Positions 1 through 64,000 of a stretch of DNA of 64,000 nucleotides are shown one piece after another. Where the stretch lies: assembly GCA_964344035.1 (NCBI GenBank), contig CAYFLK010000002.1:2117-66116 (forward strand). The letters are read 5' to 3'. The notes under the pieces were generated by a model. It worked only from the letters and a program-made list of their open reading frames with translations. It was not told where the DNA came from and made no database searches. This DNA comes from an uncultured Pseudomonadota bacterium (GTDB lineage Bacteria > SAR324 > NAC60-12). Made by a program: the position numbers and the translations under genes. The first letter of the stretch is position 1; each line of letters starts with the position of its first letter.

Positions 1-3000
1 CGTCGACCCCGACGATCGTCACCGTCTGCCAGCCGTTCCAGTTGGTCGTCCCAAACGTCAGGTTGTCGCTGGTCTCCACCGTGCCTTCGCTCGTATCCTG
101 ACTGGTGATCAGCACATAGACACTGCCGGTCGGCTCGTCCCCGAGCCTCACGCTGAAGCTTGCTTTCTCTCCGTCCTCGCCGGTTTCACCACTGTTCGTG
201 TTGACCACGATCGCAGCGGATATGTCTTCGATGTTCGTCAGCGGCACGTCGAGCGGGTCAATGCCGCTGTAGTTCGCGTCGCTCGAAACCAGGCTGCCGA
301 GCTGCACGGTGTAGGACTGGTCTCCGTCTAAGGTGTAGTCGTTCTGCCCCTGGACCATCACCGTCTTGTCCTCGTGCCAGTCCGTGGTTGAAATGCTCAG
401 GTTGTCCGTACTCCGGTAGTTCGACCCGCCGTCGACCGAGATCAGGCCTTCGGTGGCGTCACTCGAAGTCACAGGCAGCGTCACGCTGCTCACCGGCTCG
501 CTGCCGAGCTTGACGGTGAACCGGGCCACCGTCCCGGATTCGGCCGTGTTGCCGCTGATGGAACTGATGCTCACCCCCGGAGTGTCGTCGTCGCGGTTCG
601 AGAGGCTCACGTCCGCAGGGGCTTGCCCGGCATAGTTCGAACCCGCCGCGGTTGCGGCGGTGAAGCGGATCGCGAAGCTCTGGTCCCCGTCGCTGACATT
701 GTCATCGACGCCTTTGACCAGCACCGTCTGCGCGGTAGACCAGGTGGAGTTGTCCCAACTCAGCGTCCTCGTCGTCACCGTTGTGCTGTTGTCCTCATCC
801 AGCAGCACCCCTTCGGTGATGTCCAGGCTGGAGAGGTTCAAAGTCACGTTATCAGAGGTCTCCAGCGGCAGATCGAGCGCCACGGTGAAGGTCGCGATCC
901 CCCCGTCTTCGGTAGTGCTTCCGCTGGCCGCGCTGACGGTGAAGCCGTAGTTTTCATCATCGGTGTTGATCACCCGCACATCCGGAGGATCGAGCAGCTG
1001 ATAGCGCGGATCTCCGCTGTAGGTCGGTTCAAGATTAATCAGGTAAGTCTGGTCTCCGTCGCTGAGATAGTCGTTCAGCCCGGTCACCGTGAAGGTCTTC
1101 GCCGTGTTCCAGTTCGAGTCGGTGAACCTGTAGAACTCCGGAGTGACCTCGCCTTCGCTCGAATCATTGCTGAACAGCGTCAGCGTCACGTTATCAGTCG
1201 GCCTGCTGGTCAGGTACACAGTGAAGGTCGCGCTCGTCCCGTCCTCACCCGTGTTGCCGCTGATCGTGCTGACCACGAACCCCGCGGTTTCATCATCAAG
1301 GTTGGTCAGCCTCACCGCCGGCGGCTTCAGGTTGCGGTAGCGGTTGTCGCCGGTTGAAGCGTCTGCCAGCAGACCGACGGTGTATTCCTGGTGCCCGTCG
1401 GTCGTGTTGTCGTCCGCGCCGGTGACCGTCACCGTCTGCGCAGTGTGCCAGTCCGAGGCCCCGAAGGTGAACTGCTTGACGGACGGGACGGTCACATCGC
1501 CCTCGCCGGTATCGTTGCTGGAGAGGGTGATGGTGACGTTGTCCGTCGGCTCGCTGTTGAGGCGCACGCTGAATGAGGCCGTATCCCCGGTTTCGGAACT
1601 GGACTCATCGGTCACGCTCACCGTGAAACCAGCGGTTTCATCATCGATGTTCACCACCGCCACGTCATCCGGGTCCAGGTAGCGGTACTTGGTGTCAGCG
1701 GTCGTGTTGTCCGCACCGAGGTAGATCGCGTAACTCTGGTTCCCGTCCGTGACATTGTCATCTAATCCGTCTACTCTCACCGTCACCGCAGAGTTCCAGC
1801 TCGCGTTGTCGAAGGTGATGCTTGCGCGGTTGGCCGTGCCTTCGGTCTCATCGCTGCTGCCGACAGTGATCGTCACGTTGTCCGTCGGCCGGCTGCGCAG
1901 GCTGACGGTGAAGGTCGCGTTGTCCCCCTGCTCCGAGGTGCTGTTGCTGACCGCGCTGATGTAGAAACCGGCGATGTCGTCATCCAGGTTGACCAGTTCC
2001 ACGTCCGCGGGGTCACGTCTGTTGTAGCGCAGGTCCGTGGTGGCCGTATCCGCGGTCAGTTCGATACTGTAGGACTGGTCCCCGTCTGAGAGATTGTCGT
2101 CGACGCCGGTGATTACGATCGACTTGTAGGAGTTCCAGTCCTCCGTCGTGAATGCGACACTGCTCGTCCCGCCTGTACTGATGCTCGTGATTGTGCCTTC
2201 GCTCTCATCGCTGCTTGAAACCCCGATGGTGAGGTTGTCCGTCGGCTCGCTGTTGAGCTTGATCTTGATTGTCGCGAGCGCCCCGGCTTCCGAGGTGTAA
2301 CTGTTGATCTCAATGGTGAAACCCGCGCTTTCATCATCTACGTTCGCCACCATCACGTCCCGCGGGTCCAATCCGCGGTAAGTCATATCACTGGTCGCGT
2401 TGTCCGCGCCCAGCACAATCCGGTAGCCCTGGTCGCCGTCGCTGATGTTGTCGTCCACTCCACTCACTGTCACCAGCTGCTCCGCGTTCCAGTTCGAAGT
2501 CGTGAACGTCAGGCTGCTTGGATTGACCGTGCCCTCACCTGTGTCACTGCTTGACAGAGGAATCGTCACACTCGCCGAAGGCCGGCTCATCAGACGCACT
2601 CCGAACATCGCTGTCCCTCCAACTTCACTCGTTGTCCCGCTGAGAGCAGAGATATAAAATCCGCTCCTTGAATCAAGGTTTTTCAAGGAGACATCCGGTG
2701 GATCAAGTCCGCGGTACTGATTGTCTGAAGAAGTGTTGTCAGAGAGAATTCTGATAATATAAAGCTGATCTCCATCAGAAGTATTATCGGCGATTCCGGT
2801 AAGCGTGACCGTTTGCGCGGCATTCCAGTTTTCCGGGGTAAAAGTCAGCGCTTCCGTGGAGACAGTTCCTTCCCCTGTATCGGAGGAAGAAAGGTAGACG
2901 GTAACATTATCGCCTGGTTCACTGCGGAGACTGACTGAGAAATCGGCCGTCGCCCCGTTTTCATCTGTATCGCCACTAACAAAGCTGATGTTGAATCCCG

Positions 3001-6000
3001 CTGTTTCATCATCCATGTTCTGCAATGGCAAGTCTTCCGGGTCAATGCCGTTGTATTCCGAATCACTGCTCACCGCGGGCCCCAGGTAAATGAAATAACC
3101 CTGGTCCCCGTCGGAGAGGTTGTCGTCCTCTCCGCGGATCAACACCAGCTGGTTTGAATTCCAGTTATCGGCGGTGAAGCTCAAGTTGTCTGAGCCGGTG
3201 TTGCCGGCAATGCTGTAGATCTTGCCTTCAGTGCTGTCGCTGCTGCTGACGGGAAGGGAAACGTTATCATTCGGACGGCTGGCTAAACGCACCTGAAAAG
3301 CGGAAAAACCGCCTTTTTCAGAAGTCGGACCACTGACAGGACTGACGACAAAGGACGCGGATTCATCATCAATGTTGGTGACAAAAACATCCGGCGGATC
3401 GAGGTTCAGATAGGCTGTATCCGTTGTGTTGTTGTCCGCATCGAGCAGAATCGCCACTACCTGGTGACCGTCCGTGAGGTTGTCGTCAATTCCGGTGAGA
3501 TGCACATATTGATAAGTATTCCAGTTGTCTGCTGTAAAACTAAGGGTTGCCGGCGTGGCCTGTACTTCCGAAGTGTTATCGCTGCTGATTCCAATACTGA
3601 TATTGTCGGTTGGCTCGCTGTTGAGGCGCAGAGCAAAAACGGCCTGTACCCCGGATTCGCTGGTGCTGCCGCTCACCGGACTAATCGTGTACCCCGCGGT
3701 TTCATCATCGATATTTATGAGGTAGACGTCAGGCGGATCGAGGTTGTTGTAATTGGAATCGCCGGAAGAAGCGTTATCGATCCGCACCCGGTAGGGCTGG
3801 TTTCCATCAGCTACCGCATCGTCCTGGCCCGTGACGGTGACGAGTTGCACCGCCTCCCAGTTGGATGAAGTAAAAGTCAGCGCGGAGGGCGATACAGTTC
3901 CTTCGCTGATGTTGTCGCTGGAGAGGCTGACAGTTACGTTGTCCTCGGGACGGGTGTTGAGACGCAGAGTGAAGAAAGCCACACCGCCTTCTTCTGTGGT
4001 GTCACCGCTTACCGCACCCAGCTTGTATCCCGCTCCCTCATTGTCACGGTTGGTGATGACGACATCCATGGGATCCTTCCCGCTGTAGGCCGCATTGCTG
4101 CTGCTGGCCGAACCTAGGATCACCGTGAAGGTCTGGTATCCGTCAATCACTTCGTCGTCAACCCCGGATACAGTGACAGTCCGGGCAGTGCTGAAATTGT
4201 CCGTGGAAAAAATAAGCTGATCGGGACTGACCGTACCCTCGGCAATGTTGCTGCTGAAAAGTGGGATGGTGACATTTGCAGTAGGCCGGGATTGCAGGCT
4301 GACCGTGAAGGTGGCGTTGTCTCCGCCTTCCGAAGTGCTGCCGCTGACTGAACCGATGATGAAACCCGCAACGTCATTATCCTGGTTCTCCGCGGTGAGG
4401 TCCGGGGGGTCCAGGTTTTTGTAGTTTGAATCGGATGTGCCGGAATCTCCATCGATCCGGATAGTGAACTGCTGGGTTCCGTCGGTCAGGTTGTCATCTT
4501 CTCCCTTGACATAAACAGTGGTAAGGTCATTCCAGTTGCTTGCGGAAAATGTGAGTGCCGCTGTATCGTTCCAGCTTCCATTTGAAAAGATATTCCCTTC
4601 CGTTGAATCACTGATACTCAGCGACAGGGTGATGTTATCGCTCGGTTCGCTGTTCAGTTTGAGAGTGAAACTGGCATTGTCTCCGTCTTCAGTCATGATC
4701 CCGCTGAGAGACCCGACGAGCACATTCGGAACCTCATCATCGAGATTGGAGACAAATAGATCCCCGGGATCAAGGTCCCTGTAAGCAACATCGGCAGTGC
4801 TGTTGTCAGCGTAAAGCTGAACGACGTAGATTTGATTCCCGTCGGTAAGGTTGTCATCCACACCCGTCAACGTCACCGTCTGGAACAGATTCCAGGTGTT
4901 GTTGTCAAAACTCAAGTTGTCCGGGGATACCACACCTTCCCCGGAATCGCTGCTGCTGATTCCCAGCGTGATGCTATGTGTGGGCTGGCTGGTCAAACGC
5001 AGGGCAAACATCGCCTGGCCTCCGGTCTCGGAAGTGCCGCCGCTGACAGGACTGATCGAGTAACCAGCTTCATCGTTGTCAAGATTGATGACATAGACGT
5101 CAGGTGGGTCCAGTCCATGATAACCGGAGTCAGTTGAACTAGCGTTGTCAAGCACTACCAGGTATGACTGATCCCCGTCAGCATTCAGATCATCCTTGCC
5201 GGAAATAGTTACAACCTGGTCGACCGACCAGGTTGAGGAGGTAAAACTAAGGTTATCCGGGTTGACAGTGCCTTCGTCAGTATCTGAACTTGAAACTGCA
5301 ATTGTGACGTCGCCGGTTGGTTTGCTGTTCAGATGAATGGTGAAAAAAGCGACTCCGCCTGTTTCGGAAGTGGGGCCGCTGATGCTGCCGACAGTAAACC
5401 CGACTCCCTCGTTATCAACATTGGTGACAAGCACATCCTGCGGTTTTACCCCGTTGTAGAGCAGATTATTGCTTAAGGCTGCAGCCAGGATAACGCTGAA
5501 GGTCTGATACCCGTCGATGAGGTCGTCATCAACTCCGGTGACAGTCACTGTCTGCGCGGTGTTCCAATCGGAGTTACTGAAGCTGAGGTTGTCCGGAGAG
5601 ACAGTGCCTTCGGACGGGTTTGAACTGGAAAGGGTGATGCCGACGTTTGTCCCTGGAGGAGGCTGTGCGCGCAGCTTGACGGTGAAAGTGGCGTTGTCGC
5701 CGCTTTCGTAGGTATTGCCGCTGATGGCGCTTATCTCAAATCCAGCAATCTCATCATCGAGATTGGAAATCTGCACGTATTCAGAAGGAAGGCCGCGGTA
5801 ATTTGAATCGGCGCTTGAAGCATCGGGACTGATCCGGATCTCAAATTCCTGGCTGCCGTCGGTTATGTTATCGTCCACCCCGGTCACTGTAACAGTCTGC
5901 AAGGTCTGCCAACTTGCATTGTCAAACGTCAGGTTGTCCGGACTGACTGTTCCTTCTCCGGTATTGCTGCTCATAAGGTTGAAGATCACTGTTCCCAGAG

Positions 6001-7300
6001 GTTCGCTGCTGAGCCGGATTTCGAACGTCGCGTTGTCCCCTGACTCGGTGGTGTTGCTGCTCAGGCTCCCAACCGTCACCCCAGCTGCTTGAGCATCATC
6101 ATCCTCGTTGACAAAAATAACGTCGATGGGGTCAAGGTCTCTGTAATTCAGATCACCGGTGTTCTGGTCTGCTGACAGGATGACGACATAAGAAATGTTG
6201 CCGTCAGTACTGTTGTCCTGGACCCCGCTCAAGGTAATGGTCTGGTAATTGTCCCAGTTGCTTGCACTGAAGACGACCTGGTTCAGGACCTCGGCGCTGT
6301 TGTTGATGTATTCGATTTTTCCTTCGCCCGCGTCTCCCACTTCCAGCCCAATTGTCACATTGTCGGTTGGAGGACTGTTTAGCTTGATGGCAAACATTGC
6401 CATCCCTCCGCCTTCAGTGGTTGGGCCACTGGTCTCGGTGATGGTGAAACCAGCGGTGTACAAATCTGTATCTTTGTTTGTCAGCAGTACGTCAGATGGA
6501 TTCAATCCGAGATAACTACTGTCAGTGGTTGAGTTGTCTGCTGAGAGGATGATGCGATAACCCTGGTCCCCGTCAGATTCATTGTCGAGTTGTCCGATTA
6601 CTTTGATCAGCTGTTCCACGTTCCAGTTGGACTCGGTGAAAGTCAGGCTCAGATTGTCTGTTTCGCTGTTGTTCGCTTTCAGCAGTTTGCCCTCGCTGGA
6701 ATCCTCGGTGGCAACCCCGATTGTGACATTGTCAACGGGTTGCAATGTCAGCCTGACGGTAAAGACCGCCGTTCCTCTTGCCTCGGAAGTTGATCCACTG
6801 ACAACGCTGATCTCGAAGCCCCCGGGTTCGTTATCAAGGTTGACCACACTCACGGATTCCGACGTGCGGTTTTGGTAATTGCTGTCTTGAGAAGATGCAG
6901 GTGAAAAATTGAGGAAATAGCTTTGGTTGCGGTCCGGTATGAAGTCATCAACCCCGGTGAGGGTTACCGTGTCCCCGGTCTGCCAGTTCGATGCATCCAA
7001 AACCAGGCTGGTTTTATTCAGGAATCCTTCATCAGTATTGCTGCTGGAGATTGGGATATCTACCGACGAGGTGGGTTCGCTGGTGAGTTTCACCGTCACT
7101 GTTCCGGCACCACCCGATTCAGTGGTATTGTCGCTCAGGGGGCCAACAGTGATCCCCGCGCTGTCATTGTCCAGGTTGGTCAGGTTGAACAAGTCTGACC
7201 GCAGGTTGTTGTATTTATCGTGATTGCTGACGGTTGGCCCCAGATGTATGGAGAATGACCGGTCTCCGTCGTCGATGTAATCATCCACCCCGAAAACCGT
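1..7300 (-). repeat. About 21-22 tandem, diverged coding repeats with a period of roughly 320-370 nt inside the giant gene
   Basis: The G(V/I)DD..(T/S)DG-encoding segment recurs on the + strand as gtcgtc.ac.cc.gtgac.gt.ac near 10, 340, 700, 1070, 1400, 1750, 2095, 2450, 2790, 3120, 3480, 3830, 4150, 4490, 4850, 5200, 5520, 5870, 6220, 6590, 6940 and 7280. The copies are diverged, not identical. Confidence 0.8.
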
Positions 7301-7651
7301 GATAGTTTGAGCTGTGTCCCAATCCTTCCTGGAAAAAATAATGCTGGACGGGGAAATTCTGCCTTCAGTGGCATCAGTGCTGGAGATGGGTACCGTCACG
7401 GAAGCGGAGGGCTGTTCATCCAACTGGATAAGAAAAGTCGTGTTGTCCCCGCTTTCCGATACTGTTGCCGAGAGACCGGACTGGGCAACCAGTTTTCCCG
7501 GTGTTGGTTCGGTAAACGGACTTTTGAAAAATACCTCGTCTGAATCAAGGTTGCAGGATGCTGTCCCAAAAAACAGCAGCGACCACAACCAATGAAAAAT
7601 AGTGACGCGCGGGATAATTTTTTGTGCAGATCGGTACAGCCTGGTTGCCAT
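1..7651 (-). CDS. Giant repetitive cell-surface lipoprotein (N-terminal ~2550 aa; ORF continues past the left window edge), built from tandem ~115-aa Calx-beta/cadherin-like beta-sandwich repeats
   Basis: ATG at 7651, with an in-frame stop upstream at 7721-7723. My translation begins MATRLYRSAQKIIPRVTIFHWLWSLLFFGTASC-NLDSDEVFF, which is a signal peptide followed by a lipobox-like TASC. The same frame at nt 58-2 still reads ...LTFGTTNWNGWQTVTIVGVD, which is the repeat motif. All minus-strand ORFs in the supplied track between 1 and 7656 lie in another frame. That fits one uninterrupted frame that was not listed because it has no stop inside the window. Repeat signature: SG.T.E.G..A.F.V.L.S.P...V.I..SSD..EG.V.P..L.F....W...Q.V.V.G.DD...DG.Q.Y.I. 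Confidence 0.85.
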   Translation of the reverse strand, partial: MATRLYRSAQKIIPRVTIFHWLWSLLFFGTASCNLDSDEVFFKSPFTEPTPGKLVAQSGLSATVSESGDNTTFLIQLDEQPSASVTVPISSTDATEGRISPSSIIFSRKDWDTAQTITVFGVDDYIDDGDRSFSIHLGPTVSNHDKYNNLRSDLFNLTNLDNDSAGITVGPLSDNTTESGGAGTVTVKLTSEPTSSVDIPISSSNTDEGFLNKTSLVLDASNWQTGDTVTLTGVDDFIPDRNQSYFLNFSPASSQDSNYQNRTSESVSVVNLDNEPGGFEISVVSGSTSEARGTAVFTVRLTLQPVDNVTIGVATEDSSEGKLLKANNSETDNLSLTFTESNWNVEQLIKVIGQLDNESDGDQGYRIILSADNSTTDSSYLGLNPSDVLLTNKDTDLYTAGFTITETSGPTTEGGGMAMFAIKLNSPPTDNVTIGLEVGDAGEGKIEYINNSAEVLNQVVFSASNWDNYQTITLSGVQDNSTDGNISYVVILSADQNTGDLNYRDLDPIDVIFVNEDDDAQAAGVTVGSLSSNTTESGDNATFEIRLSSEPLGTVIFNLMSSNTGEGTVSPDNLTFDNASWQTLQTVTVTGVDDNITDGSQEFEIRISPDASSADSNYRGLPSEYVQISNLDDEIAGFEISAISGNTYESGDNATFTVKLRAQPPPGTNVGITLSSSNPSEGTVSPDNLSFSNSDWNTAQTVTVTGVDDDLIDGYQTFSVILAAALSNNLLYNGVKPQDVLVTNVDNEGVGFTVGSISGPTSETGGVAFFTIHLNSKPTGDVTIAVSSSDTDEGTVNPDNLSFTSSTWSVDQVVTISGKDDLNADGDQSYLVVLDNASSTDSGYHGLDPPDVYVINLDNDEAGYSISPVSGGTSETGGQAMFALRLTSQPTHSITLGISSSDSGEGVVSPDNLSFDNNTWNLFQTVTLTGVDDNLTDGNQIYVVQLYADNSTADVAYRDLDPGDLFVSNLDDEVPNVLVGSLSGIMTEDGDNASFTLKLNSEPSDNITLSLSISDSTEGNIFSNGSWNDTAALTFSASNWNDLTTVYVKGEDDNLTDGTQQFTIRIDGDSGTSDSNYKNLDPPDLTAENQDNDVAGFIIGSVSGSTSEGGDNATFTVSLQSRPTANVTIPLFSSNIAEGTVSPDQLIFSTDNFSTARTVTVSGVDDEVIDGYQTFTVILGSASSSNAAYSGKDPMDVVITNRDNEGAGYKLGAVSGDTTEEGGVAFFTLRLNTRPEDNVTVSLSSDNISEGTVSPSALTFTSSNWEAVQLVTVTGQDDAVADGNQPYRVRIDNASSGDSNYNNLDPPDVYLINIDDETAGYTISPVSGSTSESGVQAVFALRLNSEPTDNISIGISSDNTSEVQATPATLSFTADNWNTYQYVHLTGIDDNLTDGHQVVAILLDADNNTTDTAYLNLDPPDVFVTNIDDESASFVVSPVSGPTSEKGGFSAFQVRLASRPNDNVSLPVSSSDSTEGKIYSIAGNTGSDNLSFTADNWNSNQLVLIRGEDDNLSDGDQGYFIYLGPAVSSDSEYNGIDPEDLPLQNMDDETAGFNISFVSGDTDENGATADFSVSLRSEPGDNVTVYLSSSDTGEGTVSTEALTFTPENWNAAQTVTLTGIADNTSDGDQLYIIRILSDNTSSDNQYRGLDPPDVSLKNLDSRSGFYISALSGTTSEVGGTAMFGVRLMSRPSASVTIPLSSSDTGEGTVNPSSLTFTTSNWNAEQLVTVSGVDDNISDGDQGYRIVLGADNATSDMTYRGLDPRDVMVANVDDESAGFTIEINSYTSEAGALATIKIKLNSEPTDNLTIGVSSSDESEGTITSISTGGTSSVAFTTEDWNSYKSIVITGVDDNLSDGDQSYSIELTADTATTDLRYNRRDPADVELVNLDDDIAGFYISAVSNSTSEQGDNATFTVSLRSRPTDNVTITVGSSDETEGTANRASITFDNASWNSAVTVRVDGLDDNVTDGNQSYAIYLGADNTTADTKYRYLDPDDVAVVNIDDETAGFTVSVTDESSSETGDTASFSVRLNSEPTDNVTITLSSNDTGEGDVTVPSVKQFTFGASDWHTAQTVTVTGADDNTTDGHQEYTVGLLADASTGDNRYRNLKPPAVRLTNLDDETAGFVVSTISGNTGEDGTSATFTVYLTSRPTDNVTLTLFSNDSSEGEVTPEFYRFTDSNWNTAKTFTVTGLNDYLSDGDQTYLINLEPTYSGDPRYQLLDPPDVRVINTDDENYGFTVSAASGSTTEDGGIATFTVALDLPLETSDNVTLNLSSLDITEGVLLDEDNSTTVTTRTLSWDNSTWSTAQTVLVKGVDDNVSDGDQSFAIRFTAATAAGSNYAGQAPADVSLSNRDDDTPGVSISSISGNTAESGTVARFTVKLGSEPVSSVTLPVTSSDATEGLISVDGGSNYRSTDNLSISTTDWHEDKTVMVQGQNDYTLDGDQSYTVQLGSLVSSDANYSGIDPLDVPLTNIEDISAAIVVNTNSGETGEDGEKASFSVRLGDEPTGSVYVLITSQDTSEGTVETSDNLTFGTTNWNGWQTVTIVGVD

Positions 7652-8035
7652 GGCAAGTACAGGAAAATGCAGGACGCAGCATTGGAGTTTCAAGCCTTGA
7701 CAAGGACTCCGGTCACTGCTTTATGAACCCGTTTGGGCGGCTGGAAAGTGATGCACCACTCATGCCTAGGCAGGGCGGGGAAAATCCGAATTGACCATCG
7801 AGGGAGTGGGGGGTAGGTTAATTTCAAAACCTCAAACGTAAAGAAAACTGCCTGTGTTTCCGGAGTTCATAGGCCAGGGATTTAGGTTTTTTTGTGGTTT
7901 GGGTTGTAGTTGTTCAGGTGGAACTTGGCCCTCCCTTCTAGCATCCCTCCAATGGAAGGGATGGTGAAATCATAAATCCTGGATGTACTGGCCGGACAGT
8001 ATAACAGGCTAAACAACCTGGGCAGAAACACTTCC

Positions 8036-8680
8036 ATGATGTATACAATCCATGAGCGGAGTAAGAAAGAACATGGCGGGAAACGACCTCGTTTCCTTTT
8101 GAAATTGGTTTGTGCCGGACTTTTTTTTTGGCAGGGCGCAGCGAGTGCGGCGGAAATACCGCAGTTGCAGGGCAACACCCCGGATACCATCTTCGGTGGG
8201 GTGGGGCGGATGTATCAAACCTGGTATGCAGGTATCGATTTCCTGTTGTTGAGCACACCTCATACCAACGCCCACCGTACGGTTGGTTTGATCAGCCAGT
8301 CATTCTGGATCGAATGGTGGCCTGATGACCGGTACGGAGTAAAGGGGTTTGCCTCCCCACAAAAATTCCAGAGTTTCGGCAGCGATAGCATTGATATTTC
8401 CACTCAGCATCTGGGAGCAATGGCAATAATACGCTTTCCCATTGATCAGCAATGGCAGCTCAGCGCTGGCATGGGATTGGCACAAACTGCGGCAAAGACA
8501 CCGGATGGAAGCAAATCCGGCACTTCCCTGGCCACCGAATTCCGCATGGGGGTGAAAATCCTGCCCGATTTGCAGCTTGAGATGGGAATGTTGTCCCTCG
8601 ACGGTTCCAGCGGCAGTGCTCCAGGAGATATTCGTCTTGGTTCAACTAGTTATATGTTTGGTTTCAGCAAGGGATTTTAA
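8036..8680 (+). CDS. Small outer-membrane beta-barrel protein (OmpA-N/OmpW-like porin family)
   Basis: Signal-peptide-like N-terminus (...FLLKLVCAGLFFWQGAASAAE). The sequence shows alternating amphipathic strands rich in Gly and aromatics. The C-terminus ...YMFGFSKGF ends in Phe, as is typical of BAM substrates. The gene is divergent from the giant lipoprotein gene. Confidence 0.6.
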   Translation: MMYTIHERSKKEHGGKRPRFLLKLVCAGLFFWQGAASAAEIPQLQGNTPDTIFGGVGRMYQTWYAGIDFLLLSTPHTNAHRTVGLISQSFWIEWWPDDRYGVKGFASPQKFQSFGSDSIDISTQHLGAMAIIRFPIDQQWQLSAGMGLAQTAAKTPDGSKSGTSLATEFRMGVKILPDLQLEMGMLSLDGSSGSAPGDIRLGSTSYMFGFSKGF

Positions 8681-8828
8681 TATCAAGCAGACAGTCTGCA
8701 TAATTTAGCGGCTCCAATGATAGACATGCACAGGGTGAACAGGCATTTGTCGAAGACCAATATCCATGCCCCGTATTTTGATCCATTTGATCCATTAGTC
8801 CTGTCAGAACATTCGAAATAGAAGTTAT

Positions 8829-10352
8829 ATGGAATTGCCAAACGTCGAAACTCTGAGCGCGGCAGACAAGGTCTGGTTTGCTCAGGCGATCGCAGGGATG
8901 ATTGTCGCCGACGGAAAGGTCGATGAAAGTGAGATGAATTTTCTCAGGCAGGCGATCGGGTTTCTGGAAGACCGCGACGAGGTTGCCCGTATGATGAATA
9001 TTGTCAAACAGGGGAAGCCGCCACAATTGGAGGCAGCCGGAATTGAATCAAGGCAGGCGTTCATTATGCTGAAATACCTGTCGGAATTGATGGTTGCGGA
9101 TTCCAGGCTTTCAACTGGAGAAATCAGGTTTTTTCTTTATGCCGGAACACTGCTTGGCTTCACCAGGGGAATCCTTACCAAGCTTTGGAAAACTGCGCGT
9201 TCGCAATTGGAACGGCGCAAGCCCAAAGCCATTGTCAGTGTGGGGAATTTGGAAGCGGAAGTAGTTTTGATCGAACTTTCTGAAAGCAGATTCACATTCC
9301 GTTTTCCACTGGCACTGACACCGAATGCAAAAATCATCTTACGCATGCATAAAGATGGATCAGGAACATGGGACCCGGTGGCCTGCCGCATGCTCGGTCA
9401 AAGCAAGGACAAGTATGATGGGGGCAGCTTTTCTATTCACGCCAAGTTCGAACAAAAACTGGCTGAATCACATGGCGTGCTGCAGATTCTAAACCCTGAT
9501 CAGTTTCTTGGCAACGAGGGAATCGTTTTGAAACCGAAGAAGAATTCATTGATGGGACGGATGGTGCGTTGTTTTGTCTGTGACGAAAAACGTGTTCCGC
9601 ATTATGTGCTTCGCTCCCGGAGCATGATTACCGAGCCCAATATCTTTGGCGTACCTGCCTATATCAAAAGTGCGGGCAAGCTGGAATTCTGCGACTACAA
9701 CATGATTCAGGTCCACACCTGCCCAACCTGCGGATTTTCCAGCAACAGCATCGAATTCTATGGCAAACAGAAAACAGACCAGCCTCCTTTTGATGTCGAA
9801 GCATTCCGTGAAGGCTGGGAGGAAGCAATTCAGCCGTTACTGGAAACAACCAGGAACAACAAGGATGCATACTTCACTGAGGATCGTTCCGTGGAAATGG
9901 CACTGCTGTCATATGACATGGGACGAGCCACATTTCAACGGCTGGCCGACATCAGCATAGATGAGCAAACCAGAATAAACCTGCTGAGGAAAATGGCTTC
10001 AATGCTGCTGTTTCAGGCGGAATTGTTGATGGAAAACCAGCGGCGGAGTCAGGCCGAAGCAAACCTGAAACAAGTTGTTGACACCTTCGAACCGGTGTTT
10101 GAAATAATGGAAGGAGAAAGCATTCTCCGTGTGGCGTTGCTGATATTCCAAATCAAGATATATTTCAAGGATTACCAGTCTGCCGGGCAATACATGAAAT
10201 TTCTGGATAATTACGACACGGAGGGCAAACTGGATACCGCTTCCTCAGAATACAAAACCCTGCAGGTATGCTCGGCAAAACTGAAAAAATTCTTTGACGA
10301 CCGGGAGATACTGTCTCGTGACAATCTGTCCCGGTTTCACGTAGAGGATTAA
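8829..10352 (+). CDS. Multidomain protein: N-terminal TerB-like domain, central PilZ-like beta-barrel with degenerate c-di-GMP motifs, C-terminal DUF2225-type zinc ribbon plus helical (TPR-like) region
   Basis: TerB-like paired motifs IVADGKVDESEMNFL and MVADSRLSTGEIRFF. PilZ-like stretch ERRKPKAIVSV...VVLIELSESRFTFRF, where RxxxR and DxSxxG are not intact. DUF2225-like C-x2-C...C-P-x-C (RCFVCDEK...VHTCPTCGFSS) is followed by long helices. Confidence 0.7.
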   Translation: MELPNVETLSAADKVWFAQAIAGMIVADGKVDESEMNFLRQAIGFLEDRDEVARMMNIVKQGKPPQLEAAGIESRQAFIMLKYLSELMVADSRLSTGEIRFFLYAGTLLGFTRGILTKLWKTARSQLERRKPKAIVSVGNLEAEVVLIELSESRFTFRFPLALTPNAKIILRMHKDGSGTWDPVACRMLGQSKDKYDGGSFSIHAKFEQKLAESHGVLQILNPDQFLGNEGIVLKPKKNSLMGRMVRCFVCDEKRVPHYVLRSRSMITEPNIFGVPAYIKSAGKLEFCDYNMIQVHTCPTCGFSSNSIEFYGKQKTDQPPFDVEAFREGWEEAIQPLLETTRNNKDAYFTEDRSVEMALLSYDMGRATFQRLADISIDEQTRINLLRKMASMLLFQAELLMENQRRSQAEANLKQVVDTFEPVFEIMEGESILRVALLIFQIKIYFKDYQSAGQYMKFLDNYDTEGKLDTASSEYKTLQVCSAKLKKFFDDREILSRDNLSRFHVED

Positions 10353-10611
10353 CTGGCCTGTTGCATGGACAGGTCTTGCTTCTCCCATCCTCCGGTTTGT
10401 ATTTATCCTCATCTTTCACGCCGGTAAATGCAGATGAACTTTCCGGGAATAAAAAAAGCGTTGCTGTTATTCATTCGTGCTGGAGATGCCAGCTTAACCG
10501 GGAGCGGGTTGTGGTGAGGGAAAACAGAAAACTTTATTCACAACTTCTATACCTCGCATGGGGCTCTTGAGTGTTAGTGATTTAAAATGCCTGTAGTACA
10601 ATGGAGACTGC

Positions 10612-12204
10612 ATGACGGATCCTTCAGTAAACGCTGACGCTTCAACAAACAGCAAAAACGAGAACCGACCGCCGGCCAGACCAAGGAACCAGCGGGTATT
10701 GCTGTTGTTGCCGGAGGCCCTTTTGAAACGTCTGGGGACGCCCCTGCGGACCCGTTTGACCCAACAGGAACTGACAGTGCCGCTGGAACCGGAAACCATT
10801 GCGGAAGAAAAGCAGAACGAGTTTCAATGGTTGCTGCGTTTTCCGTGGAACCTGCCGAAACCCAAGAATGATAACCCAGTAAACAACCGACTCGTTTTCC
10901 GGGTCCCGGGGATGGCAAAACTCAGGGAGGAAAAACTGCCCCCTGCTCCGGATGAGCGAATTAATAATTTGACCAGACGTTTTCATGATTTAAATTCTCA
11001 GCTTGAAGAACGCTGCCGAAAACCGGGATTTCTCAAACTGGTGGGTACCGATGCAGTTATTCGTGAGAAACAGAGGGAAGTGGAAACATTGAAAGCCAAA
11101 CTGGAGCAGTTAAACAAGGAAATTAATAAAGTTGACAAATCTTATTATCAGGCCATCAGTTACATCTTCAGCACAGCCATAGAACGCTTGACGGGCGTTG
11201 CGGTGCTGGAAAAACTGATGAAGGGTTTGATCCGCATCATGCTGATCGATGACCTAGAAAAACGCACGATCGAGGGGCTGGTGCAAAAAAACTACAGCCG
11301 CAAATACCTTTCGCACATGAGTACCAAAGAGCTTGAAGAAAAATACCGCGCCTACAAACAGGAACATGAGAAAGACTCGGAAAGGGAAATGTCCATCGGG
11401 GAATTCATCTTCAAATCACCTGAATTTGAGAAAGTCGATATCGTTTTCTTTAACCGCTGGGATTTTGATGAAGACAGCTTCTTCGTCCCGGTAGCTTTGC
11501 GGAAAAAAACCATTCTCAGCAAACAGGAGCAACGCAAGGCAAAGCAGAATCCGGAATATATTCAAAAGCAGATTGAACAGGAAGAAGCAGGATTGAAGTC
11601 CGCCAATGAACGGCTAAAAGAAGTGATGAAAGATATTAAGCGCATGGAGAAAAGCCATGAAGACGACGAATCCAAATATCAGGCGTACTTGAGTTCCCGC
11701 AAAAGGGTAATCAAGGACATCAAAAGGCGCGAAGCCAGGATAAAATCACTGAAACGCCCGATCAAAATGGAGGACCAGGCTTCCATCGTCAAATTCGATC
11801 TTTATGAAACCTTCAAAGACAACCAGTCTTTCATGGACCGCCTTGGAGACAAGGTTTCAGGTTGGGGACTGGATACCCTCTGGGAGAAGCACATGAATCC
11901 GGATGACCGGTTCAGTTTCGTCAAACTGCAGGAGATGTCGAAGCTGGCAAAGGAATGGATACGCACGAAGTCAATGTTCGACAAATTAAGCAGCGGCACT
12001 GACAACCTGGCCGATCAGTTGCTGCAGTTCTCGGCTGAGCATGATTTGCTGGTGAAAGAATCCCGTTCCCGGGCTGCCGGTCCGGGGAACTACCAGCCGC
12101 TGCTCGACGAACACATCCTCGATTCTCTTGAACGGGCTGTTATCAGTTGTGAAATCGTCAACGGTTTTGAACGTGTGCGTCAAGCTTCCAGGGATGGATT
12201 TTGA
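10612..12204 (+). CDS. Hypothetical 530-aa Lys/Glu-rich coiled-coil protein
   Basis: Long uninterrupted ORF with heptad-like K/E/Q-rich segments (EKQREVETLKAKLEQLNKEINK; KEVMKDIKRMEKSHEDDESKYQ). I recognise no family motif. Its stop overlaps the start of the next gene. Confidence 0.7.
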   Translation: MTDPSVNADASTNSKNENRPPARPRNQRVLLLLPEALLKRLGTPLRTRLTQQELTVPLEPETIAEEKQNEFQWLLRFPWNLPKPKNDNPVNNRLVFRVPGMAKLREEKLPPAPDERINNLTRRFHDLNSQLEERCRKPGFLKLVGTDAVIREKQREVETLKAKLEQLNKEINKVDKSYYQAISYIFSTAIERLTGVAVLEKLMKGLIRIMLIDDLEKRTIEGLVQKNYSRKYLSHMSTKELEEKYRAYKQEHEKDSEREMSIGEFIFKSPEFEKVDIVFFNRWDFDEDSFFVPVALRKKTILSKQEQRKAKQNPEYIQKQIEQEEAGLKSANERLKEVMKDIKRMEKSHEDDESKYQAYLSSRKRVIKDIKRREARIKSLKRPIKMEDQASIVKFDLYETFKDNQSFMDRLGDKVSGWGLDTLWEKHMNPDDRFSFVKLQEMSKLAKEWIRTKSMFDKLSSGTDNLADQLLQFSAEHDLLVKESRSRAAGPGNYQPLLDEHILDSLERAVISCEIVNGFERVRQASRDGF

Positions 12205-12670
12205 ACAGGAATTGTCCGCCTCCGGAGGGACTTACATTCTGATACTGAATGCCTCAAGCAGCTTCCGTGTACTGATTGGACGATTGGGCATATTTGAAGG
12301 GAAGCCTGGAGTTTATTTGTATGTGGGCAGCGCTTTTGGCCCCGGGGGGATCAAAGCCCGGTTGGGACGCCATGCGGGGTTGAGCAGGCGTCATCACTGG
12401 CATATCGATTACCTGCGCAGAGAAGTTACGCTGTCGCAAGTGTGGTATACCCATGATCCCGAGCGGAGAGAACACCTGTGGGCAGGAATTTGGCGCATGT
12501 GGCCGCAATCCCAGGTGCTCATGCCCGGATTTGGATCTTCAGACTGTTCCTGCCTAACTCACCTCTTCCACCTCCCTGAATTCCCGGACTTACAGGAATT
12601 TCGTGCAGTTGCATATGACAAGCAGACAAATCATGAAGAAATCCTTTCCTGGGTCCCCCTTTCTTCATGA
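12194..12670 (+). CDS. GIY-YIG (URI superfamily) endonuclease-like protein, DUF123 family
   Basis: Motifs GVYLYVGSA...ARLGRH....HWHIDYL...GFGSSDCSCLTHLF match the DUF123/COG1833 pattern as I recall it. The ATG at 12194 overlaps the upstream stop (12202-12204) by 11 nt. The longer track ORF from 12128 would overlap more. Confidence 0.8.
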   Translation: MDFEQELSASGGTYILILNASSSFRVLIGRLGIFEGKPGVYLYVGSAFGPGGIKARLGRHAGLSRRHHWHIDYLRREVTLSQVWYTHDPERREHLWAGIWRMWPQSQVLMPGFGSSDCSCLTHLFHLPEFPDLQEFRAVAYDKQTNHEEILSWVPLSS

Positions 12671-13621
12671 TGAACTGGTTTGGTCAAGCAGCGCGTCTTT
12701 CTTCTCCCAGAGATCGTTTAGCCATTTACGGGTTGTCTGGAACCCTTCTATTTCTTTCAAACTTTCCGGCAGCGGGGCGTTATCCCCATCGAGCGGGAGT
12801 TGATCAATTTTCACCACCACTTTTTTTACCCTGCCGAATGCGAGGTCCCAGAATTTTGGAGAACTGAGCCCGGGGTAGCTGATGGTGACGTCGAGCACGG
12901 AGGTCAGTTGATCGCCGATTGTGGAAAGTACCATGTGCACTCCCCCGGCACGAGGTTTTAGCAGATTGCGATAGGGTGACTTGAAGCGCGAGTGTTTTGA
13001 GTGGGTGAACCGTGTACCTTCCACAAAATTGATGATGGTGAAAGGTTCGCCGCGCAGAGATTCACAGGACTTCCTGGTGGTATCAAGGTCCTTTCCGTGC
13101 ATCTCAGGATGCAGATTCAGATAAGTGCGGGAATAACGTTTCATAACCGGCATTTCATAACTCCACAATGCCTGCCCGAAAACCGGGATCCACAGCAATT
13201 CCTGTTTGAGAAAAAAACGCGGGAAAGGCATCTTCTCGCGGGCAATGAGGAAAATAGAGATGATGTCTCCCGCGGAGAGATGATTGCTGATCACCAGGTA
13301 AGAACCTTTCGGTCTCAAGCCTTCCTGCCCGCTGATTTGATACTCCACCTGGTGCAGGAAGGAAAACAGGGCATTGTGTGAATAAATCCAGCGGTTGGCC
13401 AATCCGTAGAACCATTTTCGCAAAACTGACCGGGCGCGTGTCCCGCTGAGCAAATACTTGAATGGAACCAGTGCCAGGATGATCAGACCGACTCCAAGGG
13501 TGGAGATAAGCAGCCAGAGGATGATCAGTATTCCCTTGATGACGTCAGGAAGAATACCGACCAGCCGGGGAGTTGTATCGGGGAAATCGGCGTCTGAATC
13601 AGCGCGGGGCGACATATCCAT
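12665..13621 (-). CDS. Membrane-anchored lysophospholipid/glycerolipid acyltransferase (PlsC/YihG-like)
   Basis: HX4D motif VISNHLSAGD and FVEGTRF motif, with an N-terminal TM helix. The start is placed at internal Met (MDMSPRAD...) so that overlap with the cfa 3' end is about 23 nt rather than about 155 nt. Confidence 0.8.
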   Translation of the reverse strand: MDMSPRADSDADFPDTTPRLVGILPDVIKGILIILWLLISTLGVGLIILALVPFKYLLSGTRARSVLRKWFYGLANRWIYSHNALFSFLHQVEYQISGQEGLRPKGSYLVISNHLSAGDIISIFLIAREKMPFPRFFLKQELLWIPVFGQALWSYEMPVMKRYSRTYLNLHPEMHGKDLDTTRKSCESLRGEPFTIINFVEGTRFTHSKHSRFKSPYRNLLKPRAGGVHMVLSTIGDQLTSVLDVTISYPGLSSPKFWDLAFGRVKKVVVKIDQLPLDGDNAPLPESLKEIEGFQTTRKWLNDLWEKKDALLDQTSSS

Positions 13622-14714
13622 GGGGAAGCCCCTGTTTGGAAAACACGAGTTGCCAAAGTTGATTGCGCCTTGCTCTAAAAGAACCTGCACAGCTGAGAAG
13701 GTAGAATTTCCACATGCGGAAAAACCGTTCGTCATAATAATGAACCAGTTCACGCCAGTGATGCTGAAAATTGCGTAACCAGTGCATCAGGGTCCGGTCA
13801 TAATCGATGCCGAAGTTGTGCCAGTCTTCAAGTAAAAGCAGACCCTCAGCGGCTTCACTGATTTGTTTTGCCGACGGCAGCATTGAATTTGGAAATATAT
13901 AACGCTTTACCCAGGGATTGGTTGTCACTTCTGAACGATTGTTGCCTATGGTCTGCAGCAGGAAAAGACCGCCTTTTATCAGGCAGCGGTTGATGATTTG
14001 AAAATACGTGTGGTAATTATGGTAACCCACGTGTTCAAACATGCCGATGGAAACGATACGGTCATATTTTTCATTGACTTCACGGTAATCTTTTACCTGG
14101 ATTTCCACCGGCAGTCCCAGGCATTCCTCCTTGGCCAGATCCGCCTGTTTCCGGGAAATAGTGATCCCCACCACCTTTACTGAAAACCGTTCCACCAGAA
14201 ACCTGGCGGTCCCACCCCATCCGCAGCCGATATCAAGGACTCGCATTCCGGGTTCGAGCATCAGCTTGCGTCCTATCAGATCCAGCTTTGCCTCCTGTGC
14301 CTGGTCCAGCGTTTTCGCATCCCTCCAGTAGGCGCAGCTGTAGATCATCCGCCGATCAAGCATCCGTTGGTAAAGTTCGTTTCCAATGTCATAGTGCGCT
14401 TCCCCGACCTCGAATGCGCGCAAGGGTTTCTGAAAATTGATCAGCATGGATTGCAGCAGGTAGAACCAATGGAACCAGGGGTGTAGTTTGCGGTCCAGTT
14501 CTAACCCCAAGACACGGGTCATCATCTCATCCAGCTGATCACAGTCCCACCATCCTTCCATATAAGTTTCTCCTACGCCAAGGGAACCGTCCCGCAGGAT
14601 ACGTCGGTAAGTACGCGGATCATGCACCTGCACATCCCAGGGGCGATCCCCGTTCAGCAATACTCCTGCCTGTTCAAGCAACGACTGCAGTTTAGTCATG
14701 AACAAGTTTTTCAT
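13599..14714 (-). CDS. cfa: Cyclopropane-fatty-acyl-phospholipid synthase
   Basis: Typical Cfa N-terminus (...WDVQVHDPRTYRRILRDGSLGVGETYMEGWWDC), SAM motif VLDIGCGWGG, and a length of 371 aa. Confidence 0.9.
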   Translation of the reverse strand: MKNLFMTKLQSLLEQAGVLLNGDRPWDVQVHDPRTYRRILRDGSLGVGETYMEGWWDCDQLDEMMTRVLGLELDRKLHPWFHWFYLLQSMLINFQKPLRAFEVGEAHYDIGNELYQRMLDRRMIYSCAYWRDAKTLDQAQEAKLDLIGRKLMLEPGMRVLDIGCGWGGTARFLVERFSVKVVGITISRKQADLAKEECLGLPVEIQVKDYREVNEKYDRIVSIGMFEHVGYHNYHTYFQIINRCLIKGGLFLLQTIGNNRSEVTTNPWVKRYIFPNSMLPSAKQISEAAEGLLLLEDWHNFGIDYDRTLMHWLRNFQHHWRELVHYYDERFFRMWKFYLLSCAGSFRARRNQLWQLVFSKQGLPHGYVAPR

Positions 14715-14725
14715 GGCTCTCTCGC

Positions 14726-16183
14726 TTACAAACTTCCGGCAAATCGCAGTACGTCCTGCAATTTTGAATTGTGAAACAACCAGTAATCAGGCTGATAACC
14801 TGAAGGTGCCACCGGGTTGCTGTCCTCGTCAAGGTGGAGACGGTGGCTGATGGAAAGCAGAATCCGGGAATGGGGCAGCTGGTACAAAGGGATAGAACGG
14901 TCACGGGGGAAAGTCCCTGTCATTGAACCCACCAAATAGGAATCATTCAGTTGTTTTGCCAATGCAGCAAGAAACTGACACCCGTCTCCACAATGTTCAT
15001 TGACGACCACAACCATGCGCTTGTTCCATGCGGGAGCATCGGCAATTCCGCTGAAAATGAATTTTGTTTCTACCCATTTTTCCTGAATATCATTTTCCTG
15101 ATAATGTTCAAGCAAAGACAGCAGCTGCAGGCGTCGTTTTTCAAGCACATCCCTGACAACCAGTGGATTGCGTGAATAACGCAGGTCCCACTGCACACGG
15201 TTCATCAGGCCCCGCATGATAGGGATTGTCTGTTTTTCAAGGAGGATGACGTTTTTCCATTGATTCCCTGTCAGTTCACGCAGCCATTTTTCGATGAATG
15301 AAAAAGTGCCGTCATGGTTGCCGCGTACATCCAGCACCAGCTTTCCGGCCTTCCGCAACTGCCGACCGACCTTCAAAAATTCCCGGGTTGCCCGCTCCCG
15401 GTCTTTGCCCTCCCGGTACCAGGCAAGGTAGGGTATATGTCCGTCAGAGAATTTGAATAACCGGGAACCTGGTATAGTGCGTTTTGCCTTGGCTAAAGTC
15501 AGGGGGAGGACAACCTTTTCCCTTGTCCCCAGTTCATTTTCGAAATCACACACCAGCGGCTGAGGCTGCAAGGTGTCCAGTTTCCCCAGTTCAAACCTTG
15601 GTTCATCGGCACGCTCGGGGATAACAGGAAACAGCTTCTGTTTCCCGGAACTGCAGCCGGCCAGCCAGTGATTTGCGATGATTGGGTATGCGATGTCCGG
15701 AAGGACCCGGTTGCGCCCCTGTTGCCGCACGATTCTCAGCCCCGTAGAGAATGCAGCCCTCGGTTCAACCTGGCTGTAGTAATGGCGTTTTTGCAGAAAG
15801 AGGTCCCCGCGCAGTTGTGGATCCTCCGTGAATGAAAGCTCCTGCAGCAGTTTCTGCTGGAAATGATGTGTGAGCAGCGGGTTGGGGTTGGCCTGCAGTT
15901 CCTGCTCAAGAGATGAGAATATTTCCTCCCAGTCCGTGCCCGCCTGTTTGAGGATGCGATGCCGGGCATAGGTGTTCCGCAACAACCATTTTGTCACTTG
16001 CAAATCGGTCTGCATTTGTGCGCGTGTGAGAAAAGGAGGGGCTTCGCCGGACAAATCAATTGGCAGCACCGACACCAGCGCATGGGTAGGGGCGGTGAAT
16101 CCGAACAACGCACCAATGCACAACAGGGAAGTTTGAAATAATACGAAAACTGTTCGTATTCTATCCCGGTTCATGTGGTTCAT
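14726..16183 (-). CDS. Secreted S41 (tail-specific protease)-like protein apparently lacking the Ser/Lys dyad
   Basis: Signal peptide (...LLCIGALFGFTAPTHA). S41-like LVLDVRGNHDG and VVVVNEHCGDGCQFLAALA...LVGSMTGTFP align by eye to DLRxNxGG and xSASASEIFA...VGxxTxGKG. The nucleophile Ser and the Lys positions are substituted. The start overlaps the rsmA stop (ATGA). Confidence 0.6.
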   Translation of the reverse strand: MNHMNRDRIRTVFVLFQTSLLCIGALFGFTAPTHALVSVLPIDLSGEAPPFLTRAQMQTDLQVTKWLLRNTYARHRILKQAGTDWEEIFSSLEQELQANPNPLLTHHFQQKLLQELSFTEDPQLRGDLFLQKRHYYSQVEPRAAFSTGLRIVRQQGRNRVLPDIAYPIIANHWLAGCSSGKQKLFPVIPERADEPRFELGKLDTLQPQPLVCDFENELGTREKVVLPLTLAKAKRTIPGSRLFKFSDGHIPYLAWYREGKDRERATREFLKVGRQLRKAGKLVLDVRGNHDGTFSFIEKWLRELTGNQWKNVILLEKQTIPIMRGLMNRVQWDLRYSRNPLVVRDVLEKRRLQLLSLLEHYQENDIQEKWVETKFIFSGIADAPAWNKRMVVVVNEHCGDGCQFLAALAKQLNDSYLVGSMTGTFPRDRSIPLYQLPHSRILLSISHRLHLDEDSNPVAPSGYQPDYWLFHNSKLQDVLRFAGSL

Positions 16184-16962
16184 ACCTGGTAATCACGGAA
16201 CAGCATCTTCCACTCTTCCAGAGATAATCCATCCGGACGGCGCATTCCCCATTCCTGTTTCAAAGCGCCTGCTCTACGTCGATGCCATTCCGGAAAATGC
16301 CTCTGAATATTGTTGATCAGCGTCTTGCGACGATGCTGAAACAAACGCCGCGTCCAGTCCAGGAAAACGGACTCCTCTTCGGTTTTCATTCCCGAATCCA
16401 TGGGAACCAGGTGCACGACCGCGGACCTGACTTTCGGCGGGGGTCTAAACGCCTGGGGCGGAACGCGGGTTACAATGCGGCTCTTAAATGCAAGACCCGC
16501 GGCAATGGAGAGGGGTCCAAAATGCTTCTTGGCTTGTGGAGTCGCGCAGATCCGTTCCGCAACTTCATCCTGCACCATCACCGTCAGAGACGTCCATGCG
16601 CGCCTCACTGGAAGCAGGCGCAGCAGAAGCGCAGTCGCAATTTGATAGGGCAGATTGGCAACCAGTTTGTAGGGTGGCGAATGGCATTCCGCCAAGTCTT
16701 CGATTGACATTGACATCACGTCTCCTTCAAGCAAATGAAATCCCGGGCAAGTCCCGAAAATTGTCTTCAAAACATCACACAGTTCCGGATCGACTTCTAT
16801 GGAAGTAACCTGAGCTTTGCGTTGCAAAAGCGCCTGCGTGAGGAAACCACGTCCGGCCCCGATTTCCAGCACACTGTCACAGGAACATATTCCCGCGCAC
16901 TCAAGCATTTCTTCCACAACCCCCCTTCTGATCAGGAAATGCTGCCCCCACTTTTTGCTCAT
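16180..16962 (-). CDS. rsmA: 16S rRNA (adenine1518/1519-N6)-dimethyltransferase
   Basis: N-terminus KKWGQHFL, SAM motif VLEIGAGRGFLT, and the NLPY motif (VANLPYQI). Confidence 0.9.
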   Translation of the reverse strand: MSKKWGQHFLIRRGVVEEMLECAGICSCDSVLEIGAGRGFLTQALLQRKAQVTSIEVDPELCDVLKTIFGTCPGFHLLEGDVMSMSIEDLAECHSPPYKLVANLPYQIATALLLRLLPVRRAWTSLTVMVQDEVAERICATPQAKKHFGPLSIAAGLAFKSRIVTRVPPQAFRPPPKVRSAVVHLVPMDSGMKTEEESVFLDWTRRLFQHRRKTLINNIQRHFPEWHRRRAGALKQEWGMRRPDGLSLEEWKMLFRDYQV

Positions 16963-17153
16963 CCTGAACTCCGGACGGTCCTTTTTTCAGCCCCAATCTG
17001 CATCATTCACTGTATCGCAAAATGAAATTGATTTGAACCGCCAGATTTGTTATGATCAATAAAAATAAATAATTCAGTATCTTGTCTTCCTTCTGCCGCG
17101 TCTTTAAATGTTGCGGTACGCGTCAAATAATCACCCCTGAACCAGACACAGTT

Positions 17154-19598
17154 ATGAACAGTTCGTCCGACAATCCGGTCGACGTCGAATCAAAAATACT
17201 CGACCATCCGGAGGAACCCGGTCCACAGGACAAATCGATCATCATCGCCAGTGACGTATTTCCGGAAACACTGCTGATTGTCCCTCTTTATGATCGTCCG
17301 CTTTTCCCGAAGATGATGCTGCCGGTGATTATCACCGACGAAGAACTGGAAAAACATCTGCTGAAAGAGATGAAATCCTCCCTCAAGTATCTCGGTCTTG
17401 TTTTTACACAACGGGATGAGGAATCCGAAAAAGCTGAAGAAGCCGAACAAATGTCGGGTGTCGGCGTGGTCGCCAGAATTGTACAAGCGTCCAAGCAGTC
17501 CAACACGCCTCTGCAGATTGTAGTGCAGGTGATGGAACGTTTTGAAGTCGTCAATACATTTTCGGAGACTCCGCTGATTCAGGCCCGGGTGCGTTATTGG
17601 TACGATGCGGAACTGGAATCGGAAGAAGAACTGAAGGCATACTCCGTTTCAATCATTAACGCAATCAAGGAGCTAGTGCAGCTCAACCCGCTATTCAAGG
17701 AGGAACTCGGTCTGCTGATGGGGCGGGTCAATCTCAAGGAGCCAGGGACACTGGCTGATTTTTCCGCGTCAATGACCACTGCCTCCGGAATAGAACTGCA
17801 GGGAATCCTGGAGACACGGCAGGTGAAAAAACGCATTGAGAAAGCGCTGGTCCTCCTTAAGCATGAACTGGAAGTGGCCAAACTGCAGACGCGCATCAGT
17901 CAGCGCATTGAAGAAAGAATGTCCCAGCAGCAGCGTGAATTTTTCCTGCGGGAGCAACTCAAGGAAATTAAGAAAGAGCTGGGACTGGCCAAGGAAGGCA
18001 AGGAATCGGAGGTGGAGAAATACCTGGCGCGCATCAAGAAACTGAAACTCAGCGACGAGGCCAGTGAGCGCATCGATGAAGAGCTGGAAAAACTGAAACT
18101 GCTGGAACCGGCGGCGCCGGAATACAACGTTTCGCGCGCCTACCTTGACTGGCTGACGATACTGCCCTGGGGTGTTTACAGCAAAGACCATTATGATCTT
18201 AAACGCGCCAAACGGATCCTTGACCGGGACCACTACGGACTCAAGGACGTCAAGGACCGGATCCTGGAATTGATTTCGGTCGGCATCATCAACAACGATC
18301 TAGCCGGGACTATCGTCCTGCTAGTTGGCCCCCCGGGGACGGGTAAAACTTCAGTCGGACAGTCGATCGCCCGAGCCATCGGCAGGAAATTCTACCGGTT
18401 TTCCCTCGGGGGAATGCGAGACGAAGCGGAAATAAAGGGCCACCGCCGCACCTACATCGGCGCCCTTCCCGGTAAATTCATCAATGCCATGAAAACCTGC
18501 AAGACGGCAAACCCGGTGATCATGCTCGATGAAATCGACAAGATCGGAGCCAGTTTCCAGGGGGACCCTGCTTCGGCTCTGCTGGAAGTGCTTGATCCTG
18601 AACAGAACAAGGATTTTCTTGACCACTACCTCGACATCCGTTTTGACCTCTCCAAGGTTCTTTTCATTTGTACCGCGAACCAGGTGGAAACCATCCCGGC
18701 GCCCTTGCTTGACCGTATGGAGCAGATCCGGCTTTCAGGGTACATACTCGAGGAAAAACTGGAAATCGCGCGTCGTCATCTGATACCCAAGCAGCTGAAA
18801 CTGCATGGTCTTAAACGCCCCCAGTTGTCAATCACCAAGCCGGTGTTGCGTGAAATAATAGACGGATATGCACGGGAAGCAGGAGTGCGGGGACTGGAGA
18901 ATAACATCAAGAAGATCCTCCGAAAATCCGCGCGCCGCATAGTTGAGGAGGAAACAGAGAAAGTGAGGATAAAAAAAACCGAGCTTCCTGAGTTCCTGGG
19001 GAGACGCATGTTTGCCGAAGAAACCCGTTATCGCAAACCGAAAGTCGGTGTGGTCACCGGGCTTGCATATACCTCGCTGGGTGGCGCCACCCTGCACATA
19101 GAAGCCACCGGGATTGAATCGAAAAATCCCGGTTTCAAACAAACCGGACAATTGGGGGACGTGATGGTGGAATCATCCGAAATTGCATATACCTACGTCC
19201 GTTCCAAATTAAGCGGTGACAAAGAATCCCGGGAATTTTACAGCCACCGCTTCATCCATCTGCACGTACCCGCCGGGGCCACGCCGAAGGACGGGCCTTC
19301 GGCGGGTATCACCATGGCCTGTGCACTTTACTCGCTTGCCCGCAGCCTCCCCATCAGCCCGAACCTGGCGATGACAGGGGAACTGACTTTGACCGGGCTG
19401 GTGATGCCGATCGGGGGAGTGAAGGAAAAAACCATTGCCGCCCGACGAGCGGGCATTACGCAACTTCTTTTTCCCGAGGAAAACCGGAAGGATTTTGAGG
19501 AATTGGAGGAGAGCATCACCGGAGGCATCACTCCGTTCTTCGTGAAAACCTTTGACGAAGTGCTGTCAGTCGGGTTCCCTGCTCAAGGAGCCCGGTGA
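17154..19598 (+). CDS. lon: ATP-dependent Lon protease
   Basis: Lon N-domain, Walker [10 protein letters not shown], catalytic PKDGPSAG and GGVKEK. The ATG at 17154 is preferred over the TTG at 17082 used in the track. Confidence 0.95.
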
Positions 19599-20635
19599 TC
19601 ACGTTTGCGTTTTGCCTCAGTCACTTCGGCAATCATGCTCAGGGCAATTTCCGCCGCGGTTTTTGCACGGATGTCCAACCCTGCCGGACCCTTGATCCGG
19701 TCGATTTTACACTCTGAAAACCCGGCCTCCCGGAGCCGGACACAGCGTTTACCGTGTGTTTTTCTGCTGCCGAGTGCGCCGATATAGGGTATATCTTTGC
19801 TGAGCAGGATTTTCAGTGCCGGATCGTCTATTTTGGGATCATGGGTGAGCAGGAGCGCGTAAGTGTCTTCATGAAGAGGCCAATCCGCCAATACATCCTG
19901 GGGCCATTTGGGGATTAAATGATCCGGTTTAACCGGAAACCGGTCAGGATTGGCGAACACCTTCCTCGGATCTATCACAACCGACTGAAAATCAAGGATT
20001 TTTGCAAACATGACAAGAGGGATGCAAATGTGTGCGGCGCCGACGATCAGCAGTTGATCCTGACGCGGAAAGACCTGGATGAAGACTTCCTCCCCGTCAA
20101 TTTCCACCACCCTGCTTTGACGATCCCGGCAGGTATCTTCCGCAAGCATAACTGCTGGATGCTGAAGGCTCCCCCAGTCGCCCAGCGTTTTTGTTCCGGG
20201 CATGACCAGCAAGGGGGGCTCTCCGCCTGCGTTTAACCTGGTTAGCAGCGCGGCCGGTTCATTTTTCCGCAACGCGTCCCGCAGGCTAGTCCAAACTTGG
20301 CGGGTTTCCATGTTCTCTGAAAACGCCCAGTGTTTTTCCACCATTACCGTGACTTCTCCTCCACAAGACAAACCCACTGAAAGCGCCAGTTCATCTTCCA
20401 CCCCGTATGTCAGTTTACGCGGCTTACCCGAATCCAGCACATCCAGGGCTTCTTCGATCACCGCGGCTTCAATGCATCCTCCGCTGACGGATCCGGCAAC
20501 TTCCATGTTCGGTCCGATGATCATCCCCGCTCCCGCGGAACGTGGTGCGGATTTCCAGGTCTGAACTACCCTTGCCACCGCGAATGGAGTGCCTGCTTCA
20601 GTCCATTCCAGCAGTTCCTGCCATATGTCTTTCAT
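19583..20635 (-). CDS. XdhC/CoxI-family molybdoenzyme maturation (accessory) protein
   Basis: N-terminal XdhC_CoxI pattern (FAVARVV...[12 protein letters not shown]...GSVSGGCIE) plus a C-terminal Rossmann-like domain (LLIVGAAHI). It is convergent with lon and overlaps it by 16 nt. Confidence 0.85.
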
Positions 20636-20881
20636 GACTCACTGTCTAGCATAATTCAAAATCATCTTGGACACTCACATCTCCTGAAAGGAAGCATGTC
20701 AGTGCCTGAAAGAAACTGTTCCACGGAACCGTGCCAATCCATTATTCACATTTCAAACATTAAGGCAACTCCTGCAAATAAATTTCAAATGAAATCAGCT
20801 TACCCTGTAAATTTTGTGTTGTAAAATACCTCTGGGGGGTATAGATTATAGTACCATCCTGTGAAACTGAGGAGTCTCTCG

Positions 20882-21214
20882 ATGCAAAAGAAACTACTGA
20901 CCCTATCGTTGTTACTGGCAATTTTCTCGGGTTACGCGTTCTGCAAAACTGACCAGACAGCAAAACAAACAGTTCCAGAAGACCTTGGTCAGAGTCACTC
21001 AGTCTGCATGAACAACTTGTTGGGATTTTCTTTTGAAAGTGAACTGACAACAATTCCTGCAAGATACAACCTTCCGAAGGACCACCAATCAGGTACACTG
21101 CAGGTTACTGTTTCATCCCCCTTTTTTCCTATCCTGCCTTTTTTCAACATCCACATAATCAGAACTCATTCCTACTTATCCCTCTTCCTATTGCATCAGA
21201 GATTCCTGGTTTGA
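20882..21214 (+). CDS. Hypothetical small secreted protein (weak call)
   Basis: Begins MQKKLLTLSLLLAIFSGYAFC, which looks like a signal peptide. The C-terminal half is low-complexity. It lies in the AT-rich stretch. Confidence 0.25.
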   Translation: MQKKLLTLSLLLAIFSGYAFCKTDQTAKQTVPEDLGQSHSVCMNNLLGFSFESELTTIPARYNLPKDHQSGTLQVTVSSPFFPILPFFNIHIIRTHSYLSLFLLHQRFLV

Positions 21215-21259
21215 AATCCGCTATTCCCACCCTTTGAGGATTGCCCTTTCCCGAATCTA

Positions 21260-21736
21260 TTGGGAAAGGTATTTGTATTTCAAAACAACGTACATCCAAA
21301 ATATTTGCATACATTACAATTGTCCTGGAAAAAACCGTTTTGGCTTTGGGGAGGATTGGGACTTGCCCTCATCACCGGACTTGCCGCTTATCTTGTTCAC
21401 ATCATCATCAAAAATGAGAACCATGCGTACTTCTCTGAACAAATTGCTAAAGGTGAATGGGTTTATGTGCAAAATTTCGCAAAATGTCATGGATTATATG
21501 CTGAGGGTCTGTACCCCAAACTTCCCGGAGGCGGTAAAAACGCAAGAGGTTCCATTATTGCTCCAGCTTTGAATGGGAGTGGGCATACTGGGGAACACCC
21601 GGAGTCAATCCTGTTCAAGAGAATCAGAAACGGTTCAATTGAAGAGGATACGATGATGCATGGATTTGACAGAATACTAACAGATAAGGAAATCCTTAAC
21701 GTAATCCATTATCTCCGCTCACTTTGGCAGAAATAG
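21260..21736 (+). CDS. Membrane-anchored class-I c-type cytochrome-like protein with a single-Cys heme motif (FAKCH)
   Basis: One TM helix (FWLWGGLGLALITGLAAYLV). A cytochrome-c-like core, GEWVYVQNFAKCHGLYAEG...MMHGF...LNVIHYLRSLW. Codons 21476-21490 read TTC GCA AAA TGT CAT. The start is uncertain (TTG at 21260, with no early ATG). Confidence 0.55.
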   Translation: MGKVFVFQNNVHPKYLHTLQLSWKKPFWLWGGLGLALITGLAAYLVHIIIKNENHAYFSEQIAKGEWVYVQNFAKCHGLYAEGLYPKLPGGGKNARGSIIAPALNGSGHTGEHPESILFKRIRNGSIEEDTMMHGFDRILTDKEILNVIHYLRSLWQK

Positions 21737-21773
21737 GTGCTTAACCCTCACAACTCTATGCCGGAAGGGAAAC

Positions 21774-22274
21774 ATGCTTTTAAATGGATCTGCCGATGGA
21801 AAAAGCTATTTTCCAGGAGATACTGGAACAAACAAATTATCTGCATTTGCAGCCAGAAGCTTAGTGTTGGACCAATTTTCACGAGTTATGGAAAAATATA
21901 ATATTTCTCAAAAGAATAACTTCAAACCAATCATGTTGTATTTTACGGTGCTGATTGGGATATCCATTTTGGTTGGTGCTGTATGCAAAACAGAATATTC
22001 GGCCCCAGAATATTTAACAATTTCCAAGCCAATACCTATAACCGGCAAGGATTTTCTTAGGAATCACGTTAAAGACAAATTTTGTGAACAAGAAAGAATC
22101 CTTGTAACAAGGAAATGCTTTACTGTATCACAATCAAGTCAATACTTTGCGAAGAGATCTACTTTATTCATAGAGCATCTTATTGAAATCAAGAATTATA
22201 AGAATTCCTTCAAAAAATTATCCCCAAATCTCCTAACTTCTTTACACGCAAAAAACGTTCTACAGTTAATTTAG
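21774..22274 (+). CDS. Hypothetical protein with one TM helix (orphan, AT-rich)
   Basis: ORF only, with a TM segment IMLYFTVLIGISILVGAV. I recognise no motif. Confidence 0.35.
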   Translation: MLLNGSADGKSYFPGDTGTNKLSAFAARSLVLDQFSRVMEKYNISQKNNFKPIMLYFTVLIGISILVGAVCKTEYSAPEYLTISKPIPITGKDFLRNHVKDKFCEQERILVTRKCFTVSQSSQYFAKRSTLFIEHLIEIKNYKNSFKKLSPNLLTSLHAKNVLQLI

Positions 22275-22340
22275 AAAATATCTTTTTTCATGCGATTCAT
22301 ATTTTGATTTATTTATTCATATTTTAATGTAAAAGGAATT

Positions 22341-22580
22341 ATGGCAAAAACACGTTTCTTCATTGACAATCAGCCAAAAATAACCCACCAGATTGTAGAA
22401 AATGCTACAGACAATTATTTAAAGCAAGGAGGTAACATAGAACAGCTTCAACCACTTGATTTCACGGGAATGCCTCTCTATCCAAATATCCTGGAATTGG
22501 ATTGGAATATAAATTGGGATGAACCAGAGGGGTCCTTGATGTTGTGGGTGGAGAGGCTGTGTGATACACAAAAATCTTAA
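22341..22580 (+). CDS. Hypothetical 79-aa protein (orphan, AT-rich)
   Basis: ORF with ATG start preceded by aaaaggaatt. No recognisable motif. Confidence 0.4.
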   Translation: MAKTRFFIDNQPKITHQIVENATDNYLKQGGNIEQLQPLDFTGMPLYPNILELDWNINWDEPEGSLMLWVERLCDTQKS

Positions 22581-23002
22581 AATGATTCATCATAATAATA
22601 ACAAGAACTAGTCACACAGTGATTGCCATGATGTTTCATCGATACAATTTGATGCAATCAAGGCATGAGGAATAAGCTTGTCTATTCGAATGCGTTTTGC
22701 ATTAGATTTTGGATGTGATGTTGGTTTCAGGACCTTATGTATTTTATTAGCGGGAATCTATCCTGCCAAATGCATTACAGGGAGAACAGCTGATTGAATA
22801 ATACGTGATTACAAGTGTAAGTGTTTCCTTTGACATCAAATCAGGACATCATGGCAAGTCCATGCGGATTCTCACTTTCCAGTAAATAGTGAATTTCAAA
22901 GCGAACTTTCGGGAGAACAGAGAACTATCACAAATACCACACACTCAGGTGGTACAATCATAAAAGCTCAGTAAAACGAAAAACTCCAAAGGAAAACAGC
23001 AT

Positions 23003-23794
23003 ATGGATAAAAAATACAAATTTCACATTTCATTCGTCCTCATCATTATGTTTTCACTGATTCTGGCAGGTCTTGTGGTGTTGAGTGTTGAAGGGGGTAA
23101 AGTACTGCGTCAAAGCAAAACTCTGGCTGACGCTCATAATGATCAGTATCTGGAACAGAAAATTGAAGACGGGATTTTGAAATTTATTCGCAAACAGAGG
23201 GAAACCCAGAGACGGATTAATAAGAAGAATGTTGAGAAAGTACGTAGAGTCTCCCCTGGAAGGGATCACATCTATGGGAATCCCGGGGCAAAAATATCAC
23301 TCATTGAATATTCAGATTTTGAATGTCCTTTTTGCAAGAGGTTTCATCCAACAGCAAAAAGGATAGTCAAGGTATATGCAGGGCAGGTCAATTGGGTTTA
23401 TCGCCATTTCCCCCTAGGATTCCATAATCCAGGAGCACAAAAGGAAGCGGAAGCCTCTGAATGCGCAAATGAGTTAGGAGGAAATGACGCATTCTGGAAA
23501 TATACCGACTTGATCTATGCACGTACCAGATCAAATGGCCGGGGTTTTCCTTTGGATAAGCTTACCCCGCTTGCGGTAGAAATTGGGTTGGATAAAACTC
23601 AATTTAAGCGCTGTATTGAAAGTGAAAAATATAAGGAGAGAGTGCTTTCAGATTATCACGAAGGTACGAGCATCGGAATCACTGGAACTCCCGGCAATAT
23701 ATTGCTCAATAACCAGACGGGATCAGTGGTGTTAAAATCAGGCGCGTATCCTTTTAATGAATTTGCATCAGTCATTGAAGAATGGCTTAGATAA
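23003..23794 (+). CDS. Membrane-anchored DsbA-family thiol:disulfide oxidoreductase (BdbD/Com1-like)
   Basis: N-terminal TM anchor, thioredoxin-fold active site YSDFECPFCKRFHP, and a cis-Pro loop region GITGTPGN. Confidence 0.85.
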   Translation: MDKKYKFHISFVLIIMFSLILAGLVVLSVEGGKVLRQSKTLADAHNDQYLEQKIEDGILKFIRKQRETQRRINKKNVEKVRRVSPGRDHIYGNPGAKISLIEYSDFECPFCKRFHPTAKRIVKVYAGQVNWVYRHFPLGFHNPGAQKEAEASECANELGGNDAFWKYTDLIYARTRSNGRGFPLDKLTPLAVEIGLDKTQFKRCIESEKYKERVLSDYHEGTSIGITGTPGNILLNNQTGSVVLKSGAYPFNEFASVIEEWLR

Positions 23795-23805
23795 TTAATT
23801 GCACA

Positions 23806-24249
23806 ATGAGTGTGTTTACAAATATAAAATTAAAGGAGTGGTTCAGCTCCATTATCATAGCATCAGCAGTTTTTCTGATGCTGGGAACAATGACTGCTTT
23901 ATGGGAAAACCCATTTTTTATTAGGATGACAAAGATTTCATTCTGGGATTATATGCTGCTGGGATTAGAATCAATACTGATTGGTCTTTTTATGGGAACT
24001 CGAGCATCATCCTGTGCAATAAAAAAAGCTGGAATCGGAGGTGTTTTTGGATTCCTTGGATTTGCCTGTCCTACCTGTAACAAGATTCTTATGCTAGTTT
24101 TCGGTTCAAGTTTGCTGATATCATATTTCGAGCCTGTTCGGTATTTGGTCGGCATTATTGGGATTTCTTTGTTTTCTTATGCTTTGTACCAGAAAATGTC
24201 TCTGCGATTGTCAACCTATTCATCAACACTCATCAACCCCAGACTATAA
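23806..24249 (+). CDS. Small 4-TM membrane protein with an intramembrane CPTC motif plus one further Cys; unassigned family
   Basis: Four hydrophobic segments. Cys sits in RASSCAIKK, and FLGFACPTCNKIL lies within predicted TM3. The start is 11 nt after the DsbA stop, so co-transcription is likely. Confidence 0.65.
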   Translation: MSVFTNIKLKEWFSSIIIASAVFLMLGTMTALWENPFFIRMTKISFWDYMLLGLESILIGLFMGTRASSCAIKKAGIGGVFGFLGFACPTCNKILMLVFGSSLLISYFEPVRYLVGIIGISLFSYALYQKMSLRLSTYSSTLINPRL

Positions 24250-24387
24250 AACGAGAAGTTATCAAACCTGTCCGGGGCGTTTTGGGGGGAGTGCTGGCTT
24301 GTATCATTTTCGCCGGCTTCACCTGTATCTGATTGAGGATTCAAACAAATCACGGAGAGTTTATTGGCGCCCGGCTGCCCAGTGTTC

Positions 24388-24618
24388 CTACGCATAACGC
24401 ACGGTGAAAGGATGCCTGGTCAGCGGCTCGCATGTATAGGTGAAGACTCCGACCTGGTTCATCTCCGGTACGCCAGTGCAACGGTAAACAACTGCTTGGC
24501 CTGTCACTTGGTTTTTAACAGGGGTTCTTCTTGGTTTTTCTCCCTCGAAGGGCAGCAATGCCCTTTCAAACGGTTCGCAACTTGTCATCCCTCCTGCGTC
24601 ATGGTAAACGTAATTCAT
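24388..24618 (-). CDS. Possible small (76 aa) Cys-containing protein (weak call)
   Basis: The ORF has ordinary composition, unlike the neighbouring AT-rich DNA. It has an internal duplicated motif, SCEPFERALLPF and TCEPLTRHPFTV. The only GGAGG is about 19 nt from the ATG, which is poor spacing. Confidence 0.3.
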   Translation of the reverse strand: MNYVYHDAGGMTSCEPFERALLPFEGEKPRRTPVKNQVTGQAVVYRCTGVPEMNQVGVFTYTCEPLTRHPFTVRYA

Positions 24619-24721
24619 TGAAAACTTACGGACGTTTCCTCCTCTTCCTCACCATTTTGCTTAAATGGCTGCCGGGGCTTTTAAAGCAGATCACATTGTG
24701 GCGGGGGTTTTCTAAACCGCT

Positions 24722-25846
24722 ATGCCTACCCATGACCGCATCCTGATTGTTGATGATCAGGAAAACAACCGGCTGGTTCTCGAGGATTACCTGAGAAAAC
24801 TGCGATGTGAATTTCACGGGGTCTGTTCCGGAGAGGAAGCGCTGAAACTGCTGCGCGTGTGGAAACCAGACTGCATATTGATGGACATAATGATGCCTGG
24901 AATGGACGGGGTCGAAACCACAGTGCGGATCAAGGAAATGAAAGAATACGAGGACGTTCCGGTGTTGATGGTGACTGCACGAGACGAAGCATCATCCCTG
25001 CAGAACGCGTTTGACGCAGGCGCCGTTGATTATCTGGTCAAACCGGTGGACCCGGTCGCGGTTGAGGTCAGGGTCCGTTCCGCCCTGAGAACTAGGCATG
25101 CGTTTGAACAAATCCGTGAACTGAACCGTGATTTGCTCGCGCAGAAACAGGAATTGAGCAACTTCACTCACATGGTCAGCCATGATTTGAAATCACCGGT
25201 GGTCGGTGCGGCCAGTCTCTTCAACTTTTTCATTTACCGCCTCAAAGATGAATATCCAGGGGTTTGGGAGGATGAGGGCATGCGCGAAATGCTGGACCGC
25301 ATCCCGAACACCTTCACCAAAATGCTCAGTTTCGTGAACACGATGCTGGATTATGCAGAAGCTGGACGGGTGATCGGTGAACTGGAATGGGTTTCGATGG
25401 CAAAAGTGGTATCGGCGGTGATTCAGAATTTTGAGTATGCAGAACAGGAAGACATGGTGTGTTTTGCAAAGAAAGGAGAAATGCCTGAAATCTGGTGCGA
25501 CCCGCTGCGTATTGTCCAAGTCTGGCAAAACCTGATTGCCAACGCTATCAAATACCGGGGCGACCGAAACCCCGTTTACATTGAACTGGGCGGCAGAGTT
25601 GAGGATAATGCCTGGAGGTTCTGGGTGCGTGACAATGGTCCGGGCATCGATCCCAAAGATCATCAACACATTTTCCAGCCCTTTGTAAGGGTTGACGAAG
25701 ACACCGAGGGCAGCGGCATCGGGCTTGCCACCGTTGAACGGATTATTCACGCGCATGGCGGTAGGGTAATGGTGGATCCAAACATCAGTGACGGCGCATG
25801 CCTGGTTTTTGAACTGCCCAAATCAGCCGCACCGCAAGCGGCTTAA
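24722..25846 (+). CDS. Hybrid response-regulator receiver / histidine kinase (REC-HisKA-HATPase_c), no sensor domain
   Basis: REC motifs ILIVDDQ, DIMMPGMDG, and VTARDE...KP. H-box HMVSHDLKSPV, N-box NLIANAIKY, and G-boxes DNGPGI and GSGIGLA. Confidence 0.85.
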   Translation: MPTHDRILIVDDQENNRLVLEDYLRKLRCEFHGVCSGEEALKLLRVWKPDCILMDIMMPGMDGVETTVRIKEMKEYEDVPVLMVTARDEASSLQNAFDAGAVDYLVKPVDPVAVEVRVRSALRTRHAFEQIRELNRDLLAQKQELSNFTHMVSHDLKSPVVGAASLFNFFIYRLKDEYPGVWEDEGMREMLDRIPNTFTKMLSFVNTMLDYAEAGRVIGELEWVSMAKVVSAVIQNFEYAEQEDMVCFAKKGEMPEIWCDPLRIVQVWQNLIANAIKYRGDRNPVYIELGGRVEDNAWRFWVRDNGPGIDPKDHQHIFQPFVRVDEDTEGSGIGLATVERIIHAHGGRVMVDPNISDGACLVFELPKSAAPQAA

Positions 25847-25861
25847 TGAATTGAAATATTA

Positions 25862-27712
25862 ATGGCAAGTCCCTTGAAACTGTTTAACCGTCCAGTCCGG
25901 AAAGTTTATGACATAAGACCGGTAAAAAGTCTGAGGATGTCCGGACGAAGTTTGAAACTGATGGGGTGGCTCATGCGTGTGCCCGTGCTGGGGACAGTGC
26001 TGGCGTCGGTGACCCTCTGGCAGTTGGGACTGAGCAGGTTCCGGAGGCGCGAAGCCAAAGGAGAGGCGTTGATGCACCCAGTCCACCCCCCTCTCAGGCA
26101 GCTTTCAAAAACGGATGCGCGCAGGACTCTCAAAGTTTTTTTTGAACTGCAGACCGGCAAGGAAACTGGATGTGCGCCTAACCGCAATCATTCCTTTTCT
26201 GTTGAGGAAACCGCTGATACGAAGCTCCAAAGCGCGGCAGCATCCGGAAGCAGTGGATCAAGGCGCACGCACAAATTTGTTCCGGAAACGGTGCAAGATT
26301 TCCACAACGCCTACCTGCAGGGACGCACCACCCCTTACAAAGTCGCCCAGCGCCTGCTGGATGTCATCCGCAGCATGGAGGAAAGCGCCGTGCCCCTGCG
26401 TCCATTATTGATGTGGGATGGACAGGAACTGCTGCGCCAGGCCGAAGCTTCGAGTGAACGCTTTGCGAAAGGAAAATCCCTTGGGCTGCTGGATGGAGTC
26501 CCGGTGGCGGTTAAGGACGAGCTTGATTTGATGCCTTACAAAACGATGGCCGGAACCCGTTTCTACGGGCTGCATCCACCGGAAGTTGATGCGTCAGCAG
26601 CGGCAAAACTGAGAGCGGCCGGTGGATTGATGATCGGGAAAAGCAACATGCATGAACTGGGCATGGGCGTGACCGGCATGAACCCCCAGTGCGGCGCTGC
26701 TCGTAACCCGCACAATCCCGATTATTACCCCGGAGGGTCATCCAGCGGATCGGCCGTGGCCGTGGCCGCGGGGCTCTGTCCTTTGGCATTGGGACTGGAT
26801 GGAGGAGGATCGATACGCATACCCGCAAGCCTTTCCGGAGTAGTGGGTTTGAAAACGACCTGGGGCCGTGTCAGCCGTGCCGGTTCGGTACCCTTGTCCT
26901 GGAGCGTTTCCACGGTAGGTCCCATGGCCGCAACCATCCGGGATGCTGCCATCGGGTATGCGCTGATATCCGGCCCGGATTCGCGTGACCACTGGAGCTT
27001 GAACCAGCCTCCAGTCCATTTGAGTGATTTTTTTAATGACGACCTGGAGGGCGTCCGCATCGGCTGGTTCCCGGCCTGGGTGAACGATGCCAATCCGGAG
27101 GTTTCACACACTGTGCAGGCAATGTTCGAGGTCTTCCGCCAAGCGGGAGCGAAAATTGTCGAAGTGGAAATCCCATCACTGGATGCGGTGCATGTTTCAC
27201 TGCTGGTGACTATCTCGGTTGAGATGCTTTCTTCCCTGGAGTCTTTTTCAGTGCGCTGGAGATCGCCCCTCGGATTGGAGAATTTCCTCAATCTCCGTTT
27301 TGCCGGACGTTTGCGCGCAGAAGATTATGTCCGCGCGCAGCGTGTTCGCGCGGAAGCAATTCACAAATTTTCCCATGTATTTGAAGAAGTGGATGCCTTG
27401 ATCACGCCCACTACCGCGAGGACCGCCCCGCCCATACTTGCCGACAGCCTTGCGGTTGGTGAAGCGGACTTGCGGACCCAGCATGAATTGATGAAATTCG
27501 TCACTCCCGCAAACCTAACCGGTATGCCTGCGATTTCGTTACCCGCGGGTTATGATGGAAACGGGCTGCCCATCGGCATCCAGTTAATGGGGCGTCCCTG
27601 GGACGAAGCCCTGCTGCTCCGGCTGGCGCAAGCAGCGGAAACAGGAGTTGCACGGCGTGCGCCGATGCTGCATTATTCCCTGTTGCACGAACCGTCACCA
27701 GCAAGCAACTGA
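25862..27712 (+). CDS. Amidase-signature family amidase with N-terminal TM/extension (FAAH-like layout)
   Basis: VAVKDE (catalytic Lys context) and the Gly/Ser-rich signature GGSSSGSAVAVAAG. N-terminal hydrophobic helix VPVLGTVLASVTLWQLGL. The start is 15 nt after the kinase stop. Confidence 0.85.
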   Translation: MASPLKLFNRPVRKVYDIRPVKSLRMSGRSLKLMGWLMRVPVLGTVLASVTLWQLGLSRFRRREAKGEALMHPVHPPLRQLSKTDARRTLKVFFELQTGKETGCAPNRNHSFSVEETADTKLQSAAASGSSGSRRTHKFVPETVQDFHNAYLQGRTTPYKVAQRLLDVIRSMEESAVPLRPLLMWDGQELLRQAEASSERFAKGKSLGLLDGVPVAVKDELDLMPYKTMAGTRFYGLHPPEVDASAAAKLRAAGGLMIGKSNMHELGMGVTGMNPQCGAARNPHNPDYYPGGSSSGSAVAVAAGLCPLALGLDGGGSIRIPASLSGVVGLKTTWGRVSRAGSVPLSWSVSTVGPMAATIRDAAIGYALISGPDSRDHWSLNQPPVHLSDFFNDDLEGVRIGWFPAWVNDANPEVSHTVQAMFEVFRQAGAKIVEVEIPSLDAVHVSLLVTISVEMLSSLESFSVRWRSPLGLENFLNLRFAGRLRAEDYVRAQRVRAEAIHKFSHVFEEVDALITPTTARTAPPILADSLAVGEADLRTQHELMKFVTPANLTGMPAISLPAGYDGNGLPIGIQLMGRPWDEALLLRLAQAAETGVARRAPMLHYSLLHEPSPASN

Positions 27713-27791
27713 AATGGCTCGAGGGGTCACACTTACCTTTTAGAAAAGCGCAAAAAATTCTATTCATGCTTAACTCGTTTAGGAGGGATTA

Positions 27792-28364
27792 ATGCGAAAA
27801 ATAACCGCTATTCTTATAGGTGTCTTTGTGACCGGCTGTACCGTGTATCGCCTGCCGGTGGTACAGCCTTTTGTAGATGGCGAGTACTGGATACTCAGGG
27901 AACCAATGCATTTTGAGATAGGAAAGACCAATGAATTTATCATTGTGCCCAAAGGGTTTGTCACAGATTTTGCCAGTGCGCCGTTTTTGTTAAAGCCTTT
28001 GTTTCCTAAATCAGGTCGGTATATTGTTGCCGCAATAGTTCATGATTATTTGTACTGGAATCAAAGCTGCACCAAAGAACAGGCGGATAGTATTTTCGAA
28101 CTGGCCATGAAAGATGCGGAAATCGGCAGTTTGCAAAGAAAAACCATGTGGGCCGCGGTTGATAACTTTGGCGGAGAGGCATGGGAAAATAATCTGCGGA
28201 GAAAGATCGATGGTTATTTAAAGGTGGTTCCAAGCTCTTACATGGAAATTCCATTTGATGTGCCCTGGAGTGATTATGTGGAAACACTCAAAGCCGATGG
28301 AATTGAAGATGCGGACTCAGGAGTCGATTTGAGTGCGGTCTGCAGAATGAGCGATACAATCTGA
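27792..28364 (+). CDS. DUF1353-family lipoprotein
   Basis: Lipobox ILIGVFVTGC. Motifs PKGFVTDFASAP and AAIVHDYLYW match DUF1353 as I recall it. Confidence 0.75.
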   Translation: MRKITAILIGVFVTGCTVYRLPVVQPFVDGEYWILREPMHFEIGKTNEFIIVPKGFVTDFASAPFLLKPLFPKSGRYIVAAIVHDYLYWNQSCTKEQADSIFELAMKDAEIGSLQRKTMWAAVDNFGGEAWENNLRRKIDGYLKVVPSSYMEIPFDVPWSDYVETLKADGIEDADSGVDLSAVCRMSDTI

Positions 28365-28778
28365 TGCTCACTTTCCCCACAGTTGCACCCATGAAGTAAT
28401 GTACAACATCACCGTGGTTTCTTTGATTTTTGAGGGTTGGAAAAGTTCTTTGAAATCAAAATGCAAATAAAGGAGCCGGTTTTCCTTGTACATGGTATGC
28501 AACCTCACGCAAAGAGCAATACACCGAGATTGGCTGTTAAGGCCGGAGACAATTGATGTGTTGCGGGGAGTCAGCGGAAGTGTTATTTATATAATTGTTT
28601 TGGAGAGAGAACCGCTTTTGTGAAAGGAGGTCTTACGAGGACACAAATCCTATACTGCTTCAAAAACACAATTCATACGGATTGATAAGAAACGGACCAC
28701 ATTTCATTTTGACAGTGGGAAAACCCGGACATGATCCAGGTTTGTATTAATGAAAGCTGGTCAATTCAGATAAAATTC

Positions 28779-28784
28779 TATAAT
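28779..28784 (+). promoter_or_regulatory. Candidate -10 box (TATAAT) for the tRNA gene
   Basis: A perfect TATAAT lies 12 nt upstream of the mature tRNA 5' end. Only a weak -35 (TGGTCA) is seen. Confidence 0.3.
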
Positions 28785-28795
28785 ATCAATATTTT

Positions 28796-28872
28796 GGGCC
28801 AGTAGCTCAGTTGGTTAGAGCAGTCGACTCATAATCGATCGGTCGCAGGTTCAAGTCCTGCCTGGCCCACCA
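28796..28872 (+). tRNA. tRNA with anticodon CAT; elongator type, most similar to tRNA-Ile2 (lysidine-modified CAU) rather than tRNA-Met
   Basis: The cloverleaf folds by hand. Acceptor GGGCCAG/CTGGCCC, D-arm GCTC-AGTTGGTTA-GAGC, anticodon arm GTCGA-CTCATAA-TCGAT, T-arm GCAGG-TTCAAGT-CCTGC, and an encoded CCA. There is no GGG/CCC anticodon stem, and position 1:72 is a G:C pair, so it is not an initiator. The anticodon stem and T-arm resemble E. coli ileX as I recall it. Confidence 0.9.
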
Positions 28873-28974
28873 GTAATATCAGTCATTTAGAATCCCGCCT
28901 GCTGAAAACGACTCGGTTGCAAGCGAACACAGCCCCCTTTCTTTTCAAGAAAGGTTCAAATATTGAAAGTAGTT

Positions 28975-29406
28975 ATGAAACGCTCAATTCAAATCATCTC
29001 CATCATGTGTTTCCTGGTCCTTGGCAGTTCCGTTGCACATGCCGAACAGGTATCATTGGAAACATCCAGGGCTATTGGCATCATGGATTTCATCCTCAGG
29101 CACACAGAACTCAGCCGCGTCAAATGCGGGGAACATGTCTGCGACCTGGCCGCAAAAGATTCCGGGGTGGCCCTCGTCCTTTCCCACTCGACCATGGCGC
29201 AGGACAAGCAGGAAGACCTGCATTACACCCTGCGGATAAATGTATCCGGCGCCTTGTTCAAGGCAGGTATGGTTGTGCGGTACATGAATGATCAGAACAA
29301 GGAAGTGGTGGTGATGGGGAAGAAGACCGAAACGATTGACCATACCTACAAGACCGAGCACAAAATCCTCCGCGGATGGATTTCCCTGATTAAGGAAAAA
29401 ATGTGA
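28975..29406 (+). CDS. Hypothetical secreted protein
   Basis: Signal peptide MKRSIQIISIMCFLVLGSSVAHA. No recognised motif. Confidence 0.55.
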   Translation: MKRSIQIISIMCFLVLGSSVAHAEQVSLETSRAIGIMDFILRHTELSRVKCGEHVCDLAAKDSGVALVLSHSTMAQDKQEDLHYTLRINVSGALFKAGMVVRYMNDQNKEVVVMGKKTETIDHTYKTEHKILRGWISLIKEKM

Positions 29407-29426
29407 CACGGATTTTTGGTTGACCG

Positions 29427-30140
29427 GTGCAGTCCCGTTTTTTATTCCTCAGTCACGTTCTCAATCTCAAGACTCCTCTGTATGGCAACAGTGGAAAGCT
29501 GGAACTGGAGCGGTCCAGGCGCATTGAAAGCGGAGACAGTTCCAACAATACCCAGCTGCACCTTCCCGCCCATGCCGGAACTCATATAGACGCGCCCCAT
29601 CATTTTGATCAACACGGGCAGAGTCTTGACCGGTATCCACCGGACTTCTGGATTTGCCGCGCGCCTTATCTTGTGGAGAAAGAAGCCGGCCCCGGAGTGA
29701 TCCTGGAAGTGGATGACTGGCGTTCTGAACTGGAAAAGGTCCCTGAGGACACCGACCTGCTGCTGGTGAAAACCGGTTTTGAGAAGTTCCGCATCAACAA
29801 CGAGCAGTCAAGTAAATCGACTTACATTTTTAACGGTCCGGGGTTTTCCGCAGGAATCGGTTTGTGGCTACGCAGAAACCGGAAACTGAAGATGATCGGG
29901 TTCGATTTCATCTCGCTCACCAGTTATCAAAACCGGGAACTGGGACGTGTTGCCCATCGCGCGTTTCTTCAGCAGGAACCTGAAGGAGTAAGCGAGAAGA
30001 TAGGGGACCCGATCCTGATAATTGAGGATATGCATTTGTCCGGACTGCAATCATCCCCCAAACTTGTGAGCGTGTCTCCGTTGCGGTTTGAAAAAGCCGA
30101 CGGCAGCTCGGTTACCGTGATAGCTGAAGTTGTAGATTAA
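29427..30140 (+). CDS. Cyclase-family protein (kynurenine formamidase/arylformamidase-like)
   Basis: Metal-binding motif HAGTHIDAPHHF, a length of about 237 aa, and a GTG start. Confidence 0.75.
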   Translation: MQSRFLFLSHVLNLKTPLYGNSGKLELERSRRIESGDSSNNTQLHLPAHAGTHIDAPHHFDQHGQSLDRYPPDFWICRAPYLVEKEAGPGVILEVDDWRSELEKVPEDTDLLLVKTGFEKFRINNEQSSKSTYIFNGPGFSAGIGLWLRRNRKLKMIGFDFISLTSYQNRELGRVAHRAFLQQEPEGVSEKIGDPILIIEDMHLSGLQSSPKLVSVSPLRFEKADGSSVTVIAEVVD

Positions 30141-30154
30141 GGAAACGGCCTGGT

Positions 30155-31786
30155 TTAAACGTTTCCGGCCATTTTACGCAGGATGTGTTTTTGGACTTTT
30201 CCGGTAGAGGTTTTCGGCAAATCCATGAAGATCACAGTTTTCGGTATTTTATAGTGCGCCATGTTGTCCCGGCAGAACTGGATTATGTCGTCCGGGAGTA
30301 TTGAAGAATCAGGTTTTTTCAGGGTAACGAATGCGCACGGAGTTTCTCCCCAGTATTCGTCCGGACGCGCGACCACCGCAGCTTCCAGTATTTCCGGGTG
30401 CTTATATAGCGTTTCTTCGACTTCGAGGCTGGAAATGTTTTCCCCTCCTGAAATGATGATGTCTTTGGAACGGTCCTTGATTTCCACGTATCCATCCTCA
30501 TGCATCACTCCCAGGTCTCCGGTCCGGTACCATCCGTCTCTCAAAGCCTTTTCACTGGCTTGAGGATTTTTCAAATAACCCTTCATGATGGTGTTGCCTT
30601 TCAGCATCAGTTCTCCCATGGTTTTGCCGTCTGCCGGAACAGTCTCAAGGGTGTCCGTGTTGCCGATGCGAATTCCGCTGAGAGAGGGATAAATAACACC
30701 CTGGCGGGCCTTCTTTTCCGCGCGGGCGCTAAGGTCCAGTTCATCCCATGGTTTCTGCCACGCGCAGAGGGTCGCAGGCCCGAATGATTCGGTCAAGCCA
30801 TACAAATGGAGCACGTCAAATCCCTTCGGCTCCATGGCTGCGATCACAGTGCTTGGAGGCGCGGCCCCTCCCGTGGCGATGATGACTGTGTGCGGTAGAA
30901 GGCTCCTGACGGCATCAGTAGTATGAGCCATTGCATTGAGAATGATAGGCGCTCCGCAGAGATGCGTAACCTTGTGTTCATTGAGCAGGGAAAATGCCTG
31001 AACCGGTTCGAATTTCCTCATGCAGACATGTGTGCCCCCGATCGCGCTGACGCCCCAGGTGAAGCACCAACCGTTGCAATGGAACATCGGCAGGGTCCAG
31101 AGGTAAATTGACTCGGCGTTCATGTTCAGCATCATCGGATTGCTCAACGCTCCAAGGTAAGCGCCGCGATGGTGAAACACAACGCCTTTTGGGTCACCGG
31201 TTGTTCCTGAGGTGTAATTAAGGCTGATTGCATCCCACTCGTCCTCCGGCCTCCTCCATTCAAAATCGGCAGTTCCCTGGTCCAGAAAAGATTCGTAATC
31301 CACGCTTCCCAGCGCTTCCCCGCCTTCTCCAAGCGGGTCACTGATGTCAATCACCATTGGTCGCCTGGATGTCGTGGAAAGCGCTTTTTTGATTACTGGT
31401 GAAAATTCCCGGTCAGTGATCAGCACCTTGGTTTCCGCATGCTCCAGTATATGTGCGATGGTCGGCCCATCGAGCCGGATGTTGAGCGCATTGATGACCG
31501 CGCCGGTCATCGGTACAGCGAAATGAGCCTCGAGTACCGGGGGCGTGTTTGGGGCCATCAACGACACCGTGTCTCCCTGTCCTATGCCGAGGCGCACCAG
31601 CGCTGACGCAAGGCGCGCGCAACGTTCCCAGAACTTGGAATAGCTGTAATGTGTGTCGCCATGGATAATCGCTGTTTTATCGCGGTAAATCCAGGCGGCA
31701 CGTTCCAACAATGTTATCGGCGTCAGCATCTGGTAATTGGAGGGACGCCGCTGCAGGTCCTGTTCAAACTTGTTGGCCTCGGTCAT
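30155..31786 (-). CDS. AMP-forming acyl-CoA synthetase (medium-chain/acid-CoA ligase type)
   Basis: Motifs YTSGTTGDPKGV, GWYRTGDLG, and PKTSTGKVQK. Confidence 0.9.
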   Translation of the reverse strand: MTEANKFEQDLQRRPSNYQMLTPITLLERAAWIYRDKTAIIHGDTHYSYSKFWERCARLASALVRLGIGQGDTVSLMAPNTPPVLEAHFAVPMTGAVINALNIRLDGPTIAHILEHAETKVLITDREFSPVIKKALSTTSRRPMVIDISDPLGEGGEALGSVDYESFLDQGTADFEWRRPEDEWDAISLNYTSGTTGDPKGVVFHHRGAYLGALSNPMMLNMNAESIYLWTLPMFHCNGWCFTWGVSAIGGTHVCMRKFEPVQAFSLLNEHKVTHLCGAPIILNAMAHTTDAVRSLLPHTVIIATGGAAPPSTVIAAMEPKGFDVLHLYGLTESFGPATLCAWQKPWDELDLSARAEKKARQGVIYPSLSGIRIGNTDTLETVPADGKTMGELMLKGNTIMKGYLKNPQASEKALRDGWYRTGDLGVMHEDGYVEIKDRSKDIIISGGENISSLEVEETLYKHPEILEAAVVARPDEYWGETPCAFVTLKKPDSSILPDDIIQFCRDNMAHYKIPKTVIFMDLPKTSTGKVQKHILRKMAGNV

Positions 31787-31945
31787 GATGTGCTCCGTTT
31801 GTATTGTGCGATCACAACGAATAAGCCGTATCGCCGGTATGTTTTCATATGGCTTGCCTGTACCGGGTGTTTGTCTTTACCCTGCCTAACATGGAAAGAT
31901 GATGAAAGTCAACAAATTGAATGGTTCTAACTGCATATTAATAAA

Positions 31946-32434
31946 ATGATGAAACTGGATGAAATCGATTTGCGAATGCTCGTGATTCTTCAGGAGCAAG
32001 GAAGAATCACCAAAACAGAACTGGCAAATAAAATACATCTTTCGGTCAGTCCCTGCCATGAGCGTTTAAAGCGGCTTGAAGAAGCGGGACTGATCCTTGG
32101 ATACCATGCTCGCATAGACATTCAACGCCTTGCGAGGCATTCTCTGATATTTGTGGAAGTACATCTCAAGCAGCATCATGCCGGTGATTTCAACCGTTTC
32201 GAGGAATACACCCGCGGGGTTCCGGAAATTGTTGAATGCTATGCAATCGGAGGCGGGATCGACTATCTGCTAAAAATGGCGGTTCATGACATCACGCAAT
32301 ACCAGCAGAAAATTGAGGTTCTTCTGGAGGCGGAACTGAATATTGATCGCTACTACACTTACATCGTCACCAAACCCATCAAGCATTCCGGCTATCCCCT
32401 CGAGGAATTGTACGCCCTCAATCAATCTTCCTGA
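31946..32434 (+). CDS. Lrp/AsnC-family transcriptional regulator
   Basis: HTH segment LDEIDLRMLVILQEQGRITKTELANKIHLSVSPCHERLKRLEEAG plus a RAM domain. Divergent from the acyl-CoA synthetase gene. Confidence 0.9.
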   Translation: MMKLDEIDLRMLVILQEQGRITKTELANKIHLSVSPCHERLKRLEEAGLILGYHARIDIQRLARHSLIFVEVHLKQHHAGDFNRFEEYTRGVPEIVECYAIGGGIDYLLKMAVHDITQYQQKIEVLLEAELNIDRYYTYIVTKPIKHSGYPLEELYALNQSS

Positions 32435-32602
32435 ATTTTTAAGCACATCCACCATAAAAACAACTGTCTGAAAAGCGGAAACTCCATTTTTTTTTGGAAA
32501 AACGGGGGGCTTTCAACAGCACTTCCTGCCTGTATTCGGTTATCCTGTCAATTACTTCCTTTTCCTAAAAGAGCAAAAATCCAGCATTTCAAGGAGCCGA
32601 AC

Positions 32603-34012
32603 ATGCCTGCAAAACATATTATTGAACAGCTTCAGTCTATTGACCGGAACACAGTCTTCCATCCATCCACCCATGCCAGTGACCATATTCACGGTAAAGT
32701 CCCGGTAAAAATTATCCAGGGCGGCAGCGGGATTTACATCAGGAACCTGGACGGCACTGAACTGCTCGATGGTTTCGCGGGGTTATACTGCGTCAACGTC
32801 GGTTACGGGCGCACGGAAATCGCGGAAGCAATATACGAGCAGGCCAGGCAATTGGCCTACTACCATACTTATGTCGGCCACTCCAACGAGGCGCTCATCA
32901 AACTATCGCAGCGTGTTCTGCAATGGGCCCCGGACGGAATGAGCAAGGTGTATTATGGGCTTTCCGGTTCGGACGCCAACGAAACGCAGATCAAACTGGT
33001 GCGCTACTACCAAAACATCCTCGGCAACAAGGGGAAGAAGAAGATCATCTCACGTTGGCGAGGCTATCACGGCTCCGGCATTGCCTCCGGGAGCTTAACC
33101 GGGTTGCCGCTTTACCACCAGGCTTTCGACCTGCCGATGGACACCATTCTCCACACGATGACTCCGCATCACTACTGGAACGCGGAAGCGGGCATGAGCG
33201 AAGCGGAGTTCTCACGGCACTGCGCGGGTGAACTGGAAAAGCTGATCCTCGCTGAGGGTCCGGAAACAGTTGGGGCTTTCATCGGGGAGCCGGTGATGGG
33301 TACTGGCGGAATAATTCCACCTCCGGAAGGTTACTGGGGCACGATCCAGGCCGTGCTGGAAAAGTACGACGTGCTGCTGATCGCGGATGAGGTGGTTTGC
33401 GCATTCGGACGCGTAGGAATGCCCTTTGGTTCGCACCTCTACGGAATGCGCCCGGACCTGATTACTATTGCCAAGGGACTGACCAGCGCTTATGCCCCGC
33501 TTTCCGGTGTGATTGTGAGCGAGCGGGTTTGGAAGGTTATCGAACGCGGTTCAGAAGAACTTGGTCCGATGGGACACGGTTGGACTTACTCTGGCCATCC
33601 CATTGGAGCCGCTGCCAGCCTGGCTAACCTCGATATCCTGGAACGCGAAAACCTCACCGAAAACGCCCGCGACACCGGTGAGTATTTCCTGCAAAGGCTC
33701 CATGAGGCATTCGACGACCACCCCCTCGTCGGTGAAGTGCGCGGGGTGGGGTTGCTGGCGGCGCTTGAATTTGTGGCGGACAAGACAACAAAATCACGTT
33801 TTGATTCAGGCTGGAAAGTCGGCGCCCGTGTTTCAGCGGCATGCTTAAAGCAAAACCTCATCGCACGTGCGATGCCACATGGTGATATTCTCGGTTTCGC
33901 ACCACCCTTGACAATAACAAAAGCGGAGGTAGATGAAATCGTGAGAAGAACCGCCGTTGCCGTCAATTCCGTCAGCGACGACTTGACACGGGAATACTCA
34001 TGGAGGGAATGA
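32603..34012 (+). CDS. Class-III (omega) aminotransferase, PLP-dependent
   Basis: Motifs LSGSDANE, ADEVVCAFGRVG, and the PLP-Lys context ITIAKGLTSAY. Length 469 aa. Confidence 0.9.
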   Translation: MPAKHIIEQLQSIDRNTVFHPSTHASDHIHGKVPVKIIQGGSGIYIRNLDGTELLDGFAGLYCVNVGYGRTEIAEAIYEQARQLAYYHTYVGHSNEALIKLSQRVLQWAPDGMSKVYYGLSGSDANETQIKLVRYYQNILGNKGKKKIISRWRGYHGSGIASGSLTGLPLYHQAFDLPMDTILHTMTPHHYWNAEAGMSEAEFSRHCAGELEKLILAEGPETVGAFIGEPVMGTGGIIPPPEGYWGTIQAVLEKYDVLLIADEVVCAFGRVGMPFGSHLYGMRPDLITIAKGLTSAYAPLSGVIVSERVWKVIERGSEELGPMGHGWTYSGHPIGAAASLANLDILERENLTENARDTGEYFLQRLHEAFDDHPLVGEVRGVGLLAALEFVADKTTKSRFDSGWKVGARVSAACLKQNLIARAMPHGDILGFAPPLTITKAEVDEIVRRTAVAVNSVSDDLTREYSWRE

Positions 34013-34152
34013 TGGTAGTTGTTAACGGAGCAGTCAGAATACGGTGGTGAAATGATTGCCGGGATCGTGTACTTTTGCAAGGCATGCGCATGTGCGAAAA
34101 ACCTTCCTCATGCATAATCACCGAACGCGGTTGATTTCATCCGGCATTGAGT

Positions 34153-34180
34153 GTACATTCTAAAAAAAGAACGTACATTC
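34153..34180. promoter_or_regulatory. Direct repeat GTACATTC-N12-GTACATTC immediately upstream of the antitoxin RBS; candidate TA operator
   Basis: The sequence is gtGTACATTCtaaaaaaagaacGTACATTC, followed by attAAGGAGcggaccATG. Each copy contains the GTAC palindrome. Confidence 0.4.
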
Positions 34181-34195
34181 ATTAAGGAGCGGACC

Positions 34196-34432
34196 ATGAT
34201 TCAAGTCAATGCAACCGAATTCCGCAAACACCTGTTCCAGTATTTAGACCAGGTGGAGTCCGGGGAAACCATCGCCATTCAGCGCAAGAATAAAGAAATC
34301 GGCCGGATTGTTCCATCAGAGTCCCCTAAGGGCAGAGACTGGCAAGACCGGATGACATGCAAAATCGAAATACTTGTCGATCCGGATGAGTTGATCAAGC
34401 CCATTGAAGGGGTGTGGGAGGATTTTATCTGA
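34196..34432 (+). CDS. Type II antitoxin, Phd/YefM family
   Basis: Begins MIQVNATEFRKHLFQYLDQVESGETIAIQRKNKEIGRIVP, the typical Phd/YefM N-domain. An AAGGAG RBS lies 6 nt upstream. The stop overlaps the toxin start (TGATG). Confidence 0.8.
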   Translation: MIQVNATEFRKHLFQYLDQVESGETIAIQRKNKEIGRIVPSESPKGRDWQDRMTCKIEILVDPDELIKPIEGVWEDFI

Positions 34433-34833
34433 TGCGAGAATGCTTCCTATTGGATACTCATACTTTGGTATTCTGGAGTCTAAAACGGGACATTTCCAAA
34501 GAGTTTATTGCTTTTCTCAACAGCAAAGCTGAGCATGGATTATTGTTTCTTTCCTCAGTCTCTTTTTGGGAAGCAGCATTATTGTTCAAAAAAGGAAAAA
34601 TCAAAATCGAACAAGGACTATGGATTTGGAAACAGGAGGTTATGTCAGAGTCTCTATCTCGTTTGATCGAACCATCAGCCGAGGAAATGATGGAGTCCGT
34701 TTTCCTGCCCGGCCATCTCCGGGATCCGTTCGACAGGCTGCTCATAGTGCAGGCACGGACCCATCGAATGAAGCTTGTTTCCAAAGACCAATCCTTGCAG
34801 CGTTATGAAGTGGAATTGTTCTGGATGGATTAA
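34432..34833 (+). CDS. vapC: Type II toxin, VapC (PIN-domain ribonuclease)
   Basis: PIN acidic residues in LLDTH, FWEAALL, and the signature RDPFDRLLIVQA. Confidence 0.85.
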   Translation: MRECFLLDTHTLVFWSLKRDISKEFIAFLNSKAEHGLLFLSSVSFWEAALLFKKGKIKIEQGLWIWKQEVMSESLSRLIEPSAEEMMESVFLPGHLRDPFDRLLIVQARTHRMKLVSKDQSLQRYEVELFWMD

Positions 34834-35057
34834 TAAAGGCAAGGGCGGAAAACTTCTCCACGCAGCTGAATGACCACTTCCCCATTTGAGAAATCGGTGA
34901 AAATAAAACTGATGAACTCGTAAAAAGTCCCAAAACGCACAATTTCGTTCTCGTAACTCATTGAAATCATTAGATGCAAAAAGCCGGATTTCGACTTTTT
35001 ACGAAACCATCAAAACTTAGTAAGAGTTGAGGAATAAAACTAAAACACGGAATCAAA

Positions 35058-36227
35058 ATGCCGGCATTTGAAAAAGAAGAATACCAGTATCGCATTGCAA
35101 AAGTGCGTAAGAGCATGGACGAAAAAGGTATTGACGTGCTGATTGTTACCGATCCTTCCAACATGGCCTGGCTGACGGGATATGACGGCTGGTCGTTTTA
35201 CGTGCACCAGTGCGTGTTGCTGACACTGGAAGGAGAGCCCTTTTGGTTTGGGCGGGAGATGGATGCGAACGGGGCAAAACGGACGGTGTTCATGAAGCAC
35301 GAAAACATCATCGGCTATACGGATATTTTTGTGCAAAACCCCGAAATGCACCCGATGGATTTGTTAAGTACGGTGTTCATTAATAAAAGCTGGTCGGACA
35401 AATCGATAGGAGTGGAAAAGGATAACTATTATTTTACCGCCTCCTGCCTGGAATCGTTAAGGAGTAATCTGCTGAATGCCGTTTTTGTTGACGCGACCGG
35501 GCTGGTCAACTGGCAGCGCGCCGTCAAGTCCCCGCGCGAATTGGATTATATGCGCAAAGCGGCGCGGATTGTGGAGAAGATGCATGCACGCATCCTGGAA
35601 GTCATGGAACCTGGGATGCGCAAAAACGAACTGGTCGCGGAAATTTATCACTCCGCCATTACCGGGGTGGAAGGCGCGGGAGGCGATTACCCGGCTATTG
35701 TGCCGATGACTCCCAGCGGGGCTGATGCTTCAGCGCCGCACCTGACGTGGGATGATCAGCCGATTACGTACAATTCCGGGACCTTCTTTGAAATTGCAGG
35801 CTGCTACAGGCGTTACCACTGTCCGCTTTCACGCACCGTTTACCTGGGCAAACCCCCACGGAAATACCTTGATGTGGAGAAAGCCGTACTGGAAGGAATC
35901 GATGCAGGACTGGAAACCGCGAAGCCGGGAAATGTTGCCGAAGACATTGAAGCGGCGTGGCGGCGGACGATTGTCAAATACGGGTTCGAAAAGGAAAGCC
36001 GCTGCGGGTATGCAATCGGGTTGAGCTATCCTCCGGACTGGGGTGAGCGCACCGTCAGCTTCCGTCCGGGTGACAAAACGGTGCTGCAGCCAAACATGAC
36101 TTTCCATTTCATGCCCGCCCTCTGGTTTGAGGATTGGGGCATTGAAATCACTGAAAGTATCGTGATCACCGAAAAAGGCGCCGAACCTTTGGCCAATGTG
36201 CCACGCAAGTTATTTGTTAAGCCATAA
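35058..36227 (+). CDS. M24-family (creatinase/prolidase fold) hydrolase, ectoine hydrolase DoeA/EutD-like
   Basis: Creatinase-type N-domain plus pita-bread domain. The segment DPSNMAWLTGYDGWSFYVHQ matches what I recall for DoeA/EutD. This subfamily call is from memory and was not searched. Confidence 0.8.
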   Translation: MPAFEKEEYQYRIAKVRKSMDEKGIDVLIVTDPSNMAWLTGYDGWSFYVHQCVLLTLEGEPFWFGREMDANGAKRTVFMKHENIIGYTDIFVQNPEMHPMDLLSTVFINKSWSDKSIGVEKDNYYFTASCLESLRSNLLNAVFVDATGLVNWQRAVKSPRELDYMRKAARIVEKMHARILEVMEPGMRKNELVAEIYHSAITGVEGAGGDYPAIVPMTPSGADASAPHLTWDDQPITYNSGTFFEIAGCYRRYHCPLSRTVYLGKPPRKYLDVEKAVLEGIDAGLETAKPGNVAEDIEAAWRRTIVKYGFEKESRCGYAIGLSYPPDWGERTVSFRPGDKTVLQPNMTFHFMPALWFEDWGIEITESIVITEKGAEPLANVPRKLFVKP

Positions 36228-36539
36228 ACGTGACTTCACCCTCCGGTGAATGCCAAGCTCCATCCAAAGTGCGGCCCCCCTTTCCCTTCAGGAAAAGCTT
36301 CTCCGGAAATTGAAATTATTTCGCCTTCCTTGTAAGAAATTGCTTGATTGCTACCATATACCCCTATAAGGTATTTATATAGTGACCGGGAAAATCCAGT
36401 TACAGTTTGAAATATAAAATAATATCAGTATATTATATTATACCCTTTAAAAATGAAGAGGGAATATACAAGTGTCTGGATCAGGCGCGGGGCAGTGTGC
36501 TGACGGTAGACCATTGCAAACGACTCAGTTGAGGAGATC

Positions 36540-37211
36540 ATGATGAGTTCGAACGTGAAAAAAATTATCATCCTGTATTCCCTGATCTTCTGCATACCGG
36601 CAATGATGCTTGCCCAGGAAGGAACGCCGGCAGGTGAAGGCACAACGGGAGGACAAGGCATGATGAAGATGAGGGACCAAAGCATGATGGGAGGCTGGAG
36701 GGGCCACGGCTATGGTGGCCCGCACATGCGTGGTCCTTTTTCCAGCAGTTACAGCAGCTATACTACAACCAACAATATTACCAGTTCAGGCACTTCTGAT
36801 TGCATTTGGGGCGGACCGGTTTGCCGTGAAACCTTTGGAAAACAAACTGAACAGGCTGTCTATATCGCCCGGATGATTGATCAGATTTCCGAGAACGCGG
36901 CACGTGGCGCCGGGCCTTATCTGGTGGCTATGGCTCTGTTGATGGATTGTCCCCCTGCGCAGGCCGACTTGTTTTCAAGGGAGGTAAAAGGAAACTACCC
37001 CCTGATTTTTTCACATCCTGCTGCCGCTCATTACCAAAATGGAGTGGCAACTGTTTTAGCGGGGTTTCATCAGGTGATCGACCGTCATGAAACTTTGAGC
37101 CGACTCTGTCTTTCATCTGAAACCGGTTGGGATTCCACTGTTGCGGAGGCCAATTTTATGGTCAGTACAACTTCATCCGGGGAATCGGCAACACCGCGAA
37201 TGAAATTGTAG
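36540..37211 (+). CDS. Secreted DUF3015-like protein with a Met/His/Gly-rich N-terminal insert
   Basis: Signal peptide IIILYSLIFCIPAMMLAQE. Met/His-rich tract GQGMMKMRDQSMMGGWRGHGYGGPHMRG. Core TSSGTSDC...ENAARGAGPYLVAMALLMDC...NYPLIF resembles DUF3015 as I recall it. The last ~127 nt overlap the convergent gene, so the 3' end is uncertain. Confidence 0.55.
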   Translation: MMSSNVKKIIILYSLIFCIPAMMLAQEGTPAGEGTTGGQGMMKMRDQSMMGGWRGHGYGGPHMRGPFSSSYSSYTTTNNITSSGTSDCIWGGPVCRETFGKQTEQAVYIARMIDQISENAARGAGPYLVAMALLMDCPPAQADLFSREVKGNYPLIFSHPAAAHYQNGVATVLAGFHQVIDRHETLSRLCLSSETGWDSTVAEANFMVSTTSSGESATPRMKL

Positions 37212-38974
37212 TTTTCAAATATGTGAAGCATCGCCAGGTTGTCTCGCCGCACGTAAGCCAGCATTTCCCCGATGCCTCTTTTTTGGGCAACCTCGATCAT
37301 TTGCCCCAGCAGGGCTTTTGCCATGCCGGTACAGCGCTTTGTTTCACGCACAACAAAGGCGACCTCAGCCAGGTTTTCCTGTTCGAGTAGAAAATAACGC
37401 CCCACCGCATGGATTTCCTCCATGGGGCCATGGCGCTCGGTAATGCAGAGTGCAAGGTCGCGGCTCTGGTCCACGTTCACCAGTGAATAGGCTTTTTCAC
37501 GTGACATCTGCTTAGGCTGGTGGCGGTAGCGGAGCATCAAGGTTTCCGCATTGTGGGAATAAAAAAACTCCTGCAATCGCCGTTCGTCGGAGGAATGCAG
37601 CGGTCGCATGTAGTACGTCTGCCCGTCCGCCAAGCGGATTTTCTTGATTTCAACCCTGCCCAGTTCCGGGACCAGGGTCGGTTTGCGTTTTGCGTATTGA
37701 GGGACCCAGTACTGCTCCCGCACCCTTTCCAGCAGTTGGTCTCTGAAATTCGGGTGGGCTACCTGGATCAATTCCAGCGCCCTTTCTCGTATGCTTTTCC
37801 CGCGTAGAGTGGCAATCCCGTATTCCGTGACCACGTAGTGCACATCCCCGCGTGATGTGACCACTCCGGAACCCTCGGTGATAAACGGCACAATCCGGGA
37901 CACCGCGCCTTTCCTGGCGGTTGAAGGCAGAGCTATTATCGGACGTCCTCCCGGGCTCATGGCGGCGCCGCGGATAAAATCGACCTGGCCGCCGATTCCG
38001 CTGAAAAAACGGTAACCCACTGAATCGGCTACCACCTGCCCGGTAAGATCAACCTCGATGGCGCTGTTGATGGAAACCATTTTTTCGTTCTGGGCGATCA
38101 CCGCCGGGTTGTTGACATACTCGCTGGGATGGAAATCTATATGCGGGTGCTTGTGCACAAAATCATAAAGTGTGCGCGTACCGATGCAAAAGGAAGAGAC
38201 AACCTTGTGCCGGTGGATGCTTTTTTTGGAGTTGTTTATTATCCCCTTTTGCAGCAGTTCGATCACGCCGTCACTGAACATTTCTGTGTGAATGCCAAGG
38301 TTCCGGTGTTGGTGGAGTCCGCGCAACACTGCGTCAGGAACCTTGCCGATGCCCATTTGCAGAGTTGCTCCGTCATCAATCAGCAGGGAGACATATTCGC
38401 CTATCTGATCCGCCACCGGGTCAGGTCCGCTAGGTTGAAGTTCCGGTAGTGGCTCGCTGACTTCAATGTAAGCATCAATCTCGTTCATGTGAATGAAACT
38501 GTCTCCCATGGTGAAGGGCATCCGGTCGTTGATCTGCGCGATAACCCGGTGGGCGCCGCGGGCTGCGGCATGTACCACGTCCACGGAGACGCCAAGGGAA
38601 CAGAAACCGTGTGGGTCAGGGGGGCTGACCGAGATTAGCGCCACATCGATTGGAAGCGTCTTGTCCCGGAAAAGGGAAGGGATTTCCGAAAGAAAACATG
38701 GTGTATAGTCGGCATAACCTTCATGCACCGCTTCCCTGGTGCTATCTCCCAGAAAAAGCGCATTAAGCTTAAATATGTCTTGGTATTCTCTTTGCGCCCA
38801 GCGATTTTCACCCAAAGTCAGGATGTGCACCACTTCAATGTCATTCAGTGTGCGCCCGTGGTGATCGATCAGATCGTTGACCAGTGCGTTTGGAACGGCG
38901 GCATTAGAACCGATGAAGATGCGGTTGCCCGACTTTAGAAATCGCTTCCAGTCGATTAGGCTCTTTTCGCTCAT
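37085..38974 (-). CDS. Acetyl-CoA hydrolase/transferase-family domain fused to a C-terminal GNAT N-acetyltransferase domain
   Basis: N-terminal 4-hydroxybutyrate-CoA-transferase-like region (...IFIGSNAAVPNALV..., GIGKVPDAV, GIGGQVDF). C-terminal GNAT region (...AFVVRETKRCTGMAKALLGQMIEVAQKRG...). Confidence 0.85.
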   Translation of the reverse strand: MSEKSLIDWKRFLKSGNRIFIGSNAAVPNALVNDLIDHHGRTLNDIEVVHILTLGENRWAQREYQDIFKLNALFLGDSTREAVHEGYADYTPCFLSEIPSLFRDKTLPIDVALISVSPPDPHGFCSLGVSVDVVHAAARGAHRVIAQINDRMPFTMGDSFIHMNEIDAYIEVSEPLPELQPSGPDPVADQIGEYVSLLIDDGATLQMGIGKVPDAVLRGLHQHRNLGIHTEMFSDGVIELLQKGIINNSKKSIHRHKVVSSFCIGTRTLYDFVHKHPHIDFHPSEYVNNPAVIAQNEKMVSINSAIEVDLTGQVVADSVGYRFFSGIGGQVDFIRGAAMSPGGRPIIALPSTARKGAVSRIVPFITEGSGVVTSRGDVHYVVTEYGIATLRGKSIRERALELIQVAHPNFRDQLLERVREQYWVPQYAKRKPTLVPELGRVEIKKIRLADGQTYYMRPLHSSDERRLQEFFYSHNAETLMLRYRHQPKQMSREKAYSLVNVDQSRDLALCITERHGPMEEIHAVGRYFLLEQENLAEVAFVVRETKRCTGMAKALLGQMIEVAQKRGIGEMLAYVRRDNLAMLHIFENYNFIRGVADSPDEVVLTIKLASATVESQPVSDERQSRLKVS

Positions 38975-39366
38975 TTTTTAGATCCTGATTTCTTTGTTTT
39001 GTTTTTTCAAATATAAGGAATGCTGTGTTTCTCTTTCCCTTCCGTTTATGCATATAAAGGTGCAGTAATACTTATACCCCAATTCAGCATAAAAGGGGGC
39101 ACATGTATATCCCCTCGACTTTGGAACAAGACCGGGCGTTATTGAATCAGGGGATGATCTGTAATTGCGTGAGAATTAACCCTTTCCTTGCACAACCCTG
39201 TGCACTTCTTTACTCTGACATTTCGACGTCGGTTTTGCCATTCGTAGATATTCTATGGTATAGAACATATTCCGGTCTGTGGCAGGATTCGATTTGAAGA
39301 TGAAATGGACTTGCTGTTTATTTTGTTTTGAAACCGTTGGAAACACATTTGATGTAAGAAATTGAT

Positions 39367-40152
39367 ATGAATATTCCAGCTAAATTGGATGAACTGCAGC
39401 ACAACCTGCAAAACCTGCCATATGAATTTGATGAAGGAATCCGTGAGCGTGCGGCAATCGGTTTGATCGTGCTGGCAACCGATCAGACAATCGAGCATGA
39501 ATACCGCCTGGTTTTTCAGCTTCCCGGGGTGGCACTGTACCAAAGCCGGATCCGAAATGACCCGCAAATTACTCCGGAAACATTAGCTGCCATGGAACAG
39601 AAACTGACTGAAGCAACGGATGTGATTCTGCCGGGATTGACGTTGGACGTGATCGCTTTTGGATGCACCTCCGCATCGATGATCATCGGTACGGAAAGGA
39701 TCGCGGATATCATCCGCTCCGTGCGCCCCAAGGCAAAAGTAACGAATCCTGTCAGTGCCTCTCTGACAGCATTTGCCTCATTGGGCATGGGACGGATAGC
39801 CCTATTGACACCATACCGGGACGACATCAATCAACAGCTGCGCTATTTTTTCGAGTCACAAGGAATTGCCGTGCCGGCGATGGGTTCGTTCAACGAAGAA
39901 GACGACAACAAGGCAGGCAGGATTTCCCCCGAATCAATTTCAGAAGCAGCCAAGCGGCTGGGTAAAATCTCCGCGGTGGACGGGGTTTTTGTCTCATGCA
40001 CCAACCTGAGGCTGATGGAGAGGGTGGAGGAAATAGAAAATCACCTGGGAATACCGGTGACTTCAAGCAACCACGCGATGGCCTGGCATACGCTTAAACT
40101 GGCGGGCATCAATGAAAAACAGTCAGGATTCGGCAGGCTTTTCCAGAACTGA
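39367..40152 (+). CDS. Asp/Glu/hydantoin-racemase superfamily protein (maleate isomerase / arylmalonate decarboxylase / EutA-like)
   Basis: Two catalytic-Cys contexts, IAFGCTSAS and VFVSCTNL. Length about 260 aa. Confidence 0.8.
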   Translation: MNIPAKLDELQHNLQNLPYEFDEGIRERAAIGLIVLATDQTIEHEYRLVFQLPGVALYQSRIRNDPQITPETLAAMEQKLTEATDVILPGLTLDVIAFGCTSASMIIGTERIADIIRSVRPKAKVTNPVSASLTAFASLGMGRIALLTPYRDDINQQLRYFFESQGIAVPAMGSFNEEDDNKAGRISPESISEAAKRLGKISAVDGVFVSCTNLRLMERVEEIENHLGIPVTSSNHAMAWHTLKLAGINEKQSGFGRLFQN

Positions 40153-40179
40153 AGATGTCAAGTAAGCAGGGCAATAGAT

Positions 40180-40506
40180 TCAGCTCCCCGGGCCGGAACC
40201 GAAGGTGACATACCTTTTGAGGTATTGATAGTTGAGGAAACCATCGGCGGTGAAGAGCTGGGCGCTTTGTTTACGCCGCACGGCAACCGGGATGGTTTTG
40301 CCGGATGATGTGACCTGTCGGCTTTGCATCCTGACAATCCAGTTGATCCGTGTCGATGTTTCCGCACTGAAATGCCTGTATCCCGTGATGAGATGCACCG
40401 CAACCCTAGGTCCGGATTTGGTGCGTTGTTCCCTTTCCTGCGCGAAACCGGCGGAGGTCCAGCAGATACACAGGAAACAAAAAAGGGCGCAGGCAAGTGG
40501 TTTCAT
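40180..40506 (-). CDS. Hypothetical small secreted protein
   Basis: Signal peptide MKPLACALFCFLCICWTSAGFAQE. No recognised motif. Confidence 0.4.
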   Translation of the reverse strand: MKPLACALFCFLCICWTSAGFAQEREQRTKSGPRVAVHLITGYRHFSAETSTRINWIVRMQSRQVTSSGKTIPVAVRRKQSAQLFTADGFLNYQYLKRYVTFGSGPGS

Positions 40507-40698
40507 GGCCTTCTCGGATCATGGTTATAGAAACTATAACATAACAGGCCTCAATTCACCCGTGAAATATAACAGCAACTTCCTGAGTGGCAATCAGAGT
40601 AATATCAGGTTTTCGGATGTTCACAATTTGGTAATGGAATCATTTCACAAAAACCATTGATGGTTCAACTTCCTGCGAAACAGGTTCGTCGTGTGTTT

Positions 40699-42225
40699 TC
40701 AGCATGGAACCTCATCCCTGAAAAGGTTCCGGTATTTTTTTCTCAGAATGGATTTTTGCACCTTGCCCATGCTGTTCCGGGGCAGTTTTTCTACGCATAA
40801 AATCCGTTTGGGAACCTTGAATCCAGCGAACGATTTTCTCAGGCTGGACTGCCAGCCTGCCTCGTCATAAATACCGCCATTTTTCAAAACAGCCACGGCA
40901 GTGACTGCTTCTCCCAAATCCGGATGATGTATTCCGAAAACCGCTGATTCTTCGACTCCATCCTGTTGATCGAGGGCTGATTCGATTTCCTTGGGGTAAA
41001 CGTTCAGTCCGCCGCTGATGATCAGGTCCTTGACACGCCCGACGATGGAGATCACCCCGTTTTTATTCATTTTTGCCATGTCGCCGGTAATGAAGAAACC
41101 GTCTTCACGAAAATCCTCGCGTGTCTTCTCCGGCATGTTCCAATACCCCTTGAACACGTTCGGGCCTTTGATTTCGAGTATTCCCACTTCTCCGGATTCG
41201 AGCTGTTCCCCTGCGTTTGTGCAGACCCTGGCTTCCACTCCGGGGAGGGGCGCCCCGACCGTTTCCGCGATCCGTTCCCCGTTGAGCGGATTCGAGGTGA
41301 TCATCCCTGCTTCAGTCATTCCGTAACGCTCAAGGATGGTATGTCCGCTTCGTTCATGGAAAGCATGGAAAGTTTCCGGCAGGAGAGGGGCGGACCCGGA
41401 GATAAACAAACGCATGTTACGGCAGCATTCACGGTCAAACTCTTCGTTTGCACAAAGCCGTGCGTAGTAAGTGGGAACTCCCATGAACACCGAAGCCCGC
41501 GGAAGTTGGTGGATGATTTCGGGGGCATCGAATTTTTGCAAAAAGATAATCTTCGATGCATTCAGCAGTGCGCAGTGGAGGGCGACAAACAGTCCGTGCA
41601 CATGATAAATCGGCAACGCGTGCAGCAGCACGTCTCCCGGGACCCAGCCCCAGCAGCGATGGAGAGTGAGGGCGTTCGAGGAAAGGTTCCGGTGGGTTAT
41701 CATCGCCCCTTTTGAACGGCCGGTGGTCCCGGATGTGTATAGAATGGCCGCGATGTCATCGCTGCCCCTCGGGATTGTATCGAGGAATGGTTCAACTGAT
41801 GCTGTTTCATCCATCAATGATCCTCCTCCCAGAACGTCAAGAGTGTACACTCGTATTCCACGGATTTTTGTGATGGGGTTTAGCGCCTCTTGTTTTTCGT
41901 GCGTGCATACCAGGATATTCGGAGAAGCGTCTTCAAGAAAATATTGAATCTCCGCGGGCTGATAGGCGGTGTTGAGGGGGAGGTACACCGCCCCGGTCTG
42001 GAGGCAGGCCAGATAGAGAAGAATTGCTTCAGGCGATTTCCCGGTTTGCACCGCAACCCGATCACCCGGACTGACTCCAAGTTTCAGCAGCGTTCCGGCC
42101 AGACGGTTTGTCTCTTCTTCCACTCTGCCGTAAGAATAGTTGCATCTTGTCGGTGATTCAATCGCGCACAGGGAACGGTCTTCGGGAAATCGGTTTAGCA
42201 GCAATTCGTAAATGTTTTCCGACAT
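40699..42225 (-). CDS. matB: Malonyl-CoA synthetase-like AMP-forming ligase
   Basis: The segment GDRVAVQTGKSPEAILLYLACLQTGAVYLPLNTAY...YFLEDA.P..LVC closely follows rhizobial MatB as I recall it. Motifs YTSGTTGRSKGA and ...GKVQK. It lies 47 nt downstream of iolB on the same strand. Confidence 0.8.
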   Translation of the reverse strand: MSENIYELLLNRFPEDRSLCAIESPTRCNYSYGRVEEETNRLAGTLLKLGVSPGDRVAVQTGKSPEAILLYLACLQTGAVYLPLNTAYQPAEIQYFLEDASPNILVCTHEKQEALNPITKIRGIRVYTLDVLGGGSLMDETASVEPFLDTIPRGSDDIAAILYTSGTTGRSKGAMITHRNLSSNALTLHRCWGWVPGDVLLHALPIYHVHGLFVALHCALLNASKIIFLQKFDAPEIIHQLPRASVFMGVPTYYARLCANEEFDRECCRNMRLFISGSAPLLPETFHAFHERSGHTILERYGMTEAGMITSNPLNGERIAETVGAPLPGVEARVCTNAGEQLESGEVGILEIKGPNVFKGYWNMPEKTREDFREDGFFITGDMAKMNKNGVISIVGRVKDLIISGGLNVYPKEIESALDQQDGVEESAVFGIHHPDLGEAVTAVAVLKNGGIYDEAGWQSSLRKSFAGFKVPKRILCVEKLPRNSMGKVQKSILRKKYRNLFRDEVPC

Positions 42226-42272
42226 ACTGAATTGAAAAAGAAAAGTCCGGAAACGAATTGTTTACTGCTTTA

Positions 42273-43079
42273 TCACAGATCAACAATCCATTCGTGTTCC
42301 GGAGCATTTTTGAAGTGCCACGTTCTCTTGGGGCCGGCCATCACATTGAGATAGTACAAGTCGTAACCATGCGGCGCGCCCACGGGATGATAACCCCGCG
42401 GCACCATTACTACGTCCCCGTCGTGAACCGTCATCGTTTCATCCAGCGATCCGTCATCAGTGTAAACGCGCTGAAACGCAAATCCTTGTGATGGATTCAG
42501 CCGGTGATAATAAACTTCCTCGAGGGCGGATTCATCAGGAATATTGTCTGAATCATGCTTGTGTGGCGGGTAACTGGACCAGCAGCCACCAGGGGTGATG
42601 ACTTCGACTACAAGCAGGTTGTCAGCAGGTTCGGTTTCGGGAAGGATGTTGCATACATGCCGCGTGTTTGTGCTGCGTCCCCGTGTTTCGCGTCCCATCG
42701 CTTCCGGCCGGATCAAGCGTGCCTGATGGTTTCCGCAACCTGGGGCGAGGCATACCGCCAGTTCCAAATCGGTGCGCGCCGTAACTGTGTATTCCTCTCC
42801 ATCCGGCAGGTAAACAGCGAACGGCGCCCTGTCCTCAAAAACATCCATGCGTTCCCCGAGGTCCGACCAGGATTTGTTCCGCGTGCGTATGTCCGCCTTC
42901 CCGGATACAAGCACCAGGCATACTTCGCGGTCCCCGGTCTGTCGAGAATGCAATTGCCCGGGTTGCAGATAAAATACCTCGAAACCGACTCTTTCCCATC
43001 CCGCGGATGCCGGGGTTATGCATTGGGTTTTTCCCGATTCGTCCGGGGCTTGGCTGCGGCTTAAAAGTGTGGTCATCAT
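42273..43079 (-). CDS. iolB: 5-deoxy-glucuronate isomerase
   Basis: Cupin core ...YPPHKHD...EEVYYHR...GFAFQRVYT...VVMVPRGYHPV..PHGYDLYYLNVMAGP. The start is placed at MMTTLL (43079) to avoid overlapping the upstream XRE gene. Confidence 0.85.
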   Translation of the reverse strand: MMTTLLSRSQAPDESGKTQCITPASAGWERVGFEVFYLQPGQLHSRQTGDREVCLVLVSGKADIRTRNKSWSDLGERMDVFEDRAPFAVYLPDGEEYTVTARTDLELAVCLAPGCGNHQARLIRPEAMGRETRGRSTNTRHVCNILPETEPADNLLVVEVITPGGCWSSYPPHKHDSDNIPDESALEEVYYHRLNPSQGFAFQRVYTDDGSLDETMTVHDGDVVMVPRGYHPVGAPHGYDLYYLNVMAGPKRTWHFKNAPEHEWIVDL

Positions 43080-43104
43080 ACATCCTGTTATGCGGTTATG
43101 GGTA

Positions 43105-43368
43105 TCATTGTTCAGGGGACACCAGGTGGATTTCCAGTTCGCAACCCACTGCTTCAGCATAACGCCGCAATGTGGCGATCGATGGTGAATGCCTGCTGCT
43201 GCCTCCTCCGGACTCCAGCCTGGCCACCGCGGGAGGCTTGGTGCCCATCCGTTCCGCCACCTGGGCCTGTGTCAGCCCCGCCTGTTTGCGCGCTTTCAGA
43301 AGCTCGTCAAACAGTGAAAATTTCGGCTCCAGCGCATCATACTCGGTTTTAAATGCAGGGTCATCCAT
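43105..43368 (-). CDS. XRE-family helix-turn-helix protein (HigA/antitoxin-like, 87 aa)
   Basis: HTH segment LLKARKQAGLTQAQVAERMGTKPPAVARLESGG. A C-terminal tail is typical of small XRE antitoxins or regulators. Confidence 0.8.
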   Translation of the reverse strand: MDDPAFKTEYDALEPKFSLFDELLKARKQAGLTQAQVAERMGTKPPAVARLESGGGSSRHSPSIATLRRYAEAVGCELEIHLVSPEQ

Positions 43369-43474
43369 CTATTTGTCTACCATTTCTTCATGAGATTTCA
43401 TGATAATCTCCTTTTATCGCCATGGCTGATCTTTGTATAAAAAATGCTCTTACCATTCCATATTAAAGGACGCC

Positions 43475-43502
43475 ATATTAACGCATATGTTAACTCAGTC
43501 AA
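43475..43502 (-). promoter_or_regulatory. Sigma70-like promoter (TTGACT-N16-TAATAT, minus strand) with an inverted repeat TTAAC-N6-GTTAA in the spacer
   Basis: The minus strand reads TTGACTgagttaacatatgcgtTAATAT. The inverted repeat is at 43478-43493. It lies between the iolC stop and the XRE gene. Confidence 0.35.
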
Positions 43503-43527
43503 GAAAATTGTTTATTTTCAGGGCGGA

Positions 43528-45444
43528 TCAGGAATTGCGCCAAATCTCGATGACTTCCTGATAGCGGCTTGCAATGAGAGTGGAGACGCCGGTTTGGTCC
43601 AGTTCACCGCGGATAAACTGTTCCCACGGTTCCCAGAAAATGCTGCGTCCGATGGCAAAACCGCAGGTGTGAGGAGTGGCGCGGGCGATGCGAAACCAAT
43701 CATGAAAATGTTCAATGGGGGCGTTTTTGCCAAGCAGGATCACCCCCACTTCCGGGTCATATTCGTCCATCACCCGGGTGACTGAGTTCCAACCTGCAGC
43801 GGAATCGGGGACGCTTATTTTCCACCAGAAAGGATACACTCCATTTTCATAGACCTCCCGGATGGATGACGCCATGGAATCGGCATCATCAGGAAAACCA
43901 TCCGGGGGAATCAGCTCAACCATCAGTTTACGTTCCAACTCATGACAAGTGTGTTCGAGATTGCGCAGAAATTCCAATTGATGAAACCGCGCTTCAGTGG
44001 CAAGTCCCGGATGAAACTGCCAGAGTACCTTGACAAACCACGAAGCTGGGCGTTTGAGCAGATGTTGGTAAAGAGATCCTCCGGCTATCCACTGAATGGG
44101 GAAGACCCCGGACTGCTCGATGGGCGCTCCGACTCTGAAATCCGCGTATGCGGACCGCTGCAGGATGTTTTTTCCGTAATCCGGGTCCACCAGCAGTGCG
44201 GGCATTCCCTGCCGGTTATTTTCCTGGACTTTCAGGAACCCATCATAAATTCTGTTTTTAAAAACTGTAATTCGGTCCAGTTCGACGTTGTGTTCCCTGC
44301 AGCTATTTTCAAACTGCAGACGGTGGTCGAAAGCCAGCACCAGCAATTCCCCATTCCGGGGTGTGCCCAACCCGGTACGCTGATGCAGTCTCCGCAGGCG
44401 GTGGTCTACGAAGATTTCGTGCTCCTCGTCAAACCTGCAGATCAGCATCTGAAGTTCCTCGAAAGACGCCATTGATGGCGAACAGCCATGCCGGGTGACA
44501 GTAAGCGCACCGTTAGCGTTTCCCCACAACGCGCAGGTTTCAAGCGGCTCCTGTCTCAGCCAGCCGCGGAGGAAACCACTCATGAACGCATCCCCGGCCC
44601 CGAGCACATTCAGCACTTCAATTTTGAAGGGCCGTGCCGACACCGGGGATGGTGAGGAGGACCGATAAACTTCGCAACCATCCGCTCCGCGTTTGATTAC
44701 CACTGTCGCGGAAGACAATTCCCTGATTGCCTCCAGGCTTGATTCGAGGGTCTGCCGCCCGCCGGCAATCATTACTTCTTCTTCTGTGCCCACGATCAGG
44801 TCCAGCATCGGCAGAAAAGGCTGCAACTGGCGGGTAACTTCCGCGGAGGCGACAAAACGAGATTCTCCATTCCCTACGTCCGTCAAACCCCAAAGCACCG
44901 GGCGGTAGTCGATATCCATGATCACAGCGCACCCGCATTTCTTGGCCAGATTGACTGCATGGAGGGTTGCTTCGCGCATGGGTGCAGTGGACAATCCCGT
45001 ACCTGTAATCAGCAGTGCCTTTGCCTTGCGAAACATCTCCGGGTCGGAATGTTCCGGCATTATCTGCATGTCGGCGCAGTTTTCACGGTAAAAAATCAGG
45101 GGGAAACGGTCCGGAGGACTGACCCCCAGCAGCACCAGCCCGGTCAGGTGGCGAGGTGTGGTCTGCAGCAGGGTGGTGTCCACTCCCTCCTTCCTCAGAT
45201 GTTTACGCAGAAAAATCCCCATGTCATCTGCCCCGACACAGGAAAACATTGCTGACTTCAGTCCCAGCCGGGAAGCGCCCACCGCCGTGTTTCCCGCGCA
45301 ACCTCCCAGGTACTTGCGGAAACTCTGCGCGTCTTCAAGCGGGCTGTGAATCTGTTCAGCATAGAAATCCACCGCTACGCGACCCATGCAGATCACGTCG
45401 ATTACGCGTTCAGAATCAAATGGACGGGAATTGTCACTCATCAA
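43528..45444 (-). CDS. iolC: 5-dehydro-2-deoxygluconokinase (PfkB fold) fused to a DUF2090-type 5-dehydro-2-deoxyphosphogluconate aldolase domain
   Basis: N-terminal PfkB kinase region (...GGCAGNTAVGASRLG..., NVLGAGDAFMSGF). A C-terminal extension of about 300 aa, as in proteobacterial bifunctional IolC. Length 638 aa. Confidence 0.85.
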   Translation of the reverse strand: MMSDNSRPFDSERVIDVICMGRVAVDFYAEQIHSPLEDAQSFRKYLGGCAGNTAVGASRLGLKSAMFSCVGADDMGIFLRKHLRKEGVDTTLLQTTPRHLTGLVLLGVSPPDRFPLIFYRENCADMQIMPEHSDPEMFRKAKALLITGTGLSTAPMREATLHAVNLAKKCGCAVIMDIDYRPVLWGLTDVGNGESRFVASAEVTRQLQPFLPMLDLIVGTEEEVMIAGGRQTLESSLEAIRELSSATVVIKRGADGCEVYRSSSPSPVSARPFKIEVLNVLGAGDAFMSGFLRGWLRQEPLETCALWGNANGALTVTRHGCSPSMASFEELQMLICRFDEEHEIFVDHRLRRLHQRTGLGTPRNGELLVLAFDHRLQFENSCREHNVELDRITVFKNRIYDGFLKVQENNRQGMPALLVDPDYGKNILQRSAYADFRVGAPIEQSGVFPIQWIAGGSLYQHLLKRPASWFVKVLWQFHPGLATEARFHQLEFLRNLEHTCHELERKLMVELIPPDGFPDDADSMASSIREVYENGVYPFWWKISVPDSAAGWNSVTRVMDEYDPEVGVILLGKNAPIEHFHDWFRIARATPHTCGFAIGRSIFWEPWEQFIRGELDQTGVSTLIASRYQEVIEIWRNS

Positions 45445-45548
45445 AAAAACTCTAACAAAATGAAAAACAGAAGAAGACCTCCAACCAAGTTGTTTTTAAC
45501 AATTATAGGTGTCATATCCTCCCGGTTGGGAAATTGGAAATGCGCATT

Positions 45549-46355
45549 CTAGTTTTTTACCGGGGAGGAATTTGCGGCGGATGACTCTGCCAGGTCGGTT
45601 TCCAGCTCCTGCAGTTCCTGACCGCCTGCCATCATGGTGAGGACTTCCTCGCGCGTTATTTCATTTTTGTAAAAGGTGCCCATGTTCTTCCCCCGGTTCA
45701 GCAGTGTGAATTTGTCTCCGATGGGATACGCATGGTGAACGTTGTGCGTAATCAGAATCACTGCAAGTCCCTGCGCGCGGGCCTTTGCAACAAAACGCAG
45801 CACGATAGAGGACTGTTTCACCCCCAGCGCCGCTGTCGGTTCATCGAGGATAAGGACCTTCGCTCCAAAATATATCGCACGCGCAATTGCCAGGCATTGA
45901 CGTTCGCCACCGGACATTGTACCCACTGCCTGGTGAGGATCCCGGACCTTGATCCCGATTTCCTCCATCCGTTCCTTGGCCACGCGATCGGCGAATTCTG
46001 TATCAAAAACTTTGAAGGGGCCGAAGCTTTTTTGCGGTTCCCGCCCCATGAAGAAGTTGCGGGTGACGCTCATCAAGGGAACCAGGGCCAAATCCTGATA
46101 AACAGTGGCAATGCCCTTGTCCAGCGCGTCCCGCGGGGAATAGAAGCTCAGGGTTTCTCCTTCCAGCAGCAGGGTCCCTTTGTCCGGCCGGTAGACCCCG
46201 GCCAGGGTTTTGATCAGGGTTGATTTTCCCGCGCCGTTGTCCCCCAGCAGGCACAGCACTTCTCCCGAATTGACTGAAGTGGTGATATCGTTGAGCGCAA
46301 TCACCGAGCCGAAATACTTGCTGATGTTTTGCAGTTCCACCGTGTTTCCAGACAT
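45549..46355 (-). CDS. Sugar/inositol ABC transporter ATP-binding protein
   Basis: Walker [10 protein letters not shown], signature MSGGERQ, and Walker B LILDEPT. The start overlaps the permease stop. Confidence 0.9.
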
Positions 46356-47512
46356 CAGCGCGCCGCCGTCACTTTTTTACGGATATAGTTATTGAAAATC
46401 ACCGCAATGAGAAGCATTCCGCCAAGGAACACACGGAACCAGTCGGAGTTGATGCCGGTGAAGAAAATACCCATTTGCACCACGCCGAATATCAATGCGC
46501 CGAAACACGCCCCTACCACCGAACCGTACCCTCCGGTCAGCAGGGTCCCGCCGATGACAGCCGCGATGATCGCTTCAAACTCCTTGAGCAAACCGCGGTC
46601 CGCAGCGGCGGAGCCGAATTCCATCACCTGGCAGGAGGCGTAAATCGTTGCGCAGAAAGCGGTAAACATGAACAGCAGCACTTTCACCCGGTCTGCCGGC
46701 ACCCCAACGTTGCGGGCGGCCACCGAGTCTCCACCGGAAGCGAAAATCCAGTTTCCAAATTTGGTTTTCAACAGCACCCAGCTTGAGCATGCGGCCAGCA
46801 GCAGCCACCAGACAATCACCATCGGAATTCCCGGGACGATGGGAGAACCGTCCCGGAAGGTGTCGATCCAGCCCATCGAAGCAAGCCGGTTGAACAGCAT
46901 TTCCCCGATCTGGCCGCCAAAAACCGGGCCCAGCCAATCACCTCGTTCTTCCGCGATGTCGCGCACGCCGCCGATGATGGTGCGGTTGGTGAACAATACC
47001 GACAAGGCAATGGTCAGTCCGCGGAGAATGAAGAGAAAAGCGAGTGAAACGATGAACGATGGAAGCCCGGTCCTGACCACGATGGAACCGTTGATGAACC
47101 CGATCAGCAATGCCCCGGCGAATGCAAAGAGAATGGCGAGCCACACCGGCCAGCCCCAGTAAACGATGGGGATCGCAATCATCATGCCCGCAAAGCCGAT
47201 CATGGATCCAATAGAAAGATCGAATTCACCGGCAATCATCAGCAGACACGCTCCGACGGCTATGATGCCTAGCTGTGCTGAAACAGTGGTCCAGTTGAGA
47301 ATTCCGTCCGCGGCAAACATGCCGGTGTCTCCGGCAACAATCCCAAAGAAGATGAACACCAGCAGCGCGCCGGATACCGCACCGAGTTCCGGTTTGTTGA
47401 GCTGCCGACTGATGAAAGACACTTTCCGCAGCCGTTCATCCGCTGCCGCAGCAGGAATTTCTGGATTAACGGAAATTTGGCCTGGTTCAGGAGGAGAGGT
47501 TCCCATGCTCAT
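46355..47512 (-). CDS. Sugar/inositol ABC transporter permease (ribose/xylose BPD-2 type)
   Basis: Polytopic membrane protein with about 10 hydrophobic segments, lying between the SBP and ATPase genes. Confidence 0.85.
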
Positions 47513-47613
47513 CTACCAGCCTAAAAGGCAGTCTCAGGGTGTGTTGTTACCGGATGTGAAAGCACAAGCCGCACCTTCCAGGATATTTCAGTTGATTTGA
47601 ATCGTCAATATGG

Positions 47614-47640
47614 TTGAGGGGCTCCATGATCAGCCCCTCA
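47614..47640 (-). terminator. 9-bp GC-rich hairpin after the binding-protein gene (attenuator / mRNA-stabilising stem; no U-tract)
   Basis: TGAGGGGCT-N9-AGCCCCTCA, in the 237-nt gap between the SBP and permease genes. Confidence 0.35.
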
Positions 47641-47749
47641 CGGTTCAGATGCGCCATTGTGAGCTTGCCGAAAACGGTGTTTTCCCACCGCTCTCATGCC
47701 GGGTCATCTGGCCGGGCATTTGCAAACAACAATCAATGACGTTTTTTTA

Positions 47750-48700
47750 TCAGCGGTATTCTCCCGCCAGTTTTTCCACCAGGGCGACATTTGCCTTGGT
47801 GACAAACCCCGGGCCGGAGTTGATGTTGTTGCCCGGAAGAACTCCGTAGCGGTTCAGCAGAGTCAGCACCATCACCGGAACATATCCCTGCAGGTAGGGT
47901 TGCTGATCGATGGCATAGCTGATTGTTCCACTCTTGATTCCCTTGGCGATTTCTCCGCTAAGGTCGAAAGTGCCGAAAAGGATCTGGCCGCTCAGCTTCA
48001 TTTTATCAAGCGCCCTCAGGGTGGGGTGCGCCGAAGTCGGACCAAGGGTTAAGATGGCGTCCGTGTTCGGATGTGCCCGCAGATAGGCTTTAACCTTGTT
48101 CTCCACTCCAGTCGGGTCCTGTCCGGAATCTATCATCTGGTCTCCCAAGGGTACGCCGAGTGCATCGGCAAAACCCTGGCAGCGTTCAACGGATGCGGGA
48201 TTGGTGATGTAATGGTTGACACACAGGAAGCTTTTCGCCCCAGCCGCCTTTGCTCGGTTGCCGGCGCCGAAACCAGCATCATATTCGGGCTGCCCGACGT
48301 ACATCAGCATCCCCAGTTTAGCCGCCTGCGCGGGGGTCCCGGAATTGATCGCGATGACAGGAATGCCTTTCTTGACCGCCTTTGTAATCGGGCCTTTCAG
48401 CACATCGTAATCAGCGATGGTGGATATGATGCCGTTCGGATTGGACGCGGCAGCCTGTTCGATGATGCGTGCCATGTCTGCAAGATCACCGGTCGGCGGG
48501 TTACGGTACTCGACGGTTACGTTCAGATGCTGGCCCGCGTCGCGGATCGCATTCTTGATGGTGTTCCACCACGAATCCGAATCCGGAGCGTGACTGACCA
48601 ACACAAAACGTTCGCCCGCTGCCTGGGCGCTCCCAGCAATCAGGGTTAAACCTAATGCAATGGCGATTGCACCGACTGTTTTCTTCACGTACTTCAACAT
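47750..48700 (-). CDS. Periplasmic sugar/inositol-binding protein (type I PBP)
   Basis: Signal peptide ...AIAIALGLTLIAGSAQA. Peripla_BP-type fold pattern. First gene of the minus-strand iol/ABC operon. Confidence 0.85.
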   Translation of the reverse strand: MLKYVKKTVGAIAIALGLTLIAGSAQAAGERFVLVSHAPDSDSWWNTIKNAIRDAGQHLNVTVEYRNPPTGDLADMARIIEQAAASNPNGIISTIADYDVLKGPITKAVKKGIPVIAINSGTPAQAAKLGMLMYVGQPEYDAGFGAGNRAKAAGAKSFLCVNHYITNPASVERCQGFADALGVPLGDQMIDSGQDPTGVENKVKAYLRAHPNTDAILTLGPTSAHPTLRALDKMKLSGQILFGTFDLSGEIAKGIKSGTISYAIDQQPYLQGYVPVMVLTLLNRYGVLPGNNINSGPGFVTKANVALVEKLAGEYR

Positions 48701-48789
48701 ACTTCCTCCTATATTGGATTATGCTGTTTCGGAAACCGCAGGGTTCCCAGATGCATGGATTGAAAACCGTGACATTTCCAACCATGGAC

Positions 48790-48811
48790 ATTTGGAATAA
48801 ATTTTCCAAAT
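48790..48811. promoter_or_regulatory. Perfect inverted repeat ATTTGGAA-TAAATT-TTCCAAAT in the divergent SBP/regulator promoter region; candidate operator
   Basis: The 8-bp arms are perfectly complementary. Related half-sites ACATTTCCAA (about 48772) and ACATTTATGGAA (about 48816) flank it. Confidence 0.4.
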
Positions 48812-48995
48812 CTTCACATTTATGGAATATAATGCTACAAGATGATTGTAAAGTTTTTTTTCAGAGGAAGCATATTTTTTGTTTCCGGCTAATATTCACC
48901 TCGTCGAATTGTGTCCCGACCGCAGTCGGTTTGTCCCTCAAAGATACCAGAAAATGGATGCTGCACGCCGGGTTGCGTGATGGAAAGGAGATTTA

Positions 48996-49817
48996 GTGAA
49001 GACCTTTGAAGACCTGCGCAATGAAATGTCTTCCCGGCATTTTTCTTTAAGCCCGCGTCTGAAACAGCTGACACGTTTCGCAATCGGGCATCCGAACGAA
49101 ATGGCGCTGGAGACAATTTCAGAAATAGCCCGGCAGGCACAAGCGCCTCCTTCCAGTTTGATCCGCCTGGCAAAGACTTTCGGGTTTTCGGGTTTCAGTG
49201 AAATGCAGAAGGTCTTCCGCCAGGGCCTGGTGGAGTCAATGAGCGACTACCGCGAACGGGTCAGGGTGCTGGATCAGCGATTGCTGGAAGAAGGAGGCAA
49301 CCCAGGGCAGTCGAACCTGGAATTATTCATCGAGGGAGGAATTGAAGCGTTGAACCATCTCCGTCATTCAGTCAAGGAAAAACAGGTAGAGGAAGCGGCA
49401 GGCATGCTGGCCGCTGCGAGGATTGTTCACATCGCCGCACAGCGGCGCTCCTTTCCCGTCGCGGCATACCTTGCATACGCTTTCAGCCACTTGGGCAAAC
49501 CATATGTATTGATGGACAGTGTGGGGGGAATGCTCGCCGAACAGGGCAAGAGCATGGATTCCGGAGACGCGCTGGTCGCAGTCAGTTTTCCACCTTATTC
49601 CGCGGAAGTGCTGAAACTGGTAGCAGACGCTCAGGACAGAAAGATCCCTGTGCTGGCTATCACCGATAACCTGCTCAGCCCGCTGGTTTCTTATTCGAGC
49701 ATGCACATGGAGGTGGGAGAAACAGAAGTTCTGAGTTTCCGCGGATTATCGCTGACCGCGTTGATGTGCCTTTCTCTCTGCCTGGTTGTCGAGCTGGGGC
49801 TTCAGATGAAAAGTTGA
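48996..49817 (+). CDS. RpiR/MurR-family transcriptional regulator (HTH_6 + SIS), probable iol regulator
   Basis: HTH segment LSPRLKQLTRFAIGHPNEMALETISEIARQAQAPPSSLIRLAKTFGFSGFSEM, followed by a SIS domain. GTG start. Confidence 0.85.
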   Translation: MKTFEDLRNEMSSRHFSLSPRLKQLTRFAIGHPNEMALETISEIARQAQAPPSSLIRLAKTFGFSGFSEMQKVFRQGLVESMSDYRERVRVLDQRLLEEGGNPGQSNLELFIEGGIEALNHLRHSVKEKQVEEAAGMLAAARIVHIAAQRRSFPVAAYLAYAFSHLGKPYVLMDSVGGMLAEQGKSMDSGDALVAVSFPPYSAEVLKLVADAQDRKIPVLAITDNLLSPLVSYSSMHMEVGETEVLSFRGLSLTALMCLSLCLVVELGLQMKS

Positions 49818-50080
49818 GTTTTTTTGGAATGAGTTGCCTGCTTTAAAGTGATTAAGGTTGTTGTCTCCTGCTAAACAGGGGCTGCCTTCAAAACTGATTC
49901 ATTCGTGATTCAGTCATGATATAACGCAATGACAAAATGCATTCCCCCGGGTTTTCCGGTTTGAAATTAAAAAGCGGCGGTTATTGAATTAGGTCGTTAA
50001 TGAAATTATTAGCCTTTTAAAATTATATTTTTGTACAAAATGTCGAAAACTAATCGTAGTCGAAATCGAAATTTGAATTC

Positions 50081-50116
50081 GATCCCGATAGTGATCCCGA
50101 TAGCGATCTCGATCGT
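50081..50116. repeat. Three tandem 12-mers (GATCCCGATAGT GATCCCGATAGC GATCTCGATCGT), preceded by TCGAAA iterations
   Basis: Read directly from the sequence. It lies 79 nt upstream of the iolD ATG. Confidence 0.7.
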
Positions 50117-50194
50117 ATTGGGTTCGGGCATGTCCCGGAGGGCGAAGCCGGCGTTCGGGTATTCGTCCATTGAATTATCATCATGGAGACACTT

Positions 50195-52039
50195 ATGAAA
50201 ACTATCCGACTGACCATGGCCCAGGCGCTTGTACGCTACCTTGCGAACCAACGCATAGTTATTGAAGGAAAGGAAGAAGCCCTGTTCCCGGGTGTTTTCG
50301 CAATTTTCGGGCACGGCAATGTCACCTGCCTGGGTGAGGCGCTGGAATCGGTAAAAGAGATCTTGCCCACATGGCGCGGGCAGAACGAGCAGTCAATGGC
50401 GCTGGCCGGCGTGGCCTATGCGAAGGCCAAGCGGAGACGTCAGATCATGGTCGCGACAAGTTCCATCGGCCCCGGCTGCACCAATCTGCTCACTGCCGCT
50501 GCCACCGCCCACTCGAACAGGCTGCCGATTCTGCTGCTTTCCGGAGACACTTTCAGCAGCCGCCTGCCCGATCCGGTGCTGCAGCAGGTGGAAAATTTTC
50601 ACAATCCGGGTATGACCGTGAGCGACGCGTTTCAGGCATGCACGCGCTACTGGGACCGCATAACCCGTCCGGAGCAGCTGATCTCTTCCCTGCCCCAGGC
50701 GGTGGCGACGATGCTTGACCCGGCAGAATGCGGTCCGGCGTTCATCAGCCTGCCCCAGGACATCCAGGCGGAGGCATTCGAATATCCACTCGTGTTCTTT
50801 GAAAAAACCGTGCACCGCATCCCGAGACCGCGACCCGACGAGGACAGCATCGCAGAAGCCGCGCGTATTCTTCGCCGGGCAAACAAGCCTCTAATAGTCT
50901 CCGGGGGCGGAGTTTTATATTCCGGCGCTGAAGCCAAACTGACCGACTTCGCGGAAGTTCACAACATCCCTGTAGTGGAAACGATTGCCGGAAGGGGGAT
51001 GATGCTTCACCATCACCCGCGCAACGCCGGGCCGCTCGGAGTGATCGGCTCCAGTTCAGCGAATGCTCTCGCCGCGGAAGCGGACGTGGTGCTCGCCGTA
51101 GGCACCAGGCTGCAGGATTTTACCACCGGTTCCTGGTCTGTTTTCGGCAACGAGAAGATGCGGTTGATCACACTGAATGCCGCGCGCTACGACGCGAACA
51201 AACACCGCGCGCATTCGGTGGTAGGAGACGCTCTCGTTGGAATTGGGGAACTTGACGCCCTGCTTGCGGATTGGAGAGCACCCGATGCCTGGACCTCCAG
51301 GGCGCAGTCTCTTTATGCCGAGTGGAACCGAACGATTGAAGAGCATTCCGGAGCGACCGACTCCGTACCGCCGAGCTACGCGCACGTGGTGGGTGCGGTC
51401 AACCGCGTGTGTGATGAGACCGATTTGGCGCTGACCGCCGCGGGCGGCTTTCCCGGTGAACTCTGCAAAAACTGGAAAATCAAATCGGTCGGCACTTTCG
51501 ACTGCGAATTTGGCTATTCCTGCATGGGTTATGAAATCGCCGGAGGCTGGGGTGCGAAAATGGCTGACCCGTCGCGAGATGTGATCGTCTTTGCGGGAGA
51601 TGGGTCATACCTGATGATGAACAGTGACATCTACAGTTCCGTGCTGACAGGGCACAAACTGATCGTGATCGTCTGTGACAATGGCGGGTTCGGAGTCATC
51701 AACCGCCTGCAGAATTTTAAAGGGGGTGCGTCCTTCAACAACCTGATCGAAGACTCGAAAGTGGAGCGGGTTCAGTACGTCGATTTTGTGCAGCATGCCC
51801 GCAGCATGGGCGCCCTGGGCGAACAGGTGGGAAGCATTTCCGAATTCGAACAGGCCTTCAAACGCGCCAAGGCCGCCGAAAACACGTACCTGATTTCAAT
51901 CCGTGTACAGCAGCACCAGTGGACACCGGGAGACGCCTGGTGGGATGTCGGGGTTCCGGAAGTCAGCGAACGGGAAGAGGTGCGCCGGGCACGCGCGGAT
52001 CATTCCGAGGGTCAAAAGAATCAACGGGTTGGGGTCTGA
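50195..52039 (+). CDS. iolD: 3D-(3,5/4)-trihydroxycyclohexane-1,2-dione acylhydrolase (ThDP enzyme)
   Basis: Begins MKTIRLTMAQALVRYL, the typical IolD N-terminus. ThDP motif GDGSYLMMNSD...VCDNGGFG. An alternative ATG is at 50183. Confidence 0.9.
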   Translation: MKTIRLTMAQALVRYLANQRIVIEGKEEALFPGVFAIFGHGNVTCLGEALESVKEILPTWRGQNEQSMALAGVAYAKAKRRRQIMVATSSIGPGCTNLLTAAATAHSNRLPILLLSGDTFSSRLPDPVLQQVENFHNPGMTVSDAFQACTRYWDRITRPEQLISSLPQAVATMLDPAECGPAFISLPQDIQAEAFEYPLVFFEKTVHRIPRPRPDEDSIAEAARILRRANKPLIVSGGGVLYSGAEAKLTDFAEVHNIPVVETIAGRGMMLHHHPRNAGPLGVIGSSSANALAAEADVVLAVGTRLQDFTTGSWSVFGNEKMRLITLNAARYDANKHRAHSVVGDALVGIGELDALLADWRAPDAWTSRAQSLYAEWNRTIEEHSGATDSVPPSYAHVVGAVNRVCDETDLALTAAGGFPGELCKNWKIKSVGTFDCEFGYSCMGYEIAGGWGAKMADPSRDVIVFAGDGSYLMMNSDIYSSVLTGHKLIVIVCDNGGFGVINRLQNFKGGASFNNLIEDSKVERVQYVDFVQHARSMGALGEQVGSISEFEQAFKRAKAAENTYLISIRVQQHQWTPGDAWWDVGVPEVSEREEVRRARADHSEGQKNQRVGV

Positions 52040-52223
52040 ACCGGAAGTTTGCAAAGAAGCATCTAACGGGGCGTAAGCAACCGAGGCCGGGGGCAATCCA
52101 TGAATATTTTTTGGACTCGATGAACAGCATGGTAAAATAATACAAAACATGAAGAGAGAATACATGCTGATCCTCAGCCTGGTTTAATCAATCGGGATTA
52201 TCAAAATAATAAGGAGCTGGAAG

Positions 52224-53360
52224 ATGAAGACGATCGGAATCGGCATGGTCGGTTCAGGGTTTATGGGACGCTGTCATGCAAACGCATACAGTTCCGTCGC
52301 GGGAATTTTCGACATGCCTCTCAAACCGCGTTTGAAAATGCTCGCGGATGCAGAGCCGAAGCTGGCAGAAGAGTCAGCGCGGCGCCTTCGGTTTGAACGA
52401 TCAACCGCTGACTGGCGGAAAATGGTGGAGGACCCTGAAGTGGAGCTGGTGGACATCACGGCGCCGAACCACCTGCATTACCCCATCGCCATGGCTGCGA
52501 TTGAAAAAAGAAAACCGGTATACTGCGAGAAACCATTGGCCTGCACCACCACGGAGGCCCTGGAGATGCGCGACGCCGCGGAGTCCGCGGGATTAGCCAC
52601 CATGGTCGGCTTTAACTACCTGCAGAACCCCATGATACAGACCGCCCGGGAAATCCTGCGGAGCGGTGAAATCGGCGATCCGTTGGGGTTCAGGGGCGTT
52701 CATGCCGAAGATTTCATGGCCGCGGCAGAGGCGCCTTACACCACCCGTCTCGAAGAAAAACAGGGTGGAGGGGCGCTTTACGATCTCGGCAGCCACATCA
52801 TTTCAATGGCCCGGTTTCTGATTGGTCCGATCAGCAAGGTCATGGGGATGCAGCATACCGCATACCCTCAGCGTCCGGAAGCACAAGGCTCGCGGCTGAT
52901 GAAACAAGTAGGGGTCGATGACCAAACCCACTTTCTTGCGCGTTTCAAAAACGGATGCACGGGTACCATGGAAGCCAGCTGGATCGCCTGGGGGCGTAAA
53001 ATGCACCTGACCTTTGAACTCAACTGCAGCAGGGGCACGCTGGTTTTCAACCAGGAGCGGTTGAACGAACTGCGCCTCTATCAAGCAGGGGCGCAGCCTG
53101 GACGTGATGGTTTCAAAACCCTGGAATCCGGGCCGGATCACGGGGATTACGCCCGATTCTGTCCCGCACCCGGGCACCAGCTGGGCTTTAATGAACTGAA
53201 GGTGATTGAAGTTTCGAGGATGCTGAATGCGCTGGCGAGCAACGGGAAGTGCTGGCCCGACTTCCGCGAAGCCTGCGAAATCCAGAAGGTGCTGGAAGCC
53301 GTCAAACGGTCCTCTGCCGCATCACGGTGGTGTTCCCCGGATGAATTGGAAATTTCCTGA
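52224..53360 (+). CDS. iolG: Gfo/Idh/MocA-family oxidoreductase, probable inositol 2-dehydrogenase
   Basis: Rossmann motif IGIGMVGSGFMG and the EKP motif (YCEKPLA). The function is inferred from its position between iolD and iolE. Confidence 0.7.
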   Translation: MKTIGIGMVGSGFMGRCHANAYSSVAGIFDMPLKPRLKMLADAEPKLAEESARRLRFERSTADWRKMVEDPEVELVDITAPNHLHYPIAMAAIEKRKPVYCEKPLACTTTEALEMRDAAESAGLATMVGFNYLQNPMIQTAREILRSGEIGDPLGFRGVHAEDFMAAAEAPYTTRLEEKQGGGALYDLGSHIISMARFLIGPISKVMGMQHTAYPQRPEAQGSRLMKQVGVDDQTHFLARFKNGCTGTMEASWIAWGRKMHLTFELNCSRGTLVFNQERLNELRLYQAGAQPGRDGFKTLESGPDHGDYARFCPAPGHQLGFNELKVIEVSRMLNALASNGKCWPDFREACEIQKVLEAVKRSSAASRWCSPDELEIS

Positions 53361-53414
53361 TGCATGTATCAACCCGCAGGGCGCAACTCTACAATCGTTT
53401 AAAATTGTTTGAAT

Positions 53415-53444
53415 AAGTTGGGTTGCACTAAGCCAACCCAACTT
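53415..53444 (+). other. Perfect 11-bp stem / 8-nt loop hairpin between iolG and iolE
   Basis: AAGTTGGGTTG-cactaagc-CAACCCAACTT. No clear U-tract follows. Confidence 0.5.
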
Positions 53445-53472
53445 GCTCGTTTACCCGCACTGAGGATGTCTA

Positions 53473-54372
53473 ATGCCTGTCCAACTTGCCGTCGCCCCAA
53501 TCGCCTGGTCCAACAGCGACCTGCCGGAACTGGGGGGAGAAACATCACTGGAAACCTGCCTCAAAGAAACTCGTGAGGCGGGGTTCACCGGTACGGAAAC
53601 CGGGATCAAATATCCCATGGACCCGAAGGAACTCGGTCCGCTGCTAATAACTTATGATCTGCAGCTGGCTTCCGGATGGTTTTCCGGGACCTTGCTTGAA
53701 TGCAGTGTCGACGAGGAGTTTGAAAACCTCCAGGAAATGCTTAATACCTTCAAGGCGCTGAAAGCCCCGGTGATAATCTACGCGGAAACAAGCGGCAGCG
53801 TACAATCCCTGAAAGAAATCCCGGTTTCCCAAAGGCCGGTTATGCCTGATTCTGAATTTCCGCGATACGGGCGCAAACTGACCGAACTCGCGGACCGCAT
53901 GGCAGAATACGGAGTGCCGATGGCTTATCACCACCACATGGGTACGGTGATTGAAACCGAGAGGGAAATCGATCTGCTGATGGATAATACCGGCCCTAAC
54001 GTCGGCCTGCTCATCGATACCGGGCATCTCGCATTCGCGGGCGGGGAGATTGAGTCCGTTACCCGAAGACACGGACCGCGCATCAATCATGTACACTGCA
54101 AGGACGTGCGACGGGAAGTTTTCCAGCGCGTCCGTGGAGAAGACATGAGTTTCCTTGATGCAGTGCTTGAAGGGGTCTTCACCGTCCCCGGAGACGGATT
54201 CATAAATTTCGGCAGTTTTGCTCAAGTGTTGTCGGAAATCGATTACTCCGGATGGGTTGTCGTCGAAGCGGAACAGGATCCGGAGGAAGCAAACCCGCTG
54301 GAATATTCAAGGATGGGGCATCAGCACTTGAGCCTCGCCCTGCGGCGGGCGGATGTTCAAATCATCAGCTGA
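53473..54372 (+). CDS. iolE: myo-inosose-2 dehydratase
   Basis: Begins MPVQLAVAPIAWSNSDLPELGGE, the typical IolE N-terminus. Xylose-isomerase-like TIM barrel. Length 299 aa. Confidence 0.85.
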   Translation: MPVQLAVAPIAWSNSDLPELGGETSLETCLKETREAGFTGTETGIKYPMDPKELGPLLITYDLQLASGWFSGTLLECSVDEEFENLQEMLNTFKALKAPVIIYAETSGSVQSLKEIPVSQRPVMPDSEFPRYGRKLTELADRMAEYGVPMAYHHHMGTVIETEREIDLLMDNTGPNVGLLIDTGHLAFAGGEIESVTRRHGPRINHVHCKDVRREVFQRVRGEDMSFLDAVLEGVFTVPGDGFINFGSFAQVLSEIDYSGWVVVEAEQDPEEANPLEYSRMGHQHLSLALRRADVQIIS

Positions 54373-54476
54373 CACTTGCGCGGTTGATTGCTCTTTTAAG
54401 CAACCGTCTATATGAAGCTCAGGGCGTTAATAATTTTGTGGACGGATTCAAAGCGGGGTTCCAATATCTGAAATCG

Positions 54477-55964
54477 TCAAGGAAATCGTCCTTCTTCGAT
54501 GAGCAAGTTTTTGAGCAGTTCAGGGCGCCCCAGGTTAAGCATGTCCGTGCCGGCTTCCGCGAGTTTCTTTATAACCCTTTTGCTGGAACTCATATGAAAC
54601 GGCATGGACATGATCCCCGCTTCCCGGCATTCTTCGAGTTCTGTTTGAGTGAACTTCAACCCATTGAATTCGATGACCTGCGGCTGGTGTCTTTTAATTG
54701 CGGTTTCTAAATCAGGAAAATCGTAACGGCGAGCCATCAAACGTACATCCGCATTGAGTTTGCGTAATTTGTCCATGGTCAATAAGTCTTCGCACCAGAA
54801 AAAGCAGTCCTCGAGCATTTCAAAGTTAAGAACCAAGTCAAGCACGGCTTTTGCTTCCGCCTCCTTGATCTCGATATAGACACCCCCACGCCCTTTTACG
54901 CGATCAAGAACATCCTCCAGCCGGGGAACCGGTTCCCCGGCAAAAAAAGGGTCGAACCAGCTGCCGGCGTCCAGCTTTGACACTTCGCTGTAATTCATTT
55001 TTTTGACGGCGCCGCGGCCATTTGTCGTCCGGTTTGCCGAACGGTCATGCATCACTATAGGTACGCCATCCCTGGTTTGCCGAACATCTATTTCAACGAT
55101 GTCAAACTCCTGGTCGAAGGCCAAATCGACGGCAGAGAGAGTATTTTCCGGGGCAAAGCTTTCCGCTCCTCGGTGGCAAACTATCTGTGGACGGTTGAGA
55201 ATATCAGGGTTAGAAGGGAACGGCGTCAGCAGTTCCGGCTTATCGCTGCATATTCCCAGAACCGGCAGTCCGAGGAGGTCCCGCAAGACTTCCGGACGCT
55301 CCTCGTGCCAAAGCACCATTTCAAATCCCGATTCCCGTGTCCGTGAAAGCAATTCAGGAGTGATCAATTCCTGGGGCTTGTCGCGGGCGTTTTCCCATGA
55401 AGGATGGATTATGTCGGCCCCGGAAGTTTGAGCCAGGAAAAATGGATCCTCACCTGTCGGCACAAGTACCGAAAGCGGATATTCACATCGCGCTTTGTGC
55501 AGCTGAAGCAGGTCTTGAGGACGAAAAGACCCAATTACCGCAAAGTCCAGCCCCTGCCTGCGCAGTTCACTCCATACAGACAGTCCGGCGTCTTCTCCCT
55601 TGATTTCAGCATAGATGCCGACATTCATGTCACAGGCAAGTTCGACTACTTCCTTAAAAGAAGGTATCGTCCCTCCCTTGATCAATGGAAGCCGCTGTAT
55701 CCGGCTCCAGGGTGATTTGCTGAGCACCAGGTTTTTGCCTGTTAAACGGAACAGGTTGTCATCGTGACAGACCACACAGACGGCATCTTGAGTGAGCCGC
55801 ACATCAACTTCCCACATGTCCGCACCCAATTCGCCCGCGACCCTGAATGCCCGCAGAGTGTTTTCCGCCGCCCATGCCGAAGCTCCACGATGCGCTATGG
55901 CCAGCGGACGCCTGCCACGTTTTGCGAGTATATTGCGAAGCAGTTTATGACGCTGCAATTTCAC
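54477..55964 (-). CDS. Cytoplasmic protein with two tandem glycerophosphodiester phosphodiesterase (GDPD) domains
   Basis: Two copies of the GDPD signature. Copy 1 is IAHRGASAWAAENTLRAF...EVDVRLTQDAVCVVCHDDNL. Copy 2 is VCHRGAESFAPENTLSAV...EIDVRQTRDGVPIVMHDRS. There is no signal peptide. Confidence 0.85.
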   Translation of the reverse strand: MKLQRHKLLRNILAKRGRRPLAIAHRGASAWAAENTLRAFRVAGELGADMWEVDVRLTQDAVCVVCHDDNLFRLTGKNLVLSKSPWSRIQRLPLIKGGTIPSFKEVVELACDMNVGIYAEIKGEDAGLSVWSELRRQGLDFAVIGSFRPQDLLQLHKARCEYPLSVLVPTGEDPFFLAQTSGADIIHPSWENARDKPQELITPELLSRTRESGFEMVLWHEERPEVLRDLLGLPVLGICSDKPELLTPFPSNPDILNRPQIVCHRGAESFAPENTLSAVDLAFDQEFDIVEIDVRQTRDGVPIVMHDRSANRTTNGRGAVKKMNYSEVSKLDAGSWFDPFFAGEPVPRLEDVLDRVKGRGGVYIEIKEAEAKAVLDLVLNFEMLEDCFFWCEDLLTMDKLRKLNADVRLMARRYDFPDLETAIKRHQPQVIEFNGLKFTQTELEECREAGIMSMPFHMSSSKRVIKKLAEAGTDMLNLGRPELLKNLLIEEGRFP

Positions 55965-57022
55965 AAACGTTTGCCGGATTCGTCAAAGAAGAGAAGTTGC
56001 TCAGGATGGACTCCCCAGTCAACTTTGGATCCCGGGGCTATAGAATGTAAAGCGGCAGGTTGAATCGAGCGCAGGAGGCTTCCATCCTGCAAACGGACAT
56101 CATACAGGTTTTCACGGCCCTGCACTTCCACAAAGGAAATGGTCCCTGAAATAGTGTGCGGGTTTTTGGGCTGGTAGTATTCAGGCCGGATGCCGATTCT
56201 GATCGGGGAGCCTTCCGCGGGTGTTTCAAAGTGATCCGGTATAGGCAGTGAGCATGCCCCTCCATCAATATGAACTGCACCTGCGGAAACGGTGCCCTGT
56301 AAAAAAGCTATCGGCGGATTGCCAAGGAAGCCGGCGACGAAATCATTTGCGGGGCGCCGATACATCTCTGCGGGAGAAGCTACCTGCAGGATCTGTCCGT
56401 CTTTCATGATCGCGATGCGGTCGCTCATGCTCATTGCTTCCACCTGGTCATGGGTGACAAGGACGGCCGAAATCCCGGTTTCCACCTGGACCCGTCTTAT
56501 TTCAGAGCGCATTTCCAGCCGCAGCTTGGCGTCGAGGTTTGCCAGCGGTTCATCCAGGAGCAGGGCGCCGGGCTTCCGGACCAGGGCGCGGGCGAGGGCG
56601 ACACGTTGCTGCTGTCCTCCGGACAGTTGTTCCGGCCGGCGGTCCAGCAGATCTTCAATATGAACCAGTTCCGCCATTTCCCCGACTTTTATTTTCACCG
56701 TGCGTTTGTCCTCGCGGCGTACGGTCAGGGGAAAAGCAATGTTTTGGGCCACCGTCATGTGCGGATAGAGGGCATAGGATTGAAACACGACGCCGATATT
56801 GCGCCGCTGAGTCGGCACCCGGGTGACATCCCGGCCGGCGAAAAGAACACGCCCCTCATCGACCTGGTGAATCCCGCAGATGGCAAAAAGGGTAGTGGAT
56901 TTGCCGCATCCGGACGGTCCGAGCAAAGCCAGCATTTCCCCCTCCTTGATATTCAGGTTCATCTTTTCAATCACGGTTACATCACCAAACCGTTTAGTGA
57001 AATTTTCCAACAGGATTTCCAT
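55961..57022 (-). CDS. CUT1-type ABC transporter ATPase (UgpC/MalK-like)
   Basis: Walker A GPSGCGKST, signature LSGGQQQRVALARAL, Walker B LLLDEPL, and a C-terminal regulatory domain. It overlaps neighbouring genes by 1-4 nt. Confidence 0.9.
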   Translation of the reverse strand: MEILLENFTKRFGDVTVIEKMNLNIKEGEMLALLGPSGCGKSTTLFAICGIHQVDEGRVLFAGRDVTRVPTQRRNIGVVFQSYALYPHMTVAQNIAFPLTVRREDKRTVKIKVGEMAELVHIEDLLDRRPEQLSGGQQQRVALARALVRKPGALLLDEPLANLDAKLRLEMRSEIRRVQVETGISAVLVTHDQVEAMSMSDRIAIMKDGQILQVASPAEMYRRPANDFVAGFLGNPPIAFLQGTVSAGAVHIDGGACSLPIPDHFETPAEGSPIRIGIRPEYYQPKNPHTISGTISFVEVQGRENLYDVRLQDGSLLRSIQPAALHSIAPGSKVDWGVHPEQLLFFDESGKRL

Positions 57023-57849
57023 CAGCCCTTTGTTCCTCCACCGTATATGTTCATCAGCTTGTCTTGAAAAAACAGGTAAAAGATGATTACCGGTGTTGCG
57101 TAAAACAGGCCCACCGATTTGAAGAGGTTGAAGTCAAAATGCTGGTCGTCCTGAATCAAAGATGCGAGAAAGACCGAGAGTACCTGGACATCATTCGCCG
57201 GTGCAAGGACGGTCGGCAAAATATATTCACTCCAACCCTCCAGGAATGAAAAAAGACCAAGCGCGAACAATCCCGGCCGAACTTGCGGCAGCACCAAACG
57301 ATACCAAACCGTTAGACGGCCGGCGCCATCCTGGATTCCGGCCATTTCGATTTCCCAGGGCACAGTGTCATAAAACCCCTTCATTATCCAAACTCCCAGA
57401 GGCAGCTGCAGGGAAGCCTTGACCAGGATCACTCCGACGAGAGTGTTGTAAAGCCCGACAATCTGTAAGATAAGGAATATCGCGATGATCAAAGTAATGG
57501 AGGGAAAAGCGTGTAGCATCAGGATCCCGGCCAGAAAATGTTTGCGGAAGGGAATGTTCAACCTGGAAAGAGCATAAGCCGATGTGGAAGAGGTGGCCAA
57601 AACGATCAATGTGACGGAACTCGCGAATATCATCGTATTGAGCATTGCCAGCCATACGCTCGCTTTGCCTTCGATGTTTACCCATAAAAACCTCCAGTGT
57701 TCCAAAGTGAAGCGGTTTGGGGTCAATTCTCCCGGAGGCGTGTCCGTGACCGTATCGACAAACAGCGACACATACATGATGATGATGGGAACCGTGGCCA
57801 GTCCTAAACCGACCAGGATCGGCCAATTTTTATAATTAAGCGTCCTCAT
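57022..57849 (-). CDS. CUT1 ABC transporter permease (UgpE/MalG-like)
   Basis: Six TM segments and an EAA-like loop (...EIEMAGIQDGAGRLTVWYRLVLPQVRPG). Confidence 0.85.
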   Translation of the reverse strand: MRTLNYKNWPILVGLGLATVPIIIMYVSLFVDTVTDTPPGELTPNRFTLEHWRFLWVNIEGKASVWLAMLNTMIFASSVTLIVLATSSTSAYALSRLNIPFRKHFLAGILMLHAFPSITLIIAIFLILQIVGLYNTLVGVILVKASLQLPLGVWIMKGFYDTVPWEIEMAGIQDGAGRLTVWYRLVLPQVRPGLFALGLFSFLEGWSEYILPTVLAPANDVQVLSVFLASLIQDDQHFDFNLFKSVGLFYATPVIIFYLFFQDKLMNIYGGGTKG

Positions 57850-57855
57850 GGGGTG

Positions 57856-58941
57856 TTACTGCTCAATCCGCGGAGGTCTGACAAGTTCGTTGAAACGGAA
57901 GAAACGAAGGTAAATCAAAGACATTATCACTCCCACCACCACCAGCACCAGCGCGAGCGCGGCGCCGTAACCATATTGCAGATTGCCCCAGTAATTATCC
58001 AGGGCACTGTGATACGCAGCAAGTGCCCAGACTTCCGTGGAAGATCCGGGGCCTCCGTCAGTGGACAGGAAAATCTGCTCAAAAGAAGTCAGCAGAGATA
58101 ATGTTTGATAAACCGTGACAAAAAGTATCGGCCATCTGATCTGGGGCAGGATAATATGCCTGATCTGCTGCCAACGGCCGGCCCCATCAACTTCACTGGC
58201 ATACAGCATCTGTTTGGGAATGGCCTTGATGGCGCTGGAAAACAGGATCATGCCCATGGAAACCCCGATGAAACCGTTGATCAGAATTACTGTTACCCAT
58301 GCGTTGACAGCGGTGTCCAGCATCCAGTTACGTGGAGTAACACCAAAATAAGTAACAATGGCATTGATGAAACCCGTGTCCCAGGTCAGCCATTTCCAAA
58401 GGAGGACATACAATACCGATGGAGTGATTTTGGGAAGAAACCAAAGGGACCGAAAGATTCCGGCCTGCCTTTTAGGCAGATAAAAAGTGGTGACGGCCAG
58501 AACCAGTGCGAAGCCGATGTTGAACAGTACAAGTGTCAGGGTGACATAAATGCCGGTATTGAGCAGGATTTGCTTGTTTTCCGGTAGTACAACCATTTTG
58601 CGAAAGTTCTCACCGGTCCATTTCCAGCCGGTGTAACTTGCGCTTACCAATTGGCTAGTCTGTTCCTGGGTCAGTCCCAGGTCCATTTCTTCCAGGGATC
58701 GAATCAGTTCTTTTTCAGTGGCAAATCGAACCTTGATCAATGATTTTTTGAAATGCGGCGAAAGAATCGAGGGGGTGATCTGGTACGAGCCTCCGGTGAT
58801 GCCGGTGGCGGTACTCATGTTGGTGAAGGAAAAAACACCCGTCAGGATCACCGGTGTGAGGAAGAAAAGAACAACCAGGACGAGTGCGGGCGTGATCAAT
58901 AAATATCCGATTTTACTTCTTGACCCCATCCGCATCGTCAT
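57856..58941 (-). CDS. CUT1 ABC transporter permease (UgpA/MalF-like) with an enlarged periplasmic loop
   Basis: EAA-like loop (YASEVDGAGRWQQIRHIILPQIRWP). An extra N-terminal TM helix and a loop of about 90 aa. Confidence 0.85.
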   Translation of the reverse strand: MTMRMGSRSKIGYLLITPALVLVVLFFLTPVILTGVFSFTNMSTATGITGGSYQITPSILSPHFKKSLIKVRFATEKELIRSLEEMDLGLTQEQTSQLVSASYTGWKWTGENFRKMVVLPENKQILLNTGIYVTLTLVLFNIGFALVLAVTTFYLPKRQAGIFRSLWFLPKITPSVLYVLLWKWLTWDTGFINAIVTYFGVTPRNWMLDTAVNAWVTVILINGFIGVSMGMILFSSAIKAIPKQMLYASEVDGAGRWQQIRHIILPQIRWPILFVTVYQTLSLLTSFEQIFLSTDGGPGSSTEVWALAAYHSALDNYWGNLQYGYGAALALVLVVVGVIMSLIYLRFFRFNELVRPPRIEQ

Positions 58942-59054
58942 AACTCCAAACCCATCATCACCCGCAAATTTCGGAAAGCAAAATTATAAAGGTTTGTCAA
59001 CTTCAGCACTGCTCGAGGTTGAAGAGCCCGGCTTCAGTCGTCCGGAATCCGCAT

Positions 59055-59092
59055 TGAGAAACAAAACCGCCGGGCGGAAACTCCGGCGGTTT
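59055..59092 (-). terminator. Rho-independent terminator/attenuator after the binding-protein gene
   Basis: The minus strand reads AAACCGCCGG-agtttccgc-CCGGCGGTTT, followed by TGTTTCTC. This is a 10-bp perfect GC-rich stem with a T-rich tail, 13 nt after the SBP stop. Confidence 0.55.
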
Positions 59093-59104
59093 ATGGGGTG
59101 GATA

Positions 59105-60451
59105 TTAGCGTATAATGATATCGCCGCCAAGGTTTGCGCGCAATTCAGATTCTACATCGGCGACAGCTTTTTCAGGGGACTTCTGTCCCGTCCATGCGGC
59201 TTCAAGCCCTTTCCACATGGCATCGAAATAAGGCGAAAAACCGGTGTGGTTGGGCTGTGCGCTGGCAAATGGCAGCAGGCGCTCGGTTGCTTCACTGGCC
59301 CAGCGGTCATTCGCGTAAAGCGAAACGCCCTTCTGAGACTTGGTGATGCCCAGGTGCGCCGATTTTATCGCATGCAGTGTGTTGATGCGGGGTTCGGACG
59401 CGATGGCAACAAGCTGAGCGGCAATTTGCGCATCTTCCTCACTGCCGCGATTGGTCACAAGGTAGACTAGCGGATGAGTAATGGTGTTGGCTTTGCCTGT
59501 GTTGTCACCGGCGGGGATCAGGCTGAAAACGATATTGCCGAAGAAATCCTTCAAACCCTCCTTGCCTGTGTACCGTGCATAGTGCCAGGTGCCGCCATGC
59601 CAGAGGGCGGCTTTGCCGGAAGCCACCTCGGAATACCACTGATCCCAGGGAGTGCCGATATGATTTTTACGCGTGACTCCCATTTCCACTGCTTTGGCGA
59701 AGAACGCATAGAATTTTTTCATCGCTCCGCGGTCAAAAACCAGCTTGCCGGATTTTGCATCCAGCATTTCACCGCCAAAGGAAAGGTAGAACTGCCAGTA
59801 GTCACCTCCCTTGGAGACTCTCGGATACCACCCGTAACCGGGTTTCACCAGACCGGCATCCTGCACTTTCTTTGCATCATCAAGCACATCGTAAAGCGTG
59901 TATTCACCCCGCTCCACCTTGCCGGGAAGGGCGCGGATGTCTGCGTCACTGTAACCGATGGCTTTCATGTACGGGATCCAGGCGAAGAAAGGCCGGGATT
60001 CCGCATCCTGGGGGACACCGTAGATTGTGCCCTCAAACGAAGAGATTTCAACCAGGTTTTCAAAAAGGTCGTTCAACGGCCAGCTGTCGAAATCGACATA
60101 ATTCTCGATAGGCCGGATCAGTCCGGATTGCGACCATGGAGCGATGTCTTCATGACCGGTAACAACGATGTGTGGGGCTTTGTTCGCTTCCGCGGCCAGG
60201 GTCACAGCCTGCTTGAAACCGCCCCAGCCGTCAAAGTCGTACTTTCCTTCGACCGTGATATTCAGGTCTTCACCCCGTATCGCCGCTTCCTTCTCCAGGA
60301 TATCCGCGGCCATCGCGATGGCGTCAACCCGATATGAGTCGTTGACATTAGAGCCTCCGGCCCAAACTTGGATCGTAAGGTCCTTGGCCTGCACAGCGGG
60401 AGCAATCATGATTGCAGCCAGCATGCTCAGGATAATTCGTTTCAAGTTCAT
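59105..60451 (-). CDS. Extracellular solute-binding protein, family 1 (CUT1 SBP)
   Basis: Signal peptide MNLKRIILSMLAAIMIAPAVQA when started at Met-19 of the track ORF. An AAAAGGAAA RBS lies upstream. Length about 448 aa. Confidence 0.8.
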   Translation of the reverse strand: MNLKRIILSMLAAIMIAPAVQAKDLTIQVWAGGSNVNDSYRVDAIAMAADILEKEAAIRGEDLNITVEGKYDFDGWGGFKQAVTLAAEANKAPHIVVTGHEDIAPWSQSGLIRPIENYVDFDSWPLNDLFENLVEISSFEGTIYGVPQDAESRPFFAWIPYMKAIGYSDADIRALPGKVERGEYTLYDVLDDAKKVQDAGLVKPGYGWYPRVSKGGDYWQFYLSFGGEMLDAKSGKLVFDRGAMKKFYAFFAKAVEMGVTRKNHIGTPWDQWYSEVASGKAALWHGGTWHYARYTGKEGLKDFFGNIVFSLIPAGDNTGKANTITHPLVYLVTNRGSEEDAQIAAQLVAIASEPRINTLHAIKSAHLGITKSQKGVSLYANDRWASEATERLLPFASAQPNHTGFSPYFDAMWKGLEAAWTGQKSPEKAVADVESELRANLGGDIIIR

Positions 60452-60662
60452 AATTTCCTTTTTGGAAAAATGATTAGTGGTGGAAAAGTGCAAACACTTT
60501 TTCACCGAAGCGATGATAGAGCGGGATTCCCAATGAACCCTGCTCCTCTTACGGCCTGAAACGGGCCGGAAGTTGGATATAACTTTGTAATCAAGTTGCT
60601 TCTTAATGATGCGGTGTTGAAATTCAGATGGAATTGGTCTTTTGTTTAAAATGAGTTAGAGA

Positions 60663-61670
60663 TTACTCACACCGTTTCACCGATTTCCTTCCCACAAATT
60701 GGGGTAGGAATTGTTTCCTGATATCCTTGGTGGAGGCTCCATTGATCTCGGCCAAAAGAGTTTGTGCGCAGGCAGAGCCCATTTCATCAAAAGGCTGATG
60801 AATGGTGGTCAAGGGAGGATCCAAGTACCTGCCGAAACTGACATCGTCAAAACCGACCACGGAAATATCCTCCGGAATCCGAAGCCCTGCCTCCTTGATT
60901 GCCGCGTAGGTCCCCGTGGCCATCGAATCGTTAGCTACAAAAATCGCGCTTATCTTCCCCCTTGCCAGCAGCTCACGCGCGCATTCATACCCGCTTCCTT
61001 CCCGATAATCCCCCTCTATCAACCATTCACCCTGAAATGTTATGTCGTGCTGAGCCAATGCGCTAAGATATCCTGCAAGCCGGGCTTGTCCGGCAAAACA
61101 GTTTGATGGCCCGGATATATGAGCGATTTCATGGTGCCCATTTTGGGCAAGATGCATAGTGGCGATTCTTCCCCCTGTCTTGTTGTCCAGGTAAATACAA
61201 TGGTCTGAATACTCGGGCACATGCTTCCCCAGCACCACCATCTTGGTGCCCTGTTTGCTCCATTCCACCAATTGCTGACTCAATGTGTTTCGGAAATACA
61301 GCAGTAATGCATCACATCTTGCATCGATCATTGACTGGACGACCTGCTTTTCGCTGGCCTCGGTGCCGAAACCTGTGGAGACTACCATGTCATATCCGGC
61401 ATCACGGAGAACCTGTTCCAAGCTGATGAGAATGCTGGCGTTTGCCGGTGCACTGAAAGACTGAGTGTTGTGCAATACGACTCCGATCATGTGAGAACGG
61501 TCTGTTGCCAGGCTGCGTGCAAAGCGGTTGGGGCGGTACCCTAACTCATTCATTACTTTTTCCACCTTTTCCCGGGTCGCTGGAGAGACAACCTCGGGCT
61601 GGTTGATTACCCTGGAAACCGTTGCAGTGGAAACCCCCGCGTGTTTTGCTACTGATAAAACCGAGGCCAT
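60663..61670 (-). CDS. LacI/GalR-family transcriptional regulator
   Basis: HTH segment SVLSVAKHAGVSTATVSRVIN, followed by a periplasmic-binding-protein-like effector domain. Confidence 0.9.
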   Translation of the reverse strand: MASVLSVAKHAGVSTATVSRVINQPEVVSPATREKVEKVMNELGYRPNRFARSLATDRSHMIGVVLHNTQSFSAPANASILISLEQVLRDAGYDMVVSTGFGTEASEKQVVQSMIDARCDALLLYFRNTLSQQLVEWSKQGTKMVVLGKHVPEYSDHCIYLDNKTGGRIATMHLAQNGHHEIAHISGPSNCFAGQARLAGYLSALAQHDITFQGEWLIEGDYREGSGYECARELLARGKISAIFVANDSMATGTYAAIKEAGLRIPEDISVVGFDDVSFGRYLDPPLTTIHQPFDEMGSACAQTLLAEINGASTKDIRKQFLPQFVGRKSVKRCE

Positions 61671-61745
61671 TGGTGCTGGTGAAGCAGGTTCAATATCGGC
61701 TTACAGAAACTTGTGCCTTTGAATATAATATGTAACGTGTTATAT

Positions 61746-61765
61746 TAATGTAAGCGCTTACATTA
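61746..61765. promoter_or_regulatory. Perfect 20-bp palindrome TAATGTAAGCGCTTACATTA; LacI-family operator (cre-like TGTAAGCGCTTACA core)
   Basis: I verified all 10 base pairs of the dyad by hand. It is centred on CG and located between the divergent LacI gene (start 61670) and the URO-D-like gene (start 61835). Confidence 0.6.
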
Positions 61766-61834
61766 GTAATGTTTAACCTAGCAGGTTCAACACAGTCAAG
61801 CAAAAATTTTATTTTTTTAGGAAGGCAATTTGAA

Positions 61835-63187
61835 ATGGCACTCACGGATAACTTGACAGACTATTTCCAATTTCCCGCGGGCTGCGACCTGTTTTCCCGG
61901 TGGCAATCGGGAGATGAGGCAGCAAGGCAGAAGTTAAAGGCACTGTTTGATGCAGCGATCAAGGGTGAGTTTGATGCAGCATTTCGTGATCCGGCCCCGG
62001 CGAATTCAGTTTGTGTGACTACTTCCCTGCATTTGATGACGCTGACCGTTTTGAACCAGCTTTATGGATGGACTTCCGCGCAGTTTTACAAGGGCGATTC
62101 ACGTCGCTTCTTGCGCACCACCCTGATGACCCAGCGCCTGCTCGGCATCAACAAGTTGACGCTTGGCTGGCCGGTTTATGCGTTTGGCGCGGAAGCCGTA
62201 GGGCAGGCCATGATGTATCCGGATCAGCATGCGCCCGGTGCGGACCCAGGAGAGCCGATGCTAAATCATACGAACATGCATGTGTTGCGCACTCCTGATT
62301 TCGACAGTGAGATACCCAGGGTGATTGAAGAGATGCTTCACAACTTTTCGGAATTGACGGGTCTTGAACCGGTTGTGCATCTTCCCGCGCCCTACAGTTT
62401 TGCGGCGGATATTTTCGGGCAGGAAGAAGTGATAGCGGCGATGTACGATGAACCGGAGTTTGTTGTAGATTTGCTTGACCGGTTGACCGACGAGATACTG
62501 GTCCCCTGGTGCGAACGTTTAACGCGGAAATTTCAAGGCATCTGGCTCGAACTATCTGACGCTTCCGGCTCCCCTTTGTTCATAGGTCCGAGTTTGTTCC
62601 AACAAATCGCCGCGCTTCCGATCCAGCGGCTTATTTCCGATTTTCCATGGGGAGACCGTATCTATGTTGCCAACTACCGCGGGGATGTAACCCGGAAAGC
62701 TGCTTCCGGAGGGAGAGATCGAAAAGGGGGAGGACGGCGCAGGCGGCGGGTACAAAGCCCTGAAAAGGAAAACCTGTTATCGGGTCCGACCAAAGAGGGA
62801 TTAGTTGAACTGATAGAATTTAAGCTGAGTCTTTGTCCGGAGTTTATAATCAAGCTCGATGCTGATCAGTCTCCCGTTTCTGTGTATGTAGAACAAGCAC
62901 TGCGTCGTGAAAAACCATTGTATCTAGGAATAGGCGCGACACTCATCGACCGTAACAGCATAACTGACTCCGCGGCGGCAAAGCGGGGAGTCGCTGAACT
63001 TGCGTCATCCTACGCGCAGGCTGTCAAATCTGTCTCTGAATCGCTCGCCCTGAAGGGGTGCACACGCGCATACCTGGCCTGGCCCGGTGATGTTTACATC
63101 GAGGACATCAACGCGGAATCCGATCTTGAACTGGTGAAAATAATTGTCGAAGAGGTGGCTAAACATGGGGCGATAGACCAGGGTTAA
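61835..63187 (+). CDS. Uroporphyrinogen-decarboxylase (URO-D)/MtaA-like TIM-barrel family protein (tentative) with an Arg/Gly-rich insert
   Basis: The ATG at 61835 is preceded by AGGAAGG. Segments GWPVYAFGAEAVGQAMMYPDQ and LPAPYSFAADIFGQEEVIAAMYDEPEFVVDLLDRLTD resemble URO-D-family blocks by eye. The insert RKAASGGRDRKGGGRRRRRVQSPEKEN is encoded at about 62693-62773. Confidence 0.5.
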   Translation: MALTDNLTDYFQFPAGCDLFSRWQSGDEAARQKLKALFDAAIKGEFDAAFRDPAPANSVCVTTSLHLMTLTVLNQLYGWTSAQFYKGDSRRFLRTTLMTQRLLGINKLTLGWPVYAFGAEAVGQAMMYPDQHAPGADPGEPMLNHTNMHVLRTPDFDSEIPRVIEEMLHNFSELTGLEPVVHLPAPYSFAADIFGQEEVIAAMYDEPEFVVDLLDRLTDEILVPWCERLTRKFQGIWLELSDASGSPLFIGPSLFQQIAALPIQRLISDFPWGDRIYVANYRGDVTRKAASGGRDRKGGGRRRRRVQSPEKENLLSGPTKEGLVELIEFKLSLCPEFIIKLDADQSPVSVYVEQALRREKPLYLGIGATLIDRNSITDSAAAKRGVAELASSYAQAVKSVSESLALKGCTRAYLAWPGDVYIEDINAESDLELVKIIVEEVAKHGAIDQG

Positions 63188-63491
63188 ATTTAAACCGGGG
63201 TAAACTGAATTCTTTAGTGCCAGCACAGCGGATTGATCCCACCCATGCCTTTAGGGGTCCCGATTGAGCGCTTTTCCAAGCATATTCGTGCAGCCAAATC
63301 GATTCATGGATTGTAACATGCGCTCTTGTCCTTTATCGTTTTCACTTTTTGTTTAAGCCCGAGGAATGCACCCCGCCTGATTAGTTGCAGCCGTTTGAAA
63401 CGGGGTCACTTCAGGCTCGCTGACAAGGCAGGTGAATTCTTGCTGTCTCCCTAAGACTGTATCCGGATGAGCAGGAGCTTGAGGATAATGG

Positions 63492-64000
63492 ATGGATCAG
63501 GTTTTTGAAATCGTGCTGCCGATATTCGGCATCATGCTGCTCGGATTTCTGGGGGCGCGGATGAAATGGTTTGATGAATCCGCTGCACGAGGTCTTGCGC
63601 GCTTCGTCTTCGATTTTGCCATCCCGGTGCTGATGATCCGCTCGCTTTCACAGGCCGTTTTATTCGAACATTCCGCATGGCACTACCTGGCTGCGTATTT
63701 TGGCGCCACCATCGTGGTCTTTGTGCTTGGCTGGGGAATTGCCTGGTGGAAGAAGCGGAGTTTTTCAGAACGGGTTGTACATGCCTTCATCAGCAGTTTC
63801 GCCAACACCGTGCTGATGGGCATCCCGGTGGTTATGCTGACTTACGGGGATAAGGCCGTGCTGCCGCTCTTCATCATTGTCGGCGTACACAGCATGGCGA
63901 TGATGCCGAGCTTCACTATCCTTCTGGAAATCGGCAAAGGGATGGAAGCCTCACTGCACAAAGTGCTGTCGGGCATCCTGAAGGGGATCTTCACCAATCC
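63492..64000 (+). CDS. AEC-family (auxin efflux carrier-like) membrane transporter, 5' partial
   Basis: Begins MDQVFEIVLPIFGIMLLGFLGARMKWFDESAARGLARFVFDFAIPVLM, the typical AEC/Mem_trans N-terminus. The ORF runs off the right edge of the window. Confidence 0.75.
   Translation, partial: MDQVFEIVLPIFGIMLLGFLGARMKWFDESAARGLARFVFDFAIPVLMIRSLSQAVLFEHSAWHYLAAYFGATIVVFVLGWGIAWWKKRSFSERVVHAFISSFANTVLMGIPVVMLTYGDKAVLPLFIIVGVHSMAMMPSFTILLEIGKGMEASLHKVLSGILKGIFTN

What the first reader, a model, noticed from the sequence alone, without database searches (positions are those of the whole stretch)
8829..12670. Three co-directional genes (TerB/PilZ-like/DUF2225 protein, 530-aa coiled-coil protein, overlapping DUF123 GIY-YIG nuclease): candidate uncharacterised stress-sensing or defence module
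Seen in the sequence:
- The three genes are on the same strand.
- The last two overlap by 11 nt (ATG 12194, stop 12202-12204), which suggests translational coupling.
- None has an assigned biochemical role.

Established knowledge:
- TerB domains occur in tellurite/phage-resistance-type stress systems that comparative genomics has linked to DNA-processing enzymes.
- PilZ barrels are c-di-GMP receptors.
- GIY-YIG is a nuclease fold.
- DUF2225 and DUF123 have no known function.

Inference: a sensor (TerB plus PilZ-like plus zinc ribbon/TPR), a long coiled-coil scaffold and a small nuclease effector have the layout of many recently found defence or stress systems. I know of no described system with this composition.
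Basis: partly seen in the sequence, partly recalled or inferred. Interest (0 to 1): 0.7.

Follow-up and report, generated by a model that had tools for sequence, protein, structure and literature searches.

The report
SAR324 gene pair plus passenger nuclease
The three genes are real, but only the first two (with an upstream outer-membrane-like gene) form a block conserved across the marine SAR324 bacteria, while the small nuclease gene belongs to a widespread repair-type family that sits there in only one sub-lineage, so this is not a three-part defence system.

Summary
There are three co-directional ORFs at 8829-10352 (g1), 10612-12204 (g2) and 12194-12670 (g3), and g2 and g3 overlap by 11 nt.

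The domain calls mostly hold:
- g3 is a clear DUF123/COG1833 GIY-YIG protein.
- g1 has a TerB-like helical domain, a PilZ-like barrel, and a zinc ribbon plus TPR-like DUF2225 region. The barrel is supported by fold only, and the canonical c-di-GMP motifs are absent.
- g2 is an orphan protein rich in long helices.

The three-gene "sensor-scaffold-nuclease" module is not conserved:
- In 33 informative species-level SAR324 loci, g2 follows g1 in 23, with a median spacing of 9 nt.
- An upstream secreted, OMP-like gene (g0, 8036-8680) accompanies the pair in 21 of 22 informative loci.
- DUF123 follows g2 only in the window's own sub-clade (2 of 33).
- None of 83 DUF123 loci from other organisms carries a g1 or g2 relative.
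- There is no PADLOC hit, no defence-island context, and no viral or plasmid link.

Best reading: g0-g1-g2 is a SAR324-specific operon of unknown function, probably an adaptor/scaffold pair, with weak hints towards the envelope or motility. DUF123 is an independent repair-type nuclease gene. Interest is modest.

The parts
8036..8680 (+). g0: 214-aa secreted, outer-membrane-beta-barrel-like protein. It is the conserved upstream member of the block and lies outside the finding's coordinates.
   Evidence: tblastn finds it directly upstream of g1 in 21 of 22 informative g2-containing species-level loci. It has a signal peptide and a conserved C-terminal ...LGSTxYxxGLSxGF ending in Phe. It gives only weak OMP_b-brl (E 0.009) and Omp85 hits, and homologues have no Pfam hit.
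8829..10352 (+). g1: 507-aa protein with four modules (TerB-like, PilZ-like barrel, zinc ribbon, TPR-like; the last two make up DUF2225).
   Evidence: AF2 model with pLDDT 88. The 67 homologues at E<=1e-3 are mostly 506-525 aa; the named ones are SAR324. All 34 full-length genome loci are SAR324-type MAGs. Family-wide DUF2225 in 26/27 and TerB in 25/27.
8829..9215 (+). g1 residues 1-129: TerB-like helical domain.
   Evidence: Six helices. Pfam TerB in 25/27 family members, best E 8.1e-6. The profile hits PDB 2h5n (PG_1108) at E 0.005 over residues 10-112. Invariant D28-G29...E35 and D91...E98.
9225..9449 (+). g1 residues 133-207: PilZ-like beta-barrel without the canonical c-di-GMP motifs.
   Evidence: Foldseek matches PlzA 7mie, VCA0042 2rde, PA4608 1ywu, 4xrn, BcsA PilZ 4i86 and MotI 5vx6 (prob 0.97-1.0; TM-score on the target 0.53-0.59 for isolated PilZ domains). 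The position of RxxxR is an invariant R124xxxE128, and DxSxxG is not conserved: LSESRF in the window.
9549..9743 (+). g1 residues 241-305: zinc-ribbon-like beta region (N-terminal part of DUF2225).
   Evidence: Invariant C248, C251, C298 and C301, plus C288. Beta strands at 241-281.
9795..10298 (+). g1 residues 323-490: TPR/14-3-3-like helical solenoid (C-terminal part of DUF2225).
   Evidence: pLDDT >90. Foldseek matches TPR, 14-3-3 and NASP folds. The Pfam DUF2225 match covers residues 291-456.
10353..10611 (.). g1-g2 spacer of 259 nt, unusually long compared with relatives.
   Evidence: In 35 related loci the spacing is -14 to +125 nt, median 9. A weak terminator-like hairpin lies at 10355-10375. 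The spacer has no unusual RNA structure (z = 0.14) and no Rfam match.
10612..12204 (+). g2: 530-aa orphan protein with long helices and small alpha/beta sub-domains; the conserved downstream partner of g1.
   Evidence: AF2 model with pLDDT 80, helices at 138-194, 314-381, 436-476 and 495-529. No Pfam family in 24 members. Foldseek gives only generic coiled-coil matches. Only 92 relatives among 1.84 billion representatives. Lies directly after g1 in 23/33 species-level loci.
12194..12670 (+). g3: 158-aa DUF123/COG1833 GIY-YIG nuclease-family protein that overlaps the g2 stop by 11 nt. It is a lineage-restricted downstream gene, not a conserved member of the block.
   Evidence: PF01986 at E 5.5e-24. 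It keeps every invariant residue of the family: G12-T13-Y14, Y43-x-G45, R56, H60, W69-H70-x-D72-Y73, E93 and S116-D117-C118-x-C120-xx-H123. It is present after g2 only in L008-L011, L013 and L014.

Best explanation
The locus holds two separate things.

(1) A SAR324-specific operon, g0-g1-g2.
- g0 is a small secreted protein resembling an outer-membrane beta-barrel.
- g1 is a cytoplasmic adaptor-type protein with four modules: a TerB-like helical bundle that keeps two invariant Asp...Glu pairs; a PilZ-like barrel that has lost the c-di-GMP signature; a four-cysteine zinc ribbon; and a TPR-like solenoid. The last two together are DUF2225.
- g2 is an orphan long-helix protein.

Inferred, not shown: in most lineages g2 starts within a few nucleotides of the g1 stop, so the two are probably made together and act as a complex. 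g1 would serve as a ligand- or partner-docking adaptor and g2 as an elongated scaffold. The most likely field of action is regulation of an envelope or motility/chemotaxis machine rather than nucleic-acid attack.

(2) g3 is an intact member of the widespread stand-alone DUF123/COG1833 GIY-YIG family, which the literature predicts to act in DNA repair. It was placed at the 3' end of g2 in the ancestor of one SAR324 sub-clade. It is co-transcribed there as a passenger and is not an effector of g1-g2.
For: Shown:
- g1 and g2 are adjacent in 23 of 33 informative species-level SAR324 loci. Spacing in 35 related loci is -14 to +125 nt, median 9.
- The pair persists across at least six different flanking contexts: ECH/TldD, thiolase-ECH, Tmk-MreB/TrpA, PrmA, and two DUF123-containing contexts.
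- g0 lies upstream in 21 of 22 informative loci.
- DUF123 lies downstream only in the window's sub-clade.
- 0 of 83 DUF123 loci elsewhere carry a g1 or g2 relative.
- Elsewhere DUF123 abuts unrelated genes just as tightly. It shows its own lineage-specific synteny, with TatD upstream in 16 of 83 loci.
- DUF123 is absent from 2.9 million viral contigs.
- The window's DUF123 does not cluster with the syntenic SAR324 copies (0 of 100 bootstraps), whereas those two copies cluster together in 100 of 100.
- The window is housekeeping and metabolic.
- There is no credible PADLOC hit.
- The g1 architecture comes from a pLDDT-88 model and Foldseek.

Literature: COG1833 proteins are about 150 aa, combine a GIY-YIG domain with a C-terminal His/Cys cluster, and are predicted to be repair-related because of an endonuclease III fusion (PMC1564403).

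Hints for envelope or motility (weak):
- The only experimental datum on DUF2225 is a motility defect in a Leptospira biflexa mutant (PMC12236494).
- PilZ-fold adaptors such as MotI, PlzA and YcgR are among the structural matches.
- A distant g2 homologue sits beside a stand-alone PilZ gene and a chemoreceptor gene (L145).
- In the deep clade, g1 follows ExbB-ExbD.
Against: - No function is demonstrated for any of the four genes, and a physical g1-g2 interaction was not tested.
- In the window itself the g1-g2 gap is 259 nt with a weak terminator-like hairpin, so coupling here is looser than in relatives.
- g2 is missing next to g1 in 10 of 33 loci. In the deep clade it is encoded elsewhere, so the pair is not obligatory.
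- Within the window's sub-clade the block g0-g1-g2-DUF123 is kept in three species-level lineages with different flanks, and the g2/DUF123 overlap is preserved. A local functional recruitment of DUF123 therefore cannot be excluded.
- The DUF123 tree is near saturation (about 40-50% identity throughout), so the failure to cluster is weak evidence.
- The envelope/motility hints are single observations.
Confidence: 0.55

Rival explanations
1. The first reader's model, restricted to the window's sub-clade. g1 senses a stress signal, g2 scaffolds, and the translationally coupled DUF123 nuclease is the effector, so the three genes form a new stress or defence module.
For: - The 11-nt g2/g3 overlap is real.
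- Overlapping starts are also present in the two sister lineages, at 26-38 nt.
- The four-gene block is retained there with different downstream flanks.
- The DUF123 catalytic residues are intact.
Against: - The association is absent from 31 of 33 species-level g1 loci.
- It is absent from all 83 DUF123 loci elsewhere.
- DUF123 overlaps or abuts unrelated genes in other genomes.
- There is no credible PADLOC match, no defence-island context, and no relative on viral contigs; the g1-g3 DNA has no near-identical plasmid match.
- g1-g2 persists without any nuclease in most lineages.
Confidence: 0.1
2. g1 is a c-di-GMP receptor of the YcgR/MotI type. Nucleotide binding to its PilZ barrel controls g2 and hence motility.
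For: - The PilZ fold match includes c-di-GMP-bound PlzA, VCA0042 and MotI.
- There is a DUF2225 motility phenotype in Leptospira.
- A distant g2 homologue lies beside a PilZ gene and a chemoreceptor gene.
Against: - The RxxxR position is an invariant RxxxE.
- (D/N)xSxxG is not conserved and is absent from the window protein.
- Pfam PilZ is not detected in any of 27 members at E <= 0.1.
Confidence: 0.1
3. Nothing here is a functional unit. g0, g1, g2 and g3 are unrelated lineage-specific genes, and their adjacency is inherited synteny within one phylum.
For: - All loci come from a single phylum.
- g2 is absent or elsewhere in 10 of 33 loci.
- The window's g1-g2 spacer is 259 nt.
Against: - The pair survives rearrangement of both flanks in at least six contexts, at 33-57% g2 identity.
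- It keeps near-zero or overlapping spacing in most lineages. That is typical of co-translated partners, not of neutral synteny.
Confidence: 0.2

Closest known systems
DUF123 / COG1833 stand-alone GIY-YIG proteins (Dunin-Horkawicz et al. 2006, PMC1564403)
   Same: g3 is about 158 aa. It has the GIY...YxG boxes, the catalytic Arg and Glu, and Asp in place of the usual Asn, followed by a Cys/His cluster (SDCxCxxH). The Pfam score is well above cutoff.
   Different: Nothing substantive; it is an ordinary member. Only its position, overlapping the end of g2, is lineage-specific.
DUF2225 proteins (PF09986), including Leptospira biflexa LEPBIa0550, which affects motility (PMC12236494)
   Same: The C-terminal 260 residues of g1 have the four-cysteine zinc ribbon and the helical repeat region. 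26 of 27 family members match the model.
   Different: g1 carries an extra N-terminal TerB-like domain and a PilZ-like barrel. All full-length relatives found by these searches come from SAR324-type genomes. The window protein itself scores below Pfam's cutoff. No sequence comparison with the Leptospira protein was possible here.
PilZ-domain adaptors (YcgR, MotI/DgrA, PlzA, PA4608; and the non-binding type II PilZ such as PA2960, the latter from my own knowledge)
   Same: The same six-stranded barrel fold.
   Different: No RxxxR or (D/N)xSxxG motif and no Pfam PilZ hit. If the barrel works like any PilZ protein, it resembles the non-nucleotide-binding protein-docking type.
TerB-domain proteins of ter-type stress systems (PF05099; Anantharaman, Iyer and Aravind 2012, from my own knowledge)
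   Same: A helical bundle with paired conserved Asp/Glu positions, and a family-level Pfam match.
   Different: No terZ/A/C/D/E or other ter genes in the 64-kb window. The domain is fused to unrelated modules. Stand-alone paralogues of this TerB-like domain in SAR324 have no nuclease neighbours.
SMC/MukB/Rad50 and Lamassu LmuB coiled-coil proteins
   Same: Long antiparallel helices. There are weak matches in the coiled-coil segments only: MukB elbow at E 0.056 and LmuB at E 9.7e-5 over 70 residues.
   Different: No ATPase head and no conserved Walker A motif. The NCBIfam SMC score is 12.7 bits against a cutoff of 567.

Membership tests
DUF123 / COG1833 GIY-YIG | Pfam PF01986 score above the gathering cutoff | tested here: met
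   84.9 bits against a cutoff of 25, E 5.5e-24.
DUF123 / COG1833 GIY-YIG | GIY and YIG boxes, catalytic Arg and metal-binding Glu | tested here: met
   G12-T13-Y14, Y43-x-G45, R56 and E93 are invariant in a 20-sequence alignment and present in the window copy.
DUF123 / COG1833 GIY-YIG | C-terminal Cys/His cluster, with Asp replacing the usual Asn (PMC1564403) | tested here: met
   S116-D117-C118-x-C120-x-x-H123 are invariant.
DUF123 / COG1833 GIY-YIG | Nuclease activity or a repair role | not testable with these tools
   No experimental study was found: two papers mention DUF123 and three mention COG1833.
DUF2225 (PF09986) | Pfam score above the gathering cutoff | tested here: inconclusive
   The window protein scores 15.5 bits against a cutoff of 21. 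26 of 27 family members match at E <= 0.1, best 2.3e-10.
DUF2225 (PF09986) | Four-cysteine zinc ribbon followed by a helical repeat domain | tested here: met
   Invariant C248/C251/C298/C301. Helices at 323-490 match TPR and 14-3-3 folds.
TerB (PF05099) | Pfam score above the gathering cutoff | tested here: inconclusive
   The window protein scores 14.6 bits against a cutoff of 24.4. 25 of 27 members match, best E 8.1e-6. The family profile hits PDB 2h5n at E 0.005.
TerB (PF05099) | Genomic association with other ter genes (terZABCDE-type cluster) | tested here: not met
   No Ter family appears among the window proteins scanned or in related loci.
PilZ c-di-GMP receptors (PF07238) | PilZ beta-barrel fold | tested here: met
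   Foldseek probability 1.0 for several PilZ structures. TM-score on the target is 0.53-0.59 for isolated domains.
PilZ c-di-GMP receptors (PF07238) | RxxxR motif preceding the barrel | tested here: not met
   R124 is invariant, but position 128 is Glu in 26 of 27 sequences and Asp in the other.
PilZ c-di-GMP receptors (PF07238) | (D/N)xSxxG motif in the barrel | tested here: not met
   The window has L-S-E-S-R-F and most others have V-D-E-T-G-F, so neither Asp nor Gly is conserved in register.
PilZ c-di-GMP receptors (PF07238) | Sequence-profile match to PF07238 | tested here: not met
   PF07238 is absent from the families matched by any of 27 members at E <= 0.1.
Known anti-phage defence systems (PADLOC-DB 2.0) | A match of any component to a defence-protein model | tested here: not met
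   g1 and g3 match nothing. g2 gives only a 70-residue coiled-coil match to LmuB (19 bits).
Known anti-phage defence systems (PADLOC-DB 2.0) | Location in a defence island or on a mobile element | tested here: not met
   The neighbours are KsgA, Lon, XdhC, cytochrome c, DsbA, a CMAS-family (PF02353, cyclopropane-fatty-acid-synthase-type) methyltransferase and inositol catabolism genes. GC3 is native. DUF123 has no relative on viral contigs and the g1-g3 DNA has no near-identical plasmid match.
   2 of 33 species-level g1 loci and 0 of 83 DUF123 loci.
SMC-like coiled-coil ATPases | Walker A/B ATPase head flanking the coiled coil | tested here: not met
   A GxxxxGK[ST]-like string occurs in only 11 of 24 members, in a variable loop, and is absent from the window protein. 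The SMC model scores 12.7 bits against a cutoff of 567.

The most novel reading that the evidence does not exclude
In the window's SAR324 sub-clade, an older g0-g1-g2 adaptor/scaffold module has recruited a COG1833 GIY-YIG nuclease as a translationally coupled output. That would create a new sensor-scaffold-nuclease system for stress response or defence, and would give DUF123 its first functional context.
Probability: 0.08. Interest if true: 0.65.

Novelty: new variant of a known kind. Interest (0 to 1): 0.28.

Why it matters
SAR324 is one of the most abundant bacterial groups in the dark ocean and has no cultured representative. A block conserved across most of its marine lineages therefore marks a lineage-defining but unknown piece of cell biology. 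It encodes an unusual TerB-like/PilZ-like/DUF2225 protein and an orphan coiled-coil partner.

The result also prevents a false lead. The DUF123 nuclease should not be catalogued as the effector of a new defence system on the strength of an 11-nt overlap.

Two small, testable points follow:
- DUF2225 proteins may act with PilZ-type modules, in line with the single motility phenotype reported in Leptospira.
- The PilZ-like barrel here is predicted not to bind c-di-GMP.

Tried and rejected
- g2 as an SMC/Lamassu-like ATPase. Rejected: there is no conserved Walker A motif and the matches are confined to coiled-coil segments.
- g2's central alpha/beta region (residues about 198-303, motifs IDD...VFFNxW) as a pseudo-receiver (REC-like) domain. 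A profile of 12 sequences found no receiver among PDB sequences or Pfam families. Unsupported.
- DUF123 as a phage-borne or homing-endonuclease-like mobile gene. No relative in 2.9 million viral contigs, native GC3, and no plasmid match for the region. Not supported.
- A regulatory RNA in the 259-nt g1-g2 spacer. No Rfam hit and folding no better than shuffles (z = 0.14).
- Homology between g2 and the coiled-coil proteins that follow stand-alone TerB-like paralogues (L047, L053). hhalign probability is 0.1. Analogy at most.
- Homology between g0 and the 227-aa secreted protein that replaces or follows g2 in other clades. None found.
- Functional clues from long g2 homologues (700-900 aa). No Pfam domain in any of ten.
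- A sequence search of DUF123 against solved structures found nothing meaningful.
- A first NJ bootstrap script timed out. It was redone with a faster implementation.

Full report
**1. Observation**

- g1: 8829-10352 (+), 507 aa.
- g2: 10612-12204 (+), 530 aa.
- g3: ends at 12670, with possible starts at TTG 12128 or ATG 12194.

The sequence ...agggATGgattttTGA... confirms that ATG 12194 overlaps the g2 stop (12202-12204) by 11 nt. ATG 12194 is the plausible start because it leaves 11 residues before the conserved GTY box, as in homologues. All three genes have many homologues of similar length, so they are real genes. A fourth co-directional gene, g0 (8036-8680, 214 aa), precedes g1. A giant Calx-beta gene lies divergently upstream and an acyltransferase gene lies convergently downstream.

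**2. Domain calls**

*g3* is a clear DUF123 protein (PF01986, 84.9 bits against a cutoff of 25).

*g1* scores below Pfam's cutoffs for DUF2225 and TerB in the window protein. Across 27 family members, however, DUF2225 is matched by 26 (best E 2.3e-10) and TerB by 25 (best E 8.1e-6). The family profile also hits the PG_1108 structure 2h5n at E 0.005 over residues 10-112.

An AlphaFold2 model built on the 27-sequence alignment has mean pLDDT 88. It shows four modules:
- a helical domain at residues 1-129;
- a beta-barrel at 133-207;
- a beta-rich region at 241-305 that carries the invariant C248, C251, C298 and C301;
- a helical solenoid at 323-490.

Foldseek against the PDB matches the barrel to PilZ domains: PlzA, VCA0042, PA4608, BcsA-PilZ, MotI and MrkH. 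Probability is up to 1.0, and the TM-score on the target is 0.53-0.59 for isolated domains. It matches the solenoid to TPR, 14-3-3 and NASP folds.

The 'PilZ-like' call is therefore right at the level of fold only. The two motifs that define c-di-GMP-binding PilZ domains are not there. The RxxxR position is an invariant R124xxxE128. The (D/N)xSxxG position reads LSESRF in the window and VDETGF in most others. No member matches Pfam PilZ.

*g2* has no Pfam family in any of 24 members. Its model (pLDDT 80) consists of long helices with small alpha/beta parts. Foldseek finds only generic coiled-coil arms. g2 has no conserved Walker A motif and matches no known housekeeping coiled-coil family.

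**3. Is the three-gene association conserved?**

All named g1 and g2 homologues come from SAR324. A scan of one genome per species with the g1 alignment returned 34 loci with a full-length g1, all from SAR324-type MAGs. It also returned partial matches to stand-alone TerB-like paralogues. One of the 34 loci (L018) is cut off just after g1, leaving 33 informative loci.

A tblastn table of g0-g3 against all loci gives these counts:
- g2 lies directly after g1 in 23 of the 33.
- g0 lies directly before g1 in 21 of the 22 g2-containing loci that are informative for it.
- DUF123 lies after g2 in only 2 of the 33 (L013 and L014). These are the window's nearest relatives, with g1 identity of 61-63%.

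Metagenome contigs of the same two lineages (L008/9 and L010/11) show the same arrangement, with 26-38-nt overlaps.

Ten loci lack g2:
- In one clade (L030-L036) g1 is followed by a 227-aa secreted protein.
- In two of the three deepest-clade loci (L043 and L044; about 36% identity) g1 follows ExbB-ExbD and precedes a Sel1-repeat protein; the third (L041) has neither.
- In that deepest clade an 872-aa g2 homologue is encoded on another contig of the same MAG, beside STAS, response-regulator and histidine-kinase genes.

Where the pair is present it is very tight. Spacing in 35 loci runs from -14 to +125 nt with a median of 9. The window's 259 nt is the outlier. The pair persists across at least six different flanking contexts.

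**4. The DUF123 side**

The family is large (1314 hits) and taxonomically broad, covering Desulfobacterales, Gammaproteobacteria, Salinibacter, Anaerolineales and Firmicutes.
- Three annotated contexts show unrelated neighbours, yet the same tight packing against the upstream gene (a 4-nt overlap and a 3-nt gap).
- Eighty metagenome loci plus those three give 83 DUF123 loci, and none has a g1 or g2 relative.
- The only recurrent neighbour is TatD, upstream in 16 of the 83 loci. The TatD copies are about 70-81% identical to one another, so this reflects one Desulfobacterales-like lineage.
- No relative exists in 2.9 million viral contigs.
- The window copy keeps every invariant residue, and its GC3 is native.
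- It is more similar to over 100 DUF123 proteins from elsewhere (150-156 bits) than to the syntenic SAR324 copies (116-124 bits).
- It never groups with the syntenic SAR324 copies in NJ bootstraps (0 of 100), whereas those two copies always group together (100 of 100). Identities are near saturation, so this argues only weakly against simple vertical co-inheritance.

The literature describes this family as COG1833: about 150 aa, a GIY-YIG domain plus a C-terminal His/Cys cluster with Asp replacing the usual Asn. It is predicted to act in DNA repair because of an endonuclease III fusion in Methanococcales (PMC1564403).

**5. Context**

The rest of the window encodes:
- KsgA, Lon, XdhC, cytochrome c and DsbA;
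- a hybrid kinase and an amidase;
- acyl-CoA ligases;
- an inositol-catabolism cluster;
- ABC transporters.

There are no ter genes, no defence genes and no mobile-element genes. PADLOC gives nothing for g1 and g3, and only a 70-residue coiled-coil match for g2. The g1-g2 spacer has no Rfam match and no unusual fold.

**6. Interpretation**

The evidence separates the locus into two things: a conserved SAR324 block (g0-g1-g2) and an independent DUF123 gene attached in one sub-clade.

For g0-g1-g2 I commit to an adaptor/scaffold model, which is inferred rather than shown. g1 docks ligands or partners through three elements: its TerB-like bundle (invariant D28/E35 and D91/E98), its degenerate PilZ barrel, and its TPR-like solenoid. 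g2 is made stoichiometrically alongside it and provides an elongated scaffold.

The field of action is most likely the envelope or motility/chemotaxis. The hints are weak but independent:
- the only experimental result on DUF2225 is a motility defect in Leptospira biflexa (PMC12236494);
- the structural neighbours include the motility regulators MotI, PlzA and YcgR;
- a distant g2 homologue sits beside a stand-alone PilZ gene and a chemoreceptor gene;
- g1 follows ExbB-ExbD in two of the three deep-clade loci;
- g0 has a signal peptide and an OMP-type C-terminal beta-signal.

DUF123 is most simply a stand-alone repair-type nuclease.

**7. Comparison with known families, and novelty**

- g3 is an ordinary member of DUF123/COG1833.
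- g1 is a DUF2225-family protein with an N-terminal TerB-like plus PilZ-like extension seen only in SAR324. It is not a canonical PilZ receptor, because its motifs were tested and not met. It is not part of a ter system.
- g2 is an orphan family, with only 92 relatives among 1.84 billion representatives.

As a system, this is a lineage-specific conserved operon of unknown function: a new variant built from known domain kinds. It is not a new defence system. Interest is modest (0.28). The residual novel reading is that DUF123 was recruited as an effector in the window's sub-clade. I put it at about 8%.

Noticed in passing
window 2-7720 (- strand): An open reading frame of more than 2570 codons runs off the window's left end. 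It encodes a repetitive Calx-beta-type surface protein. The many short + strand ORFs in 4800-7600 are shadows of its repeats.
   Followed up: partly
window 42273-54372: An apparent myo-inositol catabolism cluster. It holds KduI/IolB (42273-43160), a PfkB kinase fused to DUF2090 (43528-45444), a TPP enzyme resembling IolD (50183-52039), a GFO/IDH/MocA dehydrogenase (52224-53360) and a xylose-isomerase-like TIM barrel (53473-54372). A sugar ABC transporter (45549-48700) and an RpiR regulator (48996-49817) lie within it.
   Followed up: no
L047 7980-10202; L053 7971-10439; L051 5-2090: Stand-alone proteins of about 150 aa that resemble g1's TerB-like domain occur in SAR324, a Bacteriovoracaceae MAG and Acanthopleuribacter. 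In L047 and L053, and possibly L051 (judged from residue composition only), they are followed by long coiled-coil proteins that show no detectable homology to g2 (hhalign probability 0.1). This may be a recurrent TerB-like plus coiled-coil pairing by analogy.
   Followed up: partly
L061, L079, L083, L086, L092, L094, L105, L110, L111, L115, L118, L122, L129, L131, L142, L143: In 16 of 83 DUF123 loci the gene directly follows a TatD-family hydrolase. In 12 of the 83 it is followed by an enoyl-CoA hydratase-like gene. The TatD copies are about 70-81% identical but the DUF123 copies only 49-99% (median 56%). This is synteny in one lineage, with DUF123 evolving faster than its neighbour.
   Followed up: partly
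L064 156-2774; L145 5295-7581; proteins P0250-P0274: Distant g2 homologues of 700-900 aa carry a C-terminal extension of 200-350 residues with no Pfam match. One lies beside STAS, response-regulator and histidine-kinase genes (L064). A 526-aa homologue lies divergently beside a 127-aa PilZ protein and a chemoreceptor gene (L145).
   Followed up: partly
L030 9553-10236; L012 9640-10323: A 227-aa secreted protein (signal peptide, conserved ...GVGxRYRWG... C-terminus, no Pfam match) directly follows g1 in the clade that lacks g2, and follows g2 in L012/L042. It is unrelated to g0 by BLAST.
   Followed up: partly
L043 3119-7852; L044 6753-11293: In two of the three deepest SAR324 loci the order is ExbB-like, ExbD-like, g1, then a 585-aa Sel1-repeat protein with an N-terminal hydrophobic segment. 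No g2 or g0 is nearby.
   Followed up: partly
window 22001-24000: G+C drops to 0.375 here, against 0.515 for the window as a whole. The region lies between an ORF with no Pfam match (21774-22274) and a DsbA-like gene (23003-23794).
   Followed up: no
window 12665-14714 (- strand): The acyltransferase ORF (12665-13753) overlaps the 3' end of g3 by 6 nt in convergent orientation. As listed, from its first possible start codon (GTG), it also overlaps the CMAS-family (PF02353, cyclopropane-fatty-acid-synthase-type) gene (13599-14714) by 155 nt, so its true start is probably further downstream.
   Followed up: no
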